Translations under genes and position numbers: made by a program
The notes under the pieces: model-generated
Seen by the model: only the letters and a program-made list of their open reading frames with translations
Databases searched by the model: none
Told to the model about the DNA's origin: nothing
In this document: positions 1-64,000 of the stretch, one piece after another
Position numbering within the stretch: the stretch's first letter is position 1
Layout: every line of letters begins with the position of its first letter
NCBI GenBank assembly: GCA_029561555.1
Contig: JAKQXH010000044.1
Span: 9,691-73,690, forward strand
Reading direction: 5' to 3'
DNA length: 64,000 nucleotides
Origin: Candidatus Omnitrophota bacterium
Lineage (GTDB): Bacteria > Omnitrophota > Omnitrophia > Omnitrophales > Omnitrophaceae

Positions 1-42
1 GAGACGTTTTCGTTTAATCAATATCCCGTTTCGTGGAGTTCG

Positions 43-3000
43 ATGAACATCGCATATGAAGAAGTGGTGTTTGGGTTAATTCCGCGATTGGTTGGAAAAC
101 TGGGAACGGCCAGAACAGATGAGGTAATCGCAGGGCTCAGCGAAGGGTTGACATTTCCGGTGGTGATCGGAGAGAGCCTTGAGATGAGGGTAAAGGGGAT
201 TGTAAAGGTTCTCTGCGCAAAAGCCCTGGATGAGATGAAAGACGTCCGGATCAAAACTCTCGAAGATCTTCTTGCCTTCAAAGATATCTTTGCGTGTTTG
301 ACGGCGGATTTAAAGGGAAATCTTACCGATTATGTCGCGCATCTTTCCGCTCAGGAGAAATCGACGCTGGAGAGCTGGATCAACAGCTGGAGTTTGGAGG
401 CATGGAATGCCGGCGGAAATTTATACCCGGTTCGCGACTATTTTTACCAGCAGTTGAACCAGATTGATTTTCTTACGGTGGATGGGGTAAAGGTGCCGGT
501 TTGGCAGATTTTGGCGATTGAAAACTTTCCCTGGTCGAAAGAATACGATGAAGAGCTTTTCGCAGGGCTTAAACGCCGTGACGTGAAGGAAGCTGAAACC
601 TGGACGGAGGCAGACGATTACCTGAATTTTCGCTTTGACGACGTCACGTATTACGATGCAAATGGGCTCAGTCAAGTCGGACGGATTGAAGTGATCGCAA
701 ACGTGATTCGTCGCCTGCTTTCCGCGGATCCGCTCCCGGAAGCCGCGAAAGAGGTGTTTTTTGTGAATCAGAACGGCATGAAGGAAGTCGATCCCGAAGC
801 CTTGCGAAAATATTTGAAGGGCGTTGAGGCGATGCAGAAGGCGGTGACCGCTCAAGCGCGGGAACTGTGCGAAGAAATTGCGGCGAAGCTTGAGGGGATG
901 CGGAAAGGCAAATACACGATCGAGGAAATTCAGGCGCTTTATGATGAGGTCCTGAAATTACGGGCTGATTTAATCGAGCTTCTCACGCAAAAAGCCAACA
1001 AACATGAACGGCAGGATGTGATTGCGGTCGAAGACAAGATTCAGCTGATTTTCCAGAAGAAGGTCTTTGATCTTTTTGTGGCCATGGTCGGCGACGCGGA
1101 TCTGATTATTAAAGTGGGCGGGCGCAATGTGACGATCCCCGCCAAGGAGATCACAGACGCCATGCTGGCTTATCTCAAGGACAAGTTTGGGGATTCTATC
1201 GCGGCGCATCATTTTGCCGCTTTTTACGGGGTCAGCATGGAAGATATCCGGGGTCTCGACAAACTCGAGCAGTTTTTAAGCAACCAGGTGGTGGCGCTTC
1301 CCAGGAATTCGGAATACGTTCAGATTATTTCTCAGATTTCCGAACTGGGATATCTCGAGCTTGCCGCTCAATTGGTGGAACGGTTTCAGGACGAAGTGGT
1401 CAAGGGGCGGCGCGTGGATATTGATCGTTTGATGGAACTTCTCACGGACCGTGATTTGGCGCTGGAGCGTGCCGCCGGTATGGCTGAGAAAAGCTATGAC
1501 GAAGCCGTCGCGGCGCTGGATGAAATTCTGGCGGAAGACGGGACTATCCCGGCAGGGGATGTCGCGGGGGTTTTTGAAGCCGTTCAGGATTTCAGGAATA
1601 AGGTGATTTCTGAATTGAACGATGCGCTGAGCGGTAAGGATGATGCGATGAAAGCGGAACTCGAAGCAATCGCTAACCGGCTCAATGAAAAGATGAAAAC
1701 GTATGTCGAAAAATTTTTCTCTGAACATGCGGTGCGGTTCGGGAAGAATACTTTTCTTTTGGACGGAGAAACGGTTGCCCAGTTTGAAGCCTTGTTGGAA
1801 TTGCTGGCGGCCAAATATCCGGGCCTTTTGATCGAAGACCCGGTGGTTTTAGATCCCGATATCCGGATTCAGCCCGTATCGGATATTTTCGTGGCAAAAA
1901 TCGACGGGATGAGCCTTAGCGTGGCCGGTTTGGATTCAGGGGTGGTGAAAGGAAACATGGAAATCGAGACGGGGATCTGGCTTCCTGTCCTGCCGATAAA
2001 CGATTACAACCCGAAAGATCGTCCTACGAGAGAGCTTGGATTGCGAATGCTTCTTGCGGAAACGATTGAACGCATGCTGGATCTCGGGGTTTCTCTTTTC
2101 AATAAGAAGGGCGCGTTCAACTGGAAGCGCTTTGCCGCAGCTTTGGAGAAATCGGATTATGAACTGGCCGTGGCGGGGATAGAAAATTTCTATGAAGAGG
2201 ATCTTCCGGCTTTCAACGAGTTTGTCGATTCCCTCCGGGATTCCCGCGGCGCTGTTTCCGTCGGAGATCTTTCCCAAGTTAGCGAACGTTATGAGGAATT
2301 GAGCCGGAAGTTGGAGTATCTGACGGAAATTACCGGTGATGAGGGAGCGGAAGCCTTGAACAGGTTGAAAGAAGTTTATGAGGAGGCAGTCAGTGTGCTG
2401 AATATCGGAGGGGTACTGGTGGATGTAAAAGCCTTGACGGCCGTGCTGGTTGAACTTGAAAAGAACGGAGAGCTTTCAGCGGAGTTTTCGGTATTGCTGA
2501 AAGAATTAGTCAAGGGGGATCGGAGCGTTTCGGAAGTTTCCGTCAAGACCGGTGTCGTCAGCGGTCTGATATCCGGCGGTGTGTCAAAAGAAAGCACGAG
2601 ACTTCAAGCGGCGGACGATGCGGATATGGAATTGGGACTGGAGGATGTTTCGTTTACCTTGGGCCAACTCGCAAATATTCCGTTTTGGGCAAGCCGGAGG
2701 AACAGAGACCTCCTTTCGGGACTTGATGTTACCCGGAAAGCAAAATATCTCTATCTGACGCTGATCCCTCCCGAGAAACTTCTGGGATTGCTGGATATGC
2801 GCGCGCTGGCGGCGGGAAGCGGAGTGACGGCCGGCGGAATGATGAAGTCCTCGATGCTGGCCATGGACAGCGCGATGGTGGTCGCGCCCGTGTTGAATGC
2901 GGAGGTGATCGGCTCTGAAATTCGCGGATCCGTCTTGGCGCCGGAAGCGAAGGATACTCTGAATCTCGAGTCAAAGTCAGTCGGATTTCTCGCGACAGAA

Positions 3001-3561
3001 CTCTTGCCTGCCTTGATCGGGAAAATGACCGCTATGGGACTTCCGATTTCCGGGCCTGCCGGTGAAGTGGACGGGAAACGGTTTGAACTGGCCCTTCAAG
3101 GCAAACTTCCTCCGGTGAGGATCAGCAGGTTTCCGATCGAGAAAAGAGCTTATCTGGTGACCAATATTTTCGAGCGAAAGGACCTTTGGGGGGATCTAGT
3201 CAGAGAATCCGCCCGTGAATTCGGAGCCGGGAAGTTCTGGAAGCGGGAGTTTGGCGTGAGCGAAAAATCGGCGAGAAGATCCCGTGATTTCAGATCGGAC
3301 GAAAAAAAGAAAAGCGCTTCGGAGTTGGACTTGGCCAGGCTCCTGAAATCCGATTTGATCCGAGAGTATTTAGGCGGGGGCGGGGAAGGGATAAAGTCCG
3401 GCGAGGCGGATCTGGACCCTTGGGAGGCTCAGGTTTTTATTTTGGCGCTGTCGTTCGGGAATTCCGGGAGCCGCCAATTTGACAAGAAGGACGACGGAGA
3501 GGAGAACACCCTTCTTGCATGGTATGAAGATCAGCTCGAGTTGGAAGAGGCGTTGGGATGA
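43..3561 (+). CDS. Large hypothetical protein (1172 aa); acidic, predicted helical, with no recognisable catalytic motif. The frame is open back to position 1, so the true start may lie upstream of the window.
   Basis: Long uninterrupted ORF with coding-like codon usage. No in-frame stop between nt 1 and 43. No P-loop, CxxC or TM segments recognised by eye. Followed by a hairpin plus T-run terminator. Confidence 0.5.
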   Translation: MNIAYEEVVFGLIPRLVGKLGTARTDEVIAGLSEGLTFPVVIGESLEMRVKGIVKVLCAKALDEMKDVRIKTLEDLLAFKDIFACLTADLKGNLTDYVAHLSAQEKSTLESWINSWSLEAWNAGGNLYPVRDYFYQQLNQIDFLTVDGVKVPVWQILAIENFPWSKEYDEELFAGLKRRDVKEAETWTEADDYLNFRFDDVTYYDANGLSQVGRIEVIANVIRRLLSADPLPEAAKEVFFVNQNGMKEVDPEALRKYLKGVEAMQKAVTAQARELCEEIAAKLEGMRKGKYTIEEIQALYDEVLKLRADLIELLTQKANKHERQDVIAVEDKIQLIFQKKVFDLFVAMVGDADLIIKVGGRNVTIPAKEITDAMLAYLKDKFGDSIAAHHFAAFYGVSMEDIRGLDKLEQFLSNQVVALPRNSEYVQIISQISELGYLELAAQLVERFQDEVVKGRRVDIDRLMELLTDRDLALERAAGMAEKSYDEAVAALDEILAEDGTIPAGDVAGVFEAVQDFRNKVISELNDALSGKDDAMKAELEAIANRLNEKMKTYVEKFFSEHAVRFGKNTFLLDGETVAQFEALLELLAAKYPGLLIEDPVVLDPDIRIQPVSDIFVAKIDGMSLSVAGLDSGVVKGNMEIETGIWLPVLPINDYNPKDRPTRELGLRMLLAETIERMLDLGVSLFNKKGAFNWKRFAAALEKSDYELAVAGIENFYEEDLPAFNEFVDSLRDSRGAVSVGDLSQVSERYEELSRKLEYLTEITGDEGAEALNRLKEVYEEAVSVLNIGGVLVDVKALTAVLVELEKNGELSAEFSVLLKELVKGDRSVSEVSVKTGVVSGLISGGVSKESTRLQAADDADMELGLEDVSFTLGQLANIPFWASRRNRDLLSGLDVTRKAKYLYLTLIPPEKLLGLLDMRALAAGSGVTAGGMMKSSMLAMDSAMVVAPVLNAEVIGSEIRGSVLAPEAKDTLNLESKSVGFLATELLPALIGKMTAMGLPISGPAGEVDGKRFELALQGKLPPVRISRFPIEKRAYLVTNIFERKDLWGDLVRESAREFGAGKFWKREFGVSEKSARRSRDFRSDEKKKSASELDLARLLKSDLIREYLGGGGEGIKSGEADLDPWEAQVFILALSFGNSGSRQFDKKDDGEENTLLAWYEDQLELEEALG

Positions 3562-3593
3562 AATAGAGGCTTTTTCGCGATAACCTTCACAAA

Positions 3594-3628
3594 GGGGCCG
3601 CCCAAAACCGGGCGGTCTTTTTGTTTTT
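3594..3628. terminator. Rho-independent terminator between the convergent genes at 43..3561(+) and lhgO(-).
   Basis: Stem GCCGCCC / GGGCGGT with loop AAAACC, followed by TCTTTTTGTTTTT. Confidence 0.55.
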
Positions 3629-4802
3629 AGGACTGCGGATTCAGGATTCTATCCGCGACGTGTTCGGCAAAGGCGAGGCTTGACGTCAGGCCGGGGGATA
3701 CGGCGTTCAGGATATGGGTCGAATCTTTGAAGTATTCCGCGACAAGGTCATTAACCATTTTCCCGCTTGAGTCCACCATTTGAGCCCGGATCCCGGCGCG
3801 CGCGGGAATGATATCGTCTGATTTAACTCCTGAGACCAATGATTGGATCTGCCTGAGAAAAGCTGATTTGGACAATGAGACCATGGCGTTGTCGAAAGCA
3901 ATACCGACGAATTCGGGGTTCATGAAAAGCCGGATGAACTGCCTCGAAAGAAATATTCCCGGCATTTCCCGCCATACCCATTCTTTATTATAAGCTTCCC
4001 GTCCGAAAGCAGGAACTGCGCTTGGGCCGGCAAGGACCCGCCCGTCGGTTTCCCGCGTGAGGTGAATGCTCAAAAAGGGAAAACGCAAATCCGGTGCCTG
4101 ATAAATCATCGAGCGGACGCCGCAGTTTCTGACTTCCATGTATTCGCCGCGGAAGGGGATAATCCGGTATTGTTTGCCGACGTCCATCATGTGCGCGATC
4201 GTGTCCGAGTGAAGCCCCGCACAATTGATGACGTGATCGGCCTCGATTTTCCCCTGGTTGGTGGAAACGGTTTTCCCGTCGATGCCGGTAACTTTTGTGC
4301 CGAAGCGGTAACGGATCCCCAGACCTTTCGCTTCTTGCGTGAGCGCTTCCATCAGTGCGGGGGCATCTACGGTTGCGCCCTGAGGCGAGAAGAGCGCGGC
4401 GATTCCCAGTGAAGCGGGCTCCCGCTCTTTCAATTCTTTTTGTGTGATTATTTTGAGTCCCGGGACTTCGCACTGCATTCCCATATCAAGAAGTTTTTCA
4501 AGTACGCAGCATTCTTTTTCCGTCCGGGCACTGACCAGGGTCCCGCATTCCTCCATCGGGACTTTCTTTTTTCGGCAGTACTCGCGGAGAAGCCGGTTCC
4601 CTTCGACGCACATACGGGCTTTCATGGAACCCGGTTTCTGATTGATGCCGGAGTGGATGACCCCGCTGTTGCGGCCGCTTTGATGCTGCCCGGCGGAGGG
4701 CTCTTTCTCGAGAATGGTGATTGGTCCCGCTTTCTTAAACGCTAATGCGCGCCCGATCGTGGTCCCAATGACTCCCGCACCGATAATCACAATATGCGCC
4801 AT
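3627..4802 (-). CDS. lhgO: L-2-hydroxyglutarate oxidase, FAD-dependent (LhgO/YgaF family).
   Basis: N-terminal Rossmann motif HIVIIGAGVIGTTIG; strong similarity to E. coli LhgO across HQSGRNSGVIHSGI...PGS.KA and IIPFRGEY. The ORF track begins 13 codons upstream at 4841; Met at 4802 was chosen because it places GxGxxG at the N-terminus. Confidence 0.8.
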   Translation of the reverse strand: MAHIVIIGAGVIGTTIGRALAFKKAGPITILEKEPSAGQHQSGRNSGVIHSGINQKPGSMKARMCVEGNRLLREYCRKKKVPMEECGTLVSARTEKECCVLEKLLDMGMQCEVPGLKIITQKELKEREPASLGIAALFSPQGATVDAPALMEALTQEAKGLGIRYRFGTKVTGIDGKTVSTNQGKIEADHVINCAGLHSDTIAHMMDVGKQYRIIPFRGEYMEVRNCGVRSMIYQAPDLRFPFLSIHLTRETDGRVLAGPSAVPAFGREAYNKEWVWREMPGIFLSRQFIRLFMNPEFVGIAFDNAMVSLSKSAFLRQIQSLVSGVKSDDIIPARAGIRAQMVDSSGKMVNDLVAEYFKDSTHILNAVSPGLTSSLAFAEHVADRILNPQS

Positions 4803-5025
4803 AACAAACCTTTCCAGTTGATGGAACCGCATTCCAATCAAATCCGGTTTGAATCCCGGACTTCTTGCCCGTTCGCGAAAACAATTGTATATTAAATTTA
4901 GATTTCCGCAAAAGATTCCGTAATTATATAGGAAGGTTTCGTCGAAGGAATCGAAGATGCATTTTTTGATTTTTTATCGAATGGTTTGACGTGTAAATTG
5001 TTTTTCACGGACACTCTCTCTTAAT

Positions 5026-6510
5026 ATGAGCAAAGTCTTCTTATTGAATCCGCCGATTAGCGCCAGGGAACGGTCCGGGGCGCTGGCTTCAGCCATCGGG
5101 CGAAGCATGCCTTACGGCTTAATCAGCCTTGCCGCCGTTTTGAGAAAATCGGGTTACGAGATCGATTTTTTTGATGCCGCGGCGCAGGGGGTCGGGATTG
5201 AAGAAACCGTGGAGAGGATTCTTTCCGGTTCTCCGGATTATCTCGGCATCAGTACGGTAACGATTTCCGTCGACCGGAGCGGAAAAATCGCGCAAAAAAT
5301 CAGAGCCCGCAACCCGAAGGTAAAAATTCTGGTCGGGGGGGCCCATATGAGTTCGGCGCCGGAAGAGACGATGAAACGTTTCCCGGATTTCGATATCGGC
5401 GTGATCGGAGAAGGGGAGTATTCGATTCTTGAATTGCTGAAAGCCCTTGAGGGAGGTTTGCCGATTAGAGAAATCCCCGGCATCATTTACCGGGAGGGCG
5501 GGAAAACCGTTTTAACCGCCAAAAGGCCCCCGATTATGAATTTGGACGCCCTTCCGATGCCGGCGTGGGATTTGATCCCCGATTTTGCCCAGGTCTATCG
5601 AGCTTCCGCGTCGTCGTATCTTCGTCTGCCGTCGACGACTTTGGTGACGTCCCGGGGATGTTCGGCGCGGTGTATTTTTTGCAACAGCCGGATGCTTTTC
5701 GGCGATTTCCGGAGTTTTAGCGCCGACTACGTGCTTGAGCAGATCCGCCATTTGAAAAGCAAATACCACATCAATGATATCAGCATTTATGACGATAATT
5801 TCCTGATCAGCCGCGACCGGGTGGCGAAAATTTGCGAAGGGATTCTCCGGGAGAAGATCAATATTACCTGGTCCTGCTATTCGCGGGTGGATCAGGGGGA
5901 TTTGGAATTGTTCCGGCTGATGAAAAAAGCGGGCTGCTGGCTGATCAGTTACGGAATCGAAAGCGGCTGCCAGCGGATCCTGAACCTGTTGAACAAGCGG
6001 GTGACTTTGGAACAGATCGAAAAGACGGTGACCCTCACGAAAAAGGCGGGGCTAAGGGTCCGTGGTTTTTTCATGATCGGGCATTTCGGGGAAACTCGCG
6101 AATCGATTCTGCAGACGATTGATTTTATGAGAAAAATCCCTCTCGATGATTTTAATTACACCGTCTTCACGCCGATGCCGGGGACTCCCGCTTATAATAT
6201 CGCGGACCGGTACGGAAAATTCGACCGGACCTGGAGCAAGATGAATTTTCAGTATATGGTGTTCGTTCCGAACGGCTTGACTGCCGATGAGATCGAACGG
6301 TATTCCAGACTGGGCTACCGGAAGTTTTATTTCAGAGCCAGGATTTTAATTCCCTATCTTCTGCTTTTGCTGACGCATCCGACGGGGATTCGAAGACTTT
6401 TTCACGGCCTGCAGGCCGTTTTATTGAGAGTTTTCGCGAAGAAGCATTGCACTCCCGTTGAGGAAGCGTTGGTTGCTTCGGGAAGCGGAGACTTCTGTCC
6501 TCCGGCGTAA
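5026..6510 (+). CDS. Cobalamin-binding (class B) radical SAM protein, paralog 1.
   Basis: N-terminal B12-binding-like Rossmann region (VFLLNPP...GLISLAAVL). Radical-SAM cluster SRGCSARCIFC (CxxxCxxC). About 490 aa, as in B12-rSAM enzymes. Confidence 0.8.
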   Translation: MSKVFLLNPPISARERSGALASAIGRSMPYGLISLAAVLRKSGYEIDFFDAAAQGVGIEETVERILSGSPDYLGISTVTISVDRSGKIAQKIRARNPKVKILVGGAHMSSAPEETMKRFPDFDIGVIGEGEYSILELLKALEGGLPIREIPGIIYREGGKTVLTAKRPPIMNLDALPMPAWDLIPDFAQVYRASASSYLRLPSTTLVTSRGCSARCIFCNSRMLFGDFRSFSADYVLEQIRHLKSKYHINDISIYDDNFLISRDRVAKICEGILREKINITWSCYSRVDQGDLELFRLMKKAGCWLISYGIESGCQRILNLLNKRVTLEQIEKTVTLTKKAGLRVRGFFMIGHFGETRESILQTIDFMRKIPLDDFNYTVFTPMPGTPAYNIADRYGKFDRTWSKMNFQYMVFVPNGLTADEIERYSRLGYRKFYFRARILIPYLLLLLTHPTGIRRLFHGLQAVLLRVFAKKHCTPVEEALVASGSGDFCPPA

Positions 6511-6551
6511 TGTGAATTCGGATTCGTTTCCCGGAAGACGGCAAACTGTTT

Positions 6552-8657
6552 TTATTCCCGGGGAATTGTGATGCCGGAAGGAAATACGGGCTTCCAATGA
6601 AAAACTTTGGATTCGGGGTTTTTGGGTTCGATTAGTTTTATATTTGAGAAAATCAGTTTTTCATTGTGTCTGGCAATCGCGTGAAGCCCGATCCTTCCGT
6701 TAAACTGACAAATTTTCGATATAACTTCCAAGCGGGCGATAATATTTTCATTGTAAAACAAAAAATAATCCGAATCGATTTTTCGGAACGAAAAGCGAAA
6801 ATTTCGTTGAAAGGCCCCGACGGCAAAGCAAATCGCCGGCGAGGTCTCTCCGTTCAAAACAATGCGGGTGTAAAGATAGTAAAGACTGGCGATGAATGCG
6901 GTATAATTTTGAGGGTCGCGGAGCCCTACGATGAGACCTCCGATAAATTCTCCGGTCATCTCGGCTTCGAATAAAGCAGGGGCGTGATTCTCCTGGCTTA
7001 TGAAAATAGGGAACCCTTTGATTTCAACCGGGGATTGTGTTTTAGGGTTTTCGGAAAATACAATGGTGTTTGCGGGCCCCGGGTGACCGAAACTTTCCAC
7101 CGCGTTTTCCTTCTCGGAAATTATTCTGGAGTACCAGAGGCTTTTGTCCGCTTTTTCCGTGAGATAAAGCGGGGTTTTTTCGGAACTTTGGCAGGATTGC
7201 CGGTCCAGCAATCCGTCCGGAATGGCTTTCGCGATTTTTTGAACCGCAGTCCCGCCGTAACAATAATCCGGATTTTTCCGGAAAAAACCCGAGACCTTTT
7301 GTGCGATTTGCGCCGTATTGTTTTGGGGTTTAAAAGCGGGAATGAGAACTTCTTGGATCTGCCGATATCCGTAACCGATTTGAAAGAGGCAGAAAAGGCC
7401 GCAGCAGGAAATGACCAAGGCGAATTTTGAAAATGTCTTTTTGGGGAAAGGTCCGGACAAGACATGAAGGGATCTGAAGACCGTTCCCAGAAGAATAAAA
7501 AACATGAAATTACCCGCATAGTAGTAATAAGTCGCCGAAGTTAAGTATTCGACGCCCCGGTAGGAGGCCAGCCCCAGAAATAGCATCAAAAGGTATGACG
7601 AAGCGAAAATTGCCAATGTGACGGATGCAAAATCTTTCCGCTTCGCATAATTGAAAAATGCGTAAGCGAAATTCACGATGATGCTTAACAGTGAAATGAC
7701 CGTCGAAAACCAGATTTCCCATTTGGGCATCTGAGAAAAATCCCAGACGATTCTTCCTCCGATATCCCAATCCAAGCGGAGATGAACCAGATTGGGCAGG
7801 CCGAATGCCGTTAGAAAAACTCCCGGAAGAGCGTAGATTTCTTTTATTCTCAGAAGATTGCTTTTCAGGAAACCGGGATTTGGATACAGGGTGCTTTCCG
7901 TCGGGGGGGCCGTCAATTGCAGCAGCAGTTCCCGATGGTTTAAAAGCAGGCTCAGGAGAACCGGCGCGAAAAATACCAGGCAGAGTTTCCAATCTGTTCC
8001 GTGGGACGGGGCGCTGTTTTTTTTGCGGTAAAAGCCGAAAAGACTTGTGCAAAGGAAGAAAAACCCGCAAGCGAACATTGTGGCAAAAATGATTTCATGA
8101 AATTGGCAGGCGATTAGGAAAAGGCCGCTTGCGCCGATAGAAGTTTTTGAGGAAAGGTCTTTCTCTCCGTTCCGGCAAAGCAGTCGAAGTCCCAGGCTTG
8201 CAAATAAAATGCTGAACATATAGGGACTGATGTGCCGATAGACAATCATTTCCATTCCCGTGTATTGAAAGAGAAAGGTTCCGGCCAGAAGAAATGAAAA
8301 CCATATCGGAGCGATGCAGCGGATGAGCAGAAATAGGCAGAAGCAGATAAGGGCGTGCAGGATAATGCTCAGCGCGCCGACGGCGTACAGATTGGTCCTG
8401 GAAAAGATGTCCAACAGGGCAAGCGTTCCCAGCGTTCCCGGCTTCATCCAAAGTCCCTTTTCCTGGTAAATATGCCGTGTCCTGGCGTAGTGGAACGAAT
8501 GAATAAAGTAGTCCCAATCGGAGTTAAAGTATTGGCGTTCGATCATGAAGAAATTCTGGTCCGAACGCGGGTAGGCGACAATGCCGTACCGGTAGATCCA
8601 AAAAGAAGCGATCAGGAAGAACAGCAGTATTACCCAATTTTTAGTGAGAATTTTCAT
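6552..8657 (-). CDS. Large polytopic membrane protein with a C-terminal soluble domain (GT-C / YfhO-like architecture), paralog A.
   Basis: At least 12 hydrophobic segments in the N-terminal two thirds, then a ~250-aa hydrophilic domain. Start chosen at MKILTKNWVILLFF (8657). The ORF track extends to 9038, which would overlap the upstream gene by 300 nt; an alternative start at 8726 (MNLPPE) is possible. Confidence 0.5.
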   Translation of the reverse strand: MKILTKNWVILLFFLIASFWIYRYGIVAYPRSDQNFFMIERQYFNSDWDYFIHSFHYARTRHIYQEKGLWMKPGTLGTLALLDIFSRTNLYAVGALSIILHALICFCLFLLIRCIAPIWFSFLLAGTFLFQYTGMEMIVYRHISPYMFSILFASLGLRLLCRNGEKDLSSKTSIGASGLFLIACQFHEIIFATMFACGFFFLCTSLFGFYRKKNSAPSHGTDWKLCLVFFAPVLLSLLLNHRELLLQLTAPPTESTLYPNPGFLKSNLLRIKEIYALPGVFLTAFGLPNLVHLRLDWDIGGRIVWDFSQMPKWEIWFSTVISLLSIIVNFAYAFFNYAKRKDFASVTLAIFASSYLLMLFLGLASYRGVEYLTSATYYYYAGNFMFFILLGTVFRSLHVLSGPFPKKTFSKFALVISCCGLFCLFQIGYGYRQIQEVLIPAFKPQNNTAQIAQKVSGFFRKNPDYCYGGTAVQKIAKAIPDGLLDRQSCQSSEKTPLYLTEKADKSLWYSRIISEKENAVESFGHPGPANTIVFSENPKTQSPVEIKGFPIFISQENHAPALFEAEMTGEFIGGLIVGLRDPQNYTAFIASLYYLYTRIVLNGETSPAICFAVGAFQRNFRFSFRKIDSDYFLFYNENIIARLEVISKICQFNGRIGLHAIARHNEKLIFSNIKLIEPKNPESKVFHWKPVFPSGITIPRE

Positions 8658-8722
8658 GAAAGGATGGACCGGTTTCCGGCTTGAGGGGCAGAAGGCTATG
8701 TCGGGGGTTTCCGGCGGCAAGT

Positions 8723-11080
8723 TCATGATGCGGTCGGGGAAGACGGACGGGTGTTTTTCTCGGGAAATGCTTTTCGATTGAAGGGGAGGGAGATCCTGAT
8801 TTGGAATAGCAACGCCAGGAATATTATTAGAAGCGTAGAAACGTAAATGACGGAAAATATTGCGATCACGTAACTGAAAATCGACATTAAACCGTTCCAG
8901 TATTTGAATTCCACAAGATGGCGCCCTTTTCCTAGCCGGACCGCTTTGAAAGCAAAATACGCTTTTTCGACCGGGACTTCTTTCCCGTCCACAAAGGCGT
9001 GCCAGCCGGGGTGCCATGCGTCGGCGTACACAAGCCAAGAACCTTTTTCCGCCGCAACAGTCACATCCAGGGACAGTTTATTCGCATTGAAATCGAGAAC
9101 GCGTATCGTTCCGTTTGCGGCCGGCGAAGGATCGGCGTTTGTGACGGTAGGCGGCAATCCGTCCCGTTTTGGCAGGAGAACGACTTGATCGATATTTGGA
9201 ATGTTGAGCAGCATCGGCCATGCCGAATTTTCATTGTCAAGATAAACGGCGTTGGGAATCAGCCGAAGTTTTGGGGATTCGATGCCGAGAATTTGCTTTA
9301 ACGCATTGTCACGCCGGAAGTTATAGATTTGTGATAGTTTGAGCGCTCCCGGCGACCACCAATCAGACCGATAGAAGGACCGGGCCGGATCCAGTTGAAT
9401 GAAATTATACATAATGGTGTGAAGGTTTTCGGGAAAGCAAGCTTGTTCCATCAGTTTGGTTGCGCGTATTTGATGATCGGAAACGGGGAGCTGGTATCTT
9501 TCGCTTTGGAAGCGCAGTGCGTTGACTTTGAAGCAACTGAGAGCCGAGTCGAACTCGGGTGCTACTTTCGGTGACTGCGCGTAAATCATCGCCTGAAACG
9601 AGAAAAGATCAAAAACAAAGGCGATCAAAAAAGCGATCGGGAACCACTGTCTTTCGGAGGTTCCGGCGGATCGGCCGGAACCGGATCGAAGCGGGAAACG
9701 CGCGAGTAAAAATGGGAGAACCAATGCTCCTGCGTAAACAAAAAGTCTGCCGATGAAAACAAAATGCCAAATTTTGATCAGTTCCGGGGTGAGAACAAAG
9801 TCGGAACGGGCCATGAGATTTTTCATGGGGAATTGTGTTGAGAGGGTTCCGAGTAATATCCAGATTGCAATAACCAAACCTGCCGAAAGAATTTTGTTGC
9901 GGGAAGACCAGAATTTTTCCCAGCCGAAACCGGCCGCGATAATGATCAAAACCTTTACAAGACCGTAAATCAGGCCAATATGACGGTAGTAGGACATGCC
10001 GGGAAGATGATAAACCATTTTGGCAAACAGTCCTCCCTGAGACAGGGCGATCAGAGCCGCAATGCAGGCGGTGATGCCCCAGAAGAGGAGATCCCTTTCT
10101 TTTAGAAGCGCCCAGGCGAAAAATAACAGCGGCAGAATTCCGATGTAAATAACGTTATCTAAAGGGCTGGCAATCAACAGGCAGGTGGGCCATCCGAAAA
10201 GGAATGAACGGATTACGTTAGTTAAACTCGGATTGCCTCCGTAGGTCAGAAAAGTATTCAAATCGGCCGTCTTTTTCAGCGAATCCCGCCCGGCTACGTT
10301 AAAGGAAACGTTCGCGAGAGAGTGCGTTTGATAATAGATCACAATGCCGGCCATCAATAAAAAGACGAAAAACGCGAGGTAATTGCCGGGGGATTTCCGG
10401 AAAAGAGATTTCCAAGCCGTCCGTTTTTGGGCGGAGAGGAAGGCGCTTAAGATCAAGAACAGATATGCCCAAAGGATCACGGCATAAACGCCGTCCAGGA
10501 ACCATGCAATGAAGGTGATGCCGCAGAGCCAGAGAAACTTCGGGTTACTTTCCTCGAAGAACCGGAGAAGGAGATAAATGGCGAGAGGGAGGAGGTAGAA
10601 AATTCTCAGGTCGAGAAAATATTGCGAATACCAAACCGTGCTTCCGATCGAGGCGAGGCACGTAAAAAGGACGGAGCTTTTTCTCCTGAAAAGCCGTGTT
10701 GAAAGGAGATACACCCCGGTTAGGAATAAGATCTGGTCAATGACAATGCTCCATTTGTAAAGCGATAAGACATCGGAAATGCGGCATAATTTTCCCAATA
10801 AAACCGCGAAATGGCTTGTTGCCGCTTGCATGAGGAAAAGAAATTCACTTGAGCCTCCAAAATTACCGTACGGAAGCCAGCCGGCAATCTGGCCGTTATG
10901 GAAGAATTCGTTATAGAAATGGAAGAAAATATGGAAGCCCACCAGGGTGTCGACCATCGGAATGAAGTTTTTTGCCAAGTAAAGGAGATTGACTCCTATC
11001 AGGACAATAAGCGAAACCAACAGGACGGGATTGATTCTTATTTTTAACAAGAGATTGCTTTGCTTTCGGAAGTGTTTCAA
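8723..11080 (-). CDS. YfhO-family-like polytopic membrane protein (GT-C-like), paralog B.
   Basis: 785 aa. Many N-terminal TM helices. C-terminal periplasmic-type domain ending in WHPGWHAFVDGKEVPV...LGKGRHLVEFKY followed by a final TM helix (IFSYVIAIFSVIYVSTLLIIFLALL). This topology and C-terminal motif are typical of YfhO-type proteins. Confidence 0.6.
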   Translation of the reverse strand: MKHFRKQSNLLLKIRINPVLLVSLIVLIGVNLLYLAKNFIPMVDTLVGFHIFFHFYNEFFHNGQIAGWLPYGNFGGSSEFLFLMQAATSHFAVLLGKLCRISDVLSLYKWSIVIDQILFLTGVYLLSTRLFRRKSSVLFTCLASIGSTVWYSQYFLDLRIFYLLPLAIYLLLRFFEESNPKFLWLCGITFIAWFLDGVYAVILWAYLFLILSAFLSAQKRTAWKSLFRKSPGNYLAFFVFLLMAGIVIYYQTHSLANVSFNVAGRDSLKKTADLNTFLTYGGNPSLTNVIRSFLFGWPTCLLIASPLDNVIYIGILPLLFFAWALLKERDLLFWGITACIAALIALSQGGLFAKMVYHLPGMSYYRHIGLIYGLVKVLIIIAAGFGWEKFWSSRNKILSAGLVIAIWILLGTLSTQFPMKNLMARSDFVLTPELIKIWHFVFIGRLFVYAGALVLPFLLARFPLRSGSGRSAGTSERQWFPIAFLIAFVFDLFSFQAMIYAQSPKVAPEFDSALSCFKVNALRFQSERYQLPVSDHQIRATKLMEQACFPENLHTIMYNFIQLDPARSFYRSDWWSPGALKLSQIYNFRRDNALKQILGIESPKLRLIPNAVYLDNENSAWPMLLNIPNIDQVVLLPKRDGLPPTVTNADPSPAANGTIRVLDFNANKLSLDVTVAAEKGSWLVYADAWHPGWHAFVDGKEVPVEKAYFAFKAVRLGKGRHLVEFKYWNGLMSIFSYVIAIFSVIYVSTLLIIFLALLFQIRISLPFNRKAFPEKNTRPSSPTAS

Positions 11081-11178
11081 GTTTTTAAATATTTGAGAAG
11101 CCGGGAAGCCTCTCCCCTCCCTTATTCCTCAAGAATACGCGTAATCTTATATTTCATTCAATAGGTTGAATCGGAAAA

Positions 11179-11208
11179 ATCGAGGGTTCCTCAGGGGCAA
11201 CCCTCGAT
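11179..11208 (-). terminator. Intrinsic terminator-like hairpin at the 3' end of the SPASM rSAM gene; the stop codon lies in the loop.
   Basis: Perfect 10-bp inverted repeat ATCGAGGGTT ... AACCCTCGAT. On the minus-strand transcript it is followed by ATTTTTCC. Confidence 0.45.
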
Positions 11209-12360
11209 TGACATAGGGGAAACTCCCCGAGGGCTCAAATATTCGGCCACGTAGGCGTCAAATTCAGCCGGGTCGAATTTCTTGCTTTTCAGCCCCTCAT
11301 CCACTGTAATTTTGAAATAATTGCGGAGAACGGAAGGCGTCAGGCTGAACATTAAATTGAGATCGTTTACGCACATCAGATAACAGGCCTTGCAGCCGTG
11401 ATCCAGGGAATGCCGGACGGCTTTCCGCATCCCGGTTTCTCTGAAATCCCACCCGTCAAATTTCCCGATGAATTGGATGCACGGATAAACTTTCCCGTCG
11501 CAATCGATGAATATCATGTGTCTCCCGCCGAAGCATTTGATGTATTCAAATTCCGGCGGATTCTTGGAGAGGATGACTTTCCGGGTGTAATCGGGCCAAT
11601 CCAGAATTTTTCGCATGACCGTCTCCGAAAAAAGGATGGGGTAGCCGCGTTTTTTATAGGCAATCAGTTTTTTGACCGCTTCCCGGTACTCGTCTACGGA
11701 GATGTCCAGGTTCTGATAATCCGCGTCGCTTTTTAAGCTCCTTTGAACGAAAAAGCCGAATTCGGTGTAAATATGAAAGCGTTTCGCGAATTCCAGGATT
11801 CCGTCTAAGGCGGCCAGATTGTTCCGGTTGACGGTGGTGTAAGTGTGAACATTCACCCCCGCTTTTTTTGCGGCTTTGATGGCTTTCATAATGGTCTCAA
11901 ATGTGCCGCTTCCGCGGTTTGAATCATTGCTGGGTTTGTTCCCGTCCCAACTGATGCAAATCGTTTTGATTTTCTTCACGGTTTCGATTTTTTTCTCAAC
12001 CAAACTTCCGTTGGTGCTGATCCCCAAAGTGATCCCCAAAGCATTGGCTTTGTCTACGATCCGGTCAATGTCTTCCCTCAGCAAGGGTTCCCCTCCGCTG
12101 AGCTGCAGAAAAGACATCCCCATCCGGGCCAATTCCTCTATGGCCGCGAGAGCTTGTTCCGTGGTGATCGGATTTTTCTCCCTTTTTCTGTTTTTGTAAT
12201 CACCGTAACAATAGGCGCAATCGAAATTGCACTGAGGGGTCAGGGAGAAAGTGACGACAAGCGGGAACGGTTTGTTGAGGGCTTTGGAATAGAGCAATCT
12301 TGAGAAGAAACGGGCCCTGGAGATCAATGTCGCGATGGGTGCTTGTTTTTGGCTGTTCAT
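11191..12360 (-). CDS. Radical SAM protein with a C-terminal SPASM/twitch Cys-rich domain, paralog 1.
   Basis: CNFDCAYC (CxxxCxxC) about 45 aa from the N-terminus. C-terminal Cys cluster CFGG...CDGKVYPC...GCKACYLMC. Paralogous to the ORFs at 18525, 23689 and 24743. Confidence 0.8.
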   Translation of the reverse strand: MNSQKQAPIATLISRARFFSRLLYSKALNKPFPLVVTFSLTPQCNFDCAYCYGDYKNRKREKNPITTEQALAAIEELARMGMSFLQLSGGEPLLREDIDRIVDKANALGITLGISTNGSLVEKKIETVKKIKTICISWDGNKPSNDSNRGSGTFETIMKAIKAAKKAGVNVHTYTTVNRNNLAALDGILEFAKRFHIYTEFGFFVQRSLKSDADYQNLDISVDEYREAVKKLIAYKKRGYPILFSETVMRKILDWPDYTRKVILSKNPPEFEYIKCFGGRHMIFIDCDGKVYPCIQFIGKFDGWDFRETGMRKAVRHSLDHGCKACYLMCVNDLNLMFSLTPSVLRNYFKITVDEGLKSKKFDPAEFDAYVAEYLSPRGVSPMSIEGCP

Positions 12361-12379
12361 CGGGTCCTCATTTTTAACT

Positions 12380-13834
12380 TTATTGTATGCAGAATTTTTC
12401 TTTAAGGAATCTTTTTATTTGCCGCCGGTTCAGAAAAATGAAGCGTCCGCTCAAAATGTCGAGTATTAAATTCGGAAAATGAGATCTTAGAAATTCCCAA
12501 TAAAAAATTTTTTCTCTCCGTCTCAGCTCTTTTTTGTCAAAATCCGGAGTCTCAACGATCGGAGCGTTGAATCGGTCGATATTTTTCCAGTAATCCGCTT
12601 GGAGATAGCCTTCCCGGACGGATTCGTCATACAGTTTGGTTCCGGGGAAAGGAGTGAAAAAGCTTGTTGCGACCATGCTGAACGGGAATTTCCGGATCAT
12701 TTTCAGGGTTTCGGAAAAACAATCTTTGTTTTCCCCCGGAATCCCCAGAATAAAAAAGCCGATAACGGGAAGTCCCGCTTGTTTGCAGGCGGTCAGGGCC
12801 CGGTAAATCGTTTCTTCGCTGAGCCCTTTTTTAATGACGTGATTCCGGATGAAAGCGCTCCCGGATTCAACGCCGATGCAAACATTGACGCAGCCCGCTT
12901 TTTTCATTAACCGGGCCAATCCCGCGTCCAAGTGATCGGCGGCGATTCCGTTGGGGGTGTTCCATTTGAATTTCAGTCCGCCGCTGAGAATCAATTCGCA
13001 TAACCGGATGATTCGGGATTTGTCGTATGTCAAATTGTCGTCCATGAAGAAGATTTCTCTCACCCGAAAGTCTTTTAGGAGAATTTTTATCTCTTCGAAG
13101 ACATTTTCGGCGCTTCTCCCTCTCCACTTGGTTCCATGAGATTGATACATGCTGCAAAAAGTGCATTTTCGGGGACAGCTTCTGCTGGTGATGATCGAAG
13201 CAGCGCGGTTTTGTCCCAGCCCGTAGAGGACGGCCGACGGGTTTTGCAGGTAGAATTCCATGGGGAGTAAGTCCCTGGCGGGGAAAGGAAGTTCGTCCAG
13301 TCTCAGGATGAATTCCGTTTTGGAGCACACTTTTATCGTGCCGTCTGCTTTATAGGCACAGCCGTCGAGTTTTATTTCTTCCGGTGACTTTCCCGACTCG
13401 ATATGGCGGACAAGAGCCAAAAAGGATTTTTCGCCTTCGCCGATTATGACGTAATCCACTTCAGGATGGGCTCCGGTTTCCCGGGGGAAAATGGTCGGAT
13501 GAATTCCTCCGATCACCGTGATAATGGTCTTGCTGATTTCTTTGGCGGATCTTGCTATCTCCAACGCGGTGTCAATCCGTAAACTGAAAGGGCAGGTAAT
13601 TCCGACGATGTCCGGCTTGAATTCTTTTATCCGATGAATAACGTCCTGTTTTGAAAGCCCGTAATGCCAGACAGCTCCGTTTTTCTTGACTTCCGAAGCT
13701 GCCGCATCCAATATGGCGGTACAATATCCGTGTTTCCGGAGATAGGCCGCCAAATAGGCGAGAGACAAAGGTTCTTTGATTAATAAATGCGGCGAGTAAT
13801 AATCGAAAGCGGGATTGATCAGCAGGATTTTCAT
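12380..13834 (-). CDS. Cobalamin-binding (class B) radical SAM protein, paralog 2.
   Basis: MKILLINPAF... B12-binding-like N-terminal domain. SRSCPRKCTFC radical-SAM motif. 20-bp gap to the downstream SPASM gene. Confidence 0.8.
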   Translation of the reverse strand: MKILLINPAFDYYSPHLLIKEPLSLAYLAAYLRKHGYCTAILDAAASEVKKNGAVWHYGLSKQDVIHRIKEFKPDIVGITCPFSLRIDTALEIARSAKEISKTIITVIGGIHPTIFPRETGAHPEVDYVIIGEGEKSFLALVRHIESGKSPEEIKLDGCAYKADGTIKVCSKTEFILRLDELPFPARDLLPMEFYLQNPSAVLYGLGQNRAASIITSRSCPRKCTFCSMYQSHGTKWRGRSAENVFEEIKILLKDFRVREIFFMDDNLTYDKSRIIRLCELILSGGLKFKWNTPNGIAADHLDAGLARLMKKAGCVNVCIGVESGSAFIRNHVIKKGLSEETIYRALTACKQAGLPVIGFFILGIPGENKDCFSETLKMIRKFPFSMVATSFFTPFPGTKLYDESVREGYLQADYWKNIDRFNAPIVETPDFDKKELRRREKIFYWEFLRSHFPNLILDILSGRFIFLNRRQIKRFLKEKFCIQ

Positions 13835-14104
13835 GAATTGCGCGTGATGAAGTGTCTCACCCTCCCCCGGAAAACGTTTGTAAAAATACCTTGATTATAA
13901 AGATAGAAAACCGGTCCCGGCGGTTTTACCGCAGCGTCCTACGATTAGTATAAAATAACTTCGGGAGTTGTTCCAATTAAGAATTCCGGAGGAGAATGGG
14001 GCCCGGTGGAAAGATCGGGAAGGCGGCCGTCTGTGGACGGAAGAGATTTGAGGGATAACGCTTGCGGTAAATACCAAAACGATATTAGAATCTGCTATTA
14101 AAAT

Positions 14105-17014
14105 ATGAAATGGAACCTCGGGAAAACGATTTTTAAAGAACGGGTCCGACCTACAACCGGTTTCTTTCCTTCCGGCTTTTTTCAGATTATCTTCGATCTT
14201 TCCCCGCGTTATTTTTTCTGCCTGATGTTGGGAATCCTGGGGCTTCATAGAGGGGCGGCTCAGCTCCTTGAAAACGGCGGATGGATCCGCTTGAATGTGT
14301 TGACGGGAGGGCTTTCCCCTTTTTTTACGACGCAATTCCTGATTGAGGTTTTTTGTGTCCCTGCCGCCGTGACGGCGGGAATACTGATTTTCACTCTGAC
14401 GAATCAAGCTTATGCTTTTCTTAAGATGTGCCCCGGCGACTGCGTGAAAAATACGGCCGGCAGTTTTGTTATTTTGGGGATCCCTTTTCTGACCGCCTTG
14501 TCTTCCGGCCGGATCTCGCTTTTGTTTGCGGGCTTATGGGGGAGCCTTTTCCTGTACCTGGTTTCAAACGGATTGAATCTTCTAATCCTGGGGATCCGGC
14601 GGAGACATCCGCAGATGGGATCCGAAAATCTTTGGGAGGTTTCGCTGATCCTGATTTTTATTGGTTTTTATTTGCTGGGGAAAATGGGGGGCGGGAGAGT
14701 TTGTGAGGGGAGTTTTGTTTTCGTGCTAATAGGCTTTTGCTTTTTCCTTCCAATCGCTGTTTTTGCGTTTGCCTATGGGCTGTCGGCCCGTTTGGGGCGA
14801 CATTTCCTTCCCCCATTGTTTGGAAGCTATGCGGTGATACTTGCGGTCGCTTTTGGATTTCTGACTTTTGACCTTTTCCGTTTTTTTTCATCCGGCAGCC
14901 CGGTCTTACTTTCGTCTGTAGCCGCATCTCTGGCGGCGGCAGGAGGCCTGATTTTGGGCTTTCGTCTCAAAAAAAATTTTGATCCGTTGAGCGGTTTGAA
15001 CCGGATTGCCTATTTTTTGGTGGTTCCCCTGATGATGATTTGCTATTTCAGTCCCCTGATGTTCAGCGCGGATCCGGATGCTCTGGGGAACTGGGGGAAT
15101 GTGATGCATAAAACTTCCACGACCGCATTTTGGACCGCGGAACTGTTCCTGCGAGGCGGGAAATATTTTGCGCAAATCACGTCACCGGGGATCGGCTGGA
15201 TGCTTTACAACGCATTGCTGATGAAATTGTTCCGGTATGATTACGCGTTGATTGTCAATGCGAAAATGCTTGTCTATGCTTTAGGCATGACCGGTTTTTA
15301 TCTCACCATTTATGTTTTTACGGGCCGGAAAATCGTCATCCCGTGCCTGCTGCTGGGTTTGGCCGGGTACATGCCCTTCTACTACGACTATAACAACTGG
15401 GACATGTGGCAGAGATATTTGTTTTATTGGCCCGGCATGGCGGCCTGCTTTTTTTACCTGAAGCGCGACGCGGAGGGGAGAAAAACCCATTGGATTCTCT
15501 TGTCGGCGGGGTTTCTGGCAGGACTCAACCTGGCTTCGGTTTGGGATGTTGCGCTGCTGGGAGGAGTGAATCTTTTTGTCCTTTTTGCCGCCGTCAATTT
15601 TTCGAACAATCCGTTAATTGAAAAATGGAAACGAAATTTAATCTTGGCAACGGGTTTCCTAATCGGCGCGGCTCCGTTTCTTCTTTTTGTCGCACGGCAT
15701 TGCGGCCTTTTCAATTATTTTGCCTATTATCTCTATTTAATCAAAGGATGCGGGGTCTATGCTTCGGGGCGTGTTTGGGAAAATCCGAGCATGGTTTTCT
15801 GGCCGACCCTGACTCACTCATTCGTGTATTTCAACTTCATGAACATCAAAATTATCCTCTCGTGTGTCGGGGTCCTGCTCCTGGTTTACCGGCTCCTTCA
15901 AAGACAGGTCGATGTTTTCACGAAGATGCTGGCGATTTTTATTTTACAGGATCTTTTTTTTATGGTGACCCGGTTTACCGGGGGCGGGGACGGGGGGACG
16001 CTTTTTTATAAATCGGCCATGTACGGGAGCGTGATTCTTTATGCGGTATTTGCTCAGTTTTTCAGAGCAAAGAATTATTTTCCGAGCTTATGTGTTTTGT
16101 TTGCGATCGTTTTTGCGCCGAACATGATTTATCCTATTTCAAGCAGCGATTATGAAACGGATTTCGGAAAGTACGCTTTTAATCCGACCGCGTATATCAA
16201 CGCGAGGGAAAGCCTGCCGGAAAAAATACGGGGACTCTCGACCTATGACCGAAAGAAACAGGACGAACGTTTCCGGGCAGTCAATGATCGTTTCCGGGCG
16301 GTTATTCGCATGACGCCGGGGACTTATTTTGATGACAGTCTGCCGCAGATGCCGCCTGATTTCTCGGATCACATCGGAATTTTATTTTTGAGAAATTATT
16401 GGGTAAGGCAATATGCCGCAACGAAGGCCTGCGCCGGGGATTTCCGGTTTTCGGAAGATTACGGCTATTTAAAATCCAATCAGGCTGCCGAGGAATTTAT
16501 CCGATCCAACAAACGCGATATCCCCGTTTCGGCGGATGTTTTGAATCCGCCGCAGGAGACGATAGCGATTGATGTGTTTGGCGATCTGGAGGCGAGGCGT
16601 AAACAATACCGGGACCGGTATTATGACCAATGCTATAAGGGGAATAGCGTCCAGGATGTTTCAATCCTTGCCCGGATGATATTCCCCGACAAATCGGGGG
16701 TGTCGTTATCCCTTGAAAATCCGAATCCGTCCGTTTTGATGGTTGTGGATTACCCGTACTTATCAAAAAATGCCCCCGCCCGGTTTCCTCTCAACCGGGT
16801 TGAAGTCGACGGGACCGAAGCTTCCGTCTATCCGACGATCAACGGAACGCAGGCTGTTTTAATTCCGTATGGACGACATACGGTTGTTGTAAGAAACCTT
16901 GCGAAATCGAAGGCATTTATTTTGAGTCTGCTGGGAGTTATGACGTTTGCGTCGATTGCCCTTTTATTTCTTTCCCATGGCATGAGCCGCTTTTTTTCGG
17001 GGCCTTCCGACTGA
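14105..17014 (+). CDS. YfhO-family-like polytopic membrane protein (GT-C-like), paralog C (969 aa).
   Basis: Multi-TM N-terminal half and a large hydrophilic C-terminal domain ending in ...VEVDGTEASVYP...GRHTVVVRN plus a terminal TM helix (FILSLLGVMTFASIALLFL). Only plus-strand gene inside the locus; convergent with the rSAM at 17066. Confidence 0.55.
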   Translation: MKWNLGKTIFKERVRPTTGFFPSGFFQIIFDLSPRYFFCLMLGILGLHRGAAQLLENGGWIRLNVLTGGLSPFFTTQFLIEVFCVPAAVTAGILIFTLTNQAYAFLKMCPGDCVKNTAGSFVILGIPFLTALSSGRISLLFAGLWGSLFLYLVSNGLNLLILGIRRRHPQMGSENLWEVSLILIFIGFYLLGKMGGGRVCEGSFVFVLIGFCFFLPIAVFAFAYGLSARLGRHFLPPLFGSYAVILAVAFGFLTFDLFRFFSSGSPVLLSSVAASLAAAGGLILGFRLKKNFDPLSGLNRIAYFLVVPLMMICYFSPLMFSADPDALGNWGNVMHKTSTTAFWTAELFLRGGKYFAQITSPGIGWMLYNALLMKLFRYDYALIVNAKMLVYALGMTGFYLTIYVFTGRKIVIPCLLLGLAGYMPFYYDYNNWDMWQRYLFYWPGMAACFFYLKRDAEGRKTHWILLSAGFLAGLNLASVWDVALLGGVNLFVLFAAVNFSNNPLIEKWKRNLILATGFLIGAAPFLLFVARHCGLFNYFAYYLYLIKGCGVYASGRVWENPSMVFWPTLTHSFVYFNFMNIKIILSCVGVLLLVYRLLQRQVDVFTKMLAIFILQDLFFMVTRFTGGGDGGTLFYKSAMYGSVILYAVFAQFFRAKNYFPSLCVLFAIVFAPNMIYPISSSDYETDFGKYAFNPTAYINARESLPEKIRGLSTYDRKKQDERFRAVNDRFRAVIRMTPGTYFDDSLPQMPPDFSDHIGILFLRNYWVRQYAATKACAGDFRFSEDYGYLKSNQAAEEFIRSNKRDIPVSADVLNPPQETIAIDVFGDLEARRKQYRDRYYDQCYKGNSVQDVSILARMIFPDKSGVSLSLENPNPSVLMVVDYPYLSKNAPARFPLNRVEVDGTEASVYPTINGTQAVLIPYGRHTVVVRNLAKSKAFILSLLGVMTFASIALLFLSHGMSRFFSGPSD

Positions 17015-17065
17015 ACCGGGGATTTTTCTTGGTTCTCGGGGGGTGTCCGTCAACTTGAGAAATGA

Positions 17066-18514
17066 TTATCCTTTTCCCCCGGTCATCAGGCTTCGCTTTC
17101 GCCACGCATAAATAAACACTTGCCCCCAATGCAGCCTGTTTTCGTGTTTGTTCCGGATAAAATAGCCGAGAAGAAAAAGAAGGTAAAACAAGGAATTCAG
17201 GGATTCAAGATGGACGGCCCATTTGAATGTTTTATAAGTCCAGGGATATCTGACGAAAAAGTAAAGGAGGAAATGCACATTCATGATTTTTCTTTTTTCG
17301 GGCAGATTCAGGGCGCTGGTTTTGTAGGCAAGCATGGGGATGTCCCGGATGGAGTAATCCTTACGGATCAATCCCTTCTTTTTGATGTAATCGGTAATGG
17401 CGGTCCCGGGATAGGGAATCAGCAGCATTGAGGCCGCGAGATCGGCTTTGCATTGAATGTTCAATTCAACCGTTTCGAGAGCATTGTCGAGTGTTTCATC
17501 CGGGAGGCAGAACATACTGCTGGTCCGGACGATAATCCCGTTTTCCTTGAGGACGGTCCCGCATTCGATCATTTCCGAATTCGAAATCGGTTTGTTCAGT
17601 ACCGTTCTTCGAAGCGCTTCATTACCGGTTTCAATCCCGAATGAGGCGGAATAGCAGCCTGCCTGTGCCAGTATTTTTGCCGTTTCCCGGTCGAGTATTT
17701 TGGCCCGCGTCATGCAGACAAAAGGGATTCCGACCTCTTTTTTGTATTCCGCAAGGAATTCCTTCAGCCAAATTTTGTCGAAAGTAAAAAGGTCGTCGAT
17801 AAAAAAAACGCTCGGAGAGGCATATTCCCCGATCGCGGCCAGAATTTCCCGCATGAAATTTCCGACGCTTTTGCGCCTGAGGTACCCGGTTTTGCCGATT
17901 GAATCTCTCAGGTAACTGTTGTAGCAGAAGCTGCAGGAAAACGGGCATCCTCTGCTTGAGATGAAGTAGCAGATCGCGTCCCGGCGGAGGGAAGGGTATC
18001 GCTTGAAATAAATATCCCGTGTTTCCAGAATTTCTTCCCGGTATTGAAAAAGGGGGGCCTGAGGGTTTTTGCGTATCGCGCCGCTTTCTGTTTTGTGGGC
18101 GATCCCGGGGATAGATGACCAGTCCGGCTTTTGTTTTTTTGCTTCATCAATGACGCGGCCCAGAACGGCCTCTCCGTCTCCGTAACAGGCCAGGCGGGCA
18201 TCCGTATCGGTCAGAATTTCTTCGGGAAACACTTGGGCATGGACTCCTCCGACGATTATCGGCGTTTCCGGGAATGCCCGGTGGATGCGCCTGGCGGTCT
18301 CCGAAAGCCACGAATGTTCCGTTGAAAAAACGGAAAATCCGATGATTGAAGGGCTAAGAAAGCGGAGCTTTTGAATCAAATCTTTTTCAAGGGCATCAAT
18401 CAGGATCTCGATACGACAGCCGGTTCTTTCTAGGTGGGCGTTTAGAGAGAGGATTCCGAAATAAGGCATGGGATATTGCTGAATGATCACAATATCCGGT
18501 TTTGCGGGCGTCAA
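17066..18514 (-). CDS. Cobalamin-binding (class B) radical SAM protein, paralog 3.
   Basis: B12-binding-like N-terminus. SRGCPFSCSFC motif. 10-bp gap from the upstream SPASM gene. Confidence 0.8.
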   Translation of the reverse strand: MTPAKPDIVIIQQYPMPYFGILSLNAHLERTGCRIEILIDALEKDLIQKLRFLSPSIIGFSVFSTEHSWLSETARRIHRAFPETPIIVGGVHAQVFPEEILTDTDARLACYGDGEAVLGRVIDEAKKQKPDWSSIPGIAHKTESGAIRKNPQAPLFQYREEILETRDIYFKRYPSLRRDAICYFISSRGCPFSCSFCYNSYLRDSIGKTGYLRRKSVGNFMREILAAIGEYASPSVFFIDDLFTFDKIWLKEFLAEYKKEVGIPFVCMTRAKILDRETAKILAQAGCYSASFGIETGNEALRRTVLNKPISNSEMIECGTVLKENGIIVRTSSMFCLPDETLDNALETVELNIQCKADLAASMLLIPYPGTAITDYIKKKGLIRKDYSIRDIPMLAYKTSALNLPEKRKIMNVHFLLYFFVRYPWTYKTFKWAVHLESLNSLFYLLFLLGYFIRNKHENRLHWGQVFIYAWRKRSLMTGGKG

Positions 18515-18524
18515 GGCCGGCCCC

Positions 18525-19586
18525 TTACCATTTGAAAGCGATTCCGGTCCGGATGCATCGCGAGCAAATGCCGATATTGCGGCGTCCGGTGGTTTTGTGA
18601 ATCAATCGCATCGATTGGACTTTTCCGCCGTTCCATATCTGCCTGAGAGAGGTTTCGCCCGGTTTGTATTTCCCGTAAGGCCTGTCTCCGCTCCATACCG
18701 CGTAATCGCAACAGGGGAGAACCGAACCGTCCCAGTCGATGGAAAGAACCTTCCAAAGCCAATCGCAGGCCAGATCCAACGGCGGCGACAAGTTCCCTTG
18801 GGGCCGTTCGACTTGTTCCATGCCCCGGGGGTCGCCGGGGCGCACATTGAAGAAAGTGCCGAGACGTTCCGAAAATTTCCGCATCAGTTCGAGTTCGTGT
18901 CTGTTGTGTTCGTATAAAATATAATCGATCAAAACAGTGGTCGGGTTTCCTTGTTTTTGATTTAACCGGACAAACGTTTCAATGTTTTTTTTGACGGTTT
19001 CAATATCCCCGCGCCGGTGTTCGATTCGGTGAACCGGTTGGGTGAACCCGCTGACGTGGATTTTGATGAAATCCAGCCCCGCGGCGATCAGTTCGCCCGA
19101 GCGCTTTTCGTCCAGCAGGATGCCGTTTGTCGCGATCATAGTCGCGACGCGGTTTTTTGTCGAAAAAGCGATGATTTCGGCAAGCGGCCTGTAGATGAGA
19201 GGCTCGCCGTTGATGTAAGGGACGGACAGGAACAGGCGGTCTTTTACTTCGTTTAGGATTTCCTCATAGAGGGCCCGAGGCATTTGCCCTTTGGGCATGA
19301 AACCGCCGGGATTCCCGGGGTTCTGATCGTAAATGTCTCCTTGGCCGGTCCGGCAGTACACACAGGACTCATTGCATTCGTTCCAGAGCTCGAAATTAAT
19401 CATCAAAGGGGTCGGGGCCGATTTTTTCAGGCGAAGAAAATAAGCCAGGTAACAATGCAGGGCGTTCAGGATTTTTTTCGGGGTGAGTTTCCTTTTTTTC
19501 AGCAGAAAAAAGGGGATGTAGAATTTCAGGAAACGGTACTGATGCCTTCTGGCGTATCGATTTGATTCCGATCCCGTGCCGGACAT
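18525..19586 (-). CDS. Radical SAM / SPASM-twitch domain protein, paralog 2.
   Basis: CNESCVYC CxxxCxxC cluster. C-terminal Cys-rich region (CDWLW...LPCCDY...CSRC). Paralogous N-terminal pattern PL.I....LT..CN..C.YC. Confidence 0.75.
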   Translation of the reverse strand: MSGTGSESNRYARRHQYRFLKFYIPFFLLKKRKLTPKKILNALHCYLAYFLRLKKSAPTPLMINFELWNECNESCVYCRTGQGDIYDQNPGNPGGFMPKGQMPRALYEEILNEVKDRLFLSVPYINGEPLIYRPLAEIIAFSTKNRVATMIATNGILLDEKRSGELIAAGLDFIKIHVSGFTQPVHRIEHRRGDIETVKKNIETFVRLNQKQGNPTTVLIDYILYEHNRHELELMRKFSERLGTFFNVRPGDPRGMEQVERPQGNLSPPLDLACDWLWKVLSIDWDGSVLPCCDYAVWSGDRPYGKYKPGETSLRQIWNGGKVQSMRLIHKTTGRRNIGICSRCIRTGIAFKW

Positions 19587-19598
19587 GGTTTGTTCGGG

Positions 19599-20558
19599 TT
19601 ATAACCCGACTGAGTTTCTGATGATGTAGTTCGGCCGTTTGGCGACGTCCCGGTAAATCCGGCCGAGATACAAACCGAAAACGCCGATGGTAAACAAAAC
19701 GATGCCGTTCAGAAAGAAAATAGAACTCATGATGGCCGTCCATCCGGGCATATCATTGCGTCCGAGCAGCTTGTTCAGCAGAATGACCACAAAGCACGCG
19801 AAGGAAAGAAATGAGATGGCAAATCCGAGAAAAAGCGACAACCGGAGAGGGGCGGCCGAGAAGGTGATGACACCCCTTTCAAATTCTTTCATGGGACCCC
19901 ACCCGAGCAGGGGGAAGTGAGTCTGTCCCTTGTGCCGGGCTTCTCTTTCGTAGAAAACGTTTTCCTGCTTGAACCCGATCCAGTGCACCAGACCGCGCAT
20001 GAAAGGATCGTATTCTTCGAGCCGGACCAACTCACTGACGGCCCTCCTCGATAAAAGCTTGAAATCCCCGGAGTTGGGGAGAATCTTGGTTTCGGAGATC
20101 AGATTCAGAAAGCGATAAGCCATTCCGGTGAGAAATAGCTTGACCGGATTTTCCCCTTTCCGTTTGGTCCTTGTCGAGTGGACGATTTCCGCGCCGTTGC
20201 GCCATTTCTCGACCATGGCGGGAATCACTTCGGGGGGGTCCTGAAGATCGCAATCCATATATACGACGGCGTCTCCGGATGCCGCCCTTAAGCCCGCCAA
20301 AGCGCATTGATGGACCCCGAAACACCGGGACATATTGATGATCTTGACGGCCGGGTCCTTTTCCCGTTCTTTCAGGAGGATATCAAGTGAATTGTCCGTG
20401 GAATCGTCATTAACGAAAATCATTTCGTAATCAAGGGAGAGATGTTTTGCGACAGCACGGACCCGCTTGATCAGTTCTTCAAAGACTTCCGCTTCATTGC
20501 GGAAAGAAAACACAATGGACAGCAGCATGGGCACCCTCCTTTTTCTGCGGGGCAGCAA
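19599..20558 (-). CDS. GT2 glycosyltransferase of the polyprenyl-phosphate sugar synthase type (GtrB/CsbB/DPM1-like) with a C-terminal TM anchor.
   Basis: LSIVFSFRNE...FVNDDSTDNS...DCDLQDPPE (DxD region). Two C-terminal hydrophobic helices. 319 aa, typical of the GtrB/ArnC family. Confidence 0.75.
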   Translation of the reverse strand: MLPRRKRRVPMLLSIVFSFRNEAEVFEELIKRVRAVAKHLSLDYEMIFVNDDSTDNSLDILLKEREKDPAVKIINMSRCFGVHQCALAGLRAASGDAVVYMDCDLQDPPEVIPAMVEKWRNGAEIVHSTRTKRKGENPVKLFLTGMAYRFLNLISETKILPNSGDFKLLSRRAVSELVRLEEYDPFMRGLVHWIGFKQENVFYEREARHKGQTHFPLLGWGPMKEFERGVITFSAAPLRLSLFLGFAISFLSFACFVVILLNKLLGRNDMPGWTAIMSSIFFLNGIVLFTIGVFGLYLGRIYRDVAKRPNYIIRNSVGL

Positions 20559-20620
20559 TTTTCAGGCGCTATTGTGACATAAAACGGCCCCGTATTGAAC
20601 CAAGAAATAACTTTAACCGG

Positions 20621-22192
20621 TTAATCCGACGCTTGCCCGGGAGGGTTTGGTCTGTCCTTGAATTCCGTCAATCCCGAAAAGGCGCTTAAAAAAAAGCGGA
20701 ACGAAACGGCCGTTTCCCTCTTTATCACGCTATAGTAAAAAAATTGAACGAGTTTCACGAAAAGAGAGACCGCCAAGACGCAATACCCGGAGAATTTCCC
20801 GAGACGTTTTAAAAGGCTTTCGGTTTTTCGGAATTTTCCGGGACGAAAATCCAGGACCGAAAGATTGTCCCAAATTCTCCGGAAGCGGGCGTATGATGCA
20901 AAATACGCGTAAAGCAAATCCCTCCGGATTTCCGCCTCCGTGCTGCCGGGCGGGACATAAGAGAAAGGGGTCGGCTTGAAAGGATTTTCGATCAGCAGTG
21001 ATACCGAATTGAAATTTTCCCAAAGCCCTTTAACGTTTAAACGGTTCTGCTTTTTTGCGATTTCGTACAGTTCCGTTCCGGGGAAGGGGGTGGCGTTGTT
21101 GTAGCGGACAACGTCCAGTTTTAATTTTTGATCCATCCGGACGGAAGCCATTCTGTTTTCGCGGCTGTCGCCGGGAAGTCCGAAGATGAAAGTCGCGCGG
21201 ATCTTGAAACCCGCTTGTTTTGCCTGTCGGACCGCATCGGCCATTTGAGCGCTGGTTTCTCCCTTTTTGATCGTTTTGAGAACATCGTCGGTGGCGGCTT
21301 CCAGGCCGAAACTGATGGTGTCGAATCCGCTCACGCGAAGCTCTTGCAATAGAGCGGCATCGATATTGTCCGCCCGGGCTTGACAGTCAAACCGCATTTT
21401 TTTGTGCAACTCCTTTTCCCGGATTCCTTTCAGCAGAGCGCAGACTTTGTTCCGGTCAATCAGAAAACTGTCGTCCAGGAAGGAGATGTTGCGAAGATGG
21501 TACCGGCTGCCGAGAAGTTCCAATTCTTCGAAAACGGCTTCAGCGGGCCGGAAACGGAATTTCAGGCCGGTCACGATACGATTACTGCAAAAGATGCATT
21601 TGAAGGGGCAGCCTCTGGAGCTCATGATGAACCCGAGGTCATAAGATTCCGGAGAGAATAAATGATACGGGAATAAAGGGTAATCGGAAAGATCGTCGTG
21701 CGGGAAAAGTCTTTGATTGTGGATGATTTTCCCGCTCTGCTTGCGGGAAAGGTTCGGGATGTGAGAGACGGGACTTCCGTTTTTCAGGCACCGGTATAAT
21801 TCCGGCAGCGTTCGCTCGGATTCTCCGCTGAGGACAAAATCGACATGATCATACGCCAAGGACTCTTCGGGGAGCGCGGTTGGGTGGATGTTTCCGAACA
21901 AAATAATAGAGTCGGGATACAATGTCTTTAGAATTTTCGAAAGTTCGATCGCGCGTTTGAAGCTTGCCGTCAGTACGCTGAATCCGAAAATATAAGGTTT
22001 TTCCAGTCGCGCGATCGTTTCCGCAATGCGCGGTAAGATGCGGTCTTCAATTTGCTCGTCGATATAATGGGGGGTGATTCCTTCCCGTTCCAAAAACGCC
22101 ATCAGATAGCCGATGCCGATCGGGATCCAGCGGGGCAGGAACGGCTGAAACAATCTGAGTGTGTCTTTGGAAGATGGGTTGATGAGAATCAT
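20621..22192 (-). CDS. Cobalamin-binding (class B) radical SAM protein, paralog 4.
   Basis: MILINPSS... N-terminal B12-like domain. SRGCPFKCIFC motif. 523 aa. Confidence 0.8.
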   Translation of the reverse strand: MILINPSSKDTLRLFQPFLPRWIPIGIGYLMAFLEREGITPHYIDEQIEDRILPRIAETIARLEKPYIFGFSVLTASFKRAIELSKILKTLYPDSIILFGNIHPTALPEESLAYDHVDFVLSGESERTLPELYRCLKNGSPVSHIPNLSRKQSGKIIHNQRLFPHDDLSDYPLFPYHLFSPESYDLGFIMSSRGCPFKCIFCSNRIVTGLKFRFRPAEAVFEELELLGSRYHLRNISFLDDSFLIDRNKVCALLKGIREKELHKKMRFDCQARADNIDAALLQELRVSGFDTISFGLEAATDDVLKTIKKGETSAQMADAVRQAKQAGFKIRATFIFGLPGDSRENRMASVRMDQKLKLDVVRYNNATPFPGTELYEIAKKQNRLNVKGLWENFNSVSLLIENPFKPTPFSYVPPGSTEAEIRRDLLYAYFASYARFRRIWDNLSVLDFRPGKFRKTESLLKRLGKFSGYCVLAVSLFVKLVQFFYYSVIKRETAVSFRFFLSAFSGLTEFKDRPNPPGQASD

Positions 22193-22195
22193 GGC

Positions 22196-23620
22196 TTACT
22201 TTTGATTCATTTTGCTCAGCATATGAAAACCGGTCTTAATGGTTCGATAGGCTTCTTCGGGTTTGATATGAAGAAGCCGTTTCAGAAGATATCCGGGCCG
22301 GCGGTAAAAGTTCCTGACCGCCTTCCGGCGCATTTGCTCCAGGGTTTCATATGAATAATCTTTTGTCCAAGCCAAAAGCGGCATGGCGGGGGCCGGTTGC
22401 ATCGCGTATTCTCTCCAGAAATCTCTTTGAAGAATCCCTTGCTCCAGCGCCATTTGGTAAGCCTCGGTTCCCGGGAGGATGTTGAATATCGCGTATTCCA
22501 GATAGGTCGGCTTGATTTCCTGCGCGAGCTTGATGGTCTCGCCCATCTCTTCAAGCGTTTCTCCGGGGTTTCCCAAAATAAAATAGGCGACGGTGTCGAT
22601 TCCGCATTGATTGGTCAACGCGAAACACTTTCGGATCATGCCGACGTCCGTTTCTTTCTTCAAAATTTTCAGAACCCGGTCCGTGCCGGCTTCGACTCCG
22701 TATTGAATTCTCTGGCAGCCCGCTTTTTTTATTAATTTCAGCATCTCGAGGTTGACCGCGTTGACTCGGCCCCGGAAAGACCATTTGAATTTTAATTTTC
22801 TTTGAAGGACTTCGGTCGCGAATTCGATTACGCGTTTGACGTTCAGGTTGAAAGTCTCGTCGTAGAACTCCACTTCTTTAATGCCTAAATCGAGGTAGAT
22901 CTCAATTTGTCGAAGCACCTTTTCCATGGACAGTAAACGGATGCGGCTGAAGTCCAATTTGCAAAAGATGCAATGAAAAGGGCATCCCCGTGCGCTGATG
23001 GCCGTGGCCATCGGGTTGTTGGTCAGGAAAGACCGGTATTTTTTATAGGGCAGGAGCGTGAGGTCGGGAATGGGCAGGGAATTCAGGTCTTGGAGTTGAA
23101 ATTCTTTGAATGAATCCAAATCATCCGCTAAGTTTTCTGATGTGTAAAGCCCCGAAATCCTTCCAAGACTCTCATTTCCCCCGAAATTCCGGCACAGTTC
23201 GGAAAAAGGAATCTCTCCGTCCCCCAGAACGACGGAATCGATTCCCGGCAACCGGAGGGATTCTTTCGGGAAAATCGAAAGATGCGGACCGCCCCAGCAA
23301 ATATGCGCGGAGGGGAGAGCTTTTTTTATGATTTGCGTCACGCGAAAAGCGGAATAAAGTTTGAAGGTCACGACGGTGATCCCGACAATGTCCGGCCGGT
23401 AATCCGTTACCAGGCGGATTAACTCTTCTTCGCCGAGGCACTCCAGCTGATTGTCGAGCAGTTTTACTTCAATGTGCGGTTGATTTTTCAGATAGGTCCC
23501 GACGGAAAGAATCCCTAAGGGAGGCTTTTTTTCCATCGCCTCATGGACTTCGTTCATGGTGGTGGCGATCCGTTCCGAAAGATGAGGATTGATCAAAAGG
23601 ATTTTTAGTCTGCCCGCCAT
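22196..23620 (-). CDS. Cobalamin-binding (class B) radical SAM protein, paralog 5.
   Basis: LKILLINPHL... B12-like domain. ARGCPFHCIFC motif. 3-nt gap to paralog 4. Confidence 0.8.
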   Translation of the reverse strand: MAGRLKILLINPHLSERIATTMNEVHEAMEKKPPLGILSVGTYLKNQPHIEVKLLDNQLECLGEEELIRLVTDYRPDIVGITVVTFKLYSAFRVTQIIKKALPSAHICWGGPHLSIFPKESLRLPGIDSVVLGDGEIPFSELCRNFGGNESLGRISGLYTSENLADDLDSFKEFQLQDLNSLPIPDLTLLPYKKYRSFLTNNPMATAISARGCPFHCIFCKLDFSRIRLLSMEKVLRQIEIYLDLGIKEVEFYDETFNLNVKRVIEFATEVLQRKLKFKWSFRGRVNAVNLEMLKLIKKAGCQRIQYGVEAGTDRVLKILKKETDVGMIRKCFALTNQCGIDTVAYFILGNPGETLEEMGETIKLAQEIKPTYLEYAIFNILPGTEAYQMALEQGILQRDFWREYAMQPAPAMPLLAWTKDYSYETLEQMRRKAVRNFYRRPGYLLKRLLHIKPEEAYRTIKTGFHMLSKMNQK

Positions 23621-23688
23621 TTTTTTATCCGCGCGTCGTGCGCTGTTTTAACGAAAAAACGATTTAACTTGCGATAAACAATCGCAGG

Positions 23689-24720
23689 TCAGCGGCTTTT
23701 TAGAGTGCTGATCACTTGTCCTGCGAGAACTTTGAGGTCCAGGCTTGCGATTTTATTGAATTCATTATAGCAGGGGAAGTAACAAGTTTTGCAGGCGTGC
23801 CCGGAACAGTGTTCCCAAGCCTTTTCAATGCCGACTTTCCTGAAGTCCAGGGCGTCAAAGGCGTCGATTAACTGAACGCAGGGATAGGTTCGCCCGTCCG
23901 CGTCGATGAACATCATGAAACGGCCGGCGAAACAGCGTATGTAATCAAAATCGGGTTCTTGCCCCATGACAATGCGTTGATGAGGATCCGGCCAATCGGC
24001 CGCGTAGCGGTAAACGGCTTCCGAGAACAAAATCGGGGCTCCTTGTTTTTTAAGTTCCGCGACCCGGTTGGCCGCTTTCCGGAAAAGGTTTTGCTCGGCC
24101 ATGTATCGGTCCGATTCGCTTTTCCCGCCGGATTGATGAAAGAGAAAATTGAATTCCGCCTGCATCCTTTTTTCCCGGGCCAGGTTGACGATCCAGTCCA
24201 CCGCGTCTGTGTTGTGCCGGGTGATGACCGTTGTCGTGTGAACTTTTATCCCGGCCCGGAGTGCCGCGTCGATTCCCGCCATGATTTCTTCGAAAGATCC
24301 CGTTCCCCGGTTTGCGTCGTTCATTTCCTTGGGCCCGTCGATGGAAACGGTGACCATGTCGATGTCTTTCAGATCCGGAAGCCGCCGGGGGATCAAAATC
24401 CCGTTGGTGTTCATCCCGCATTCAATTCCGCAGTCTTTGATCTTCCGGATGAGAAAGCCGATGTCGTTGCGGAGGAGAGGCTCTCCGCCTCCCAGCGTGA
24501 TGGAACGCGTGCCGAGTTTCCGGAGCCCGTCAATCAGGCCGGAGAGTTCTTCCGTCGTGAAGTCCGCATCCTTTCGCCCGAAATATTGGCCGTAGCAGTA
24601 GCCGCACTTCAGATTGCACCGGAAGGTCGTGTTCAAGACAACAACGAGGGGGGTTCTTCCCCCGGTAAACCGGTCTTTTAAGAGTGTTGCGAAAAATGCG
24701 GCGCGATTGTAAAAGCCCAT
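23689..24720 (-). CDS. Radical SAM / SPASM-twitch domain protein, paralog 3.
   Basis: CNLKCGYC motif. C-terminal CFAG...DADGRTYPC...GHACKTCYFPC Cys cluster, collinear with paralog 1. Confidence 0.8.
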   Translation of the reverse strand: MGFYNRAAFFATLLKDRFTGGRTPLVVVLNTTFRCNLKCGYCYGQYFGRKDADFTTEELSGLIDGLRKLGTRSITLGGGEPLLRNDIGFLIRKIKDCGIECGMNTNGILIPRRLPDLKDIDMVTVSIDGPKEMNDANRGTGSFEEIMAGIDAALRAGIKVHTTTVITRHNTDAVDWIVNLAREKRMQAEFNFLFHQSGGKSESDRYMAEQNLFRKAANRVAELKKQGAPILFSEAVYRYAADWPDPHQRIVMGQEPDFDYIRCFAGRFMMFIDADGRTYPCVQLIDAFDALDFRKVGIEKAWEHCSGHACKTCYFPCYNEFNKIASLDLKVLAGQVISTLKSR

Positions 24721-24742
24721 GCGGTTCCTCTGTTTTAGTGCG

Positions 24743-25780
24743 TCAAGATTTCACATAATTCCATATAACGGCAGGATTCAGATCCATCAAAAGCCCGAAC
24801 TCATGATGATAAATTTGATAGCAGGCTTTGCAGGGGTGCCTGGATGCCGTTTGCCATGCCCGCGCGACTCCCGTCTCGAGAACATTGTCCGCGTCAATTT
24901 TACCGATCAGATGCGGGCAGGCCCATAAGGTCCCGTCCGGGTCGATGATCCCGAAGAATTTTCCCGCCGGGCATCCCGGCATCCCCTCCGGCGGAGGGGC
25001 GTTCACGACGCCTTCGATCGAGAAATCTTTCCAGCAGTTTAAAACGCTTTGAAAGGCTTTTGCGGAAGTCAGGATCGGGGCGCCTTCCTTTTTCCTTCGG
25101 ATAATATGAAGAAGCGCGTTCCGGAATTCTTCCGTGGAGGGTTTGAATTCGTCCTCCGGAAGGCTGTTCCCGAAAATGTTGGAGATCACAAGGGAAAATT
25201 CCGTTTTGAAGCCGTACCGACGGGCCAGATCCAGCAGGTAATCGATGTCATTCAGATTATGTTTGCTGAGGACCGTATTCGAATGAACACGAATGCCGGC
25301 TTTCCTCGCCGCGATAATGCCGTTGAGGGCCTTTGCCGCGGTTCCCGCGCCCCGAAGCCGGTCATGATGCTCGGGCCGGCCGTCGAGACTGACGGCCAGG
25401 GAATCCGGTCGGGATCTTGCCGTTTTTAATTCCGAGAGAAACTGGGGGATGAGGATCCCGTTTGAATTCAGCGTGGAATACATTCCCAGGGAATTGACGA
25501 ATGCGATCAGTTCGCCGATGTCTTTCCGCAATAGCGGCTCTCCGCCGCCGAAACTGATTCGTTGACAGCCGTTTTGGCGGAGCGCCAGGATTATTTCCTT
25601 GACCTTTTCCGTGGACAGTTCGTTTTCACCGCTCCGGTTGTAATATTCCGCATAACAATGCCTGCAACGTGAATTGCAGCGGTTCGTCAGGTTGATGATG
25701 ACGGTTAAGGGAACATTTTTCCGGAGCAATTTCGACCGGAGCAGTCCAAAGAAAAATCGACAGCTTTTCAGGATTGCCAT
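24743..25780 (-). CDS. Radical SAM / SPASM-twitch domain protein, paralog 4.
   Basis: CNSRCRHC motif. C-terminal Cys cluster (CPAGKFFGIIDPDGTLWACP...CKACY). Confidence 0.8.
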   Translation of the reverse strand: MAILKSCRFFFGLLRSKLLRKNVPLTVIINLTNRCNSRCRHCYAEYYNRSGENELSTEKVKEIILALRQNGCQRISFGGGEPLLRKDIGELIAFVNSLGMYSTLNSNGILIPQFLSELKTARSRPDSLAVSLDGRPEHHDRLRGAGTAAKALNGIIAARKAGIRVHSNTVLSKHNLNDIDYLLDLARRYGFKTEFSLVISNIFGNSLPEDEFKPSTEEFRNALLHIIRRKKEGAPILTSAKAFQSVLNCWKDFSIEGVVNAPPPEGMPGCPAGKFFGIIDPDGTLWACPHLIGKIDADNVLETGVARAWQTASRHPCKACYQIYHHEFGLLMDLNPAVIWNYVKS

Positions 25781-25789
25781 GAAGAAGCG

Positions 25790-27307
25790 CTACTCCAGAT
25801 ATTCCCGAAGATAACCCAGGAAAAATCCCGGGTTCTGAAAGAACCCCATGTCATGCGCGAGGGCCATGTAAAATCGCGGCCGCTTCAGGGCGTCGAGCAG
25901 GAGGCTTTTCCGATTGATCCGGGCAAATTCCTCCATGGCCCCGTCGAGGACCCGCTTTTTTTCTTCCGCATCAATGCCTTCGGTCAGAGAAGAAGCGGTG
26001 CTGATATGGCAACGGTCCCGGTATTCGGCCAAGCCCTGAGGATTTTTCCTTGCGAGAAAATCCGCAAGTTCGGTTCCCGCGGCGGGCGTGGCCAGATAAG
26101 GATAAACGATATAAGGCTTGATTTCCTTGATGAGATTGACGGTGTCCCGTATTTCTTTCGTGCCTTCCCAGGGGAGGCCGACCATGCAGAAAGCGACCAT
26201 GTAGAGGCCGTGCTTGCGGATCAATTTCGCGCATCGGCGCACGTCATCCACCGTGTTGCCTTTTTTGATCAGTTCCCGGATGCCGGGATTTCCGACCTCC
26301 ACGCCGACCGCGATATGCTGTCCGCCGGCTTTCTTCATCATGGACAGCGTTTTATCGTCCGCCATTTCCGCCCGCGTCTGTGCCGACCAAAAAAGCGGAA
26401 GGCGGCGACGGAGAAGCAGGTCGCAGAATTCGAGGGCCCGGTCTTTTTGAATGAAGAAAATGTCATCGCAGATATAAAAGTATCTTGTGCCAAAACGCCG
26501 GTACACGCTTTCCATTTCATCGACCATGTTTTTCGCGGAGCGGAGGCGGGGTTTGTATCCCCAGCTCGTGTGACACCCGCAGAAGACGCAATCGAAGGGG
26601 CATCCCCTTGAACCGTAAATTCCCTGGAATGAGTGGGGAGGTGTTTTTTCGGCACCGTAGAGGAGGTGCCGGGCGGGAAAGGGAAGCCAGTCTAAATCTT
26701 CAAGCGGGGGCCGGTCTTCATTGTGAACCATGCCGCCGTTTTTCTTCCAACTGAGGCCTTTGATTTTCGAAAAGTCGTTTGATTTTGACGCCAACGCTTG
26801 AACCAGTTCAACTGCGGTGACTTCCGGCTCCTTCCTCAGGGCGAAATCCATGACGGAAACGTCCGCGTTCGTGCTGGGGTCGATGGCACAGTGCAGTCCG
26901 CGGTTGGTGCAGCCTTCAAAGACGGTTTTAATGGCGGGGTCCAGTTCTTTCGCTGTTTTTGCGATTTTGTTTCCCGCGGTGAGCGTGGTGCTGAAAACGC
27001 TGAGGAATAACAGGTCCGGCCGGTATTGCCGGATGAATTGCCGTATTTCTTCCCAAATCGGGTCCCCGTCGTCGTGCAATCGCCGGTCGTATTCTTCCGC
27101 GAGCTCCGTGAGGGCTTTAATGTTCAGATGGTTGGTGTTTCCGAGAATGGTTTTTTTGTGCGGATCAAAATCCGCGTTGTAAATCAAGATATCGTTAAAT
27201 CCGGCCTTTTCGAGTACGGCCGCGATGTAACAGCAGGAAGGGGGATAGTGAACGAGGGATGCCCTTTGCAAACGGTAAAAGGGAGGGTTGATGATCAGAA
27301 TTTTCAT
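25790..27307 (-). CDS. Cobalamin-binding (class B) radical SAM protein, paralog 6.
   Basis: MKILIINPPF... B12-like domain. SRGCPFDCVFC motif. 9-nt gap to SPASM paralog 4. Its start overlaps the upstream SDR gene stop (ATGA). Confidence 0.8.
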   Translation of the reverse strand: MKILIINPPFYRLQRASLVHYPPSCCYIAAVLEKAGFNDILIYNADFDPHKKTILGNTNHLNIKALTELAEEYDRRLHDDGDPIWEEIRQFIRQYRPDLLFLSVFSTTLTAGNKIAKTAKELDPAIKTVFEGCTNRGLHCAIDPSTNADVSVMDFALRKEPEVTAVELVQALASKSNDFSKIKGLSWKKNGGMVHNEDRPPLEDLDWLPFPARHLLYGAEKTPPHSFQGIYGSRGCPFDCVFCGCHTSWGYKPRLRSAKNMVDEMESVYRRFGTRYFYICDDIFFIQKDRALEFCDLLLRRRLPLFWSAQTRAEMADDKTLSMMKKAGGQHIAVGVEVGNPGIRELIKKGNTVDDVRRCAKLIRKHGLYMVAFCMVGLPWEGTKEIRDTVNLIKEIKPYIVYPYLATPAAGTELADFLARKNPQGLAEYRDRCHISTASSLTEGIDAEEKKRVLDGAMEEFARINRKSLLLDALKRPRFYMALAHDMGFFQNPGFFLGYLREYLE

Positions 27308-28299
27308 TGTTTTTTATCTCGTTGCGCTAAGGATCGCATCCAGCGGATCGTTTTTTCCAGATCGAAAGCGATGGGCCCCGGAGCAAATCCCAGTTCCCGC
27401 TTTGCTTTTTCATTCGAATAAAAATGATACCGGCCGAGATAGGAATTGACCGATTTCAGGCTCAAGGGCATTGTTTTCTTGGTTATGACGGACAATGCGT
27501 CGAACCCCAATCCCGCGGTTCGGAGAAAAAACATGGGCAAGGGAAACCGGATGCGTTTTTCTCCGAAAAGAGAATCGATTTGCCCGACAATGTCTCTGAA
27601 TCTCATATTCGCGTTTGACAAAATGTATCGCCCGAACGTTTTTCCTTTTTCAAGCGCAAGCCGGTGCCCTTCGGCGACATCTTCAACTCCCACCAGATTG
27701 ATGCCTCCGGGAAGATAGAAGGGCCAGTTTTTCAACTTGGCTATTATAGCATTTGAAGGAGTGATGCGAAAATCATCCGCTCCGATAACGGTCGAGGGAC
27801 AGACGGTGACGAGAGGAAGCTTTCTTTCTCTGGCGAAGGATAAAAGCTCTATCTCGGATCTCAGTTTGGCTTCCACGTAGGCGGATCCCGGGGTTTCGTT
27901 CCAGGATGTTTCGTCGAGCAAACGGGAAGGGGATAAGGAAGCGCCGACGGCGGCGACCGAACCGGTGTAAATGAATTTCCGAACGCCGGCATTCAGGGAA
28001 GCTTTGGCGGTATTGAGGCTGCCTTCGATCGCGGTTTTCAGGATTTCTTCTTTCCGGCAGGGATCGGTCGAGTAAACGGCTGCGGTATGAATGACGCCTT
28101 CACATTGGGCTAGAGCGTCCGTCAGACTTTTCAGATTAAGGATATCTCCTTCGACGATTTCAAAATTTCCCTTCAGGTTTTCCAGGGCTTTCCGATTGCT
28201 GCCGGGACGGCAAAAAGCTTTGACGCGATATCCGCAGTGAAGCAGATTTTTTACCACATGGCTTCCGATGTGACCGTTTGCCCCCGTGACGAGAATCAT
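27304..28299 (-). CDS. NAD(P)-dependent epimerase/dehydratase (extended SDR).
   Basis: MILVTGANGHIGSHVV Rossmann motif at the chosen start (28299). The ORF-track extension to 28521 overlaps the upstream GT2 and looks non-coding. The chosen start forms a 4-nt ATGA-type overlap with the GT2 stop. Confidence 0.7.
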   Translation of the reverse strand: MILVTGANGHIGSHVVKNLLHCGYRVKAFCRPGSNRKALENLKGNFEIVEGDILNLKSLTDALAQCEGVIHTAAVYSTDPCRKEEILKTAIEGSLNTAKASLNAGVRKFIYTGSVAAVGASLSPSRLLDETSWNETPGSAYVEAKLRSEIELLSFARERKLPLVTVCPSTVIGADDFRITPSNAIIAKLKNWPFYLPGGINLVGVEDVAEGHRLALEKGKTFGRYILSNANMRFRDIVGQIDSLFGEKRIRFPLPMFFLRTAGLGFDALSVITKKTMPLSLKSVNSYLGRYHFYSNEKAKRELGFAPGPIAFDLEKTIRWMRSLAQRDKKQ

Positions 28300-29276
28300 T
28301 CTTTTGGAAATGGATTCCTGCCGGATATTGACCGAAACAGGTGAAAGAGACAGTTCCATATTCCGGAAAAGATCCCCATGACGCAGACGATATCGCGGAC
28401 GAGAATGACACCGGTGCTTTTTGCGAGCGGGAGGCGGTTTTGTCTGAGGAAAAGCAGGAAGCTCCGGTTGAGGATGACGATTGCGGCCATGCCGGCCAGG
28501 GAGAGAAGGGGATGTTTCCACAGCGCGGCCAGCGTGATCATCGTCAGGACGGTTTCCAGATAAATCCCCTGTCCCTGGTGGGTCTTGGAGAAAATCATGC
28601 CAGGATGGCAGTAATAGGACCAGACCGTGTCTCTCGCGAAGCGGAACTGCTGTTTGAGATATCCTCGCAGGGAATTTTTAAAATGATGAAGGACCCCGTT
28701 GTCTTTGTCCCAGTAAATTTCGTATTTTTGGCTGATTTTGAAAGAAAGACGGAGGTCCTCGCAGACATACCGTTCCGGGAATTTTCCGCATTCGTAGAAA
28801 ACATCCCGGGTACAGGCAAAATTATTCGCAACCAGCGTTTTAACGAAAGCGGGAGTGTTTTTCCTTCTGTGCGCCAATTCCAGATGGGCGAACCGCTCGA
28901 TAAAAGAATTCCCTTCGGAGCCGGAGTACCCTCCGCCGACGCATCGGACCCGAAAGGATTCTATGTCACGCAGGATGTTCGCGAGCCAGTTTTCCGGGAG
29001 TATGACATCCGCGTCCGTGAAGGCGAGAATTTCCCCGGATGAGGCATCGGCCCCCCGGTTTCTCGCGGCCCCCACGCCTTGATTTTTTTCGCTGCGTGTG
29101 ACTTTTGCGTAACGGGCCGCGATTGATGCGGTCTCGTCCGTGGAGGCGTCATCCGCGACAATGATTTCAAAATCGAGGAAAGTCTGCCGGATGAGCGATT
29201 CAAGGCATTTGTCGATGAATCCTGCCGCGTTATAGGCCGGAATAACGACGGATATTTTCGGCATGATGGTCGTCAA
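28296..29276 (-). CDS. GT2 glycosyltransferase with a C-terminal membrane domain.
   Basis: PKISVVIPAYN...DDASTDET...DADV motifs typical of the GT-A fold. Three or more hydrophobic helices in the last 80 aa. An alternative start at 29264 (MPKIS) is possible. Confidence 0.7.
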   Translation of the reverse strand: MTTIMPKISVVIPAYNAAGFIDKCLESLIRQTFLDFEIIVADDASTDETASIAARYAKVTRSEKNQGVGAARNRGADASSGEILAFTDADVILPENWLANILRDIESFRVRCVGGGYSGSEGNSFIERFAHLELAHRRKNTPAFVKTLVANNFACTRDVFYECGKFPERYVCEDLRLSFKISQKYEIYWDKDNGVLHHFKNSLRGYLKQQFRFARDTVWSYYCHPGMIFSKTHQGQGIYLETVLTMITLAALWKHPLLSLAGMAAIVILNRSFLLFLRQNRLPLAKSTGVILVRDIVCVMGIFSGIWNCLFHLFRSISGRNPFPKE

Positions 29277-30204
29277 ATCCGATGCAGCCGTTCAGAATGT
29301 ACGGCGGGCGGCCCTTGACTTCGTCGAAGATCCGGATGATGTACTCGCCGAGAAATCCCATGACCGTCAGCTGCACGCCTCCCAGCAGGGTGATCCCGAC
29401 CACGATGGAAGCCCAGCCGGGGATGCGGTGCTGGAAATTGAAGATGGTGTTTGCGATCAGATAGACGGAATAGAGAAGGCTTGAGATCGAAACGAAAAAC
29501 CCGATCAGGATCGAAATCTTCAGGGGGATTTCGGAAAACGAAATAATCCCGTCCATGGCGAGGTGCAGGAGCTTGAAGAAGGTGTATTTGGGCTTTCCCG
29601 CGAAGCGTTTGTCCCGGTCATAACGGATTCCCGTCTGCCTGAATCCGACCCAGCTCCTCAATCCTCTGATAAAACGGTTTCGTTCGGGGATTGCGTTGAT
29701 TAAGTTGGCGACTTTCCGGTCAACGAGGCAGCAGTCTCCGCTATCGAGGGGGATCTCTGTTTTGGAAATGGCTTTCAGCAGGCGGTAGTACGTTTTGTAG
29801 AGGATACGCATCAGAAGCGGGTCCTTGCGCGTCGCGCGGACCGCGTAAACGACCTGATAACCTTCGCGCCATTTTTCGAGAAACCGGGGAATGATTTCCG
29901 GCGGGTCCTGAAGGTCTCCGTCGAGAATGATCACGGCGTCTCCCCGCGAAAACTGAAGCCCGGCGGTAATGGCCATTTGATGCCCGAAATTTCTCGAAAA
30001 GGAGAGAATTTTGACTTTAGGGTCAGAACGGTTGAACCCCTGAAGAATCTCAAGAGACCGGTCCCGGCTTGCGTCATTGATGAAAATAATTTCGTAATCC
30101 AGATCGAGGGCCGCCAATACGTTTCGAGTCCGTTCGTAGAGGTGGGGAAGGACTTCTTCCTCGTTGTAAATCGGGAAAATAACCGATAATAAATTTCCGC
30201 TCAT
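29230..30204 (-). CDS. GT2 polyprenyl-phosphate sugar synthase (GtrB/CsbB/ArnC-like) with C-terminal TM helices.
   Basis: LSVIFPIYNEE...IFINDASRDRS...DGDLQDPPE. C-terminal hydrophobic hairpin. Paralogous to the GT2 at 19599..20558. Confidence 0.75.
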   Translation of the reverse strand: MSGNLLSVIFPIYNEEEVLPHLYERTRNVLAALDLDYEIIFINDASRDRSLEILQGFNRSDPKVKILSFSRNFGHQMAITAGLQFSRGDAVIILDGDLQDPPEIIPRFLEKWREGYQVVYAVRATRKDPLLMRILYKTYYRLLKAISKTEIPLDSGDCCLVDRKVANLINAIPERNRFIRGLRSWVGFRQTGIRYDRDKRFAGKPKYTFFKLLHLAMDGIISFSEIPLKISILIGFFVSISSLLYSVYLIANTIFNFQHRIPGWASIVVGITLLGGVQLTVMGFLGEYIIRIFDEVKGRPPYILNGCIGFDDHHAENIRRYSGL

Positions 30205-30300
30205 TGACGATGGCTCCGATTCTCGAGCCGCAGTATAGCCTACTCTTTTTGTTTTGAATAGTCCAAATTGGCCCGCTTCAAATTGTTTTTTTGGGGGAAA

Positions 30301-31715
30301 TCAACGTTGGGAATCGATTAAATACCGGAGAATAATTCTGGCTTTTTTGGCGAAATCCGCCCGTGAAACGTAAAGGCGCATCATTTTGAGGGCGAAGAAT
30401 AATTCATAGACCGTTTTGAGAACAAAACGGGGCAGTGCGAATAAAGCTCTTCGAGCCGGAACCGCGGAATACAGAAAGGGGAAATTGACGAAAAGGGGGA
30501 AAAGACGCATGAGTTTTTGAATGGCTTTATTTTCCCTGGGGGACATTTCTAAAATGGATTGTGTGAAAAAATCGTCCGGGATTTTCTTTTCCGCATTGGG
30601 AACGTAATGTCCGTGAGCGATTGCATACTCGGTCAGCGCCAGGCCGGGAAAGGGGACGAAAATATTCGCGAGCCCCATGGACGGCTTGGCTTTGATATTC
30701 AGTTCCAGTGTCTTCAGCATTTGCCCGAAGCTTTCGCCGGGGAGCCCGATAATATTTCCGATCCGGTACCGGATTTTGTATTGGGTGAGCAATTCGGCTG
30801 TTTTGAAAATTTGCGAGTCCGACATTTGGCGTTTGAGGACCGTATTTCGCATGAATTCGTCTCCCGATTCGATGCTCCAGTTCACGACAATGCATCCGCT
30901 GTCGCGCAGGGCCCGGGCGATTTCCTCGTCGACCAGATTGGCCCGGATATTGCAGGTGTAGGGGAGTCCGATTTCTTTCGGGAAACGTTCGCAAAATTCA
31001 GGAACCATTTCTTGTCGATAATGAACGTGTCGTCGTTGAATACGACCGTCAGCAGGGGATATTTTCCCCGAACCAGCCGGATTTCGTCGAGAAGGTAGCC
31101 GACACTTTTTTTCCGTATTACGGATCCGCAAGTCTTGAAAATTTCCCGGAATTTGTGATTGAAACAATAGGTGCAGTCATAAGGGCATCCCCGGCCTGAC
31201 AGGAACTGTTTGGACGGCATATTCCGTAGAGTGGGATCCACGCGGTAGACGATGTCCCGGTCCGGAAAAGGCAGCCGGTCCAATTCGGCGAAAGGATGAA
31301 ATTCCGACGGGCCGGGGCTTCCTTTGGGAGCGATATTTTTACGGGACCTGAAACCGCTTTGGATGTAATCGAGAAGCGCGATTTCTCCTTCCCCGGCGCA
31401 GAAAGCGTCAATCGTGGAATCCTTGATGCAGTCCCAGTCGAAAGTGGGGCCCGGCCCTCCGATCAGAGAGTTGGCTTTCAGCGTTTGCTTGGCGATTTTA
31501 TCGAATTCCCTGAACGAGGGGACGGCAAAGGAAAAAGCGGAATACAAAAGCAGGTCCGGCGCGAGGCTCCGGATGGTCTGAAGCGCTTTTGCTTGACGGG
31601 GCCCCCGAACAAAATGGACTTCAATGCCGTTCTGCTTCAGGACGCTGGAGAGAGAATAAATCCCGTGGCGGTCGTAAAAATGGCTGAGGGAATCAAAAAA
31701 AACGACGGTGGTCAA
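30301..31715 (-). pseudogene. Cobalamin-binding radical SAM paralog 7, disrupted by a single -1 frameshift near 31003 (or an assembly error).
   Basis: ORFs 30882..31715 (N-terminal B12-like domain plus GRGCPYDCTYC) and 30301..31167 (radical-SAM C-terminal half) overlap in different frames. Together they align end-to-end with intact paralogs (...DKKW | PEFCERFPKEIGL...). Confidence 0.65.
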
Positions 31716-31736
31716 TATCGGGCTCCTTGCATGATG

Positions 31737-34157
31737 TTAATAATTTACCGGCACGTCCCTGACAAATTTATTGTAACCGGTTTTAGGGCGGAGGTAAATT
31801 CCCGAGAGGAGCCAGAGGATGCCGAAGAGCCAGAAGAGGGAATTGATTTCGAAAAAGGCGTACAGGGCGGATAATACGGGAGAGTGAAACGTAAAATGAA
31901 TAAGATTCGGACCTTTTGAAAGCGGGACGGCCTTGTAAGCGAGGTTGGCTTTGAATACGGTCACGGGTTTACCGTTTACAGTGGCTTTCCAGCGGGGATG
32001 CCAGGTGTCGCTGTAAAGCAGCCAGGCGGATTTCAGGTCCGGCGGCATATTGACGGCGAGATTCAGGCGGTTCGCGTCAAAAAACAGGATCCGGTAAGGT
32101 CCCGTCAGGCGGGCGTTGAGGGAAACCGGTTTTTCGGGAGCCCATTCAATGGTCCCCGGAATATTCTTCGGGCTTCGGCCCGGGCGATGCAGGAACGGGA
32201 TGTCGCCGTTATAGTCGGGACGGTTCATCTGAGCGGATGTCCATAAATCCTGCTCGGCAAAATAAATATCGGGGAAGACATACGCGGTTTCGAAGAATTG
32301 AATCTTGTCTTCCGTCAGCCCCGCTATTTTCCCGGAGGCGGGATGGGACAGCGGGAAATCGAGTTTTTTGAGTTCTTCAAAACCTGCCGGTGGAGTCGAA
32401 GTGTCGCGGAGGGACTGTCCCCAGTAAGTTTTCATGTATGAATCAAGCGGCAGGAGCCAGTGATCGGTCCGGTATGCATTGCCGATTTCATCCTGAAACG
32501 TGAAGGACTGAAGCGAGAAATAAGCCGCGCCATAGGAGACCCGTTTTTGGCAGAAGAAGGTGCGCAATTCGCCGGAATTCGGCGAGGCGATGCGCCGCGT
32601 CGCGTAAGGCATGGGCTGGAAAGCAGTGATTTTGGCTTCTTTTTGGTTAAGAGAGACGGTCCTGAGGCAGGTTTCCGAAAATTTGTATTCGCCCAGGTCC
32701 CAAAGATGGAGAGCCAGGGCTATAAAGAGAATGACCCGGGAATATTTTTTAAATTGAGGAGCCGCGCCCGAAATAACTAAAACGCCTGAAATGATCGCAA
32801 GAATAGCCGCGCTGACTGCCCGGGCGGTTATCACCCTGGGCAGGAAGGTCCAGGCGAATTTCGAAAGGCCGTTTGGAACAATAATGGCGAGAAGGACCCT
32901 GAGAGTTTCATGGTTTTTGAGAAGGATGAGGGCGTTGGCCGAAACGGCAAAGAGAACCGCTCCGACAAAGAAAAAGCGGAATTTGGATTTTTTGATTCTG
33001 TCCATAGCGGCGGCATGCGTGAACATCCCGTCCAGTCCCGCGCCCGCCAGGAGACAGAGAAAATATTTCGCGAAAAGAGTAACCAGCGAGAGATGCCGGA
33101 AGAATTTCATTCCGGGCCAGGCGTAATAAAAAAATACGGCCAGCGGCGTGCCCATGGCAAAGAGAGAGATTAAAACCGCCGCGAGGAGGAAATGGGCGTT
33201 TTTCCTGCGAAGCGTGAATAGTCCCAGCAGGGCGAGTGAGATCCCGAGAATTCCGATGTAGAGATTGTAGTCGACGCAGGGGGAAATTCTCAGAAACGAT
33301 TCCATCCAGCAGCCGGGGTTGAGCGTTCCTCCGTATTCGAGGAAATACTTTAAGGGAACGGTTCCGTCGGGATTTCGTCCGAGATAATATTTGGTCAGGA
33401 GGCCGGTTTCGGTCCGGAGCAAGAGCAGGACGGCGAACAATGAAAATAAAACAGCGGCAATAGCGGCAACGGAGGCCATGCTGAATTTAAGAGAAAAGAT
33501 CTTTTTGCGAATCTCACGGGGATTGCAAACGGTATAGGAGGAGAAATAGATAGCGATTACCAACGATAGGACGGGCGGATAGTAGGGTAGATTTGCGAGC
33601 ATTTGAACCGCAAATAAATTTCCCGCAAGAGCCAGATATCTCCATTGTCCCTGTTCGAGAAATCGATGGAGGAGGTCGAGCATGAGAGGCATTGCGTAGT
33701 AGAAATGAAAATTAAACCAGACCTGTCCCGCCCAAATGCAGGAACCCATGACGGACACGGCGGTGAAAAAAGCGGCAGCCGGCGAAAGGAATCTTCTCGC
33801 AAAGAGCCATGTTCCAACCAATAGCAGAAGTTCGTCAAAGAAAATCCCGGCATTGAAAATCTGAATAAAATTAATTCCTTTCAGGAGTGGGGTCGCCAGC
33901 AGCAGGACATTTTGCAGAATTCCGGCTTGAATGGCGTACCACCAGGTCGCGACCGTTCCGTGAGTCATGAAGGGCATCCATTGAGGGATTTCACCGTACA
34001 TGACGGCGTGATTCAGGAAGTAATACTGAAGGGTAAAGTATTCGAATGTGTCATGTCCGTTAGGGATACGGTTTTTAAAGTTCAGGAAAAGAATGAGACT
34101 GAATTCCAGGCAGAGGATTAAAAAGAAAAGAATGCGGTCGAGCCGGGCTGTTTTCAA
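31737..34157 (-). CDS. YfhO-family-like polytopic membrane protein (GT-C-like), paralog D.
   Basis: 806 aa. Many TM helices. C-terminal domain ending in WLLYSDTWHPRWKATVNGKPVTVFKANLAYKAVPLSKGPNLIHFTF plus a terminal TM helix. TTG start overlapping the stop of the upstream B12-rSAM (TTGA). Confidence 0.6.
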   Translation of the reverse strand: MKTARLDRILFFLILCLEFSLILFLNFKNRIPNGHDTFEYFTLQYYFLNHAVMYGEIPQWMPFMTHGTVATWWYAIQAGILQNVLLLATPLLKGINFIQIFNAGIFFDELLLLVGTWLFARRFLSPAAAFFTAVSVMGSCIWAGQVWFNFHFYYAMPLMLDLLHRFLEQGQWRYLALAGNLFAVQMLANLPYYPPVLSLVIAIYFSSYTVCNPREIRKKIFSLKFSMASVAAIAAVLFSLFAVLLLLRTETGLLTKYYLGRNPDGTVPLKYFLEYGGTLNPGCWMESFLRISPCVDYNLYIGILGISLALLGLFTLRRKNAHFLLAAVLISLFAMGTPLAVFFYYAWPGMKFFRHLSLVTLFAKYFLCLLAGAGLDGMFTHAAAMDRIKKSKFRFFFVGAVLFAVSANALILLKNHETLRVLLAIIVPNGLSKFAWTFLPRVITARAVSAAILAIISGVLVISGAAPQFKKYSRVILFIALALHLWDLGEYKFSETCLRTVSLNQKEAKITAFQPMPYATRRIASPNSGELRTFFCQKRVSYGAAYFSLQSFTFQDEIGNAYRTDHWLLPLDSYMKTYWGQSLRDTSTPPAGFEELKKLDFPLSHPASGKIAGLTEDKIQFFETAYVFPDIYFAEQDLWTSAQMNRPDYNGDIPFLHRPGRSPKNIPGTIEWAPEKPVSLNARLTGPYRILFFDANRLNLAVNMPPDLKSAWLLYSDTWHPRWKATVNGKPVTVFKANLAYKAVPLSKGPNLIHFTFHSPVLSALYAFFEINSLFWLFGILWLLSGIYLRPKTGYNKFVRDVPVNY

Positions 34158-35662
34158 GCGAATTTCCTCGTCAGGGTATGGGATGCCATTTCGCGAATGT
34201 GGGTTTCCGTTTCAGGGCCGAATTTTCTCCGGATCATCTCGAGGTATTCCGGGTTTTTGAAATAAGTCTGGAATGCCCGGTCGCGGAAGCGGACGACTTC
34301 AGCGCTTGAAAGATATTTCGTCGGAAGAGGCAGCATGTCTTCCGAATGCTGGGAGTATCCGCCCCAGGTTTTGGGAAGAGGCCAGCCTTCTTTCAGCGCT
34401 TGCCGGTACAGATCGGAGCCCGGATAGGCCATGGTGCAGTAAAAATTGGCGAATTCACAGTTTAATTCCGTTGCCAGGTCGAGCGTTTCCTGCATGGATC
34501 GGAGATCGTCTTCCGGCAGGCCGAAAATATAGTTTCCGATGACGTGAATTCCGGTCGCGTTTACTTCCCGCATGGCCTTGAAAATATCTTCCTGGACAAA
34601 TCCTTTTTGAACGTCGTCCCGCACCCGCGAACTGCCGGCTTCGATTCCGAACGCAAGCCAGTTCATGCCCGCGCGCTTCATTTTTTCGCACAATCCCTTC
34701 CGGAGCGTGTCGACGCGGGCGTACGCCCAAAGATTGAGATCGTATCCCCGTCCGATGATCAGGTCGCAAATCCCTTCGACATGCTTTTCGTTCAGCACAA
34801 ACATTTCATCGGCGATTTTGATGTTTCGGACGCCGTATCGGGAAACGAGAAGATCGATTTGCGTGATGACCCATTGCGGGCTCCAGTAACGGTAGGTGTT
34901 GACGTCCTCCCGGTTTCCGGAAAGCTTTTCTCCGCTTTTGAAAGGCGCGTGAATGCAGCAGAAACTGCAGCGGTAGGGACATCCCAACGTGGTGTAAAGG
35001 GCCGCGTAGGGTTCGCGTTTCAGATGACCGAAGCAATGCCAGTTGTGGGCGCGGTATCGGTTCATGGGGAGAAGGTCCCAAGCCATTGCCGGGATGCCTT
35101 CGTCCAAATTTTTTACGAGCGGCGCCGGGGGATTTGAGTCAATCACGCCGTTGTTGCGGTACCACAATCCCCGTACTTTACCGAGATCACCGGGACGGTC
35201 GGATTTGAGCGCTTCGATGAGATCCGTCAGTGTGTACAGGCATTCCCCGTCACAGACAAAATCCGCGTTTTCATCCCGAAGCGTTCTCTCGGGCAGCGCG
35301 GCGACGTGCCCGCCGGCGAGCAGAATTTTCATCTCCGGCGTTCTTTGTTTGATTGCCGAACAGGCGGCCGAGGCAGCCGGCATATTTTGAGTGGAAGCGG
35401 AAGGCTGATGACCGTAGACAATGACAGCGGCAAGCAGAGGATTGATTTCGGAGACCCGCCGGGCTGTTTCATCGGGGCCGAGCCCTTCGGCGTTTGCGTC
35501 TAGGATTTCGATTGAAAACCCCTTGTTTCGGGCAAATCCCGCCATGATCCCGATCCATACGGGGGGTTCTATGGCGGCGAGACTTCTTCCAAGGGTTTGA
35601 TAGACCTGTGACCGGTTTCCGGGATTGATCAGCAGGAGGTCCGGTTTTCGGGAAGAGGTCAT
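34154..35662 (-). CDS. Cobalamin-binding (class B) radical SAM protein, paralog 8.
   Basis: LLLINPGN... B12-like N-terminus. TLGCPYRCSFC motif. 502 aa. Confidence 0.8.
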   Translation of the reverse strand: MTSSRKPDLLLINPGNRSQVYQTLGRSLAAIEPPVWIGIMAGFARNKGFSIEILDANAEGLGPDETARRVSEINPLLAAVIVYGHQPSASTQNMPAASAACSAIKQRTPEMKILLAGGHVAALPERTLRDENADFVCDGECLYTLTDLIEALKSDRPGDLGKVRGLWYRNNGVIDSNPPAPLVKNLDEGIPAMAWDLLPMNRYRAHNWHCFGHLKREPYAALYTTLGCPYRCSFCCIHAPFKSGEKLSGNREDVNTYRYWSPQWVITQIDLLVSRYGVRNIKIADEMFVLNEKHVEGICDLIIGRGYDLNLWAYARVDTLRKGLCEKMKRAGMNWLAFGIEAGSSRVRDDVQKGFVQEDIFKAMREVNATGIHVIGNYIFGLPEDDLRSMQETLDLATELNCEFANFYCTMAYPGSDLYRQALKEGWPLPKTWGGYSQHSEDMLPLPTKYLSSAEVVRFRDRAFQTYFKNPEYLEMIRRKFGPETETHIREMASHTLTRKFA

Positions 35663-35666
35663 GGGC

Positions 35667-36383
35667 TTATTCCGGGGAGGAAGTTTTCCATTGGCTGTAG
35701 ATTTTCTGGAATTCCTTCAACCGTTCCGGCGTGCCGATATCGTAGAGTTTTTCCGGATTGACGTAGGCGTAAAATTCGTCCGGGCTGAGAGAAGGGAAAA
35801 GGTCTTTTTCGAAAGAAAAAGACCTTCCGGACGGGATTTGCTCCAATATCCGCCGGGTGAAAACATAAATACCCGCGTTCAAATAATTTCCCGGTTCTTT
35901 TTCGCAAAAGGAAAGGATCTGTCTGTCGAGGCCGATCTTGATGCTGCCTGCGTCGGTTCTCGAGCGGTCATCCGGCGTGACCACGGCGGTTGCCAGCACT
36001 TTGTTCTGTTCATGAAACTCCAGAAGGGAGTGATAATCGACCGGGCAGAACGAGTCTCCGTTTAGAACGAGGAAAAAAGGGTTTTTTAGAAAGGGTTCGC
36101 AATTTTTAACGGCTCCCGCGGTTCCGAGGGCTGTTTTCTCCCGGGAAAAATGCAAAGAGAGGCCTTTCCGCTTTTGAAAATATTGCTCAATGATTTCTCC
36201 CTTGTAGCCGGTCGCGAGGATGAATTTTTCGAAGCCGTAGGGGGCGATGCTGTTGATCAGAATTTCAAGGAACGGACTTTGCCCGATCGTGACCATGGGC
36301 TTCGGTATCTTGTCGGTGACGGGTTTGAGACGCTTCCCGATGCCTCCGCACAAGATAATAAGATCAACGTCTTGGGGCTCCAT
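35667..36383 (-). CDS. hddC: Sugar-1-phosphate nucleotidyltransferase, heptose-1-phosphate guanylyltransferase (HddC)-like.
   Basis: ILCGGIGKRLKP (GGxGxRL nucleotidyltransferase signature). 238 aa, short single-domain form. Immediately upstream of a GHMP kinase. Confidence 0.55.
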   Translation of the reverse strand: MEPQDVDLIILCGGIGKRLKPVTDKIPKPMVTIGQSPFLEILINSIAPYGFEKFILATGYKGEIIEQYFQKRKGLSLHFSREKTALGTAGAVKNCEPFLKNPFFLVLNGDSFCPVDYHSLLEFHEQNKVLATAVVTPDDRSRTDAGSIKIGLDRQILSFCEKEPGNYLNAGIYVFTRRILEQIPSGRSFSFEKDLFPSLSPDEFYAYVNPEKLYDIGTPERLKEFQKIYSQWKTSSPE

Positions 36384-36391
36384 GCCGGTTG

Positions 36392-37417
36392 TCAGAAAGT
36401 CCTTTCGCGCAGCAGACGGTCCGTTTTTCGCCGGTTGGGACGGTAAAAAACGATTTGGGAGCCGTTGCTTTCAAGCCGGAAGGGAACCGCAATGAGTTTT
36501 TTGAGCTTCTCGCGGATTTGTTTGTGGTTGTCCGGTTTTGCGAAAAAGAGAATAAATCCTCCTCCCCCGGCGCCGATCAATTTTCCTCCGATGGCGCCCG
36601 CATTGAGGCCTGCTTCGTAGATTTGATCGATTTCGGGAGTCGTCACCCCTTCGGCGAGGCTCCTTTTGAGCATCCAGGATTCATGGAGGAGTTTTCCGAA
36701 ATCCGAAAGATCGTTTCCTCCTCCTAAAATTCCCAGCCCCCGCTCGACCATCTGCCGCATGGAAGCAAGGTCTTCGTTTTTCTTTTCGATGTTTTCGATT
36801 TTTTTCTTGGCGATTTCGGATGCGGTGCGGGAGAACCCCGTGAAAAAGAGCATCAGATGATTTTGAAAATCCTCGAGACGCTCACCGTTCAGGATAACCG
36901 GCTCGACGGTAAAGGTTCCGTCCGGTTTGAAGTTGATTTTGTTCAAGCCTCCGAAGGCCGCCGCGACCTGATCCTGCGATCCGACATTTTCCTTCAGGAC
37001 ATCTCGCTCGATATGAATGGCGTCCAGCGCCAGCTGTTTTTTTGTGGGCATGATTTCCTTGAGCCCATACAGGGCGTGCAGGAGTCCGACGCTGAAAGAG
37101 GAACTGGATCCGGTACCGGTCCTGGCCGGAAGATCGCCGTCATGATGGATTTCAACGCCTTCTTCGATCCCCATGAATTTGAGCGCTTCCCGGACGGCCG
37201 GGTGCTGAATTTCATCCCTGGATTTCACCAGTTCTACTTTGGAATACACGATGCGGCTTTTGTGCTCAAAAAAGGGAGGCAGAAAACGGCACGAAAGATA
37301 GCAGTATTTATCGATGGTCGTCGAGAGGACGCACCCTCCGTGTTTTTCGTACCACGCGGGGTAGTCCGTCCCCCCGCCAAAAAAAGAAATTCGGTAAGGC
37401 GTGCGGCAGATAATCAT
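36392..37417 (-). CDS. hddA: GHMP-family sugar kinase, D-glycero-D-manno-heptose 7-phosphate kinase (HddA)-like.
   Basis: N-terminal RTPYRISFFGGGTDYP motif characteristic of HddA-type GHMP kinases. GHMP ATP-binding region GAGGGGF. 341 aa. Confidence 0.55.
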   Translation of the reverse strand: MIICRTPYRISFFGGGTDYPAWYEKHGGCVLSTTIDKYCYLSCRFLPPFFEHKSRIVYSKVELVKSRDEIQHPAVREALKFMGIEEGVEIHHDGDLPARTGTGSSSSFSVGLLHALYGLKEIMPTKKQLALDAIHIERDVLKENVGSQDQVAAAFGGLNKINFKPDGTFTVEPVILNGERLEDFQNHLMLFFTGFSRTASEIAKKKIENIEKKNEDLASMRQMVERGLGILGGGNDLSDFGKLLHESWMLKRSLAEGVTTPEIDQIYEAGLNAGAIGGKLIGAGGGGFILFFAKPDNHKQIREKLKKLIAVPFRLESNGSQIVFYRPNRRKTDRLLRERTF

Positions 37418-37435
37418 GAAAACCCCTCTTTCGGA

Positions 37436-38365
37436 TTAAAGTCCGGTCCCGCAGAAGCTATTGTGATTTTCAAGAAACCATTCTACGGTTTCTTCCAGCC
37501 CCTTTTCAAGCTTTGTGAATTTAAAACCCGGAAAGCGTTTTGGGAATAGGTTGCTTTTCAGGACTCTGACTCTCTGGCCTTCGGGTTTGCTTTTATCAAA
37601 ACGGATTTTTCCTTTGAATTTCATGGCTCCGGCGATTATTCCGGCAAGATCTCTGATTTTGATTCCGGAGTCCGGCGCCAGGATAACCGTGTCCGGGCTT
37701 TCGATGGATTGACCGGTTTTCAGGATCAACCGCGCGACATCGCCCGAGAAAACAAATTGCCGTACGGCCTCTCCGCTTCCCCAAACCACCAAGGTTTTTC
37801 CGCTTTGTTTGGCGTGAAAACATTTATGGATTAACGCGCTCAGGACGTGGCTATTTTCCAAATCCCAGTGGTCATGCGGCCCGTACATCGTGACGGGCGT
37901 GACGGTCGTGAAGCGGCAACCGTGCTGTTCCCAGAGCAAACGGGTCTGGATGTCCAGCATCCGTTTCGCGCAGCCGTATCCCAGATTCCCGGGGAACGGC
38001 AGGCCGGAATGGAGATCGGTTTCCCGGGTCGGACGCCCGGAGTAAAAAGGGAACGCGCAACTTGAAAGAAGGGACACCAAGCCTTTGACTTTGTGCTTTT
38101 GGGCGGAGGCGAGAACATTGGTGTTGATTTGAATGTTGTCCGCGAAAAAATCCGCGTTCCTTTCGGCGTTGATTTTGACTCCGCCGACTTTTGCCGCAAG
38201 ATGCAGGACCCGGTCCGGCTTTTTATCGCCAAAGATGCGGTCAGTCTGTTTGGCGTCCCGAAGGTCTCCGTTTTGACTCGTCAGAAACGTCGCGCCCGGA
38301 ACAATTTTCCGTACCGCGTGCCCCAGGAGTCCGCTCCCTCCGGTTACGAGGATTTTTTCCTGCAT
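37436..38365 (-). CDS. GDP-L-fucose synthase-like NDP-sugar 3,5-epimerase/4-reductase (Fcl/ColC family).
   Basis: ILVTGGSGLLG...LAAKVGG...LLSSCAFP...YGCAK pattern parallels Fcl (LAAKVGG / GSSCIYP / YxxxK). Start chosen at MQEKILVTGG (38365); the ORF-track extension to 38725 is non-coding-like. Confidence 0.6.
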   Translation of the reverse strand: MQEKILVTGGSGLLGHAVRKIVPGATFLTSQNGDLRDAKQTDRIFGDKKPDRVLHLAAKVGGVKINAERNADFFADNIQINTNVLASAQKHKVKGLVSLLSSCAFPFYSGRPTRETDLHSGLPFPGNLGYGCAKRMLDIQTRLLWEQHGCRFTTVTPVTMYGPHDHWDLENSHVLSALIHKCFHAKQSGKTLVVWGSGEAVRQFVFSGDVARLILKTGQSIESPDTVILAPDSGIKIRDLAGIIAGAMKFKGKIRFDKSKPEGQRVRVLKSNLFPKRFPGFKFTKLEKGLEETVEWFLENHNSFCGTGL

Positions 38366-39528
38366 GAAGCCTCCAGTACGATTTTTGAGATGAAATCCAC
38401 CCCTTGGGCGTCGAGGGCGGGATTGTTGGGAAGAAAGATGCCGCATTGATAAAGCTGATCCGCAACGGGGAAATCGGGCTTTCCGTAGCGGTTGAACCAG
38501 AACGGGTGGCGTCCGAGATTGCCGGCCGTGAAAAGACGCGTTTCGATTCCGTTTTTGGTCAATGCGGCGGCCAGGGAGTGACGTTCGACCGAATTTTTGG
38601 CCAGCATGCAGAAGGAAATGCTGGAGAGCGTGGCATCCGGGTCTTTGCATTGCTGAATGCGAAATCTTTCTCCCAGATGCTTTTGATAACGCAAATGATT
38701 GGCGTGGCGCCTGGAAATCATCCATTCGAGTTTCTCAAGCTGCCGGAGTCCAAGGAAAGCATTCAGGTCCGTCGATCTTAAGTTGAGGCCGGGTTCGTAA
38801 AAGACGAAAGGCTTGTGATCGTCGTTCACGCGGTATTTTTTGACCAGTTTCTGATGGGAGACCGGATCCAGGTCTTTGCTCCAGCCGTGGCTTCTGAGCA
38901 TCAGGAGAAGATCCCGGAAGAGGGGATTGTCCGTGGAAACCATTCCGCCTTCGATTGTGGACATCTGATGCCCGAAATAGAAAGAGAAGCTGGACATGTC
39001 GCCGAAGGTGCCGATTTTTCTTCCGAAAAAGGTGGACCCGATGGAGGCACAGGCGTCTTCAAGCAGGATGAATCTGTATTTTTTCTTGAGTGCCATCACG
39101 GCGTTCATTTTATGCGGGATGCCGAGCACCTGGACCATTGTGACGGCCGAGGGCTCATGTTTTTTAAGGAGTTTTTCGAGATGATCCAGATTTAACCCGA
39201 ATGTGTCCGGATCGGATTCGCAGAGAATCGGCTCGAAACCGAATTGAATGGCCGGCGCAATCGTGGTTACCCATCCGGTGGCCGGGACGATTACTTTTTT
39301 GTTCTTCAGTTTTCCGGAAAGGAGAAGGGCATAATACATCAGCAGGTTGGCCGAAGATCCCGAATTGCAGAACGCGGAAAACTTCCGTCCGATCCATCGG
39401 CTCCATTGATTTTCAAAGAGAACGTTCAACTTGTCCTTGGTCAGTCGGGGAGTCCCTTTCAGCCATTCGATCAGGCGGTCAATGTCTTTTTGGTCGATGG
39501 TGTCTTCCGCGAGATGAAATCGAAGCAT
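38344..39528 (-). CDS. DegT/DnrJ/EryC1/StrS-family PLP/PMP-dependent enzyme with His at the canonical lysine position (ColD/E1-like sugar 3-dehydratase candidate).
   Basis: SGSSANLL...DACASIG...SFSFYFGHQMSTIEGG aligns with the SFHxxKxxxxxEGG aminotransferase motif, with H replacing K. Start chosen at MLRFHLAED (39528). Confidence 0.6.
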   Translation of the reverse strand: MLRFHLAEDTIDQKDIDRLIEWLKGTPRLTKDKLNVLFENQWSRWIGRKFSAFCNSGSSANLLMYYALLLSGKLKNKKVIVPATGWVTTIAPAIQFGFEPILCESDPDTFGLNLDHLEKLLKKHEPSAVTMVQVLGIPHKMNAVMALKKKYRFILLEDACASIGSTFFGRKIGTFGDMSSFSFYFGHQMSTIEGGMVSTDNPLFRDLLLMLRSHGWSKDLDPVSHQKLVKKYRVNDDHKPFVFYEPGLNLRSTDLNAFLGLRQLEKLEWMISRRHANHLRYQKHLGERFRIQQCKDPDATLSSISFCMLAKNSVERHSLAAALTKNGIETRLFTAGNLGRHPFWFNRYGKPDFPVADQLYQCGIFLPNNPALDAQGVDFISKIVLEASCRKKSS

Positions 39529-39556
39529 TGCAAACCCTCCGTTATCTGATTGTGAT

Positions 39557-40591
39557 CTAAAACGGTCCTTTGAATTTTGTCGTGAGCAAAGGGACTTCTT
39601 TCTCCGCGGGAAAGTTCCGGCCCAGCATTTCACACACGGCTTGCGCGATCGTTTTCGCATTGGGATAGAAAATGTTCTCGAGCGGTTTGCTGACCGGGCA
39701 AACGACGGGCGCCATTCCCATCCGCCGGACGGGTGCTTTGAGACTTTTAAACCCTTTTTCCGCGGCAAGGGCGGCGATCTCGGCGCTTGCGCCGCAGGCC
39801 GTCCAGCTCGTATCGATCACAAGCAGGCGCCCCGTTTTTTCGATTGACTTCAAAATAACGCTCTCTTCCAGAGGAACCAGCGTGACCGGATCAATGATTT
39901 CGACGTCGATCCCTTCTCCGGCCAGAAATTCCGCGGCCTTCAAGCTCTCGACGACCATGTAGGAATTCGCGACGATCGTAATGTCTTTCCCCTCACGCCT
40001 GATGTTTGCCTTCTTCAGAGGAATTTCATAATAACCGTCGGGCACTTCGCCCGGGATGTCGTAAAGCAGGCGGTGTTCGATGACGGCGACCGGATTTGGG
40101 TCCGCGATGGCGGCGAGCAGAAGACCTTTCGCATCATAGGCGGTTGTGGGCATGACGACTTTCAGACCGGGGACATGCATGAGAAGCGACTGGGGGCTTT
40201 GCGAGTGCTGGGAACCCTGCCCCCAGCTCCGGCCGATTACGGCGCGGATCACGATCGGGACGCTCATCTGGCCGCCGAACATGTAACGCCATTTGGCGGC
40301 GATGTTGAAGAGTTGGTCCAGCGCGAGATAAAGAAAATCGCAGCGGATATGGATGTGGACGGGTCTCATCCCCGCCAGCGCGGCGCCGATGGCCACGCCG
40401 GTCATCGCGGCTTCCGAAAGCGGGGTGTCGAAAACTCTTTCGCGGCCGAAACGGTCGACCAGGTTCTTAGTGCTGCCGAATACCGCCTTGTGATCGTCGA
40501 CCCCGATTCCCATGATCAAGACGGAAGGATCCCTCTCCATCGCCGCCGTCAGGGCATCTAGGATGGCTTGTCCGTAATTACGCAGACTCAT
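39557..40591 (-). CDS. Thiamine-diphosphate-dependent dehydrogenase E1 beta subunit / transketolase C-terminal-like.
   Basis: Pyrimidine-binding and C-terminal transketolase-like domains (VFDTPLSEAAMTGVAIGAALAG...). ATGA overlap with the E1 alpha gene. Confidence 0.7.
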   Translation of the reverse strand: MSLRNYGQAILDALTAAMERDPSVLIMGIGVDDHKAVFGSTKNLVDRFGRERVFDTPLSEAAMTGVAIGAALAGMRPVHIHIRCDFLYLALDQLFNIAAKWRYMFGGQMSVPIVIRAVIGRSWGQGSQHSQSPQSLLMHVPGLKVVMPTTAYDAKGLLLAAIADPNPVAVIEHRLLYDIPGEVPDGYYEIPLKKANIRREGKDITIVANSYMVVESLKAAEFLAGEGIDVEIIDPVTLVPLEESVILKSIEKTGRLLVIDTSWTACGASAEIAALAAEKGFKSLKAPVRRMGMAPVVCPVSKPLENIFYPNAKTIAQAVCEMLGRNFPAEKEVPLLTTKFKGPF

Positions 40592-41580
40592 TTCGGCTCC
40601 TCGAACAGATCTTCATACAGGCATTCCGGAGCGGGGAAAGGACTTTGTTCGGCGAAAGAAACGGCATCTTCGATCTCTTCCGAGATTTCTTTTTCCCATT
40701 CCGAAAATTGAAGATCGGATATCGAAAAGTGCTTCCGCAGAAATTCTTCCGAACGCGCAAGAGGGTCCCGCTGAATGGCCTGCCGGAGTTTTTCCGGTTC
40801 CCGGTAGGCCTCGGCATGGTCTTTGCCGATTCCCACGTGTTCGTAAATTCGGTAAGTCATGTATTCAAGAAGGACCGGCGCGGGATTTTCTTTTATGCGG
40901 GAAACGGCTTCTTTCATGGTTGAGTAAACTTCGGAAACATTGTTTCCGTCGAAGCGGCAGCCTTGAACGCCCAGGCCTTCCCCGAGGCGGTAGAGTTCTT
41001 TCTGCGTGTGACGGTCTGAGACACGGGAGTGGACGGCGTAGTTGTTGTTTTCGCAGACGTAAATAATCGGAAGCTTCTTGAGGACCGCAAAATTCATGCT
41101 TTCGAAAAACACGCCTTCGTCTACCGCGCCGTCGCCGAAGAAGGCCACCGCAACGCGGTCTTCTTTTTTGATTTTGGCCGCAAGCGCGTCGCCCGTTGCG
41201 ACGGGAATGGTGCTTGCGACGATGGCGGAGCAGCCCATCAGACCGGTTTCCGGTGCGGCCAAATGCATGGAGCCGCCCTTGCCCCGGGAGCAGCCGGTAT
41301 TTTTGGCGTAGAGTTCGGCAAACAACTTTTTAAGGTCACCGCCCCTGCCGATGTAAATGCCGTGTCCCCGGTAGGTGCCGTAGAGGTGGTCGGCGGGACT
41401 GAGCGCGAGGGAGACTCCCGCGGAAACGGCTTCCTGCCCGACGGACAAATGAATCGGGCTTTGGATTTTATCGCTCGGATAAATTTCGGCTACTTTCAGT
41501 TCGGCCAGCCGGATTTTGAGCATGGTCCGGTGAAGCGCGATGCTGATGTTCCGGTCGGGTTTCTGATTTCTAGTCGGCAT
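40588..41580 (-). CDS. Thiamine-diphosphate-dependent dehydrogenase E1 alpha subunit.
   Basis: TPP-binding motif GDGAVDEGVFFESMNFA...ENNNYA (GDG-x-N). Similar to pyruvate/acetoin dehydrogenase E1 alpha. Confidence 0.7.
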   Translation of the reverse strand: MPTRNQKPDRNISIALHRTMLKIRLAELKVAEIYPSDKIQSPIHLSVGQEAVSAGVSLALSPADHLYGTYRGHGIYIGRGGDLKKLFAELYAKNTGCSRGKGGSMHLAAPETGLMGCSAIVASTIPVATGDALAAKIKKEDRVAVAFFGDGAVDEGVFFESMNFAVLKKLPIIYVCENNNYAVHSRVSDRHTQKELYRLGEGLGVQGCRFDGNNVSEVYSTMKEAVSRIKENPAPVLLEYMTYRIYEHVGIGKDHAEAYREPEKLRQAIQRDPLARSEEFLRKHFSISDLQFSEWEKEISEEIEDAVSFAEQSPFPAPECLYEDLFEEPK

Positions 41581-41633
41581 AAGTAGTTTTGGTTCCGGAT
41601 TTTACCATACGGCAAAGATTCGGCATATTTTTA

Positions 41634-42569
41634 TCAAACGTTCGCGTATTGAGTCCGTTTGATGATGCGGTAGCACTTGAGCAATTCCTGAATGCCGGCA
41701 TCCAGGGAAACATCGGGTCTGAACCCGGATTTTTCGATTTTTTCGTTGCTGACGATATAATTTCTCTGGTCGGGGTCTTTGCCGACTTCGGAGGCGGTGA
41801 TGGCGAAATGGGGGACGTGTTTTTTGATCGCTTCGCAAAGCTGACGCTTCGAAAGATTGCAGTCGCTGAGTCCCACGTTGTAAGTTTCCCCCTTCATTTT
41901 CTCGAAGGAATTCATTCCGTGCAGAAAGGCTTTTGCGACGTCCCGGACGTGGATGTAATTCCGGATGAAATCGGCTTCGAAAAGGACGACGAATCCGTCG
42001 AATACGGCCCGGTACACGAAATCATTCACCAGGAGATCCAGTCGCATCCGGGGACTGACGCCGAATGCCGTCGCAAGCCGGAACGTAATGCTCTCGCCCG
42101 AATCGAGAATCATTTTCTCGGCTTCGACCTTGAGGCGGCCGTATAGCGAAATTGGGTTCAAAGGTGTTTTCTCGTCGCAGGCAATACCGGTTTGTCCGAT
42201 GCCGTAACCGCTGTTGGTGGTCGGGTAAATAATTCTCTGATGCCTGCCGCGCATTTTGAGCAATTCTTTGACGGAATCAACGATGACTCCCCGGGCGGTG
42301 CAGGGGTCTTTCGAGCAAAGCGGTGCGCCGGTCAGACAGGCCAGCGGGAAAAGATAATCCGCGTCCTTGACGAGCTTTTCCATCAGCTTTGCGTTGCGGA
42401 CATCCCCGCGGACGACCTGGAACCGGGGATTCGCGCAACAGTCGAGCAGGGAAGCCTGCCGGAACATGAAATTGTCGACGACGGTGACTTCGTGATTTTC
42501 CCGAAGCAGTAAAGGAACGAGGACGGAACCGATATAGCCCGCGCCTCCGGTGACCAGTATTTTTGCCAT
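41634..42569 (-). CDS. NAD-dependent NDP-sugar epimerase/dehydratase (extended SDR; RmlB/GalE-like).
   Basis: MAKILVTGGAGYIGSVLV Rossmann motif. YGRLK (YxxxK) catalytic dyad. Confidence 0.7.
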   Translation of the reverse strand: MAKILVTGGAGYIGSVLVPLLLRENHEVTVVDNFMFRQASLLDCCANPRFQVVRGDVRNAKLMEKLVKDADYLFPLACLTGAPLCSKDPCTARGVIVDSVKELLKMRGRHQRIIYPTTNSGYGIGQTGIACDEKTPLNPISLYGRLKVEAEKMILDSGESITFRLATAFGVSPRMRLDLLVNDFVYRAVFDGFVVLFEADFIRNYIHVRDVAKAFLHGMNSFEKMKGETYNVGLSDCNLSKRQLCEAIKKHVPHFAITASEVGKDPDQRNYIVSNEKIEKSGFRPDVSLDAGIQELLKCYRIIKRTQYANV

Positions 42570-42665
42570 TTTTGATCAACTCCTTTTGATGATTGATGTC
42601 TTGAATATCGGCATTTTGCGAAAAATTATTTCAGCGCGGATTTTTATCGTGAAATCCGGTCCTCA

Positions 42666-42721
42666 AAATTTAGTGCCAACAAAATAGTTCCCTGAAAAAT
42701 CGGAAATAATAGGAGGCTCCC
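42666..42721. repeat. Direct repeat, copy 1 (~56 bp): an orphan duplicate of the 3' end of the GT2 gene at 42831..43562.
   Basis: AAATT(T/C)AGTGCCAACAAAATAGTTCCCTGAAAAAT(C/T)GGAAATAATAGGAGGCTCC found twice, 160 bp apart, with 54 of 56 positions identical. Confidence 0.8.
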
Positions 42722-42825
42722 TCAATGAGCATCGAACTTACGCGACTACAAGGAGCGTCAAGTTCGCCATGCGAATTGATCCCAGCAAGGCGCGGCCAAG
42801 CGGCTTGCGTGGGACTTTCATTTGC

Positions 42826-42881
42826 TAAATTCAGTGCCAACAAAATAGTTCCCTGAAAAATTGGAAATAATAGGAGGCTCC
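42826..42881. repeat. Direct repeat, copy 2 (~56 bp); encodes the last ~16 codons and stop of the GT2 gene at 42831..43562.
   Basis: Same sequence as copy 1; overlaps the GT2 C-terminus (...GASYYFQFFRELFCWH*). Confidence 0.8.
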
Positions 42882-43562
42882 CCACTTGAATATCTTCAGC
42901 TTCCTCACCCCGCCGATTCTCGGAGGTTCGTCTCCCGGGATTTCACCGATGCGGAGTTTCCGCTTCAGCGCCCGGACCGAAAGCAGGGGTTCCCAGCTGA
43001 CTTTCGTCCGGAAAAGTCTTTCGGCCGTCGAGTAGCCTTCGTCTTTGTTTAATTCAAGATCATAAATCAGGCGGGTTTTATAGGCCCGGTAGATGACCAT
43101 GGCGTCCGTGTAATGTCCCTTGTAAAGGAGATTGATCGTATTCGTGAACAGCCGGTTCCCGAATGCCGTCACCGGGTCGTCGTCTTCGCTTTTGGCCCCT
43201 TCAAGGTAGCGGGACACAATGACCATGTCATAACCTTCCTTCATTTTGGCGATCAGGGGCGGGATGAGTTCGGGGATGGAATTCCCGTCGGGACTGAACG
43301 TGATGACGACATCGCCTTCGATGTAGGGGAGGACTTCGTTATATCCCTGCCGGAATCCCGGTTTTTGCTGAACATAGACAAAATACCCGTTTTCCCTGGC
43401 GTATTCAATGGTCCCGTCGGTGGATCCTCCGTCGAGAATGATAATCTGCTCGCACCATTCTTTCCTGACTTTCGGCATAATTGCTTTCATGCCGTCGATT
43501 TCGTTGAGAGTCGGAACCAGTAATGTTGTTTTCATCCGTATCCAATCGCTTTTGATTAGCAA
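42831..43562 (-). CDS. GT2 glycosyltransferase (dolichyl/polyprenyl-phosphate glycosyltransferase-like, soluble form).
   Basis: LLVPTLNE...ILDGGSTDGT...ITFSPDG motifs of the GT-A fold. 243 aa. First gene of the long minus-strand gene array. Confidence 0.65.
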   Translation of the reverse strand: MLIKSDWIRMKTTLLVPTLNEIDGMKAIMPKVRKEWCEQIIILDGGSTDGTIEYARENGYFVYVQQKPGFRQGYNEVLPYIEGDVVITFSPDGNSIPELIPPLIAKMKEGYDMVIVSRYLEGAKSEDDDPVTAFGNRLFTNTINLLYKGHYTDAMVIYRAYKTRLIYDLELNKDEGYSTAERLFRTKVSWEPLLSVRALKRKLRIGEIPGDEPPRIGGVRKLKIFKWGASYYFQFFRELFCWH

Positions 43563-43735
43563 ACGATAGCAATTTGAATTAGTTTACCCCGACTTTGCGG
43601 TTTTCGGCAGTACTTTTTTGCTGAGGGGAGTTCTCGGGAAATTTTTCCCGCCTCGCGCGAGGGCCGATTCGAGAGGTCGGTAAGTATTCCTACAGAAAGC
43701 AAGGGAAGCGCCGTAAATTTTGACAGGAGAAAACC
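43563..43735. promoter_or_regulatory. Divergent intergenic control region between the long minus-strand accessory operon and the plus-strand accessory operon.
   Basis: 173-bp non-coding gap between divergently oriented first genes. No specific -35/-10 could be assigned with confidence. Confidence 0.35.
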
Positions 43736-44047
43736 ATGTATAAGAAGTGTATCTTGACGGGGTTATTGCTGCTGTTTTTTTTGTCGACGACTCCGTCTCC
43801 GGCCGTTGCCGACGACGCGGAAAATATCGCGGGCTTTACCAGCGGTTTTTCCCGGGTCCTGACCAGCGCTTTTCAACTGCCTCTTAAGCTGGTCAACGAT
43901 ACTTTCACGCAGCCTTTTCCTCTCGGAGTGCTTTACGGTGTTATCGACGGGACCGTCAGCACGGTGACCAATTTGGTCGGAGGGACTTTTGAAATGGCCG
44001 CGGCAGCCGCGCCTTACGCGAAATACGCCTGGATTGCCGCATTGTAA
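43736..44047 (+). CDS. Small secreted hypothetical protein (103 aa) with an N-terminal signal peptide.
   Basis: MYKKCILTGLLLLFFLSTTPSPAVA|DD: a classic n-h-c signal peptide. GGAG RBS 8 nt upstream. Confidence 0.5.
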   Translation: MYKKCILTGLLLLFFLSTTPSPAVADDAENIAGFTSGFSRVLTSAFQLPLKLVNDTFTQPFPLGVLYGVIDGTVSTVTNLVGGTFEMAAAAAPYAKYAWIAAL

Positions 44048-44104
44048 TTTCGCCTTTAAATTTGATTTTTGCCCCGGATGAATTCGGAGCTATAATTCAC
44101 CTTC

Positions 44105-44971
44105 ATGATGCGGATATTCGAGTACCAGACGGAATTTTTCCCGGAAGATCCTGTCCCGACGGAATGGTCCGCTTGCCGGGTGTTGAAGCAGACCCCTTTG
44201 GAAAATCCGGTAAATTATTTGGCCGCGCCGTGGGCGGTGCTGATGAACAAAGGGAAATTGGAGTCCGCTTCGAAAATGCGGATCGGGGGAGGGTTTACGG
44301 TTTGTCAGCATTCGAGATATTACGAACTGATTCCTTTATTGAAAACAATCGGGGTCGACACCCTGTTTTGCCCGCATGTTTCCGAAAAGGGAACGGACGG
44401 CATCCGCCTTTTTCCGTTTCCCCATTACGCCGTCAACGGAACCGCTCCGGGGAAAATCAAGGATTTGTTTTACGCTTTCGTCGGGATTGACAGTACGACG
44501 CCGGGAGGATCGGAGTTGAGGCGGAAAATATTTTTGATGAGCCATCCGCCCGGAACGGTTGTGATCGAGCGGAAGCGGTGGCACTGGCTGCGCGAAAACG
44601 GATGGGGGGATTTCCCGGAAGAGGAACAGATTCGGGAAAGGCGGGAGTATCGGGACCTGCTCTCCCGGTCGGAATTTTCTCTCTGCCCCCGCGGATTCGG
44701 CGCCGGCACGGTGAGATTTTGGGAGTCGCTCGCGGCCGGGGCGGTGCCGGTTCTTCTGTCGGATTTTTTAAAATTGCCGGAAGGCGTCGATTGGGAGCAG
44801 TGCATTGTGCGGATTCCGGAGGAAGAGGTGTCGCGTGTGCCGGAAATCCTTTCCGGGATTTCCAAGCCTCGGCGCGCGGAGATGAGCCGGAACTGCCGGG
44901 GAATTTATGCGCGGTTTTCAGGCGAAAATTTTGTGAGTGCCATCCGGGCTGTCTATCGTGAAACTTTTTAG
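44105..44971 (+). CDS. Exostosin-like (GT47-type) glycosyltransferase domain protein.
   Basis: C-terminal region FSLCPRGFGAGTVRFWESLAAGAVPVLLSD resembles the exostosin-family motif (F.L.P.G...R..E.L..G.IPV). Confidence 0.45.
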   Translation: MMRIFEYQTEFFPEDPVPTEWSACRVLKQTPLENPVNYLAAPWAVLMNKGKLESASKMRIGGGFTVCQHSRYYELIPLLKTIGVDTLFCPHVSEKGTDGIRLFPFPHYAVNGTAPGKIKDLFYAFVGIDSTTPGGSELRRKIFLMSHPPGTVVIERKRWHWLRENGWGDFPEEEQIRERREYRDLLSRSEFSLCPRGFGAGTVRFWESLAAGAVPVLLSDFLKLPEGVDWEQCIVRIPEEEVSRVPEILSGISKPRRAEMSRNCRGIYARFSGENFVSAIRAVYRETF

Positions 44972-45767
44972 TTTTTACACTCCGTCCCACGGGATATTCA
45001 AGGACCGGTGGTTTCTCCCTTCGTTGAGGGAGAAGTACGAATTGATTTTCGAAGAATGTCCGCAGGAGTGCGAGGCGGCCGAGTTCATGGCCGGGGGCTG
45101 GCTGGCGACGATGATGCGAAAAGTGGATTTGATCATCCGCGCGATTCAAGGCAATTTCGGCGAGGTTTTTATTTATTCCGACATGGACGTCCAGTTTTTC
45201 AGGCCCATGAGAGAGCTGATTTTGAGGCGAATGGCGGGGAATGATATGGCGATTCAGCAGAATGCCCCTCTTGAAAGTCCCGCTGAGCAACTTTGCGCGG
45301 GATTTTTTGCCTGCCGGGCGAACCGGAAAACCTTGAATCTTTGGAGGACGGTCAGGGATTGCGTGGAAAGACTGGGAGATAGCGGGCCGGTTAACGAACA
45401 ATCCGTTTTGAACGGGTTGCTTGCAGGTGAAGATTCGCAATTACGCTGGATGCTGAACCGGTTTCGTGGGGGCGACTCTTTCCCCGGCGGTTTCTTTTTT
45501 CTGAAAAAGTTTTTCGCCCGGGCTCTAATTTCCCGCATAACGCGGTGCCGGAATTTCCTGAATTGGGAATTTCTCCCCCGTGAGTTTTTCGGAGGGGGCG
45601 TGTTCACCGGAAAAATCTGGAATCCGGGCGAGGAGCTTGAGATTCCCGACAATATTATTTTGCATCACGCAAATTGGACGGTTGGGGTGCGGAATAAAGT
45701 CGCCCAGCTGGAATACGTTCAAGAGAAGGTCCGGCAGAGAGAACTCTGCCCGGACTTAGGGGGTTGA
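44937..45767 (+). CDS. Hypothetical nucleotide-diphospho-sugar transferase-like protein.
   Basis: DxD-containing segment IYSDMDVQF. Size and context fit a putative glycosyltransferase. 35-nt overlap with the upstream gene; the start is uncertain. Confidence 0.4.
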   Translation: MPSGLSIVKLFSFYTPSHGIFKDRWFLPSLREKYELIFEECPQECEAAEFMAGGWLATMMRKVDLIIRAIQGNFGEVFIYSDMDVQFFRPMRELILRRMAGNDMAIQQNAPLESPAEQLCAGFFACRANRKTLNLWRTVRDCVERLGDSGPVNEQSVLNGLLAGEDSQLRWMLNRFRGGDSFPGGFFFLKKFFARALISRITRCRNFLNWEFLPREFFGGGVFTGKIWNPGEELEIPDNIILHHANWTVGVRNKVAQLEYVQEKVRQRELCPDLGG

Positions 45768-45768
45768 A

Positions 45769-46422
45769 ATGATTCCGGGGCGTTATTTGGCGGAGACGGG
45801 GAGGAAATATTTCGAATGGCAGAATCGCGGCGGGATCAACCGCGGCGTGATCAACGCGAGAAAATTTTCCCGGTACCTTGATCCCCGGGATACGGTACTG
45901 GATTTCGGATGCGGGGGAGGGCATCTGCTTTCGCAAATCCGGTGCCGGAAGAAAATCGGGATCGAAGTGAATCCGGCGGCCCGCGCGGAAGCAGAACAAT
46001 ACGGTTATGAAATTCACGACGGCCTTGATGCGGTCGTGCCGGCATCCGTCGATGCCGTTATCATGAATCACTCGCTGGAGCATCTGGCGGATCCGCTTGA
46101 GACACTCCGGAAAGTGCGAAGGGTCCTCGGGGACGGCGGGAAACTGATCTGCTGCGTTCCGATGGAAGATTGGCGGACTCAAAAAAGGTATCGGAAGAAC
46201 GATGTGAATTGTCACTTGTACGCTTGGACCCCTCAGTCTTTGGGTAATTTACTGAAAGAGGCGGGGTTCGGGATCGGGGAGATCAAAATTTATACGCATG
46301 CATGGCCTCCCGGGGTTTTTTTTCTGAACCGGGTCTTGCCTTTGGCTGTTTTTGATTGGATTTGCCGGATTTACGCGATTTGCAAGAAACGCCGGCAGAT
46401 GATTGCGGTGGCGGTGAAATAA
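45769..46422 (+). CDS. Class I SAM-dependent methyltransferase.
   Basis: Motif I VLDFGCGGGHLL. 217 aa. Confidence 0.7.
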   Translation: MIPGRYLAETGRKYFEWQNRGGINRGVINARKFSRYLDPRDTVLDFGCGGGHLLSQIRCRKKIGIEVNPAARAEAEQYGYEIHDGLDAVVPASVDAVIMNHSLEHLADPLETLRKVRRVLGDGGKLICCVPMEDWRTQKRYRKNDVNCHLYAWTPQSLGNLLKEAGFGIGEIKIYTHAWPPGVFFLNRVLPLAVFDWICRIYAICKKRRQMIAVAVK

Positions 46423-46447
46423 AAGGGCCGGGATAACGGGGAAATTC

Positions 46448-47647
46448 ATGAAAGCGGAAGAGGATAAAAAAATCTGCGTTAAAACGGGTTGTTGCTGCTC
46501 CCGCCGGTTTTTGGACGCCGAAAAGCAAAAGCGTTTTTTTTTGGCAAACGATTATTTGCTTACGGAAGATGTCTCGCGGGCCGATGTCATTATTTTTAAT
46601 TCCTGCGGGGTAACGGAATTAACCCGTCTGGAGTCGCTCGGTGCCCTGAAACGGATTCTGGACGGAAAGCCGGAACGCGCGAGACTTTTTGTGGGGGGGT
46701 GCCTGCCCGGGATCTGGCCTCGGGATATTTCGGGGTTGTCGGTTGACGGTATTTTTACGCCGCAAACGGCATGCGATTTGGATTCTTTTTTTCGAGGGCC
46801 GGTGAAGTGGGATGATGTGGCCGACGGAAATACTTTCAACTCTCCGAAGGTCGTGCGCTCTTTCTGGGGGCAGGTTTGGAAATTGGGGCTTGTGTTTTCG
46901 GTTTCCAGAATGATTTTCGATCGTTACATGAATTCCCTGGGAAAATTTTTTCTGAGAATTAACCACGGGTGTCTTGGGCGCTGCTCTTATTGCGGTCACC
47001 GTTTTTCCACCGCCGGGCTGCGAAGTAAACCTCTGAGGATTCTAAAAGAGGAATTCCGCGAGGGGCTGCGAAAAGGGTACCGTTCGTTTGTGCTCTCCGG
47101 GGAAGATACCGGCTGTTGGGGAATGGATTCCGGGGACACGGTATTTCATCTGCTGGAGGAACTGACCGCGATTCCCGGCGATTGCCGGATTGCCGTCAAT
47201 GATTTCAATCCCCGCTGGCTGGTCGGGAAAACGGATCGCCTCAAAGAAATTTTGCAGAAAGGGAAAATCGTCCAGCTGCAATTACCGGTTATTTCCGGAA
47301 GCGGAAAACTTCTTGAAGCGATGAACCGCGGGTATTCGCGGGAGGAGCTGATGAGCGTTCTGCTCGAGCTCCGGGCGCGTTTCCCGCGCCTTGTGCTGTT
47401 GACCCAGATGATCGTGGGCTTCCCCGGCGAGACCGAAGCGGATGTCCGGGAGACGGAGGAACTCCTCAAGGCCGTTCGGTTCGATTACGCGCATTTTTTC
47501 GCTTTCACGCCCATCCCCGGAACGGAGGCGTGCGAATTGCCGGGACGGGTTGATTCCGAAACGATCCGCCGGCGGAAAAACCGGCTTGAAAATCTGCAGT
47601 GCCGGATCGCCGTCCGGCGCTTATTTTCAAGGAAGTTCCTTCGATGA
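46448..47647 (+). CDS. Methylthiotransferase (MiaB/RimO/MtaB)-like radical SAM enzyme lacking a TRAM domain.
   Basis: N-terminal MTTase-type Cys triad (VKTGCCCS / IFNSCGVT / VGGCLPG). Radical-SAM cluster HGCLGRCSYC. 399 aa, with no C-terminal TRAM-like extension. Confidence 0.6.
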   Translation: MKAEEDKKICVKTGCCCSRRFLDAEKQKRFFLANDYLLTEDVSRADVIIFNSCGVTELTRLESLGALKRILDGKPERARLFVGGCLPGIWPRDISGLSVDGIFTPQTACDLDSFFRGPVKWDDVADGNTFNSPKVVRSFWGQVWKLGLVFSVSRMIFDRYMNSLGKFFLRINHGCLGRCSYCGHRFSTAGLRSKPLRILKEEFREGLRKGYRSFVLSGEDTGCWGMDSGDTVFHLLEELTAIPGDCRIAVNDFNPRWLVGKTDRLKEILQKGKIVQLQLPVISGSGKLLEAMNRGYSREELMSVLLELRARFPRLVLLTQMIVGFPGETEADVRETEELLKAVRFDYAHFFAFTPIPGTEACELPGRVDSETIRRRKNRLENLQCRIAVRRLFSRKFLR

Positions 47648-47669
47648 AGGAGTTGACGGGGCCGGAAAC

Positions 47670-48575
47670 ATGCTGACTATTTTTACCGTTCCGAAGCCTT
47701 TTGAAGGGGAGGCCGGAATGATTCAGAGAAACGCGATTCAAAGCTGGCTTTTCGCGTGTCCCGGCGCGCAGGTCATCTTATGCGGGAACGAATCCGGAGT
47801 CCGGGACGCGGCGTCCGAATTCGGACTCGAGCATATCCCCTCGATTGCATGCAATGCTTACGGGACCCCGCTTCTCGATTCCGTCTTTGGGGAAGTCTTG
47901 AAAATCAGCCGGCATTCGCTGATGTGCTATGTCAACGCGGACATCCTTTTACTGGAAGATTTTTGTCCCGCCGTCCGCCGGATTCGGTTCGGGAAATTTC
48001 TGATGATTGCCCGCCGCTGGGATTTGGAAAAAATTCCGGGATTGGATTTTCAACGCGTGAATTGGCAATCTGAATTGCGGGAATGTCTGCTCAAGCAGGG
48101 AACGCTGCATCATGTTTTCGGATGCGATTGTTTCGTTTATTCAAAAGGGTGGCTTTCCAGTATGCCGCCGTTTGCGGTGGGGCGCGCTCGATGGGATAAT
48201 TGGGTGATTTACCGGGCAAGGAGTCTGAATGTGCCGGTCGTTGACGCGACCCGGGCCGTAACAATTGTTCATCAGCCCCATGGATACGCTCATGTCCCGG
48301 AACCCGGTGGGGGCAAATGGGAAGGACCGGAAACGGATGAAAACGACCGTTTGACGGGCGGATTGAAATACCAGTTTTATTTTCACGACGCGACGCATGT
48401 GCTGACAAAAAGATTTTTACTGCCGGCCATGGACGACGCCTGCCTGAAGCGGTACGCAGAACGAGCGGACATTTTAGGTAAGCAGAAGAGGACTTTTTTT
48501 GACAAGAGCATTATCGGGATGTGTTCCTTTTGGAGAAAACTCCGGAATGGAGTCACCAATGCCGTTGCAAAATGA
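47670..48575 (+). CDS. Hypothetical protein (302 aa), possibly a glycosyltransferase-like enzyme.
   Basis: Coding-like ORF. Start chosen at MLTIFTVPKPFEG (47670), just after the stop of the upstream gene. No diagnostic motif recognised. Confidence 0.45.
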   Translation: MLTIFTVPKPFEGEAGMIQRNAIQSWLFACPGAQVILCGNESGVRDAASEFGLEHIPSIACNAYGTPLLDSVFGEVLKISRHSLMCYVNADILLLEDFCPAVRRIRFGKFLMIARRWDLEKIPGLDFQRVNWQSELRECLLKQGTLHHVFGCDCFVYSKGWLSSMPPFAVGRARWDNWVIYRARSLNVPVVDATRAVTIVHQPHGYAHVPEPGGGKWEGPETDENDRLTGGLKYQFYFHDATHVLTKRFLLPAMDDACLKRYAERADILGKQKRTFFDKSIIGMCSFWRKLRNGVTNAVAK

Positions 48576-48625
48576 CTTCCTTTCCCGTATAATTCCCTAA
48601 CTAATTTAAAGTAGCCGAACATATT

Positions 48626-48650
48626 GCAGATTCTACGGAATCTGTTTTTA
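48626..48650 (+). terminator. Rho-independent terminator ending the plus-strand accessory operon.
   Basis: GCAGATTC-TACG-GAATCTG hairpin followed by TTTTTA, 50 bp after the stop at 48575. Confidence 0.6.
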
Positions 48651-48820
48651 ACTGACCGGGAATCATCAAGTTAAGAGCTTTTAGGTCGGACACTTCGGGT
48701 TTTTCCATACTTGATCCGTAGAGTGAAGATTATTTCTGCATTTTCCTGTGCCGGATACGGACGGGGAAATTTTAAGGAAGCCGTGTTGTGGCTGTTGCGT
48801 GGGTATCCAAAAGGGAAAAC

Positions 48821-50104
48821 ATGAGAACTTTAAAGGTTGGATTAATCGGATTGGGGCAGATCGGCGGGGGAGTTTACCGGCTTCTCAGCGGGAAAAGCGC
48901 TTTCCTGAAGGAACAGGCCGGCGTTTTTTTTGATCTCACCGCAATTTCCGAAAAGGATCCGAAAAGACTGAAAATCCTTTCCGCGAGATTCCGGAAACGC
49001 GTCATGCCGGCCGAGAAATTAATCCGGTCCCGGGATGTTGATTGCGTGATCGAACTGATCGGGGGAATTCATCCGGCTAAGGAATTTATCCTGGGCGCTC
49101 TCCGGAACGGGAAAGACGTTGTGACGGCCAATAAGGCTTTGATCGCGGAACACGGAAAAGAAATTTTTGCCGCGGCCGGAAAATATAACCGCCGTGTTTT
49201 TTTTGAAGCGAGCGTCGGGGGAGGAATCCCCGTCATCAAAGCCCTTCGCGAAGGATTGATCGGAAACCGCATCGAGAGCGTATTCGGCATTATTAACGGA
49301 ACTTCGAATTATATTTTGACCCGCATGAGCCGGGAAGGACTCGGTTTTTCGGAAGCGCTGGCCTTGGCCCAGAAGGAAGGGTACGCGGAGAAGGATCCGA
49401 CTTTGGACGTCGAAGGGATTGATTCCGCGCACAAGTTGTCCATCCTGGCGTCGCTTGCATTCCGGGAACCCGTGTCGCTTTCGGATATCGCCTGCGAAGG
49501 CATCCGGGGGATCGATCACAGCGATATCGCTTTCGCGGCTCAATTCGGGTACGTGATCAAGCTTCTCGCCATCGGGAAAAAAACCGCCGCCGGGATTGAA
49601 GCGCGTGTTCAGCCGACTCTCGTTCCTCGGAACCATATGCTTGCCAAGGTGGACGGCCCGTTGAACGCGGTTTTTCTTCAGGGGGACGAGGTGGGAGATA
49701 TTCTACTCTACGGAAGAGGGGCCGGCTCGAAACCGACCGCAAGCGCGGTGATAAGCGATCTTGCGGATATTGCCTTGGGACGGAAAATGGTTTTTAATCC
49801 GTGGGGGGCCCAAAGACGGGTCGGGACCAAACCGGTTTCAGCCATTTCATCCCGTTATTATTTCCGCTTTTCGGTGATTGACCGGCCGGGTGTGCTGGCC
49901 AGGATTTCCGGCGTTTTAGGCTCGAATCAGGTCAGCATTTCCGATGTGATCCAGACGGAACGGAAATCCGGAAACGTCGTGCCGCTGATCATGCTGACGC
50001 ATGATACGGATGAAAAAGCGGTGAAACAGGCCATCAGGCGGATTCAAAGCTTGCCGGTCGTAAAAGGCAGGCCGCAGGTTCTCAGAATCGAAAATGAAAA
50101 TTAG
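48821..50104 (+). CDS. hom: Homoserine dehydrogenase with a C-terminal ACT domain.
   Basis: LKVGLIGLGQIGGGV NAD-binding N-terminus. NGTSNYIL motif. ACT-like C-terminus. The ORF track begins 11 codons upstream (48788). Confidence 0.8.
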   Translation: MRTLKVGLIGLGQIGGGVYRLLSGKSAFLKEQAGVFFDLTAISEKDPKRLKILSARFRKRVMPAEKLIRSRDVDCVIELIGGIHPAKEFILGALRNGKDVVTANKALIAEHGKEIFAAAGKYNRRVFFEASVGGGIPVIKALREGLIGNRIESVFGIINGTSNYILTRMSREGLGFSEALALAQKEGYAEKDPTLDVEGIDSAHKLSILASLAFREPVSLSDIACEGIRGIDHSDIAFAAQFGYVIKLLAIGKKTAAGIEARVQPTLVPRNHMLAKVDGPLNAVFLQGDEVGDILLYGRGAGSKPTASAVISDLADIALGRKMVFNPWGAQRRVGTKPVSAISSRYYFRFSVIDRPGVLARISGVLGSNQVSISDVIQTERKSGNVVPLIMLTHDTDEKAVKQAIRRIQSLPVVKGRPQVLRIENEN

Positions 50105-51179
50105 TCGGCGAATTTCTTCCAAAAGAATCGGAATCATCGAACGGTATCAGGAATTTCTCCCCGTCACGGAAAAAACTCCCATCGTTTCCCTGAACGAAGG
50201 AAACACCCCTCTGATTTTGAGCGAAGCCCTGCCGAAACTTCTGGGACTGGACGCCAAGATCTACTATAAATTCGAAGGACTGAACCCGACGGGATCGTTC
50301 AAGGACCGTGGGATGACCATGGCCGTCTCGAAAGCGCTCGAAGAGGGCGTTCGGGCGGTGATGTGCGCTTCAACGGGGAACACTTCGGCGTCCGCAGCGG
50401 CTTACGCGACCCGCTCCGGAATGGCCTGCTACGTTCTGATCCCCGACGGAAAGATCGCCAAGGGGAAATTGATGCAGGCCTTTCGCTATGGCGCCAAAGT
50501 GATTGCAATCCGGGGGAATTTTGACGAGGCCTTGGAGTTGGTGAAAAAAATAACCGCGAAGCACCCCATCAAACTTGTGAATTCCATCAATCCCTTCAGG
50601 ATCGAAGGACAGAAAACTGCCAGTTTTGAAATCATCGACGAGCTCGGCGACGCCCCGGAATATCACGCGCTTCCCGTCGGAAATGCCGGCAATATCACGG
50701 CGTATTGGAAAGGATACCGGGAATATCATTCCGCGGGTAAATCCGAAATTTTACCCCGGATGCTCGGATTCCAGGCGGCGGGAGCGGCTCCGATTGTTTT
50801 AGGGGCTCCGGTCGCGAAGCCCCATACCATCGCGACGGCGATCCGTATCGGAAATCCGGCGAGCTGGGAGACGGCGGTCCGGGCCCGGGACGAATCCGGA
50901 GGATTGATCGAATCCGTGACGGATGAAGAAATCACCTGGGCATACCGTTTTATTGCCGAAAAAGACGGGGTTTTTGCCGAACCCGCTTCGGCGGCGGGAG
51001 TGGCCGGCGTGATCCAATTGGCTCGGCGCGGGTATTTTGAAAAAGGGACGCGCATTGTCATTACTTTGACGGGATCCGGTCTGAAGGATCCTGATTTCGC
51101 GCTCGGATTTGACGACAAAATGGAAAATGTCTCCGCGGATATTGCGGACGTGCTTCGGGTCTTAAATTTAAAACCGTGA
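50094..51179 (+). CDS. thrC: Threonine synthase.
   Basis: PLP-lysine motif GSFKDRG. About 360 aa, short form. Confidence 0.8.
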   Translation: MKISRRISSKRIGIIERYQEFLPVTEKTPIVSLNEGNTPLILSEALPKLLGLDAKIYYKFEGLNPTGSFKDRGMTMAVSKALEEGVRAVMCASTGNTSASAAAYATRSGMACYVLIPDGKIAKGKLMQAFRYGAKVIAIRGNFDEALELVKKITAKHPIKLVNSINPFRIEGQKTASFEIIDELGDAPEYHALPVGNAGNITAYWKGYREYHSAGKSEILPRMLGFQAAGAAPIVLGAPVAKPHTIATAIRIGNPASWETAVRARDESGGLIESVTDEEITWAYRFIAEKDGVFAEPASAAGVAGVIQLARRGYFEKGTRIVITLTGSGLKDPDFALGFDDKMENVSADIADVLRVLNLKP

Positions 51180-51192
51180 CCGGGGAGAAGAC

Positions 51193-52434
51193 ATGAAGGA
51201 CTTATTCGAAGGAAATGCCGGAGTGAGTGCGGGAATGAAATTTATCGTCCTGGTCCCGGACGGGGCTCCGGATCAGACGTATGAAGAGCTGCAGGGGAAA
51301 ACGCCTCTGGAAGTCAGCCGGATTCCCAATCTTGACGCGTTGGCCCAGGCCGGATGCGTCGGGCTTGCCAAAACCGTTCCGGATTCGCTGGGGTCCGAAG
51401 GAGAGGTCGGAAAGCTTTCCGTTTTGGGATACAACCCGAAAGAATGTTATACCGGCCGTGCGCCTCTGGAGGCGGCGAGTCTGGGGATTGAACTGGGCGC
51501 GGACGAAGTGGCTTTCTGCATGAATTTTGTGACGGAATCCGACGGTCGTCTCGTGGATTACACGGCGGGGCATATTTCTTCGGAAGAAGGCGGCGTTTTG
51601 ATCAAGTACTTGAGCCAGAAACTCGGCAGTGATTCCGTGAGATTTTATCCGGGCGTCGGATGCAAGAACATCGCGGTGATTAAAGATCGGATGGGGCTGA
51701 GGGGCCTTTCGGCTTCCTGTCCTTCTCCTTCGCAAATTTTGGGGAACAAACTGGAGTCGTCCTGGCCGAAGGGACCGGGGGACGAATTGTTGCGGAAGCT
51801 GATGCTGGACGGGAAGAAATTACTGGCCGCGCACGAAATCAATCAGGTCCGGCTGGATCTCGGAGAAAACCCGGCCAACATGATTTGGTTCTGGGGACAG
51901 GGGGTGACGCCGCAGATGCAGACTTTCCGGGAACGTACCGGATTGAAAGGCGGGGTGGTTTCCGCGGCGGATCTTTTACGCGGGATTGCCAACCTTGCCG
52001 GTCTGCAGATCATAGACGTTCCGGGTATTACCGGAAAAATCGATACCAATTACGAGGGAAAAATTCATTACGGTCTGGAATCGCTGAGGACCCATCATTT
52101 TATTTTCATCCATGTCGATGCCATGACGGACGCCGCCCGCGAAGGAAATCTGAAAGCGAAGATTCAGGCGCTGGAAGATTTTGACCGGATTGTCGTCGGG
52201 GAAACGAGGCATTATCTCGAAAAAAATCCCGACACGCGCGTTTTGGTCCTGCCTTCCTGCGCGTCCTCCTGCCGCCTCAAGGGATATCTGAAAGGCGCGG
52301 TGCCTTTTATTCTCTGCGGGAGGGGAATCTCTTCGAACGGGATCGAGCATTACAACGAAGTTCAGGCGCAGGTCTCGGATCTGCGGTTTGACGAGGGTTT
52401 CAAAGCGATCGATTATCTTTTGAAAAACGGATGA
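51193..52434 (+). CDS. Cofactor-independent phosphoglycerate mutase (archaeal ApgM)-like protein; 'proposed homoserine kinase' family.
   Basis: MKFIVLVPDGAPD... metalloenzyme / PhosphMutase architecture. 413 aa. Located directly after hom-thrC, as in the family annotated as proposed homoserine kinase. Confidence 0.6.
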   Translation: MKDLFEGNAGVSAGMKFIVLVPDGAPDQTYEELQGKTPLEVSRIPNLDALAQAGCVGLAKTVPDSLGSEGEVGKLSVLGYNPKECYTGRAPLEAASLGIELGADEVAFCMNFVTESDGRLVDYTAGHISSEEGGVLIKYLSQKLGSDSVRFYPGVGCKNIAVIKDRMGLRGLSASCPSPSQILGNKLESSWPKGPGDELLRKLMLDGKKLLAAHEINQVRLDLGENPANMIWFWGQGVTPQMQTFRERTGLKGGVVSAADLLRGIANLAGLQIIDVPGITGKIDTNYEGKIHYGLESLRTHHFIFIHVDAMTDAAREGNLKAKIQALEDFDRIVVGETRHYLEKNPDTRVLVLPSCASSCRLKGYLKGAVPFILCGRGISSNGIEHYNEVQAQVSDLRFDEGFKAIDYLLKNG

Positions 52435-52446
52435 AGTATAATTTTG

Positions 52447-52468
52447 CCGCATGTTTTTATGCGGATTT
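52447..52468 (+). terminator. Weak terminator-like hairpin after the thr operon.
   Basis: CCGCAT-GTTTTT-ATGCGG followed by ATTT; the T-run is poor. Confidence 0.25.
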
Positions 52469-52523
52469 AGAACCGGCACGGACAATATAATTTTCGAGGA
52501 CGCCCAAAATCCTTCGGAGGTAA

Positions 52524-54194
<1,671 letters not shown>

Positions 54195-54197
54195 ACT

Positions 54198-55022
54198 TTG
54201 GAGAATTCAGCGGTTAGACAGGTTCGCGCGGGTTCGGTCGTGGCGGGGGGGAAGGACCTGTTTTTGATCGCGGGCCCTTGCGTGATCGAAGATGAAAAAT
54301 CCGTGTTTCGCCATGCGGGAAAAATCGTCCGTATCGCGGAAAAACTCAGGATGCCGTATATTTTCAAAGCGAGTTTTGATAAGGCAAACCGTTCTTCCGC
54401 GAAATCTTTCCGGGGCCCCGGACTCGAACAGGGGCTTGAGATCCTGTCGAAAGTGAAACGGGAATTCGGCGTTCCCGTTCTGAGCGATGTGCATTGCGTG
54501 AGCCAGGCGGAAGCGGCGGGTACAGTTTTGGATGTGATTCAGATCCCCGCTTTTTTGTGCCGGCAGACGGATTTGCTTGTGGCGGCCGCTCAAACGGGCA
54601 AGACGGTGAACGTGAAGAAGGGACAATTCATGGCCCCCTGGGACATGAAGAATGCGGTTGAAAAGATCGAAAAAGCGGGAAATAGGAATATTCTTCTTAC
54701 GGAACGGGGGGTTTCTTTCGGGTACAATACGCTGGTGAGCGATTTTCGCGCGATCCCGGTTTTGCGGGGGCTGGGCTATCCGGTGATATTTGACGCCACT
54801 CATTCGGTTCAGAGACCCGGAGGTCTGGGACAGGTTTCCGGCGGGGACCGCGAATTCATCCCGCTGCTGGCCCGGTGCGGAGTGGCGGCTGGATGCGACG
54901 GAATATTTCTTGAAGTTCATGAAAATCCTTCCCGTGCCAAGAGCGACGGGCCGAATTCAGTTCCGCTCCGGGAGCTCGAGGGACTGCTTAGAAACTTGCT
55001 GCGATTGCGCCGGGCGCTTTGA
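54198..55022 (+). CDS. kdsA: 3-deoxy-8-phosphooctulonate (Kdo-8-P) synthase.
   Basis: LFLIAGPCVIEDE...KASFDKANRSS, the typical DAHP/KDO8P synthase family pattern. 274 aa. Confidence 0.85.
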   Translation: MENSAVRQVRAGSVVAGGKDLFLIAGPCVIEDEKSVFRHAGKIVRIAEKLRMPYIFKASFDKANRSSAKSFRGPGLEQGLEILSKVKREFGVPVLSDVHCVSQAEAAGTVLDVIQIPAFLCRQTDLLVAAAQTGKTVNVKKGQFMAPWDMKNAVEKIEKAGNRNILLTERGVSFGYNTLVSDFRAIPVLRGLGYPVIFDATHSVQRPGGLGQVSGGDREFIPLLARCGVAAGCDGIFLEVHENPSRAKSDGPNSVPLRELEGLLRNLLRLRRAL

Positions 55023-55050
55023 AAAAAACTAAAGGCAGGAACGTGACGCT

Positions 55051-56019
55051 ATGAAAATGAGTCCAATTCAGATTGCTAAAAGAGTTTTAAAAATCGAGGC
55101 CAAAGCGATTCAGGGCATTGTGCCGAGAGTCGGGAGAAGTTTTGAGGAGGCGGTTGAGATTATTTTAAAAAGTTCCGGTCGGGCGGTGATCACCGGAATG
55201 GGCAAACCCGGCTTGATCGGCCGGAAGATTGCCGCGACGCTTGCGTCGACCGGGACGCCCAGCCTTTTTTTGCATCCGGCGGAGGCCATTCACGGGGATT
55301 TGGGAATGGTCACCAAACAGGATGTGGTGATCGCGATTTCCAACAGCGGGGAAACGGAGGAAATCGTCAAGCTGCTTTCGACGATCAAAAAATTGGGGAC
55401 GAAATTGATCGCCATGACCGGGAATCTGAAATCCACGCTGGCTCGCAATGCGGACGTTATTTTGGATATCGAAATTCATCGGGAGGCCTGTCCTCTGGGG
55501 CTTGCCCCTACGGCGTCGACGACCGTCGCGCTCGCCGTGGGAGACGCTCTGGCGATGGCGCTTCAGCAGAAGCGAGGATTCAAAGAGGAAGATTTCGCGC
55601 TTTATCATCCGGGCGGGTCGCTTGGGAAGAAACTGCTTAAGGTGAAAGATATTATGCGGACGGGGAAATCCCATCCGACCGTTTACGAAGGGACTCCTCT
55701 CCGGGAAGCGCTTCTTGCCATTACGGCGGCCCGGGCGGGATCCTGCACGATTGTGGACCGGAAAGGGCGGTTAAAAGGGATTTTTACCGACGGAGATCTG
55801 CGGCGTCACCTGGAGGGGGATGAGGGGGCGATTTTGGGGAAGACGGTTGAGGCCGTTGCGACCCTCAATCCTTACTGCATTCACAAGGAAAAACTTGCCG
55901 CCGAAGCTCTAAACCTTCTCCGTGAGAAGAAAATAGACGAACTCCCGGTCGTGGATGACCGGAAAAAGGCCGTTGGATTGCTGGATGTCCAGGATTTACT
56001 CAAAGCGGGTTTTGTTTGA
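55051..56019 (+). CDS. kdsD: Arabinose-5-phosphate isomerase (KdsD/KpsF; SIS domain plus CBS pair).
   Basis: SIS domain (VITGMGKPGLIGRKIAATLASTG). C-terminal tandem CBS region. 322 aa. Confidence 0.8.
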   Translation: MKMSPIQIAKRVLKIEAKAIQGIVPRVGRSFEEAVEIILKSSGRAVITGMGKPGLIGRKIAATLASTGTPSLFLHPAEAIHGDLGMVTKQDVVIAISNSGETEEIVKLLSTIKKLGTKLIAMTGNLKSTLARNADVILDIEIHREACPLGLAPTASTTVALAVGDALAMALQQKRGFKEEDFALYHPGGSLGKKLLKVKDIMRTGKSHPTVYEGTPLREALLAITAARAGSCTIVDRKGRLKGIFTDGDLRRHLEGDEGAILGKTVEAVATLNPYCIHKEKLAAEALNLLREKKIDELPVVDDRKKAVGLLDVQDLLKAGFV

Positions 56020-56044
56020 CGGAATTATAGGCCTCTCCTATAAT
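56016..56044 (+). promoter_or_regulatory. Sigma70-like promoter (TTGACG-17 bp-TATAAT) containing an 8-bp palindrome, immediately upstream of the acyltransferase gene.
   Basis: TTGACG at 56016-56021, a 17-nt spacer, TATAAT at 56039-56044. The spacer and -10 form ATTATAGG-CCTCT-CCTATAAT. Start codon at 56055. Confidence 0.4.
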
Positions 56045-56054
56045 CCTATGCTTT

Positions 56055-57002
56055 ATGAAACATAGGCGCCGGCGCTTTTTCCTTTATCTATTGTTACGCT
56101 GCTGGATTGCGTTTATCCGGCTTTGGCCCCGTTCTTGGGCGCTTATTTTAGCCAAGAGTATCGGCCGGGCGGCTTATTTTTCGATTTGGGTTCAGCGGCG
56201 GCCCGTATTGGCACATCTGAGGACGGCCTGGAAATCGGAAAAGAACGAATCCGAGATTCGGGCGATCGGGAGACGGGTATTTGAAAATCTTGCCATGATG
56301 GCCTGCGATGTCATCCGTTTTCCCCGTTTGACGGCGAGAACGCTTGATCGATGGCTTTCCTGCGATTCCGGAATATTTGCTAAAATCGACCGGATTCTCG
56401 AACACGGGAAAGGGGTCATTATCCTTACCGGGCATTTGGGGAATTGGGAACTTCTCGCGGGCGCTTTCGGCGTAAAAGGCTATTCGGGCGCCGTGGTGGG
56501 ACGAAGGATTTATTACGAACCTTATAACGAAATCATTGTTGGATTACGGCGGGGGGTCGGGGTTGAAACGATTTACCGTGACGAGAGTCCCCGGAAAATA
56601 TTGAGGATTCTTTCTCAAAACCAGATTCTCGGAATTGTTGCGGATCAGGATGTCGACAGCGTGGAAGGTATATTTGTCCCGTTTTTTGGGATCCCGGCCT
56701 ATACGCCGACGGCTCCGGCGAAAATGGCCCTTGCATCGGGGGCGCCTATTGTTCCCGCCTGCGTTATTCGCGAGGGGAAACGTTACCGGATGCTGATGGG
56801 GGAACCGATTTATCCGAAACCGAATAGCAACAAAGAGCAAGCGGTCCGGGAGATGACGGAGAACTGGTCCCGGGAGATTGAAGCGTATATCCGGCGTTAT
56901 CCCGATCAGTGGGGTTGGATGCATGACCGGTGGAAAACGAAACCGGAAGAAGCGGACGCGGGTGCCGCGGCGGATGAAATAAAACTTATGGGAGGCCGAT
57001 AA
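56055..57002 (+). CDS. lpxL: Lipid A late acyltransferase (LpxL/LpxM/HtrB family, lysophospholipid acyltransferase superfamily).
   Basis: N-terminal TM anchor. HxxxxE-type motif region ILTGHLGNWEL. 315 aa. Context with kdsA/kdsD/lpt genes. Confidence 0.65.
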   Translation: MKHRRRRFFLYLLLRCWIAFIRLWPRSWALILAKSIGRAAYFSIWVQRRPVLAHLRTAWKSEKNESEIRAIGRRVFENLAMMACDVIRFPRLTARTLDRWLSCDSGIFAKIDRILEHGKGVIILTGHLGNWELLAGAFGVKGYSGAVVGRRIYYEPYNEIIVGLRRGVGVETIYRDESPRKILRILSQNQILGIVADQDVDSVEGIFVPFFGIPAYTPTAPAKMALASGAPIVPACVIREGKRYRMLMGEPIYPKPNSNKEQAVREMTENWSREIEAYIRRYPDQWGWMHDRWKTKPEEADAGAAADEIKLMGGR

Positions 57003-57008
57003 CACAGA

Positions 57009-57905
57009 ATGATCAGACGGTTTGTTCTAGCCAGTATTTTTCTCGCGTTGGCGTATCTTGCGTTTCTTTCGTTCCGTCTATGGTTTGAGACGGTCGAACG
57101 GAAGGAAGGCGTGAGTCTGAAAAGCGAGGAGATTGAGCACCATAAGGTGTACAGTTTTTCTTTTTCCAAATACACGACGACGGGAAAGAAAGAACTCGAG
57201 ATCGAAGGGGACAGCGCGAATATTTTGGCGAAGACCGTTGCGTTGAGTAACGTGATTGCCAAGGCCTATGCGAACGACACTCCCGTAACCGTTACCGCGG
57301 ACGAGGGAATGTTCGATAAATCTTCCAATACGGTTCATTTGCAGAAAAATGTGATCGCGACGACTCAGGAGGGCGCGCGGCTTCTTTCTCCGTCCCTCAA
57401 TATTCACCCGACCGAGAAATCTCTGGATACCGCGGATCAGGTGACCGTAAGAAAAGACAATATCGACGTGCAAGGGACCGGCGCGTCGGGCGATTCTCAG
57501 CTCAAGACCGTGAAATTTCACAAAAATGTCACCGTGGTAATTCAGAATACCGATCCGAAAAGTTCCGTGCCGACCGTGATCACTTGCGACGGGCCCCTGA
57601 ATATCGATTACACCAACCACATTGCGTATTTCAATAAAAACGTGGTGACGACGGATCATCGGGGGAAACTGACGGCCGATAAGATGGATGTCTATTACGA
57701 TCAGGCTTCGAAACAAATCGATCATATCGTTGCAACGGGAAACGTAGTGATCATGACACCGGAAGGAAACGCGACCTACAGCGACGAAGTCGTCTATTAC
57801 GCGAAAGAAGGCCGGGTGGTCATCGGCGGCGGGACCGAAGCGGTTTATTTTCCCGGGAGCGAAAACGGGACCGAGACTCCCGCGTTTTTAAGCGAGAAGA
57901 AATAG
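57009..57905 (+). CDS. LptC/LptA-like LPS transport protein (N-terminal TM anchor plus OstA-like beta-jellyroll repeats; possibly fused LptC-LptA).
   Basis: N-terminal TM helix FVLASIFLALAYLAFL. Two OstA_N-like segments. Directly upstream of lptB. Confidence 0.55.
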   Translation: MIRRFVLASIFLALAYLAFLSFRLWFETVERKEGVSLKSEEIEHHKVYSFSFSKYTTTGKKELEIEGDSANILAKTVALSNVIAKAYANDTPVTVTADEGMFDKSSNTVHLQKNVIATTQEGARLLSPSLNIHPTEKSLDTADQVTVRKDNIDVQGTGASGDSQLKTVKFHKNVTVVIQNTDPKSSVPTVITCDGPLNIDYTNHIAYFNKNVVTTDHRGKLTADKMDVYYDQASKQIDHIVATGNVVIMTPEGNATYSDEVVYYAKEGRVVIGGGTEAVYFPGSENGTETPAFLSEKK

Positions 57906-57916
57906 AGGAGAAAATC

Positions 57917-58642
57917 TTGGAACTTTTAGAGACCGTGGACCTTGTCAAATCCTATCATGGGCGTTGCGTCGTCAACCGTGTGTCGATTCAAATCGGGCAG
58001 GGAGAGATTGTGGGGCTTTTGGGGCCGAATGGGGCCGGTAAGACGACGACGTTCCATATGATTGTCGGGGTTATTCATCCCGAGCAGGGACAGATCTTAT
58101 TCCGCGGGGAGGATATTACTCAGCTTCCGATTTACAAACGGGCTCGCCTGGGGATCGGATATCTTGCGCAGGAGCCTTCGATTTTTAGAAAGCTGACCGT
58201 CGAAGAAAATATTATGGCGATTCTTGAAACGTTAGATATTTCCCAGGAGGAACGCGAAAAACGACTAAAAAAACTTCTGAACGATTTGGATATCGCCTAT
58301 CTCGCTAAAAGCAAAGCGTATACGCTTTCCGGAGGGGAGCGGAGGCGGCTTGAAATCACAAGAGCCCTGGTTACCAACCCGTCGTTGATTTTGCTGGACG
58401 AACCGTTCAGCGGCGTGGATCCGATCGCGGTCTTTGAAGTCCAAAAAATTCTGGGGAGATTAAAATCTCAGGGACTGAGTATTTTGCTTACGGATCACAG
58501 CGTGAGAGAAACTCTGGCGATCACGGATCGATCTTACATTATCTATGAAGGAAAAGTGGAAGTCTCGGGGACTTCGCAATTTTTATCGACGGATAAGAAG
58601 GCCCGCGAGATTTACTTGGGAGAAAGGTTTTCGCTAGCGTAA
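57917..58642 (+). CDS. lptB: LPS export ABC transporter ATP-binding protein LptB.
   Basis: Walker A GPNGAGKTT. ABC signature LSGGERRRLEI. 241 aa. Conserved lptC/A-lptB-hpf-ptsN context. Confidence 0.85.
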   Translation: MELLETVDLVKSYHGRCVVNRVSIQIGQGEIVGLLGPNGAGKTTTFHMIVGVIHPEQGQILFRGEDITQLPIYKRARLGIGYLAQEPSIFRKLTVEENIMAILETLDISQEEREKRLKKLLNDLDIAYLAKSKAYTLSGGERRRLEITRALVTNPSLILLDEPFSGVDPIAVFEVQKILGRLKSQGLSILLTDHSVRETLAITDRSYIIYEGKVEVSGTSQFLSTDKKAREIYLGERFSLA

Positions 58643-58678
58643 GGCGGGGCTTAAAAAAATCAATAAGGAGGAACGGCT

Positions 58679-59239
58679 TTGGAAATTCGGATTATCGGGA
58701 AACACATGGAAGTGACGGACCGTATGCGGGAGCATATGGAGGAGAAGCTTGAGAAACTCGCAAAGTACCTTTACAAAGTTGTGGAAGTGCAAATCGTCTT
58801 GAAGAGGGAAAAATATCTTTGTATCGTGGAAATCACGGTTTTGGGGAAAGGCCTTCGGATTTACAGCGAGGCGCGGAGCGAGGATAATTTCTTTACGGCC
58901 TTTGATATGGTTCAGGAAAAAGTTCTGGCCCAGTTGAAGAAGAGGAGAGAAAAACTCAAGGATCATAAATGCCGGGGAAGAGAAAAGAGAAATGCCCGGG
59001 AAGAAGGGTTGTTTGAGTCTCTGTTGACGGCGGGAACCGAGCCGGAAGCAAAGGGGAGGGGGAAGATCCTCAAAGACCGGGACGCTTCTGAGTTAAAACC
59101 GATGTCGGCGGAAGAGGCAAGGGCTTTGCTTGAGGCTTCCGAAAAGAATTTTGTTGTTTTTCGGAATTTTAAAACGCTGAAATTAAATGTAATTTACCGT
59201 CGAACGGACGGCAACTTTGGCTTAATCGAACCGGAATAG
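58679..59239 (+). CDS. hpf: Ribosome hibernation-promoting factor (long HPF).
   Basis: MEIRIIGKHMEVTDRMREHMEEKLEKLAKY..., the typical RaiA/HPF N-terminal domain plus C-terminal extension. TTG start with an AAGGAGG RBS. Confidence 0.8.
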   Translation: MEIRIIGKHMEVTDRMREHMEEKLEKLAKYLYKVVEVQIVLKREKYLCIVEITVLGKGLRIYSEARSEDNFFTAFDMVQEKVLAQLKKRREKLKDHKCRGREKRNAREEGLFESLLTAGTEPEAKGRGKILKDRDASELKPMSAEEARALLEASEKNFVVFRNFKTLKLNVIYRRTDGNFGLIEPE

Positions 59240-59266
59240 GAATAATAGGAGTGGGAAGGAGCGAAT

Positions 59267-59731
59267 ATGAAGATCACGGATATTCTGAGTAAACAGGCGA
59301 TTAAAATCGGGCTGGACGCTTCCAATAAGGAAGAGGCCCTGAAAGAGCTCGTCGATGTCTTGACGACGGTCAAAGATGTGGGGGACAAGAAAGCGATCGT
59401 GAAAGCGCTGATCGAACGGGAAAACCTGGGTTCGACGGGGATCGGACAGGGGATCGCAATTCCGCACGGGAAGACCGATCGGGTGAATGAATTGATCGCG
59501 GTTTTGGGGATCAGCAAAAAAGGGGTCAATTTCGAGGCTCTGGACGGAGAGCCGGTTTTTATTTTCTTTCTGCTGGTCGCGCCCAGGGATTCTGCGGGAC
59601 CTCACCTGAAGGCCCTTGCCAAGATTTCCCGTCTTTTGAGAGACAATTACATCTGCGAACTCCTCCGGAATTCAAAAGACGAAAAAGAGGCATATGACAT
59701 TATCCGGAACGAAGAAGAAAAACGGCATTAA
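59267..59731 (+). CDS. ptsN: PTS EIIA-Ntr (nitrogen regulatory IIA protein).
   Basis: PTS EIIA type-2 fold with GIGQGIAIPHGKTD (active His). 154 aa. Confidence 0.8.
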   Translation: MKITDILSKQAIKIGLDASNKEEALKELVDVLTTVKDVGDKKAIVKALIERENLGSTGIGQGIAIPHGKTDRVNELIAVLGISKKGVNFEALDGEPVFIFFLLVAPRDSAGPHLKALAKISRLLRDNYICELLRNSKDEKEAYDIIRNEEEKRH

Positions 59732-59764
59732 GCAATAGCCTTCCGGAAAACAAGAGGTATCGAT

Positions 59765-61054
59765 ATGCCCGAACAGAGGAAGCCTCGGTTTTTTAAATGG
59801 TTCTACCCGGGGATGGGGATCAAACGCTGGATTTCCGTCTGCACGTCAGGATTGTTTCTGATTGTTTTGGTCGCCGTTTATACAATCCGGTCTTTTTCGA
59901 AAAATAATGTTCTTTTGGCCGCTTTTTCCACGGCCCTTGTGATTTTCGGCGTTTTTCTGATCTATACCGGGATTCAGAACATGCTGAGGATTTTTGTGAA
60001 GACTCTGATGCCGGAGCGGAAGGAAGAATTGGTGGATCTGGTCTATCAGAAGAGGCAGGAGCGATTTCTGGAGCGGGGCCCCCGTGTGGTCGCAATCGGA
60101 GGGGGGACGGGACTTTCGACCCTCCTGCAGGGATTGAAAAAATACACCAAAAACATTACGGCCATTGTCACGGTGACGGATACCGGCGGGAGTTCGGGGC
60201 GTCTTCGCGACGAATTGGATATTCTGCCTCCCGGTGATATCCGGAACTGTTTGGTCGCGCTTGCCGACGCGGAACCTTTGATGCTCCAGCTTTTTCAGTA
60301 TCGATTTGAAAACGGATCGGGGTTGAAGGGGCACAGCTTCGGGAATCTTTTTATTACGGCATTATCCAAAGTGACCGGGGATTTTGATAAAGCCATTAAA
60401 GAGTCCAGCAAGGTGCTTGCGATTCGCGGGCATGTGATTCCGTCCACTTTGGAAAAAGTTTCTCTGGTCGGGGAATTTTTTGACGGGGCGGTTTTGAAAG
60501 GAGAAACGAATATCACGGGTCGGGGGATGCCGATCAAACGGGTATGGCTCGAGCCCGAGAATTGTCACGCGACGCCCGAATCACTCGACGCGATCGAAAA
60601 CGCGGACGTCATTATTTGCGGACCGGGAAGCCTTTTTACGAGCGTGCTTCCCAATCTTTTGATTTCGGAAATCCTGCAAAAGATTTTATCGTCGGAAGCC
60701 AAGAAATTTTATGTCGCGAATGTCATGACCCAACCCGGTGAGACGGACGGGTTTTCGGTTTTTGATCATTTGGAATCGTTGATCCGGCACACCGATCCGC
60801 GCCTGGTGGATACGGTTTTTGTCAACACGGATCCGGTTCCCGAGAATCTTCTGACGAAATATCAAAGTCAGAACGCATCTCAGGTGCGGATCGATATCGA
60901 GAAAATCCGGGAACGCGGATATGAAGTCGTGGAAGGCAGCATGGTTAAATTCGGAGAGCAGGTTCGGCACGATCCGGAGTTGCTCGCAAAACTAATGTTC
61001 GAAAAGTTACTGGAAATGAACGCGCAGAAAGATCGTGTGACCGTCGAAAGGTAA
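59765..61054 (+). CDS. YvcK/UPF0052 (CofD-like) family protein with an N-terminal membrane anchor.
   Basis: Two N-terminal TM helices, then VVAIGGGTGLSTLL...VTVTDTGGSSGRLR, typical of the YvcK gluconeogenesis-factor family. Confidence 0.7.
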   Translation: MPEQRKPRFFKWFYPGMGIKRWISVCTSGLFLIVLVAVYTIRSFSKNNVLLAAFSTALVIFGVFLIYTGIQNMLRIFVKTLMPERKEELVDLVYQKRQERFLERGPRVVAIGGGTGLSTLLQGLKKYTKNITAIVTVTDTGGSSGRLRDELDILPPGDIRNCLVALADAEPLMLQLFQYRFENGSGLKGHSFGNLFITALSKVTGDFDKAIKESSKVLAIRGHVIPSTLEKVSLVGEFFDGAVLKGETNITGRGMPIKRVWLEPENCHATPESLDAIENADVIICGPGSLFTSVLPNLLISEILQKILSSEAKKFYVANVMTQPGETDGFSVFDHLESLIRHTDPRLVDTVFVNTDPVPENLLTKYQSQNASQVRIDIEKIRERGYEVVEGSMVKFGEQVRHDPELLAKLMFEKLLEMNAQKDRVTVER

Positions 61055-61067
61055 GCCGTACAAAAAT

Positions 61068-61367
61068 ATGAGACAGGATAAAAATCCGCAGCAGGACGGG
61101 GCGCTGCACCAGAAAAAGATTACGGTGACGAATAAACTCGGGCTTCATGCGCGTCCGGCGGCGATGTTCGTGGAATTGGCTAAGAAATTCGAAAGCCTGA
61201 TCACGATACGCAAGGGCCGGCAGAAGGTGGACGGAAAATCAATCATGGGCCTGATGACGCTTGCGGCCGGGCCCGGTACGGAGATTACCCTAATGGCCGA
61301 GGGGCATGACGCCAAAGAGGCGATTCAGGGGCTCGGGAAATTATTTGAAACGAATTTCGGAGAATAA
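61068..61367 (+). CDS. ptsH: Phosphocarrier protein HPr (NPr-type in this Ntr context).
   Basis: GLHARPA active-site His15 motif. 99 aa. Confidence 0.8.
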   Translation: MRQDKNPQQDGALHQKKITVTNKLGLHARPAAMFVELAKKFESLITIRKGRQKVDGKSIMGLMTLAAGPGTEITLMAEGHDAKEAIQGLGKLFETNFGE

Positions 61368-61370
61368 GAC

Positions 61371-63116
61371 ATGATTTCAATTCAGGGGATCCCGGTGTCG
61401 CCGGGAATCGCAATCGGCAAGGCTCTGGTCCTTCATCGGGAGGATTTGGTAGTTCCCAACCGGTTGATCGGCGATGAGCAGATCCCTCAGGAGATTGCCA
61501 AATTTGAAGACGGGTTGACGAAAACCCGCGCGGAAATTTTGGGCATTCGCCGCAAGATCTCCCAGGAGCTCGGACGGGAGCATTCCGATATTTTTAACGC
61601 GCACCTTTTGATTCTCGAAGACCGCACGCTGATCGAGGATGTGATCCTGAAAGTGAAAGAAGATAAGGTCAACACGGAATACGCCTTCAGCCAAGTGATT
61701 CAAAGATATTTTCAGGCGTTTTCGAAGATCGATGACGAATACCTCCGCGAAAGAATCGCTGATATCAAGGACATCAGCCGGCGAATCCTGCAGAATCTGA
61801 TGGGAGAGACGCGCGACATCCTTGGGAAGCTAAAAGAGCCCGTGATTGTGATCGCCCACGATCTTTCTCCTTCGGATACAGCCGTGATGGCCCGGGACAA
61901 AGTTCTCGGATTTGCCACCGACGTCGGCGGGCCGACGTCTCATACGGCGATCATGGCGCGTTCCCTTGAAATTCCGGCGATCGTGGGGTTGGACCGGATC
62001 AGCAAGGATGTGGTCCCCGGCGATGTGGTGATCTTGGACGGGAATCACGGCTTGATCGTCGTCAATCCGGATCCGGAAACGATCGAACGGTATCGGTTGG
62101 ATGAGAAGAAATTCATTGAAATCAACCGGGAATTATCGAAGCTCAAAGATTTCAAAGCCGAAACGCTGGACGGTCATGCGGTCAAATTAGTCGCCAATAT
62201 CGAATTCCCGACGGAAATTCCTTCGGTCCTGGCGCACGGGGCGGACGGAATCGGCCTGTACCGGACGGAATATTTTTACTTGAACCGGAATGACCTCCCT
62301 TCGGAAGAGGAGCAATTCGAAGCCTACAAATCGGTCGCCGAACGCATGAATCCTTATCCGGTCGTCGTTCGCACGTTGGATTTGGGGGGAGATAAATTCC
62401 TCTCTTCGCTTGAGCTTCCGTATGAAATGAATCCTTTTCTGGGATGGCGCGCGATCCGTTTTTGTCTGACGCGCGTGGACATTTTTAAAACTCAAATGAG
62501 GGCCATCCTCCGGGCGTCCAAGTACGGAAATCTCAAAATCATGTATCCCCTGATTGCGAACGTGCAGGAGTTGCGGCAGGCGAATCAACTTTTGGAGGAA
62601 TGCCGCCAGGAACTTCGCTCGGACGGGACGGCTTTTGACGAAAAGATGGAAGTGGGGGTGATGATCGAAATCCCTTCCGCGGCCCTGACCAGCGACATCC
62701 TTGCCAAGGAAGTGGATTTCTTCTCGATCGGTACGAATGATCTGATTCAATATTCTCTCGCGATTGACCGCGTGAATGAAAAAATCGCCTATCTATACGA
62801 GCCAACGCATCCGGCCATTCTTAAACTAATCAAAACGGTGGTTCAGAACGGTCATGCCAACGGAATTTGGGTCGGGACCTGCGGGGAAATGAGCGGGGAT
62901 CCCATTCTGGCGATTCTTCTGGTGGGATTGGGGATTGACGGGATCAGCACCAGTCCTTTAATCCTTCCGAAAGTCAAAAAAGCGATTCGGGCTGTGACGT
63001 ACGAACAGGCCAAAGAATTAGCCGAAACGGCATTTCGGTTCTCCACAGGGGAAGAAATCCGGCACTTTCTGGACGAGAGAATCCGGGAAGCCGTTCCCGA
63101 GCTGATCGAAGAATAA
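61371..63116 (+). CDS. ptsI: Phosphoenolpyruvate-protein phosphotransferase (PTS enzyme I).
   Basis: 581 aa. PEP-utilising enzyme motifs (GGPTSHTAIMARSLEIPA; CGEMSGDP). Confidence 0.85.
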   Translation: MISIQGIPVSPGIAIGKALVLHREDLVVPNRLIGDEQIPQEIAKFEDGLTKTRAEILGIRRKISQELGREHSDIFNAHLLILEDRTLIEDVILKVKEDKVNTEYAFSQVIQRYFQAFSKIDDEYLRERIADIKDISRRILQNLMGETRDILGKLKEPVIVIAHDLSPSDTAVMARDKVLGFATDVGGPTSHTAIMARSLEIPAIVGLDRISKDVVPGDVVILDGNHGLIVVNPDPETIERYRLDEKKFIEINRELSKLKDFKAETLDGHAVKLVANIEFPTEIPSVLAHGADGIGLYRTEYFYLNRNDLPSEEEQFEAYKSVAERMNPYPVVVRTLDLGGDKFLSSLELPYEMNPFLGWRAIRFCLTRVDIFKTQMRAILRASKYGNLKIMYPLIANVQELRQANQLLEECRQELRSDGTAFDEKMEVGVMIEIPSAALTSDILAKEVDFFSIGTNDLIQYSLAIDRVNEKIAYLYEPTHPAILKLIKTVVQNGHANGIWVGTCGEMSGDPILAILLVGLGIDGISTSPLILPKVKKAIRAVTYEQAKELAETAFRFSTGEEIRHFLDERIREAVPELIEE

Positions 63117-63237
63117 GAAGAATTGTTGTCCTCCCTTCGGGTGAGCGCAAAAAAAACATGCGGGGCAAGGCCGGTATTGATTCGGAACGTTGCATCCGAG
63201 TCTTCGAAAATATTTTGGGATAAAACGGCGAACGGGA

Positions 63238-64000
63238 ATGAAAAACAAAAAGCGAATTGCCGAAAATTCCGGGAAAATGCTGAAACTGCTGGAAGCGTTT
63301 CCGTCCCAGCTTCTTGACGCGTATCGCATCGGGGTCTCCTTCCGGGGGCTTTCGCGCATGCCGTCACTGAAAACGATCGTTTTTTCGGGTGTCGGAGGGT
63401 CGGCTATCGGAGCCGATGTGGTCAAGGATCTTCTGCGGAACCGTTCGAAAGTTCCGGTTTCCGTCAGCCGCAGCTACCGGCTTCCCGCGTTTGTGGATTC
63501 CGGGACGTTGCTGGTCGTGAGCAGCTACTCCGGAAATACCGAAGAGACGCTTCATGCATACGAGGAAGGACGGCGGAGGAGGGCGAAAATAATCGCCGTG
63601 AGTTCGGGCGGGAAACTTGAGGTTTTGGCTTCGCGCTTCGGTACGCCGCAGATCAAGTTACCCTGCGGGATCCCGCCCCGGATGACCATCGGATATTCCG
63701 TCATCCCGATTTTGCTGATTTTGGACCGTTTGGGGGTGGCGTCTTTGTTACGGAAAGATTTTAACGAAACAGTCGGCGTTTTGGAGAAACAGCGAAACGA
63801 GCTGGCGACCGGCATTTCAAGCCGGAATGAAGCGGTTTCTTTGGCCGAAAAGCTTCAGGGGAAGGTCCCCGTGATTTACGCTTCCGATCATTTGGAGGCC
63901 GTATGCCTCCGATGGCGGGGGCAAATTGAGGAGAATGCGGAGGCGCTGGCGGCGCATCATTTGATTCCCGAGATGAATCACAATGAAATCGCGGGATGGG
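63238..64000 (+). CDS. Bifunctional phosphoglucose/phosphomannose isomerase-like SIS-domain protein (3'-partial; continues beyond the window).
   Basis: ATG at 63238 with the frame open to the window end. SIS-type motif IVFSGVGGSAIGADV...VVSSYSGNTEETL. Confidence 0.5.
   Translation, partial: MKNKKRIAENSGKMLKLLEAFPSQLLDAYRIGVSFRGLSRMPSLKTIVFSGVGGSAIGADVVKDLLRNRSKVPVSVSRSYRLPAFVDSGTLLVVSSYSGNTEETLHAYEEGRRRRAKIIAVSSGGKLEVLASRFGTPQIKLPCGIPPRMTIGYSVIPILLILDRLGVASLLRKDFNETVGVLEKQRNELATGISSRNEAVSLAEKLQGKVPVIYASDHLEAVCLRWRGQIEENAEALAAHHLIPEMNHNEIAGW

Follow-up and report, generated by a model that had tools for sequence, protein, structure and literature searches.

A predicted ColD-type sugar 3-dehydratase in a candidate operon for a GDP-3-deoxy, C4-branched heptose in Candidatus Omnitrophota

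ColD-type nucleotide-sugar 3-dehydratases are iron-sulfur-free PMP/PLP enzymes of the DegT fold, and PMP is regenerated from glutamate. Replacement of Lys by His is the hallmark of 3-dehydratases, and ColD is without a [2Fe-2S] cluster (PMC8987622). ColD itself (WbdK of E. coli O55, GDP-4-keto-6-deoxy-D-mannose 3-dehydratase, PDB 2GMS) is 390 aa long, occurs in a GDP-sugar context with an Fcl/ColC-like neighbour; the partner of ColD and of the related C3-dehydratase of C. jejuni HS:5 is a 4,6-dehydratase acting on GDP-mannose or GDP-heptose. E1 (AscC/DdhC/RfbH, CDP-6-deoxy-L-threo-D-glycero-4-hexulose 3-dehydrase, PDB 3BCX) has the same His for Lys, with [2Fe-2S] cysteines, an E3 reductase and a CDP context. 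The capsular heptose set of C. jejuni includes HddA, HddC, Cj1427 and Cj1428; Cj1427 and a C3-dehydratase of the ColD type, not combined naturally in that organism, give GDP-D-glycero-3-deoxy-4-keto-heptose in vitro, with products called novel (PMC10680097). Already characterised are the 3,6-dideoxy-heptoses of C. jejuni HS:5 and HS:11 (PMC10440746). For yersiniose (E1 with YerE and YerF), erwiniose and caryophyllose, a 3-deoxy-4-keto product, the acceptor of the established branching scheme, is branched at C4 by a ThDP enzyme and then reduced (PMC9306805). Three ThDP classes are known or proposed for sugar C-branching, namely E1 alpha/beta, YerE/ALS-like and split transketolase (PMC12247030). 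Branching enzymes of the alpha/beta type have so far come from actinomycete antibiotics: AviB1/B2, Pau11/12, KbDH (PMC4753412, PMC12247030).

The locus described here is from a Candidatus Omnitrophota bacterium (GCA_029561555.1, contig JAKQXH010000044.1, positions 9,691-73,690 of the forward strand); the 64,000 nt analysed are called the window. Features are listed in Table 1. The coordinates of the dehydratase gene in a first-pass annotation hold, but the gene lies on the minus strand. It encodes 394 aa from an ATG start with GGAGGG ahead. The protein belongs to the DegT/aspartate-aminotransferase fold by its match to Pfam DegT_DnrJ_EryC1 (PF01041; 8e-65, residues 11-381). His187 shares its column with ColD His188, E1 His220, ArnB Lys188 and WecE Lys181, on which four independent alignments agree. 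In phmmer against the PDB it is opposite a ColD residue that is H in the wild type (2gms), N in 3b8x and K in 2r0t and 3gr9, given as H188 in the ColD entry titles, and opposite the first His of E1 'YPAHH'. MAFFT places H of the query, ColD and E1 in a single column with K of ArnB and WecE; BLASTP pairs FSFYFGH with FSFHAIK of E. coli ArnB. Residues 172-200 were checked for a Lys that could serve instead and contain none. The His at the Schiff-base position, as first proposed, is thereby confirmed. Across the family (64-87% identity) all 32 of 32 members carry it, and the stretches G186-H187-Q188 and S190-G195 are likewise invariant; among 116 full-length proteins that represent 50%-identity clusters, down to about 31% identity, 111 carry it as well. 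Since this conservation is joined by an identical (100%) protein on three public contigs, His187 is neither a sequencing artefact nor a chance event.

Table 1. Features of the dehydratase locus (positions within the 64,000-nt window).
Feature	Position	Strand	Basis or remark
GT2 polyprenyl-phosphate glycosyltransferase-like (AglJ/DPM-like), first of the minus-strand block	42831..43562	minus	Pfam Glycos_transf_2
Cj1427-like SDR, predicted GDP-heptose C4-dehydrogenase giving the 4-keto substrate, O6 kept	41634..42569	minus	PDB 6vo6/6vo8
ThDP enzyme, E1 alpha-like subunit, predicted C-branching carboligase	40588..41580	minus	Pfam E1_dh 7e-68
ThDP enzyme, E1 beta-like subunit	39557..40591	minus	Pfam Transket_pyr + Transketolase_C
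Predicted ColD-type (iron-sulfur-free) nucleotide-sugar 3-dehydratase, DegT-fold PMP/PLP enzyme	38344..39528	minus	Pfam, PDB, alignments, AlphaFold
Motif SFSFYFGHQMSTIEGG, residues 180-195 of the dehydratase	38944..38991	minus	His187 codon CAT at 38968-38970
Fcl/ColC-like SDR, predicted epimerase/4-reductase or branch-ketone reductase	37436..38365	minus	NCBIfam, PDB
GHMP sugar kinase, HddA-like	36392..37417	minus	PDB heptose kinases
Sugar-1-phosphate nucleotidyltransferase, HddC/ManC-like, probably guanylyltransferase	35667..36383	minus	PDB, NCBIfam
B12-binding radical SAM enzyme	34154..35662	minus	Pfam B12-binding + Radical_SAM; CxxxCxxC at residue 228
806-aa membrane protein, candidate GT-C-type transferase for the finished sugar	31737..34157	minus	Weak YfhO similarity

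The best solved relatives in the PDB (phmmer) are ColD (2e-45), E1 (8e-36) and then ArnB (5e-27). The AlphaFold model (pLDDT 86) has ColD entries as its top Foldseek matches (TM 0.84). In common with ColD are the DegT fold, His for Lys, the motifs GS(S/T)ANLL, LLED-C, HGW and N-x-R, near-equal length, a GDP-sugar context with an Fcl/ColC-like neighbour and the lack of an iron-sulfur motif; the residue before His is Ser187 in ColD and Gly186 here. The E1 iron-sulfur segment 'CyCapgCdntC' pairs with the Cys-free 'GWSKDLDPVSHQK', so the four-cysteine motif is absent, and the only invariant cysteines of the family are C103 and C160. Because the iron-sulfur cysteines of E1 are missing, the enzyme is assigned to the ColD type. 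These homologies, the position of His and the missing motif are direct observations. A sugar-deoxygenating enzyme of known kind is very probably encoded, and the earlier choice of a ColD/E1-class 3-dehydratase over an aminotransferase agrees with the ranking of relatives, the top structures and the His-bearing clade around the protein. By sequence the protein is orthologous to neither ColD nor E1: it shares 29-31% identity with ColD, forms its own clade apart from the ColD clade (10 representatives) in an NJ tree (BLOSUM distances, without bootstrap, coarse placement only), and reaches 203 bits with its best NCBIfam match, RfbH (NF011936; cut-off 423). ColD and the 62-67% identical C3-dehydratase of C. 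jejuni HS:5 are grouped as one of the closest known systems. Representative P0253 of the ColD clade was left out as a contrast of context, its own context being only 3 kb.

The dehydratase gene is the fifth of a tightly packed ten-gene operon (43562-31737). Intergenic gaps from the Cj1427-like SDR to the membrane protein are -22 to +53 nt. The gene order is repeated in two loci from other lineages, L009 and L071. Across 31000-44300, predicted promoters and terminators were as numerous as in shuffled controls, and base composition marks no island around the operon. The Fcl-like, HddA-like and HddC-like neighbours named in the first-pass annotation are real, and the same four protein families as in the C. 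jejuni capsular heptose set are present within one operon. A Cj1427-like SDR and a predicted C3-dehydratase, a combination of enzyme types brought together in vitro, are here encoded in one operon.

An operon for a GDP-3-deoxy, C4-branched heptose is the reading adopted, and as a whole route it is moderately probable; functions, sugar, step order and acceptor are all predicted from sequence and gene context. The HddA-like kinase and HddC-like guanylyltransferase would form a GDP-sugar, most likely of D-glycero-D-manno-heptose. Its C4 would be oxidised by the Cj1427-like C4-dehydrogenase with O6 retained. O3 would be removed by the His enzyme, in which His187 would serve as general acid/base for loss of the C3 hydroxyl from the PMP-ketimine of the 4-keto sugar. 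Together, the Cj1427-like SDR, the ThDP enzyme and the HddA/HddC-like genes indicate GDP-3-deoxy-4-keto-heptose as the likely product, then branched at C4: E1 alpha/beta would attach an acyl anion of two carbons, with pyruvate as its probable source, to the C4 ketone and leave a tertiary alcohol, as in yersiniose. Tailoring would fall to the Fcl-like SDR and the B12-radical-SAM enzyme, and transfer to an envelope acceptor to the GT2 enzyme and the large membrane protein. The dehydratase should use glutamate and give off 2-oxoglutarate in each turnover. As 2-oxoglutarate is the co-substrate required by Cj1427-type enzymes, the two enzymes could be metabolically coupled. Both the Fcl-like enzyme and the ThDP enzyme would draw on the C4 ketone, so the step order is tentative and a two-product pathway is conceivable. 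Counted against the route are NCBIfam scores under the equivalog cut-offs for the Fcl-like protein, the E1 proteins, the kinase and the nucleotidyltransferase.

A heptose substrate, suggested at first from the neighbours, is now better supported through the Cj1427 homologue. This SDR matches PDB 6vo6/6vo8 at 8.6e-112, with 54% identity over 308 aa and no gap; the next PDB match is weaker by about 20 orders of magnitude. The entry titles name Cj1427 (GDP-heptose C4-dehydrogenase), 6vo8 holds GDP-D-glycero-D-mannoheptose, and the organism of the closest cluster of 6VO6 also backs the identity. The predicted structure reaches TM 0.94 to both entries. The kinase is closest to heptose kinases 3k85, 4usk and 4n3o (6e-35 to 2e-29), with 136 bits against the NCBIfam HddA cut-off of 600. 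For the nucleotidyltransferase, the best PDB matches are 5xhw and 6jq8 ('6-deoxy-D-mannoheptose pathway protein', 1.4e-32); its NCBIfam scores are 125 for HddC (cut-off 300) and 148, the best, for ManC-type mannose-1-phosphate guanylyltransferase (cut-off 440). Such sub-threshold scores and the guanylyltransferase match would suit the same chemistry (C4 oxidation, C3 dehydration, ThDP branching) on a hexose, for example GDP-mannose, or on another non-heptose sugar, which is unlikely but the most serious of the rival readings. So would the lack of GmhA and GmhB in the 64-kb window and in most related loci, a point counted against the heptose route: genes for heptose supply would have to lie elsewhere, unless a hexose is used instead. 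The only SIS protein in the window (55051-56019) was rejected as GmhA, being KdsD-type with CBS domains. Against a hexose are three independent components whose closest solved relatives are heptose enzymes (Cj1427, heptose kinases, HddC). Against it as well are homologues of GmhA or GmhB encoded within 10 kb in some 10 of the 81 related loci, CPR bacteria included; GmhA and GmhB homologues adjoin the cassette in several loci of CPR bacteria and Elusimicrobia.

A colitose-like or 3,6-dideoxy product, as first proposed, is not upheld; it needs a 4,6-dehydratase, none is found in the 64-kb window, and the conserved partner is predicted to keep O6. The SDR at 27304-28299 was considered for this role and is HpnA-like. 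At the positions where RffG has T-D-E and Gmd T-S-E (both 4,6-dehydratases), the Cj1427-like SDR has T-N-S; lacking the catalytic residues of that class, it is predicted to oxidise C4 and to retain O6. Of 85 related loci, 83 carry its gene, separated from the dehydratase gene by a median of about 1 kb. A ColD orthologue making GDP-colitose or a GDP-3,6-dideoxy-heptose (4,6-dehydration, removal of O3 by the His enzyme, then epimerisation and reduction by the Fcl/ColC-like enzyme) is accordingly improbable. The Fcl-like gene (ATG with GGAGG ahead) does speak for it, with its 22-nt overlap with the 3' end of the dehydratase gene and a product that retains the equivalents of Fcl Ser107, Cys109, Tyr136, Lys140 and His179; this product scores 193 bits for NCBIfam GDP-L-fucose synthase (cut-off 500) and matches human GDP-fucose synthase at 1.6e-71. 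True GDP-fucose synthases are its nearer relatives; the entries 7anh, 7m13 and 7anc, also titled 'GDP-L-fucose synthase' and presumably C. jejuni heptose C4-reductases, rank lower. A true GMD-like 4,6-dehydratase occurs in about 15 related loci, where a 6-deoxy substrate is possible, and Gmd- and Fcl-fusions occur in the wider His clade. A 3,6-dideoxy-heptose, called unusual in the first-pass annotation, would be rare but not new, its pathway being real in C. jejuni HS:5 and HS:11 (PMC10440746). The low identity to ColD and the separate clade weigh against this reading, which also leaves the near-universal ThDP enzyme and the B12-radical-SAM enzyme unexplained. Neither belongs to the colitose/HS:5 pathway as described (PMC8987622, PMC10440746), and the C. 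jejuni heptose pathways are likewise described without them (PMC10680097, PMC10440746).

The E1 alpha/beta genes (39557-41580) lie directly upstream of the dehydratase gene and were overlooked in the earlier reading of the context. The alpha stop codon overlaps the beta start by 4 nt, and the beta gene is 28 nt upstream of the dehydratase gene. The alpha subunit has an intact ThDP motif (GDG-x26-NN) and 306 bits for NCBIfam PDH (cut-off 394). No E2 or E3 gene occurs in the 64-kb window. A ThDP enzyme is encoded in 71/81 related loci, and in 47/49 of those of at least 19 kb, a co-occurrence that is evidence of linkage and not of reaction order. Three types are represented: E1 alpha/beta (38 loci), YerE/ALS-like (21 loci, the type of the Nitrospira relatives) and split transketolase (12 loci). 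A 52%-identical relative also adjoins a split transketolase and a B12-radical-SAM gene. By this comparative linkage the adjacent genes indicate a C-branched sugar, and E1 alpha/beta is predicted to be a C-branching carboligase. The operon logic matches that of yersiniose, erwiniose and caryophyllose; the yersiniose route differs, as no 4,6-dehydratase is present here. An unbranched 3-deoxy-heptose from the Cj1427-like SDR, the His enzyme and the Fcl-like reductase, with the ThDP and radical SAM enzymes serving another step or product of the glycan locus, is a little more improbable still than a colitose-like product. Direct reduction of the 4-ketone by the Fcl-like enzyme is conceivable, the gene is present in 58/85 loci, and GDP-3-deoxy-heptoses were obtained in vitro by Raushel's group via C4-reductases (PMC10680097). 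Yet three unrelated ThDP architectures substitute for each other beside the dehydratase gene, an interchange hard to explain unless the same pathway needs their function.

The weakest alternative, an ordinary sugar aminotransferase or an E1-type iron-sulfur dehydratase requiring an E3 reductase, is very improbable: the identical public protein is named 'DegT/DnrJ/EryC1/StrS family aminotransferase' at NCBI, RfbH is the best NCBIfam match and SpnQ has a side aminotransferase activity (PMC8987622), but no Lys lies at or near the catalytic position, the four cysteines are absent, no E3-like reductase gene (ferredoxin-reductase type) was found in the annotated 64-kb window, and every aminotransferase equivalog is, like RfbH, far under its cut-off (PseC 185/423, LegC 122/420, ArnB 97/631, WecE 80/375).

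The radical SAM enzyme has only weak relatives (HpnJ 165 bits, cut-off 578; AprD4 6fd2 7e-12). Found in 59/85 related loci, it may carry out C-methylation or radical tailoring of the sugar. An erwiniose-like product, with the heptose extended by methylation, was dropped; erwiniose, caryophyllose and gastriose come from CDP-3,6-dideoxy-4-keto-glucose and longer 2-oxoacids (PMC9306805). The GT2 protein scores 80 bits for AglJ and 55 bits for dolichyl-phosphate hexose transferase, both under cut-off, and has homologues in 22/85 loci. The start of the membrane protein gene overlaps the radical SAM stop by 4 nt; its product matches Pfam YfhO at 1.8e-5, under cut-off, and is not conserved among the 85 loci. 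Homologues of the HddA-like kinase are present in 65/85.

The cassette is common to CPR bacteria, Elusimicrobia, Nitrospira, Omnitrophota, Deltaproteobacteria, KSB1 and one Nanoarchaeota bin, with 62-69% protein identity; this co-occurrence across phyla and the gene order were observed directly. The operon is widespread and unstudied; its gene content suggests that many uncultivated bacteria use it to make a 3-deoxy seven-carbon sugar with a carbon branch, destined for the cell surface. A broader proposal is tentative and somewhat short of probable: that one horizontally spread cassette leads to a GDP-activated 3-deoxy-4-C-acyl-branched heptose of an undescribed sugar class, made by a route that begins with a C4-dehydrogenase, although deoxysugar pathways are all said to begin with a 4,6-dehydratase, with 2-oxoglutarate coupling and three interchangeable ThDP families. 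The enzyme class is textbook; the new element is the gene context. The operon would amount to a naturally occurring 3-deoxygenation route starting with C4 oxidation, not 4,6-dehydration, an enzyme combination assembled by the Raushel laboratory only in vitro, with products described as novel (PMC10680097). It would be tied to ThDP carbon branching and cobalamin radical SAM chemistry and conserved in many uncultivated phyla and Nitrospira. If true, it would establish surface sugars of a new family in organisms with almost unknown envelopes, provide new carboligases and deoxygenases for glyco-engineering and correct a widespread 'aminotransferase' annotation. Some annotation pipelines already call homologues '3-dehydrase' by the Lys-to-His marker.

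The DegT-family enzyme under study (His enzyme) is encoded by the fifth of ten minus-strand genes. Intergenic gaps are -22 to +53 nt from the Cj1427-like SDR through the membrane-protein gene; a longer gap of 261 nt separates the SDR from the GT2 gene upstream of it. The His-enzyme gene is part of a minus-strand ORF, with ATG at 39528 and GGAGGG before the ATG. The product has 394 aa, the N-terminus MLRFHLAEDT and a match to Pfam DegT_DnrJ_EryC1 (8e-65).

Features of the window, with the number of related loci (of 85) in which the window protein has a tblastn match
Feature	Coordinates	Strand	Place in operon	Loci
GT2	42831-43562	minus	first	
SDR, Cj1427-like	41634-42569	minus	second	83/85
E1 alpha-like	40588-41580	minus	third	38/85 (E1 alpha/beta)
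E1 beta-like	39557-40591	minus	fourth	38/85 (E1 alpha/beta)
His enzyme	38344-39528	minus	fifth	
Fcl-like SDR (start position set in this analysis)	37436-38365	minus	sixth	58/85
GHMP kinase	36392-37417	minus	seventh	65/85
Nucleotidyltransferase	35667-36383	minus	eighth	55/85
B12-radical SAM (rSAM)	34154-35662	minus	ninth	59/85
Membrane protein, 806 aa	31737-34157	minus	tenth	
B12-binding rSAM	5026-6510	plus		
B12-binding rSAM	12380-13834	minus		
B12-binding rSAM	17066-18514	minus		
B12-binding rSAM	20621-22192	minus		
B12-binding rSAM	22196-23620	minus		
B12-binding rSAM	25790-27307	minus		
Plain rSAM	11191-12360	minus		
Plain rSAM	23689-24720	minus		
Plain rSAM	24743-25780	minus		
rSAM-SPASM	18525-19586	minus		
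MiaB-like	46448-47647	plus		
Overlapping B12-rSAM ORFs	30301-31715	minus		
Very large ORF, 1172 aa	43-3561	plus		
Very large ORF, 969 aa	14105-17014	plus		
Overlapping large membrane ORFs	6552-11080	minus		
HpnA-like SDR	27304-28299	minus		
LPS/Kdo and nitrogen-PTS block	54198-63116	plus		

The motif SFSFYFGHQMSTIEGG occupies residues 180-195; His187 is encoded by CAT (38968-38970). Its placement rests on four independent alignments (phmmer against PDB, with ColD and with E1; MAFFT; BLASTP against ArnB). By phmmer, His187 stands opposite the residue of ColD (GDP-4-keto-6-deoxymannose 3-dehydratase) that reads H in 2gms, N in the ligand complex 3b8x and K in both 2r0t and 3gr9, named H188 in PDB entry titles; the first His of 'YPAHH' in the iron-sulfur 3-dehydrase E1 pairs with it in the same search. 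One MAFFT column holds H of the query, ColD and E1 and K of ArnB and WecE, and FSFYFGH pairs with FSFHAIK of E. coli ArnB by BLASTP. No lysine is found in residues 172-200. His187 is invariant in 32 of 32 family members, and across 50%-identity clusters 111 of 116 full-length representatives keep His, down to about 31% identity. The first-pass annotation had described a DegT-family enzyme with His for the Schiff-base Lys. This observation is thus confirmed: no nearby lysine takes the catalytic position, and the protein does not cluster within aminotransferases. In four relatives 35-45% identical (P0134, P0151, P0187, P0262) an intein bearing a LAGLIDADG homing endonuclease interrupts the protein three residues past the catalytic His ('SFSFMFAHHMS|CSPDTPIPY' in P0262).

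Sugar 3-dehydratases are defined by the Lys-to-His replacement; among them E1 and SpnQ, but not ColD, bind a [2Fe-2S] cluster (review PMC8987622). Among solved relatives, ColD (2e-45) and E1 (8e-36) precede ArnB (5e-27) and PseC. The AlphaFold model (pLDDT 86) has ColD entries as its top ten Foldseek matches (TM 0.84). The iron-sulfur cysteine segment of E1, 'dCyCapgCdntC', pairs with 'GWSKDLDPVSHQK'; C103 and C160 are the only invariant cysteines of the family. Since the E1 cysteines are absent, no E3-type reductase gene is found in the window and ColD itself has no cluster, the His enzyme is a predicted ColD-type sugar 3-dehydratase, as the earlier 3-dehydratase reading had it. It is neither a ColD orthologue (identity 29-31%; ColD clade outside the query clade in an NJ tree) nor a member of RfbH, the E1 class (203 bits vs a cut-off of 423; E1 likewise outside the query clade). 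An identical protein (Candidatus Omnitrophota MAG) is labelled 'aminotransferase' at NCBI; homologues are labelled 'CDP-6-deoxy-D-xylo-4-hexulose-3-dehydrase' at JGI. In the wider His clade the dehydratase is naturally fused to Gmd (P0210, whose N-terminal part shares 50% identity with E. coli Gmd), to Fcl (P0250; 41% identity to E. coli Fcl) or to GT2 (P0123). These fusions lend Rosetta-stone support to GDP-sugar pathways.

The conserved partner SDR is a predicted C4-dehydrogenase, not a 4,6-dehydratase. It matches the Cj1427 entries 6vo6/6vo8 in the PDB, of which the 6vo6 sequence was traced to C. jejuni, at 8.6e-112 with 54% identity over 308 residues and no gap; its model superposes on both at TM 0.94, and the next match is weaker by about 20 orders of magnitude. 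Catalytic positions are S-T-D-E in RffG and S-T-S-E in Gmd, both 4,6-dehydratases, whereas Cj1427 and the window SDR share T-N-S. Cj1427 re-oxidises its tightly bound NADH with 2-oxoglutarate (PMC10680097).

In GTDB species representatives, a pattern scan found 80 loci that encode a homologue 62-69% identical to the His enzyme. Nitrospira contributes 30 of them (among these the complete Ca. N. defluvii genome), Elusimicrobia 19 and CPR/Patescibacteria 14; others come from Deltaproteobacteria, Omnitrophota, KSB1, Binatia and one Nanoarchaeota bin. Where E1 alpha/beta is missing, the locus has either a split transketolase or a YerE/acetolactate-synthase-like enzyme instead. One of these three thiamine-diphosphate (ThDP) types is present in 71 of 81 non-redundant loci (47/49 among loci of at least 19 kb) and follows lineage: E1 alpha/beta in Elusimicrobia (16/19), YerE-like in Nitrospira (19/30), split transketolase in CPR (7/14). 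A 52%-identical relative of the His enzyme likewise has a B12-rSAM and a split transketolase as neighbours. In about 15 related loci a true 4,6-dehydratase is encoded as well.

In Nitrospira the cassette adjoins flagellar and c-di-GMP genes. It forms a tight operon in Ca. Nitrospira defluvii (L055; FP929003.1, 2259735-2280895) and other Nitrospira loci, in the order His enzyme, Cj1427-like SDR, kinase, nucleotidyltransferase, class I/II aminotransferase, B12-rSAM, YerE/ALS-like enzyme and second B12-rSAM, downstream of FliW, PilZ/YcgR, HD-GYP and hybrid histidine kinase genes. These upstream genes suggest flagellin glycosylation. In FP929003.1 the His-enzyme gene itself occupies about 2,269,735-2,270,895; Ca. 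N. defluvii and Nitrospira sp. BLG_1 are carriers that can be cultivated. The Nanoarchaeota-labelled MAG (L084; JAUYPG010000004.1) has a 62%-identical copy with a Cj1427-like SDR, E1 alpha/beta, kinase and GMD-like gene, either by inter-domain transfer or by mis-binning.

GDP-heptose is modestly favoured as substrate, judged from three independent components: the SDR is a homologue of Cj1427, a GDP-heptose enzyme; the best solved relatives of the kinase are heptose kinases (3k85, 4usk, 4n3o); that of the nucleotidyltransferase is HddC (5xhw/6jq8). Homologues of GmhA (40-44% identity to the E. coli protein) and of GmhB (33-39%) lie at most 10 kb from the gene in about 10 loci, several of CPR; in three deltaproteobacterial loci a fructose-6-phosphate-aldolase-like gene occurs together with a GmhA-like SIS protein. 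Against a heptose, all NCBIfam equivalog cut-offs are missed and no GmhA or GmhB is found in the window. Of the products first proposed, a heptose derivative is plausible; a colitose-like, 3,6-dideoxy sugar is unlikely here, no GMD-like protein being found in the 64-kb window.

The pathway that we infer, in every catalytic step, would begin with GDP-sugar formation by the kinase and guanylyltransferase. The Cj1427-like SDR would give a 4-ketone with O6 retained. The PMP form of the His enzyme would form a ketimine, His187 taking the C4' proton with expulsion of O3; hydrolysis would yield the 3-deoxy-4-ketone, PLP and ammonia, and PMP would be restored from glutamate with release of 2-oxoglutarate (modelled on PMC10440746 and PMC8987622). 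The SDR and His-enzyme steps may be coupled through 2-oxoglutarate and glutamate. C4 oxidation with C3 dehydration is feasible in vitro with C. jejuni enzymes, the products being described as novel and GDP-3-deoxy-4-keto-heptose being reported at m/z 616.08 [M-H]- (PMC10680097); '3-deoxy-heptose' is not mentioned elsewhere in the literature searched.

E1 alpha/beta, predicted ThDP branching genes that the first-pass annotation had passed over, would add a two-carbon unit onto C4. YerE-like decarboxylases, alpha/beta 'alpha-KADH2' and split transketolases are known or proposed for acyl branching of keto-sugars (PMC12247030), and in the scheme for yersiniose, erwiniose and caryophyllose a 3-deoxy-4-keto sugar serves as acceptor (PMC9306805, PMC4753412). 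In the window E1 alpha the GDG-x26-NN motif is intact, and the protein scores under the PDH equivalog cut-off; no E2 or E3 genes are found near the pair. The ThDP enzyme and the Fcl-like reductase would be rivals for one ketone. The Fcl-like SDR, which keeps equivalents of Fcl Ser107, Cys109, Tyr136, Lys140 and His179, would epimerise and reduce; the B12-rSAM would tailor the sugar, and GT2 and the membrane protein would export the product. Relatives of this B12-rSAM are weak (HpnJ, the closest, 165 bits vs an NCBIfam cut-off of 578; AprD4, 7e-12).

Elsewhere in the window, one SDR is similar to HpnA, a hopanoid-associated sugar epimerase (229 bits vs a cut-off of 368); no squalene-hopene cyclase is found in the window. 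The two very large ORFs have no Pfam match. The splitting of one gene may explain the overlap of membrane ORFs 6552-9038 and 8723-11080 (the second is weakly YfhO-like). The conserved LPS/Kdo and nitrogen-PTS block, with no rpoN seen between lptB and hpf, comprises kdsA, kdsD (SIS+CBS), an lpxL-like acyltransferase, LptC-LptA-like, lptB, hpf, ptsN, CofD/YvcK-like and ptsI. Radical SAM genes are unusually dense, about 13 in 45 kb (5026-47647), interleaved with GT2 glycosyltransferases. Two ORFs overlapping in different frames (B12-binding, 30882-31715; C-terminal half of the rSAM domain, 30301-31167) look like a single frameshifted B12-rSAM gene, a pseudogene or an assembly error.

What the first reader, a model, noticed from the sequence alone, without database searches (positions are those of the whole stretch)
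39557..41580. Split TPP-dependent E1 alpha/beta dehydrogenase pair inside a sugar-nucleotide operon
E1 alpha (GDG...NN TPP motif) and E1 beta are translationally coupled (ATGA). They sit between the ColD-like dehydratase and an RmlB/GalE-like SDR, with no E2/E3 partners. TPP enzymes in deoxysugar clusters (for example YerE in yersiniose biosynthesis) attach two-carbon branches from pyruvate to 4-keto-3,6-dideoxy sugars. The ColD-like 3-dehydratase combined with a TPP enzyme parallels that logic and predicts a branched-chain, acetyl- or hydroxyethyl-decorated, sugar.
Basis: partly seen in the sequence, partly recalled or inferred. Interest (0 to 1): 0.6.

Follow-up and report, generated by a model that had tools for sequence, protein, structure and literature searches.

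The report
Sugar-branching thiamine enzyme pair, heptose operon
A two-subunit thiamine enzyme that looks like the first component of pyruvate dehydrogenase sits, without its usual partners, inside a widely conserved operon that tailors a GDP-linked seven-carbon sugar, where it most likely adds a two-carbon branch to make an undescribed nine-carbon cell-surface sugar.

Summary
E1 alpha (40588..41580, minus strand) and E1 beta (39557..40591, minus strand) overlap by ATGA and keep all thiamine-diphosphate (ThDP) catalytic residues. No E2, E3 or lipoyl gene lies in the window, in about 10 kb beyond either end, or in 90 related loci.

- The flanking SDR is not RmlB/GalE-like. It is 54% identical to PDB 6vo6, which I recall (unverified) as Campylobacter Cj1427, the GDP-heptose C4-dehydrogenase.
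- With a His-type ColD-like 3-dehydratase, a heptose-type GHMP kinase and a nucleotidyltransferase, the acceptor is probably GDP-3-deoxy-4-keto-heptose, not a 3,6-dideoxyhexose.
- The nearest precedent is the actinomycete E1 alpha/beta pairs AviB1/AviB2, Pau11/12 and EvdU5/EvdS3, not YerE.

The core (E1 alpha, E1 beta, ColD-like, Cj1427-like, kinase) is syntenic in 24-26 of 26 assessable genomes from about six phyla. It also occurs in cultured Solidesulfovibrio magneticus RS-1 (plasmid pDMC1), and in part in Azospirillum. A B12 radical SAM enzyme, a polyprenyl-phosphate-type GT2 and a GT-C often accompany it. The chemistry is inferred, not shown. I rate it a new variant of a known kind, of moderate to high interest, and directly testable.

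The parts
42831..43535 (-). GT2 glycosyltransferase of the polyprenyl-phosphate sugar synthase type (AglJ / dolichyl-P-hexose transferase-like), 234 aa
   Evidence: Pfam Glycos_transf_2, 2.6e-14. The best NCBIfam hits are AglJ and dolichyl-phosphate hexose transferase, below cut-off. The gene start is taken from the JGI call. Homologues at 45% identity or more lie within +/-10 kb of E1 in 15 of 26 loci, and at 57% identity in RS-1.
41634..42569 (-). Extended SDR, Cj1427-like; predicted GDP-heptose C4-dehydrogenase that makes the 4-keto sugar without 4,6-dehydration
   Evidence: PDB 6vo6/6vo8, E 9e-112, 54% identity over 308 residues without gaps, with a shared TNSGYG...YxxxK motif. Present in 25 of 26 assessable loci. 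That 6vo6 is Cj1427 comes from memory. The function of Cj1427 is taken from PMC10680097.
40588..41580 (-). ThDP-dependent E1 alpha subunit (the finding)
   Evidence: E1_dh 7e-68. TIGR03182 306 bits, below the cut-off of 394. GDG...NN and the catalytic His residues are conserved. Clade separate from E2-linked E1 alpha, 100/100.
39557..40591 (-). E1 beta subunit (the finding), translationally coupled to alpha by ATGA
   Evidence: Transket_pyr plus Transketolase_C. NF006667 310.5 bits, below the cut-off of 321. Glu60 is conserved in 91 of 92. The overlap is seen. Adjacent to E1 alpha in 26 of 26 loci.
38344..39528 (-). PMP-dependent sugar 3-dehydratase, ColD-like (DegT family with His187 in place of Lys), 394 aa
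   Evidence: Best PDB matches are ColD 2gms/3gr9 (2e-45), then CDP-sugar 3-dehydrase 3bcx. The FGHQMST motif has His in the window and in all 30 close-clade loci where that residue could be read, as well as in RS-1 and Azospirillum. Present in 24 of 26 loci. A GGAGGG ribosome-binding site precedes the ATG at 39528.
37436..38365 (-). GDP-L-fucose-synthase-like SDR (epimerase/reductase type), 309 aa; proposed ketoreductase and/or epimerase of the pathway
   Evidence: Human GDP-fucose synthase 4b8w, 1e-71. NCBIfam GDPFucSynFcl 193 bits, below the cut-off of 500. Present in only 10 of 26 loci; a different SDR of about 330 aa replaces it in many Elusimicrobiota loci.
36392..37417 (-). GHMP sugar kinase, HddA-like (heptose-7-phosphate kinase type)
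   Evidence: Best PDB matches are heptose kinases 3k85, WcbL 4usk and 4n3o (6e-35 to 2e-29). NCBIfam HddA 136 bits, below the cut-off of 600. Present in 25 of 26 loci at 48-66% identity.
35667..36383 (-). Sugar-1-phosphate nucleotidyltransferase (mannose-1-P / heptose-1-P guanylyltransferase-like)
   Evidence: NTP_transferase 7e-32. ManC-type 148 bits and HddC 125 bits, both below cut-off. In Azospirillum lipoferum the homologue is fused to a GmhB-like HAD-IIIA phosphatase.
34154..35662 (-). B12-binding radical SAM enzyme (class B), function open (C-methylation or another radical step on the sugar)
   Evidence: B12-binding 7e-13 plus Radical_SAM 2e-13, with a CxxxCxxC motif. Homologues at 40-66% identity lie in 13 of 26 close loci, at 61-64% in L042 and L048, at 48% in RS-1 and at 50% in A. 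argentinense.
31737..34157 (-). 806-aa polytopic membrane protein, probable GT-C (YfhO/PMT_2-like) lipid-carrier-dependent glycosyltransferase
   Evidence: Weak YfhO hit, 23.8 bits against a cut-off of 28.5. Other cassettes have PMT_2 proteins at the equivalent place. RS-1 has an annotated phospholipid carrier-dependent glycosyltransferase there. This is the weakest assignment.
3627..4841 (-). L-2-hydroxyglutarate oxidase (LhgO), 37 kb away; a possible accessory that recycles the L-2-hydroxyglutarate made by a Cj1427-type dehydrogenase
   Evidence: NF008726 351 bits, above the cut-off of 299. LhgO lies within 8 kb of the cassette in L016 (360 bits) and L020 (307 bits). lhgO is annotated about 9.4 kb downstream of the E1 genes in RS-1. 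Its membership of the system in the window is inferred.

Best explanation
The two genes encode a stand-alone alpha2beta2 E1-type ThDP enzyme. It has been recruited from 2-oxoacid dehydrogenases to work as a carboligase on a nucleotide sugar.

Proposed pathway:
1. [quoted passage not shown] A GmhB-like phosphatase is encoded in some cassettes and would lie elsewhere in this genome.
2. The Cj1427-like SDR oxidises C4. Its bound NADH is recycled with 2-oxoglutarate, and LhgO regenerates the 2-oxoglutarate.
3. The His-type ColD-like enzyme removes the 3-OH, giving GDP-3-deoxy-4-keto-heptose.
4. E1 alpha/beta decarboxylates pyruvate to hydroxyethylidene-ThDP and adds it to the C4 carbonyl, giving a 4-C-acetyl-3-deoxy-heptose, a C9 branched sugar.
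5. The second SDR reduces or epimerises it, for example to a 1-hydroxyethyl branch, and the B12 radical SAM enzyme adds a further modification.
6. The GT2 loads the sugar onto polyprenyl phosphate, and the GT-C transfers it to a periplasmic acceptor.

Shown here: domain identities, conserved catalytic residues, operon structure, conserved synteny, absence of E2/E3 and a separate clade. Inferred: every chemical step, the donor (pyruvate), the site of attack (C4) and the order of late steps.
For: - E1 identity and intact catalytic residues.
- Below the PDH equivalog cut-offs.
- No E2, E3 or lipoyl gene in the 64-kb window, in about 8-10 kb beyond each end, or in 90 related loci. The same queries find them in three control loci.
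- Glycan-context E1 alpha separates from E2-linked E1 alpha in 100/100 bootstraps.
- In 26 assessable loci of the close clade (Omnitrophota, Elusimicrobiota, Nitrospirota, Acidobacteriota, Binatia, Planctomycetia), E1 beta is present in 26, ColD-like in 24, Cj1427-like in 25 and the GHMP kinase in 25.
- The same cassette occurs with only 40% identical E1 alpha in S. magneticus RS-1 pDMC1. A partial cassette occurs in Azospirillum lipoferum 4B: an NTP-transferase::GmhB-like fusion, the Cj1427-like SDR, E1 alpha, E1 beta and a His-type DegT, with no GHMP kinase detected within +/-12 kb.
- The SDR is 54% identical to 6vo6. Cj1427 plus a PLP C3-dehydratase make GDP-3-deoxy-4-keto-heptose in vitro (PMC10680097).
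- His replaces Lys in every cassette DegT.
- LhgO co-occurs, as do GmhB-like phosphatases.
- E1 alpha/beta pairs are the accepted, genetically supported C2-branching enzymes for NDP-4-keto sugars in the avilamycin and paulomycin pathways (PMC4753412, PMC4802897).
- E. coli PDH E1 alone does carboligation (PMC7696235 abstract).
- In A. argentinense Az39 a split transketolase stands where E1 would be, next to the same SDR, kinase and radical SAM genes. This argues that a ThDP C2-transfer belongs to the pathway.
Against: - The papers read here report no in vitro reconstitution of any E1-type sugar-branching enzyme. As of 2023 EvdU5/EvdS3 was still 'hypothesized'.
- A GDP-fucose-synthase-like 4-reductase in the operon has no obvious substrate if E1 consumes the C4 carbonyl. 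It would have to act on the side-chain ketone or in a branch path.
- The kinase and nucleotidyltransferase score far below the HddA/HddC cut-offs. No GmhA or GmhB was seen in the window.
- The donor could be a 2-oxoacid other than pyruvate, as in ErwE/MyGE.
- That 6vo6 is Cj1427 rests on my memory. The structural papers were not held.
Confidence: 0.55

Rival explanations
1. The pair is a ThDP carboligase on the sugar nucleotide, but with different chemistry. The donor could be another 2-oxoacid, for example the 2-oxoglutarate produced by the ColD-like enzyme, or a longer hydroxy-oxoacid. The attack could be elsewhere, for example a Stetter-type 1,4-addition or chain extension at an oxidised C6/C7. 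In that case the C4 ketone survives and is reduced by the fucose-synthase-like SDR.
For: A 4-reductase-type SDR is present in the operon. YerE-family enzymes use C4-C8 donors rather than pyruvate (PMC9306805). 2-Oxoglutarate is handled locally, by ColD-like, Cj1427-like and LhgO enzymes. A split transketolase, which donates a different C2 unit, substitutes for E1 in Az39.
Against: The best family matches are to pyruvate-type E1 (TIGR03182, NF006667). All documented E1-type sugar branchings are acetyl transfers from pyruvate to C4. The fucose-synthase-like SDR is dispensable, being present in 10 of 26 loci.
Confidence: 0.2
2. It is an ordinary oxidative pyruvate or acetoin dehydrogenase E1 whose E2 and E3 are encoded elsewhere. 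It would lie in the operon by chance, or supply acetyl-CoA for O-acetylation.
For: 35-40% identity to bona fide E1 alpha. E1 beta scores only 10 bits under the PDH subfamily cut-off. The rest of the genome cannot be inspected.
Against: Synteny with sugar genes is conserved across about six phyla, two cultured genera and 26 of 26 loci, at E1 identities down to 40%. No E2, E3 or lipoyl gene is near any of 90 loci, although the control loci have them adjacent. The clade is separate, 100/100. The genes sit tightly packed inside a run of sugar genes: the two E1 genes overlap by 4 nt, and the gaps to both flanking genes are under 55 bp.
Confidence: 0.05
3. The pair works in the cleavage direction, as acetoin-cleaving E1 does. 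It would break a C-C bond next to the sugar's ketone to shorten or open the sugar rather than branch it.
For: Acetoin dehydrogenase E1 (AcoA/AcoB) is a close relative that cleaves an alpha-hydroxyketone (established knowledge). JGI and NCBI annotators label many family members as acetoin dehydrogenase.
Against: After 3-deoxygenation no alpha-hydroxyketone suited to productive cleavage is left. Cleavage at C4-C5 would destroy the pyranose that the downstream GT2 and GT-C need. There is no precedent in sugar-nucleotide pathways.
Confidence: 0.05

Closest known systems
AviB1/AviB2 (avilamycin eurekanate), Pau11/Pau12 = Plm8/Plm9 (paulomycose), EvdU5/EvdS3 (everninomicin): E1 alpha/beta pairs of actinomycete deoxysugar pathways
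   Same: A split PDH-like E1 alpha plus beta without E2/E3, inside an NDP-sugar gene set, next to enzymes that generate an NDP-4-keto sugar. The proposed job is to transfer a C2 (acetyl) unit from pyruvate to C4 (PMC4753412, PMC4802897, PMC10338323).
   Different: Those are in Gram-positive secondary-metabolite clusters and act on dTDP/UDP 6-deoxyhexoses or a 4-keto-pentose. Here the context is a cell-envelope glycan cassette of Gram-negative and uncultured phyla. The probable acceptor is a GDP-3-deoxy-4-keto-heptose, and the cassette adds a B12 radical SAM enzyme and lipid-carrier glycosyltransferases. Sequence orthology was not tested.
YerE (yersiniose A) and its relatives ErwE/MyGE
   Same: ThDP-dependent addition of an acyl-anion equivalent to C4 of a 3-deoxy-4-keto nucleotide sugar made by a PMP 3-dehydratase, followed by ketoreduction (YerF), in an LPS pathway (PMC9306805).
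   Different: YerE is a single-chain acetolactate-synthase-type flavoprotein, not an E1 alpha/beta heterotetramer. It acts on a CDP-3,6-dideoxyhexose. PMC4753412 states that Gram-negatives use YerE 'unlike' the E1 pairs of Gram-positives. This cassette is a counter-example if the prediction holds.
Pyruvate / acetoin dehydrogenase E1 alpha-beta (for example human PDHA1/PDHB 3exf; Brevibacillus E1ab-E2-E3)
   Same: Same fold and domain order, same ThDP motif and catalytic His and Glu residues. 35-40% identity.
   Different: Below the curated equivalog cut-offs, no E2/E3, a separate clade, and constant linkage to sugar-nucleotide enzymes.
Campylobacter jejuni capsular GDP-heptose modification pathway (HddA, HddC, Cj1427, HS:5 C3-dehydratase, fucose-synthase-like C4-reductases)
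   Same: Homologues of every enzyme type are in the operon. The combination Cj1427 plus C3-dehydratase, which gives GDP-D-glycero-3-deoxy-4-keto-heptose, was made only artificially in vitro (PMC10680097).
   Different: C. jejuni has no ThDP enzyme and no B12 radical SAM enzyme in this pathway. Its heptoses are not C-branched and are polymerised in the cytoplasm rather than passed to a polyprenyl-P/GT-C system.
Three-component periplasmic glycosylation systems (ArnC/ArnT; GtrB- or CsbB-type GT2 plus YfhO/PMT_2-type GT-C)
   Same: A small polyprenyl-phosphate GT2 plus a large polytopic GT-C are encoded with the sugar-making genes.
   Different: The sugar is different and the acceptor is unknown. 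The GT-C assignment in the window rests on a sub-threshold YfhO match and on synteny.

Membership tests
Heterotetrameric (alpha/beta) E1 ThDP enzymes of the 2-oxoacid dehydrogenase superfamily | E1_dh domain in alpha; Pyr (Transket_pyr) plus Transketolase_C domains in beta; genes adjacent | tested here: met
   Pfam 7e-68, 6e-34 and 1e-31. ATGA overlap.
Heterotetrameric (alpha/beta) E1 ThDP enzymes of the 2-oxoacid dehydrogenase superfamily | ThDP/Mg motif GDG-X(25-30)-NN in alpha and the cofactor-activating Glu in beta | tested here: met
   G149-D150-G151...N178-N179, and Glu60 in beta. Conserved in 90-94 of 94 and in 91 of 92 relatives.
Pyruvate/acetoin dehydrogenase complex E1 (functional member of a lipoate-dependent complex) | Reaches the curated equivalog score of PDH E1 alpha and E1 beta | tested here: not met
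   TIGR03182 306 bits against 394. TIGR03181 204 against 411. NF006667 310.5 against 321. NF008854 295 against 454.
Pyruvate/acetoin dehydrogenase complex E1 (functional member of a lipoate-dependent complex) | Cognate E2 (lipoyl plus catalytic domain) and E3 encoded with or near it | tested here: not met
   None in the window, in its flanks, or in 90 related loci. Control loci have them adjacent. The rest of the genome could not be examined.
Pyruvate/acetoin dehydrogenase complex E1 (functional member of a lipoate-dependent complex) | Groups phylogenetically with E2-linked E1 alpha | tested here: not met
   In an NJ tree the split between 32 glycan-context sequences and 5 reference sequences (four E2- or lipoyl-linked, plus Mesorhizobium, where no E2 was seen) has 100/100 bootstraps. 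The reference sample is small.
E1-type sugar C-branching enzymes (AviB1/AviB2 kind) | E1 alpha/beta pair without E2/E3 embedded in a nucleotide-sugar gene cluster, next to an enzyme that makes an NDP-4-keto sugar | tested here: met
   Operon map. Cj1427-like SDR and ColD-like dehydratase flank the pair. Synteny in 24-26 of 26 loci.
E1-type sugar C-branching enzymes (AviB1/AviB2 kind) | Sequence orthology to AviB1/AviB2, Pau11/12 or EvdU5/S3 | not tested
   These sequences could not be obtained with the tools. None appeared among the listed hits.
E1-type sugar C-branching enzymes (AviB1/AviB2 kind) | Product carries a pyruvate-derived C2 branch | not testable with these tools
   Needs an enzyme assay or glycan structure analysis.
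YerE-type ThDP flavoenzymes | Single polypeptide with acetolactate-synthase-type TPP_enzyme_N/M/C domains and FAD | tested here: not met
   The domain architecture is E1 alpha plus E1 beta. There is only a marginal TPP_enzyme_C hit (1.3e-5) over the shared ThDP motif.
Campylobacter-type GDP-heptose modification pathway | Cj1427-type C4-dehydrogenase (no 4,6-dehydration), recycled by 2-oxoglutarate | tested here: met
   54% identity to 6vo6 over 308 aa. TNSGYG instead of the dehydratase acid/base pair. LhgO equivalogs co-occur. That 6vo6 is Cj1427 is from memory.
Campylobacter-type GDP-heptose modification pathway | [quoted passage not shown] | tested here: inconclusive
   The kinase's best PDB matches are heptose kinases, but HddA scores 136 against 600 and HddC 125 against 300. 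GmhB-like phosphatases, near cut-off (172 against 178), occur only in some cassettes (L036, L049 and the A. lipoferum fusion), not in the window.
Campylobacter-type GDP-heptose modification pathway | PMP/PLP 3-dehydratase with His replacing the Schiff-base Lys | tested here: met
   His187. ColD is the best PDB match.

The most novel reading that the evidence does not exclude
The cassette may make a higher-carbon carbocyclic sugar of the caryose type rather than a simple branched one. Caryose is 4,8-cyclo-3,9-dideoxy-nonose, and its biosynthesis is reported as unknown (PMC9092360). Retro-analysis gives a heptose backbone that keeps C6/C7 oxygens (Cj1427-type oxidation), 3-deoxygenation (ColD-like), a C8-C9 unit with a terminal methyl attached to C4 (E1 alpha/beta plus pyruvate), and a C7-C8 ring closure that a radical SAM enzyme could perform. 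Each of these enzyme types is in the operon. If this is true, the E1 pair and the B12 radical SAM enzyme together define the first route to carbocyclic LPS sugars, and that route would be spread across many uncultured phyla.
Probability: 0.1. Interest if true: 0.85.

Novelty: new variant of a known kind. Interest (0 to 1): 0.6.

Why it matters
E1-type ThDP enzymes that branch sugars are known only from a few actinomycete antibiotic clusters, and none had been reconstituted in vitro in the papers read here. The literature states that Gram-negative surface glycans use the unrelated YerE type instead. This cassette would overturn that division.

It predicts an undescribed nine-carbon C-branched 3-deoxy-heptose on the envelopes of Omnitrophota, Elusimicrobiota, Nitrospirota, Acidobacteriota and others. 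It would also give a natural role to GDP-3-deoxy-4-keto-heptose, which so far has only been made artificially.

The complete cassette sits on a 58.7-kb plasmid of the cultivable Solidesulfovibrio magneticus RS-1, and Azospirillum plasmids carry a partial version lacking the kinase. The substrates are accessible through published Campylobacter enzymes. The prediction can therefore be tested directly by enzyme assay and glycan analysis. It also supplies candidate carboligases for chemoenzymatic synthesis of branched sugars.

Tried and rejected
- Bradyrhizose as the product: rejected. Its candidate cluster starts from a dTDP-glucose 4,6-dehydratase and mentions no ThDP enzyme (PMC4743980).
- Reading the operon's radical SAM enzyme as an HpnJ-like carbocycle-forming enzyme because HpnJ is its best NCBIfam hit: rejected as evidence. 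Other B12 radical SAM proteins of the window score higher to HpnJ, and all are far below cut-off.
- Confirming that 6vo6 is Cj1427: the two Biochemistry 2020 papers are not held, a text search for the PDB codes found nothing relevant, and the SDR homologue search listed only metagenome proteins.
- Looking for the cassette in Burkholderia/Trinickia caryophylli: not possible.
- A memory that the Coxiella O-antigen region has E1-like genes could not be checked (searches were uninformative).
- ORF clustering of the loci was spoilt by long antisense ORFs in GC-rich contigs. I used tblastn counts instead.
- The promoter and terminator scan gave nothing above chance.
- The 50%-representative search gave only family size (1774 proteins at E <= 1e-30) and fused alpha-beta forms.
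- A literature search for heptose plus ThDP/E1 found no description of this cassette.


Full report
**1. Observation**

- E1 alpha is 40588..41580 (330 aa; Pfam E1_dh, 7e-68).
- E1 beta is 39557..40591 (344 aa; Transket_pyr 6e-34, Transketolase_C 1e-31).
- The junction is ...GAAATGAGT..., so the beta start overlaps the alpha stop by ATGA.
- The ThDP motif G149-D150-G151...N178-N179 is present. Residues R71, H73, H44 and H248 are invariant, and the motif residues are conserved in 90-94 of the 94 relatives examined.
- The cofactor-activating Glu60 of beta is present in 91 of 92 relatives. The enzyme should therefore be active.
- The window comes from a Candidatus Omnitrophota MAG. Identical contigs occur in several metagenome assemblies (JGI, ENA/NCBI and Logan).

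**2. Operon**

From 43535 down to 31737 the minus strand carries ten tightly packed genes. Most gaps are 4-53 bp or overlaps, with one 260-bp gap after the first gene. In order they are:
- GT2 (42831..43535)
- extended SDR (41634..42569)
- E1 alpha
- E1 beta
- DegT-family protein (38344..39528, preceded by GGAGGG)
- GDP-fucose-synthase-like SDR (37436..38365)
- GHMP kinase (36392..37417)
- nucleotidyltransferase (35667..36383)
- B12-binding radical SAM enzyme (34154..35662)
- 806-aa membrane protein (31737..34157)

A consensus promoter and terminator scan adds nothing above chance.

**3. Not a dehydrogenase complex**

- The pair scores below NCBI's curated cut-offs for PDH E1 alpha (306 against 394) and E1 beta (310.5 against 321).
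- Pfam scans of 36 of the window's large ORFs show no lipoyl, 2-oxoacid_dh or E3 protein. The remaining large ORFs at 19.6-31.7 kb were not scanned. By sequence they are radical SAM and GT2 proteins, and the tblastn below covers them.
- I took genuine E2, E3 and lipoyl-protein sequences from control loci where E1 alpha/beta is followed by them: Brevibacillus E1ab-E2-E3, Streptomyces fungicidicus pdhA-E1b-E2, and Thermus. A tblastn with these found nothing in the window or in any of the 90 glycan-type loci, but did find the controls.
- The contig beyond the window also lacks them, for about 8 kb to the left and 10 kb to the right.
- In a neighbour-joining tree, all E1 alpha sequences from sugar contexts separate from five reference sequences in 100 of 100 bootstraps. 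Four references are E2- or lipoyl-linked (human PDHA1, Thermus, Streptomyces pdhA, Brevibacillus). The fifth is a Mesorhizobium sequence where no E2 was seen.
- Caveats: the reference set is small, and most sugar-context sequences were collected with family-derived patterns. The RS-1 and Azospirillum sequences were found independently by tblastn.

**4. A conserved cassette**

The E1 alpha family has more than 120 metagenome members at 58-87% identity.

Five annotated contigs from unrelated samples show the same neighbours.

A scan of one genome per species returned 80 loci, and I mapped the window's ten proteins onto them. In the close clade (E1 alpha 52-67%; Omnitrophota, Elusimicrobiota, Nitrospirota, Acidobacteriota, Binatia, Planctomycetia), 26 loci have enough flank to judge:

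| Partner gene | Loci with it (of 26) |
|---|---|
| E1 beta | 26 |
| Upstream SDR (Cj1427-like) | 25 |
| GHMP kinase | 25 |
| DegT (ColD-like) | 24 |
| GT2 | 15 |
| Nucleotidyltransferase | 14 |
| B12 radical SAM | 13 |
| Fucose-synthase-like SDR | 10 |

Where the fucose-synthase-like SDR is missing, another SDR of about 330 aa often takes its place.

Cultured carriers exist.
- Solidesulfovibrio magneticus RS-1 plasmid pDMC1 has the full set: GT2, GT2, radical SAM (48% identity), NUDIX, kinase (55%), E1 alpha (40%), E1 beta (54%), 'GDP-L-fucose synthase', DegT, SDR (57%), nucleotidyltransferase, a phospholipid-carrier-dependent glycosyltransferase and lhgO.
- Azospirillum lipoferum 4B plasmid AZO_p6 has a nucleotidyltransferase::GmhB-like fusion, the SDR (61%), E1 alpha (44%), E1 beta (53%) and DegT. 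No GHMP kinase was detected within +/-12 kb there.
- Related E1 alpha proteins are named from A. thermophilum, A. halopraeferens, A. agricola and Niveispirillum lacus.

**5. What the neighbours say about the substrate**

- The upstream SDR is not RmlB/GalE-like in function. Its best solved relative by far is 6vo6/6vo8 (E 9e-112; 54% identity over 308 residues without a gap). The next match is at 1e-23.
- From memory, 6vo6 is Campylobacter jejuni Cj1427. I could not confirm the code, because the papers are not held.
[quoted passage not shown] It keeps NADH tightly bound and is re-oxidised by 2-oxoglutarate, which becomes L-2-hydroxyglutarate (PMC10680097).
- Both proteins have TNSGYG where 4,6-dehydratases carry their acid/base pair (plus established knowledge of SDR dehydratases).
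- Fitting that mechanism, L-2-hydroxyglutarate oxidase equivalogs above the curated cut-off occur in the window (3627..4841; 351 against 299) and within 8 kb of the cassette in L016 (360) and L020 (307). lhgO is annotated about 9.4 kb downstream of the E1 genes in RS-1.
- The DegT protein matches ColD best (2e-45) and has His187 at the Schiff-base lysine position. So do all 30 close-clade homologues where that residue could be read, and those of RS-1 and Azospirillum. This is the signature of PMP-dependent 3-dehydratases.
- The kinase is closest to solved heptose kinases (3k85, WcbL, 4n3o). The nucleotidyltransferase is closest to ManC/HddC-type guanylyltransferases, all below cut-off.
- GmhB-like phosphatases sit in some cassettes: L036 directly upstream of E1 alpha (172 against 178 bits), L049, and the Azospirillum fusion.
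- Raushel's group showed that Cj1427 plus the HS:5 C3-dehydratase make GDP-D-glycero-3-deoxy-4-keto-heptose in vitro, and they describe the resulting 3-deoxy-heptoses as novel. This operon encodes exactly that pair side by side, with the E1 pair between them.

**6. Most likely mechanism**

- The E1 alpha/beta heterotetramer decarboxylates pyruvate to hydroxyethylidene-ThDP. With no lipoyl acceptor available, it adds this acyl-anion equivalent to the C4 carbonyl of GDP-3-deoxy-4-keto-heptose. The product is a 4-C-acetyl tertiary alcohol.
- An SDR then reduces the side-chain ketone, playing a YerF-like role, and/or epimerises.
- The B12 radical SAM enzyme modifies an unactivated carbon.
- The GT2 puts the sugar on polyprenyl phosphate, and the GT-C uses it outside the cytoplasmic membrane.

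Support from established knowledge:
- E1 pairs are the accepted C2-branching enzymes in the avilamycin and paulomycin pathways, where the evidence is genetic.
- E. coli PDH E1 alone performs carboligations.
- YerE does the same chemistry on a CDP-3,6-dideoxy-4-keto sugar.
- In A. argentinense Az39 a split transketolase lies beside the same SDR, kinase and radical SAM trio in place of E1. This suggests that a ThDP C2 transfer is intrinsic to the pathway.

Weak points:
- No step is shown experimentally.
- A fucose-synthase-type 4-reductase seems redundant if C4 is consumed.
- The donor and the regiochemistry are open.
- The heptose assignment rests on sub-threshold kinase and transferase matches plus the 6vo6 similarity.

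**7. Rivals**

- A different donor or site of attack: 0.2.
- An ordinary PDH/acetoin E1 with distant partners: 0.05.
- C-C cleavage: 0.05.
- The most novel reading not excluded is a caryose-type carbocyclic nonose, at about 0.1. Caryose is 4,8-cyclo-3,9-dideoxy-nonose, and its origin is 'currently unknown'. Its skeleton equals a 3-deoxy-heptose carrying a pyruvate-derived C2 unit at C4, closed between C7 and C8. I could not examine the producer's genome.

**8. Comparison and novelty**

- Functionally this is the AviB1/AviB2 kind. Membership by descent is untested.
- It is not a YerE-family member, because the fold is different, and it fails the tests for a PDH-complex E1.
- The new elements are the taxonomic and cellular setting (envelope glycans of Gram-negative and candidate phyla, against the published statement that these use YerE), the probable heptose acceptor, and the fixed association with a Cj1427-type dehydrogenase, a B12 radical SAM enzyme and a lipid-carrier glycosylation pair.
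- I found no paper describing it.
- Verdict: new variant of a known kind; interest 0.6.

Noticed in passing
window 5000-31700: The finding lies at the edge of a glycan island of about 45 kb that is unusually rich in radical SAM enzymes. There are at least eight B12-binding radical SAM genes (5026..6510, 12380..13834, 17066..18514, 20621..22192, 22196..23620, 25790..27307, 34154..35662 and a split one) and four other radical SAM/SPASM genes. Several GT2 genes and very large membrane proteins, YfhO-like or without Pfam hits, lie between them (6552..9038, 14105..17014, 31737..34157).
   Followed up: partly
window 30301-31715: A B12-binding radical SAM gene appears split into two overlapping reading frames. 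One is a 277-aa N-terminal part that includes the CxxxCxxC motif; the C-terminal part is in another frame. The same split is called in two independent JGI contigs. It is therefore a real frameshift or pseudogene, or a two-piece enzyme, rather than a single assembly error.
   Followed up: no
window 3627-4841: An L-2-hydroxyglutarate oxidase equivalog (351 bits against a cut-off of 299). LhgO genes also lie within 8 kb of the cassette in L016 and L020, and about 9.4 kb downstream of the E1 genes in S. magneticus RS-1. This fits recycling of the L-2-hydroxyglutarate made by a Cj1427-type dehydrogenase.
   Followed up: yes
L100 (Azospirillum argentinense Az39 plasmid p5, NZ_CP007798.1) 5273-14158: The B12 radical SAM (50%), Cj1427-like SDR (59%) and GHMP kinase (56%) trio sits next to a split transketolase (N-terminal and C-terminal genes), a 'cobalamin-dependent protein' and a methyltransferase, instead of E1 alpha/beta. 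The downstream region is broken up by IS elements.
   Followed up: partly
L039, L044, L045, L053, L055, L056, L058, L070, L073, L087 (about 12000-13100 in loci with a full 10-kb upstream flank; just downstream of E1 beta in the others): In a more distant E1 sub-clade (42-50% identity; Bathyarchaeia, Methanothrix, Chloroflexota, candidate phyla radiation and others) the gene right after E1 beta is a DegT protein with the normal lysine (FSFYPAKILG). It is a true aminotransferase, usually with an SDR just upstream of E1 alpha. This suggests a second, different E1-dependent sugar pathway, for example amination of an acetyl branch.
   Followed up: partly
L099 (Sinorhizobium fredii CCBAU 25509 pSF25509b) 9466-15957: A nucleotidyltransferase, a Cj1427-like SDR (56%; 59% to 6vo6), a GHMP kinase (45%) and a DegT occur together without any ThDP enzyme. 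This looks like a Campylobacter-style heptose modification set in a rhizobium.
   Followed up: no
one search hit list (for example P0253, P0260, P0265, P0266): Among the 50%-identity representatives related to E1 alpha there are many proteins of about 650-680 aa. In these the E1 alpha match covers only half the protein, so they are probably fused alpha-beta single-chain forms.
   Followed up: no
window 43-3561 and L097 2918-8536: The ORF at the left edge of the window is the C-terminal part of an 1872-aa protein with no Pfam match. It lies next to a LytTR-type two-component system just outside the window.
   Followed up: no
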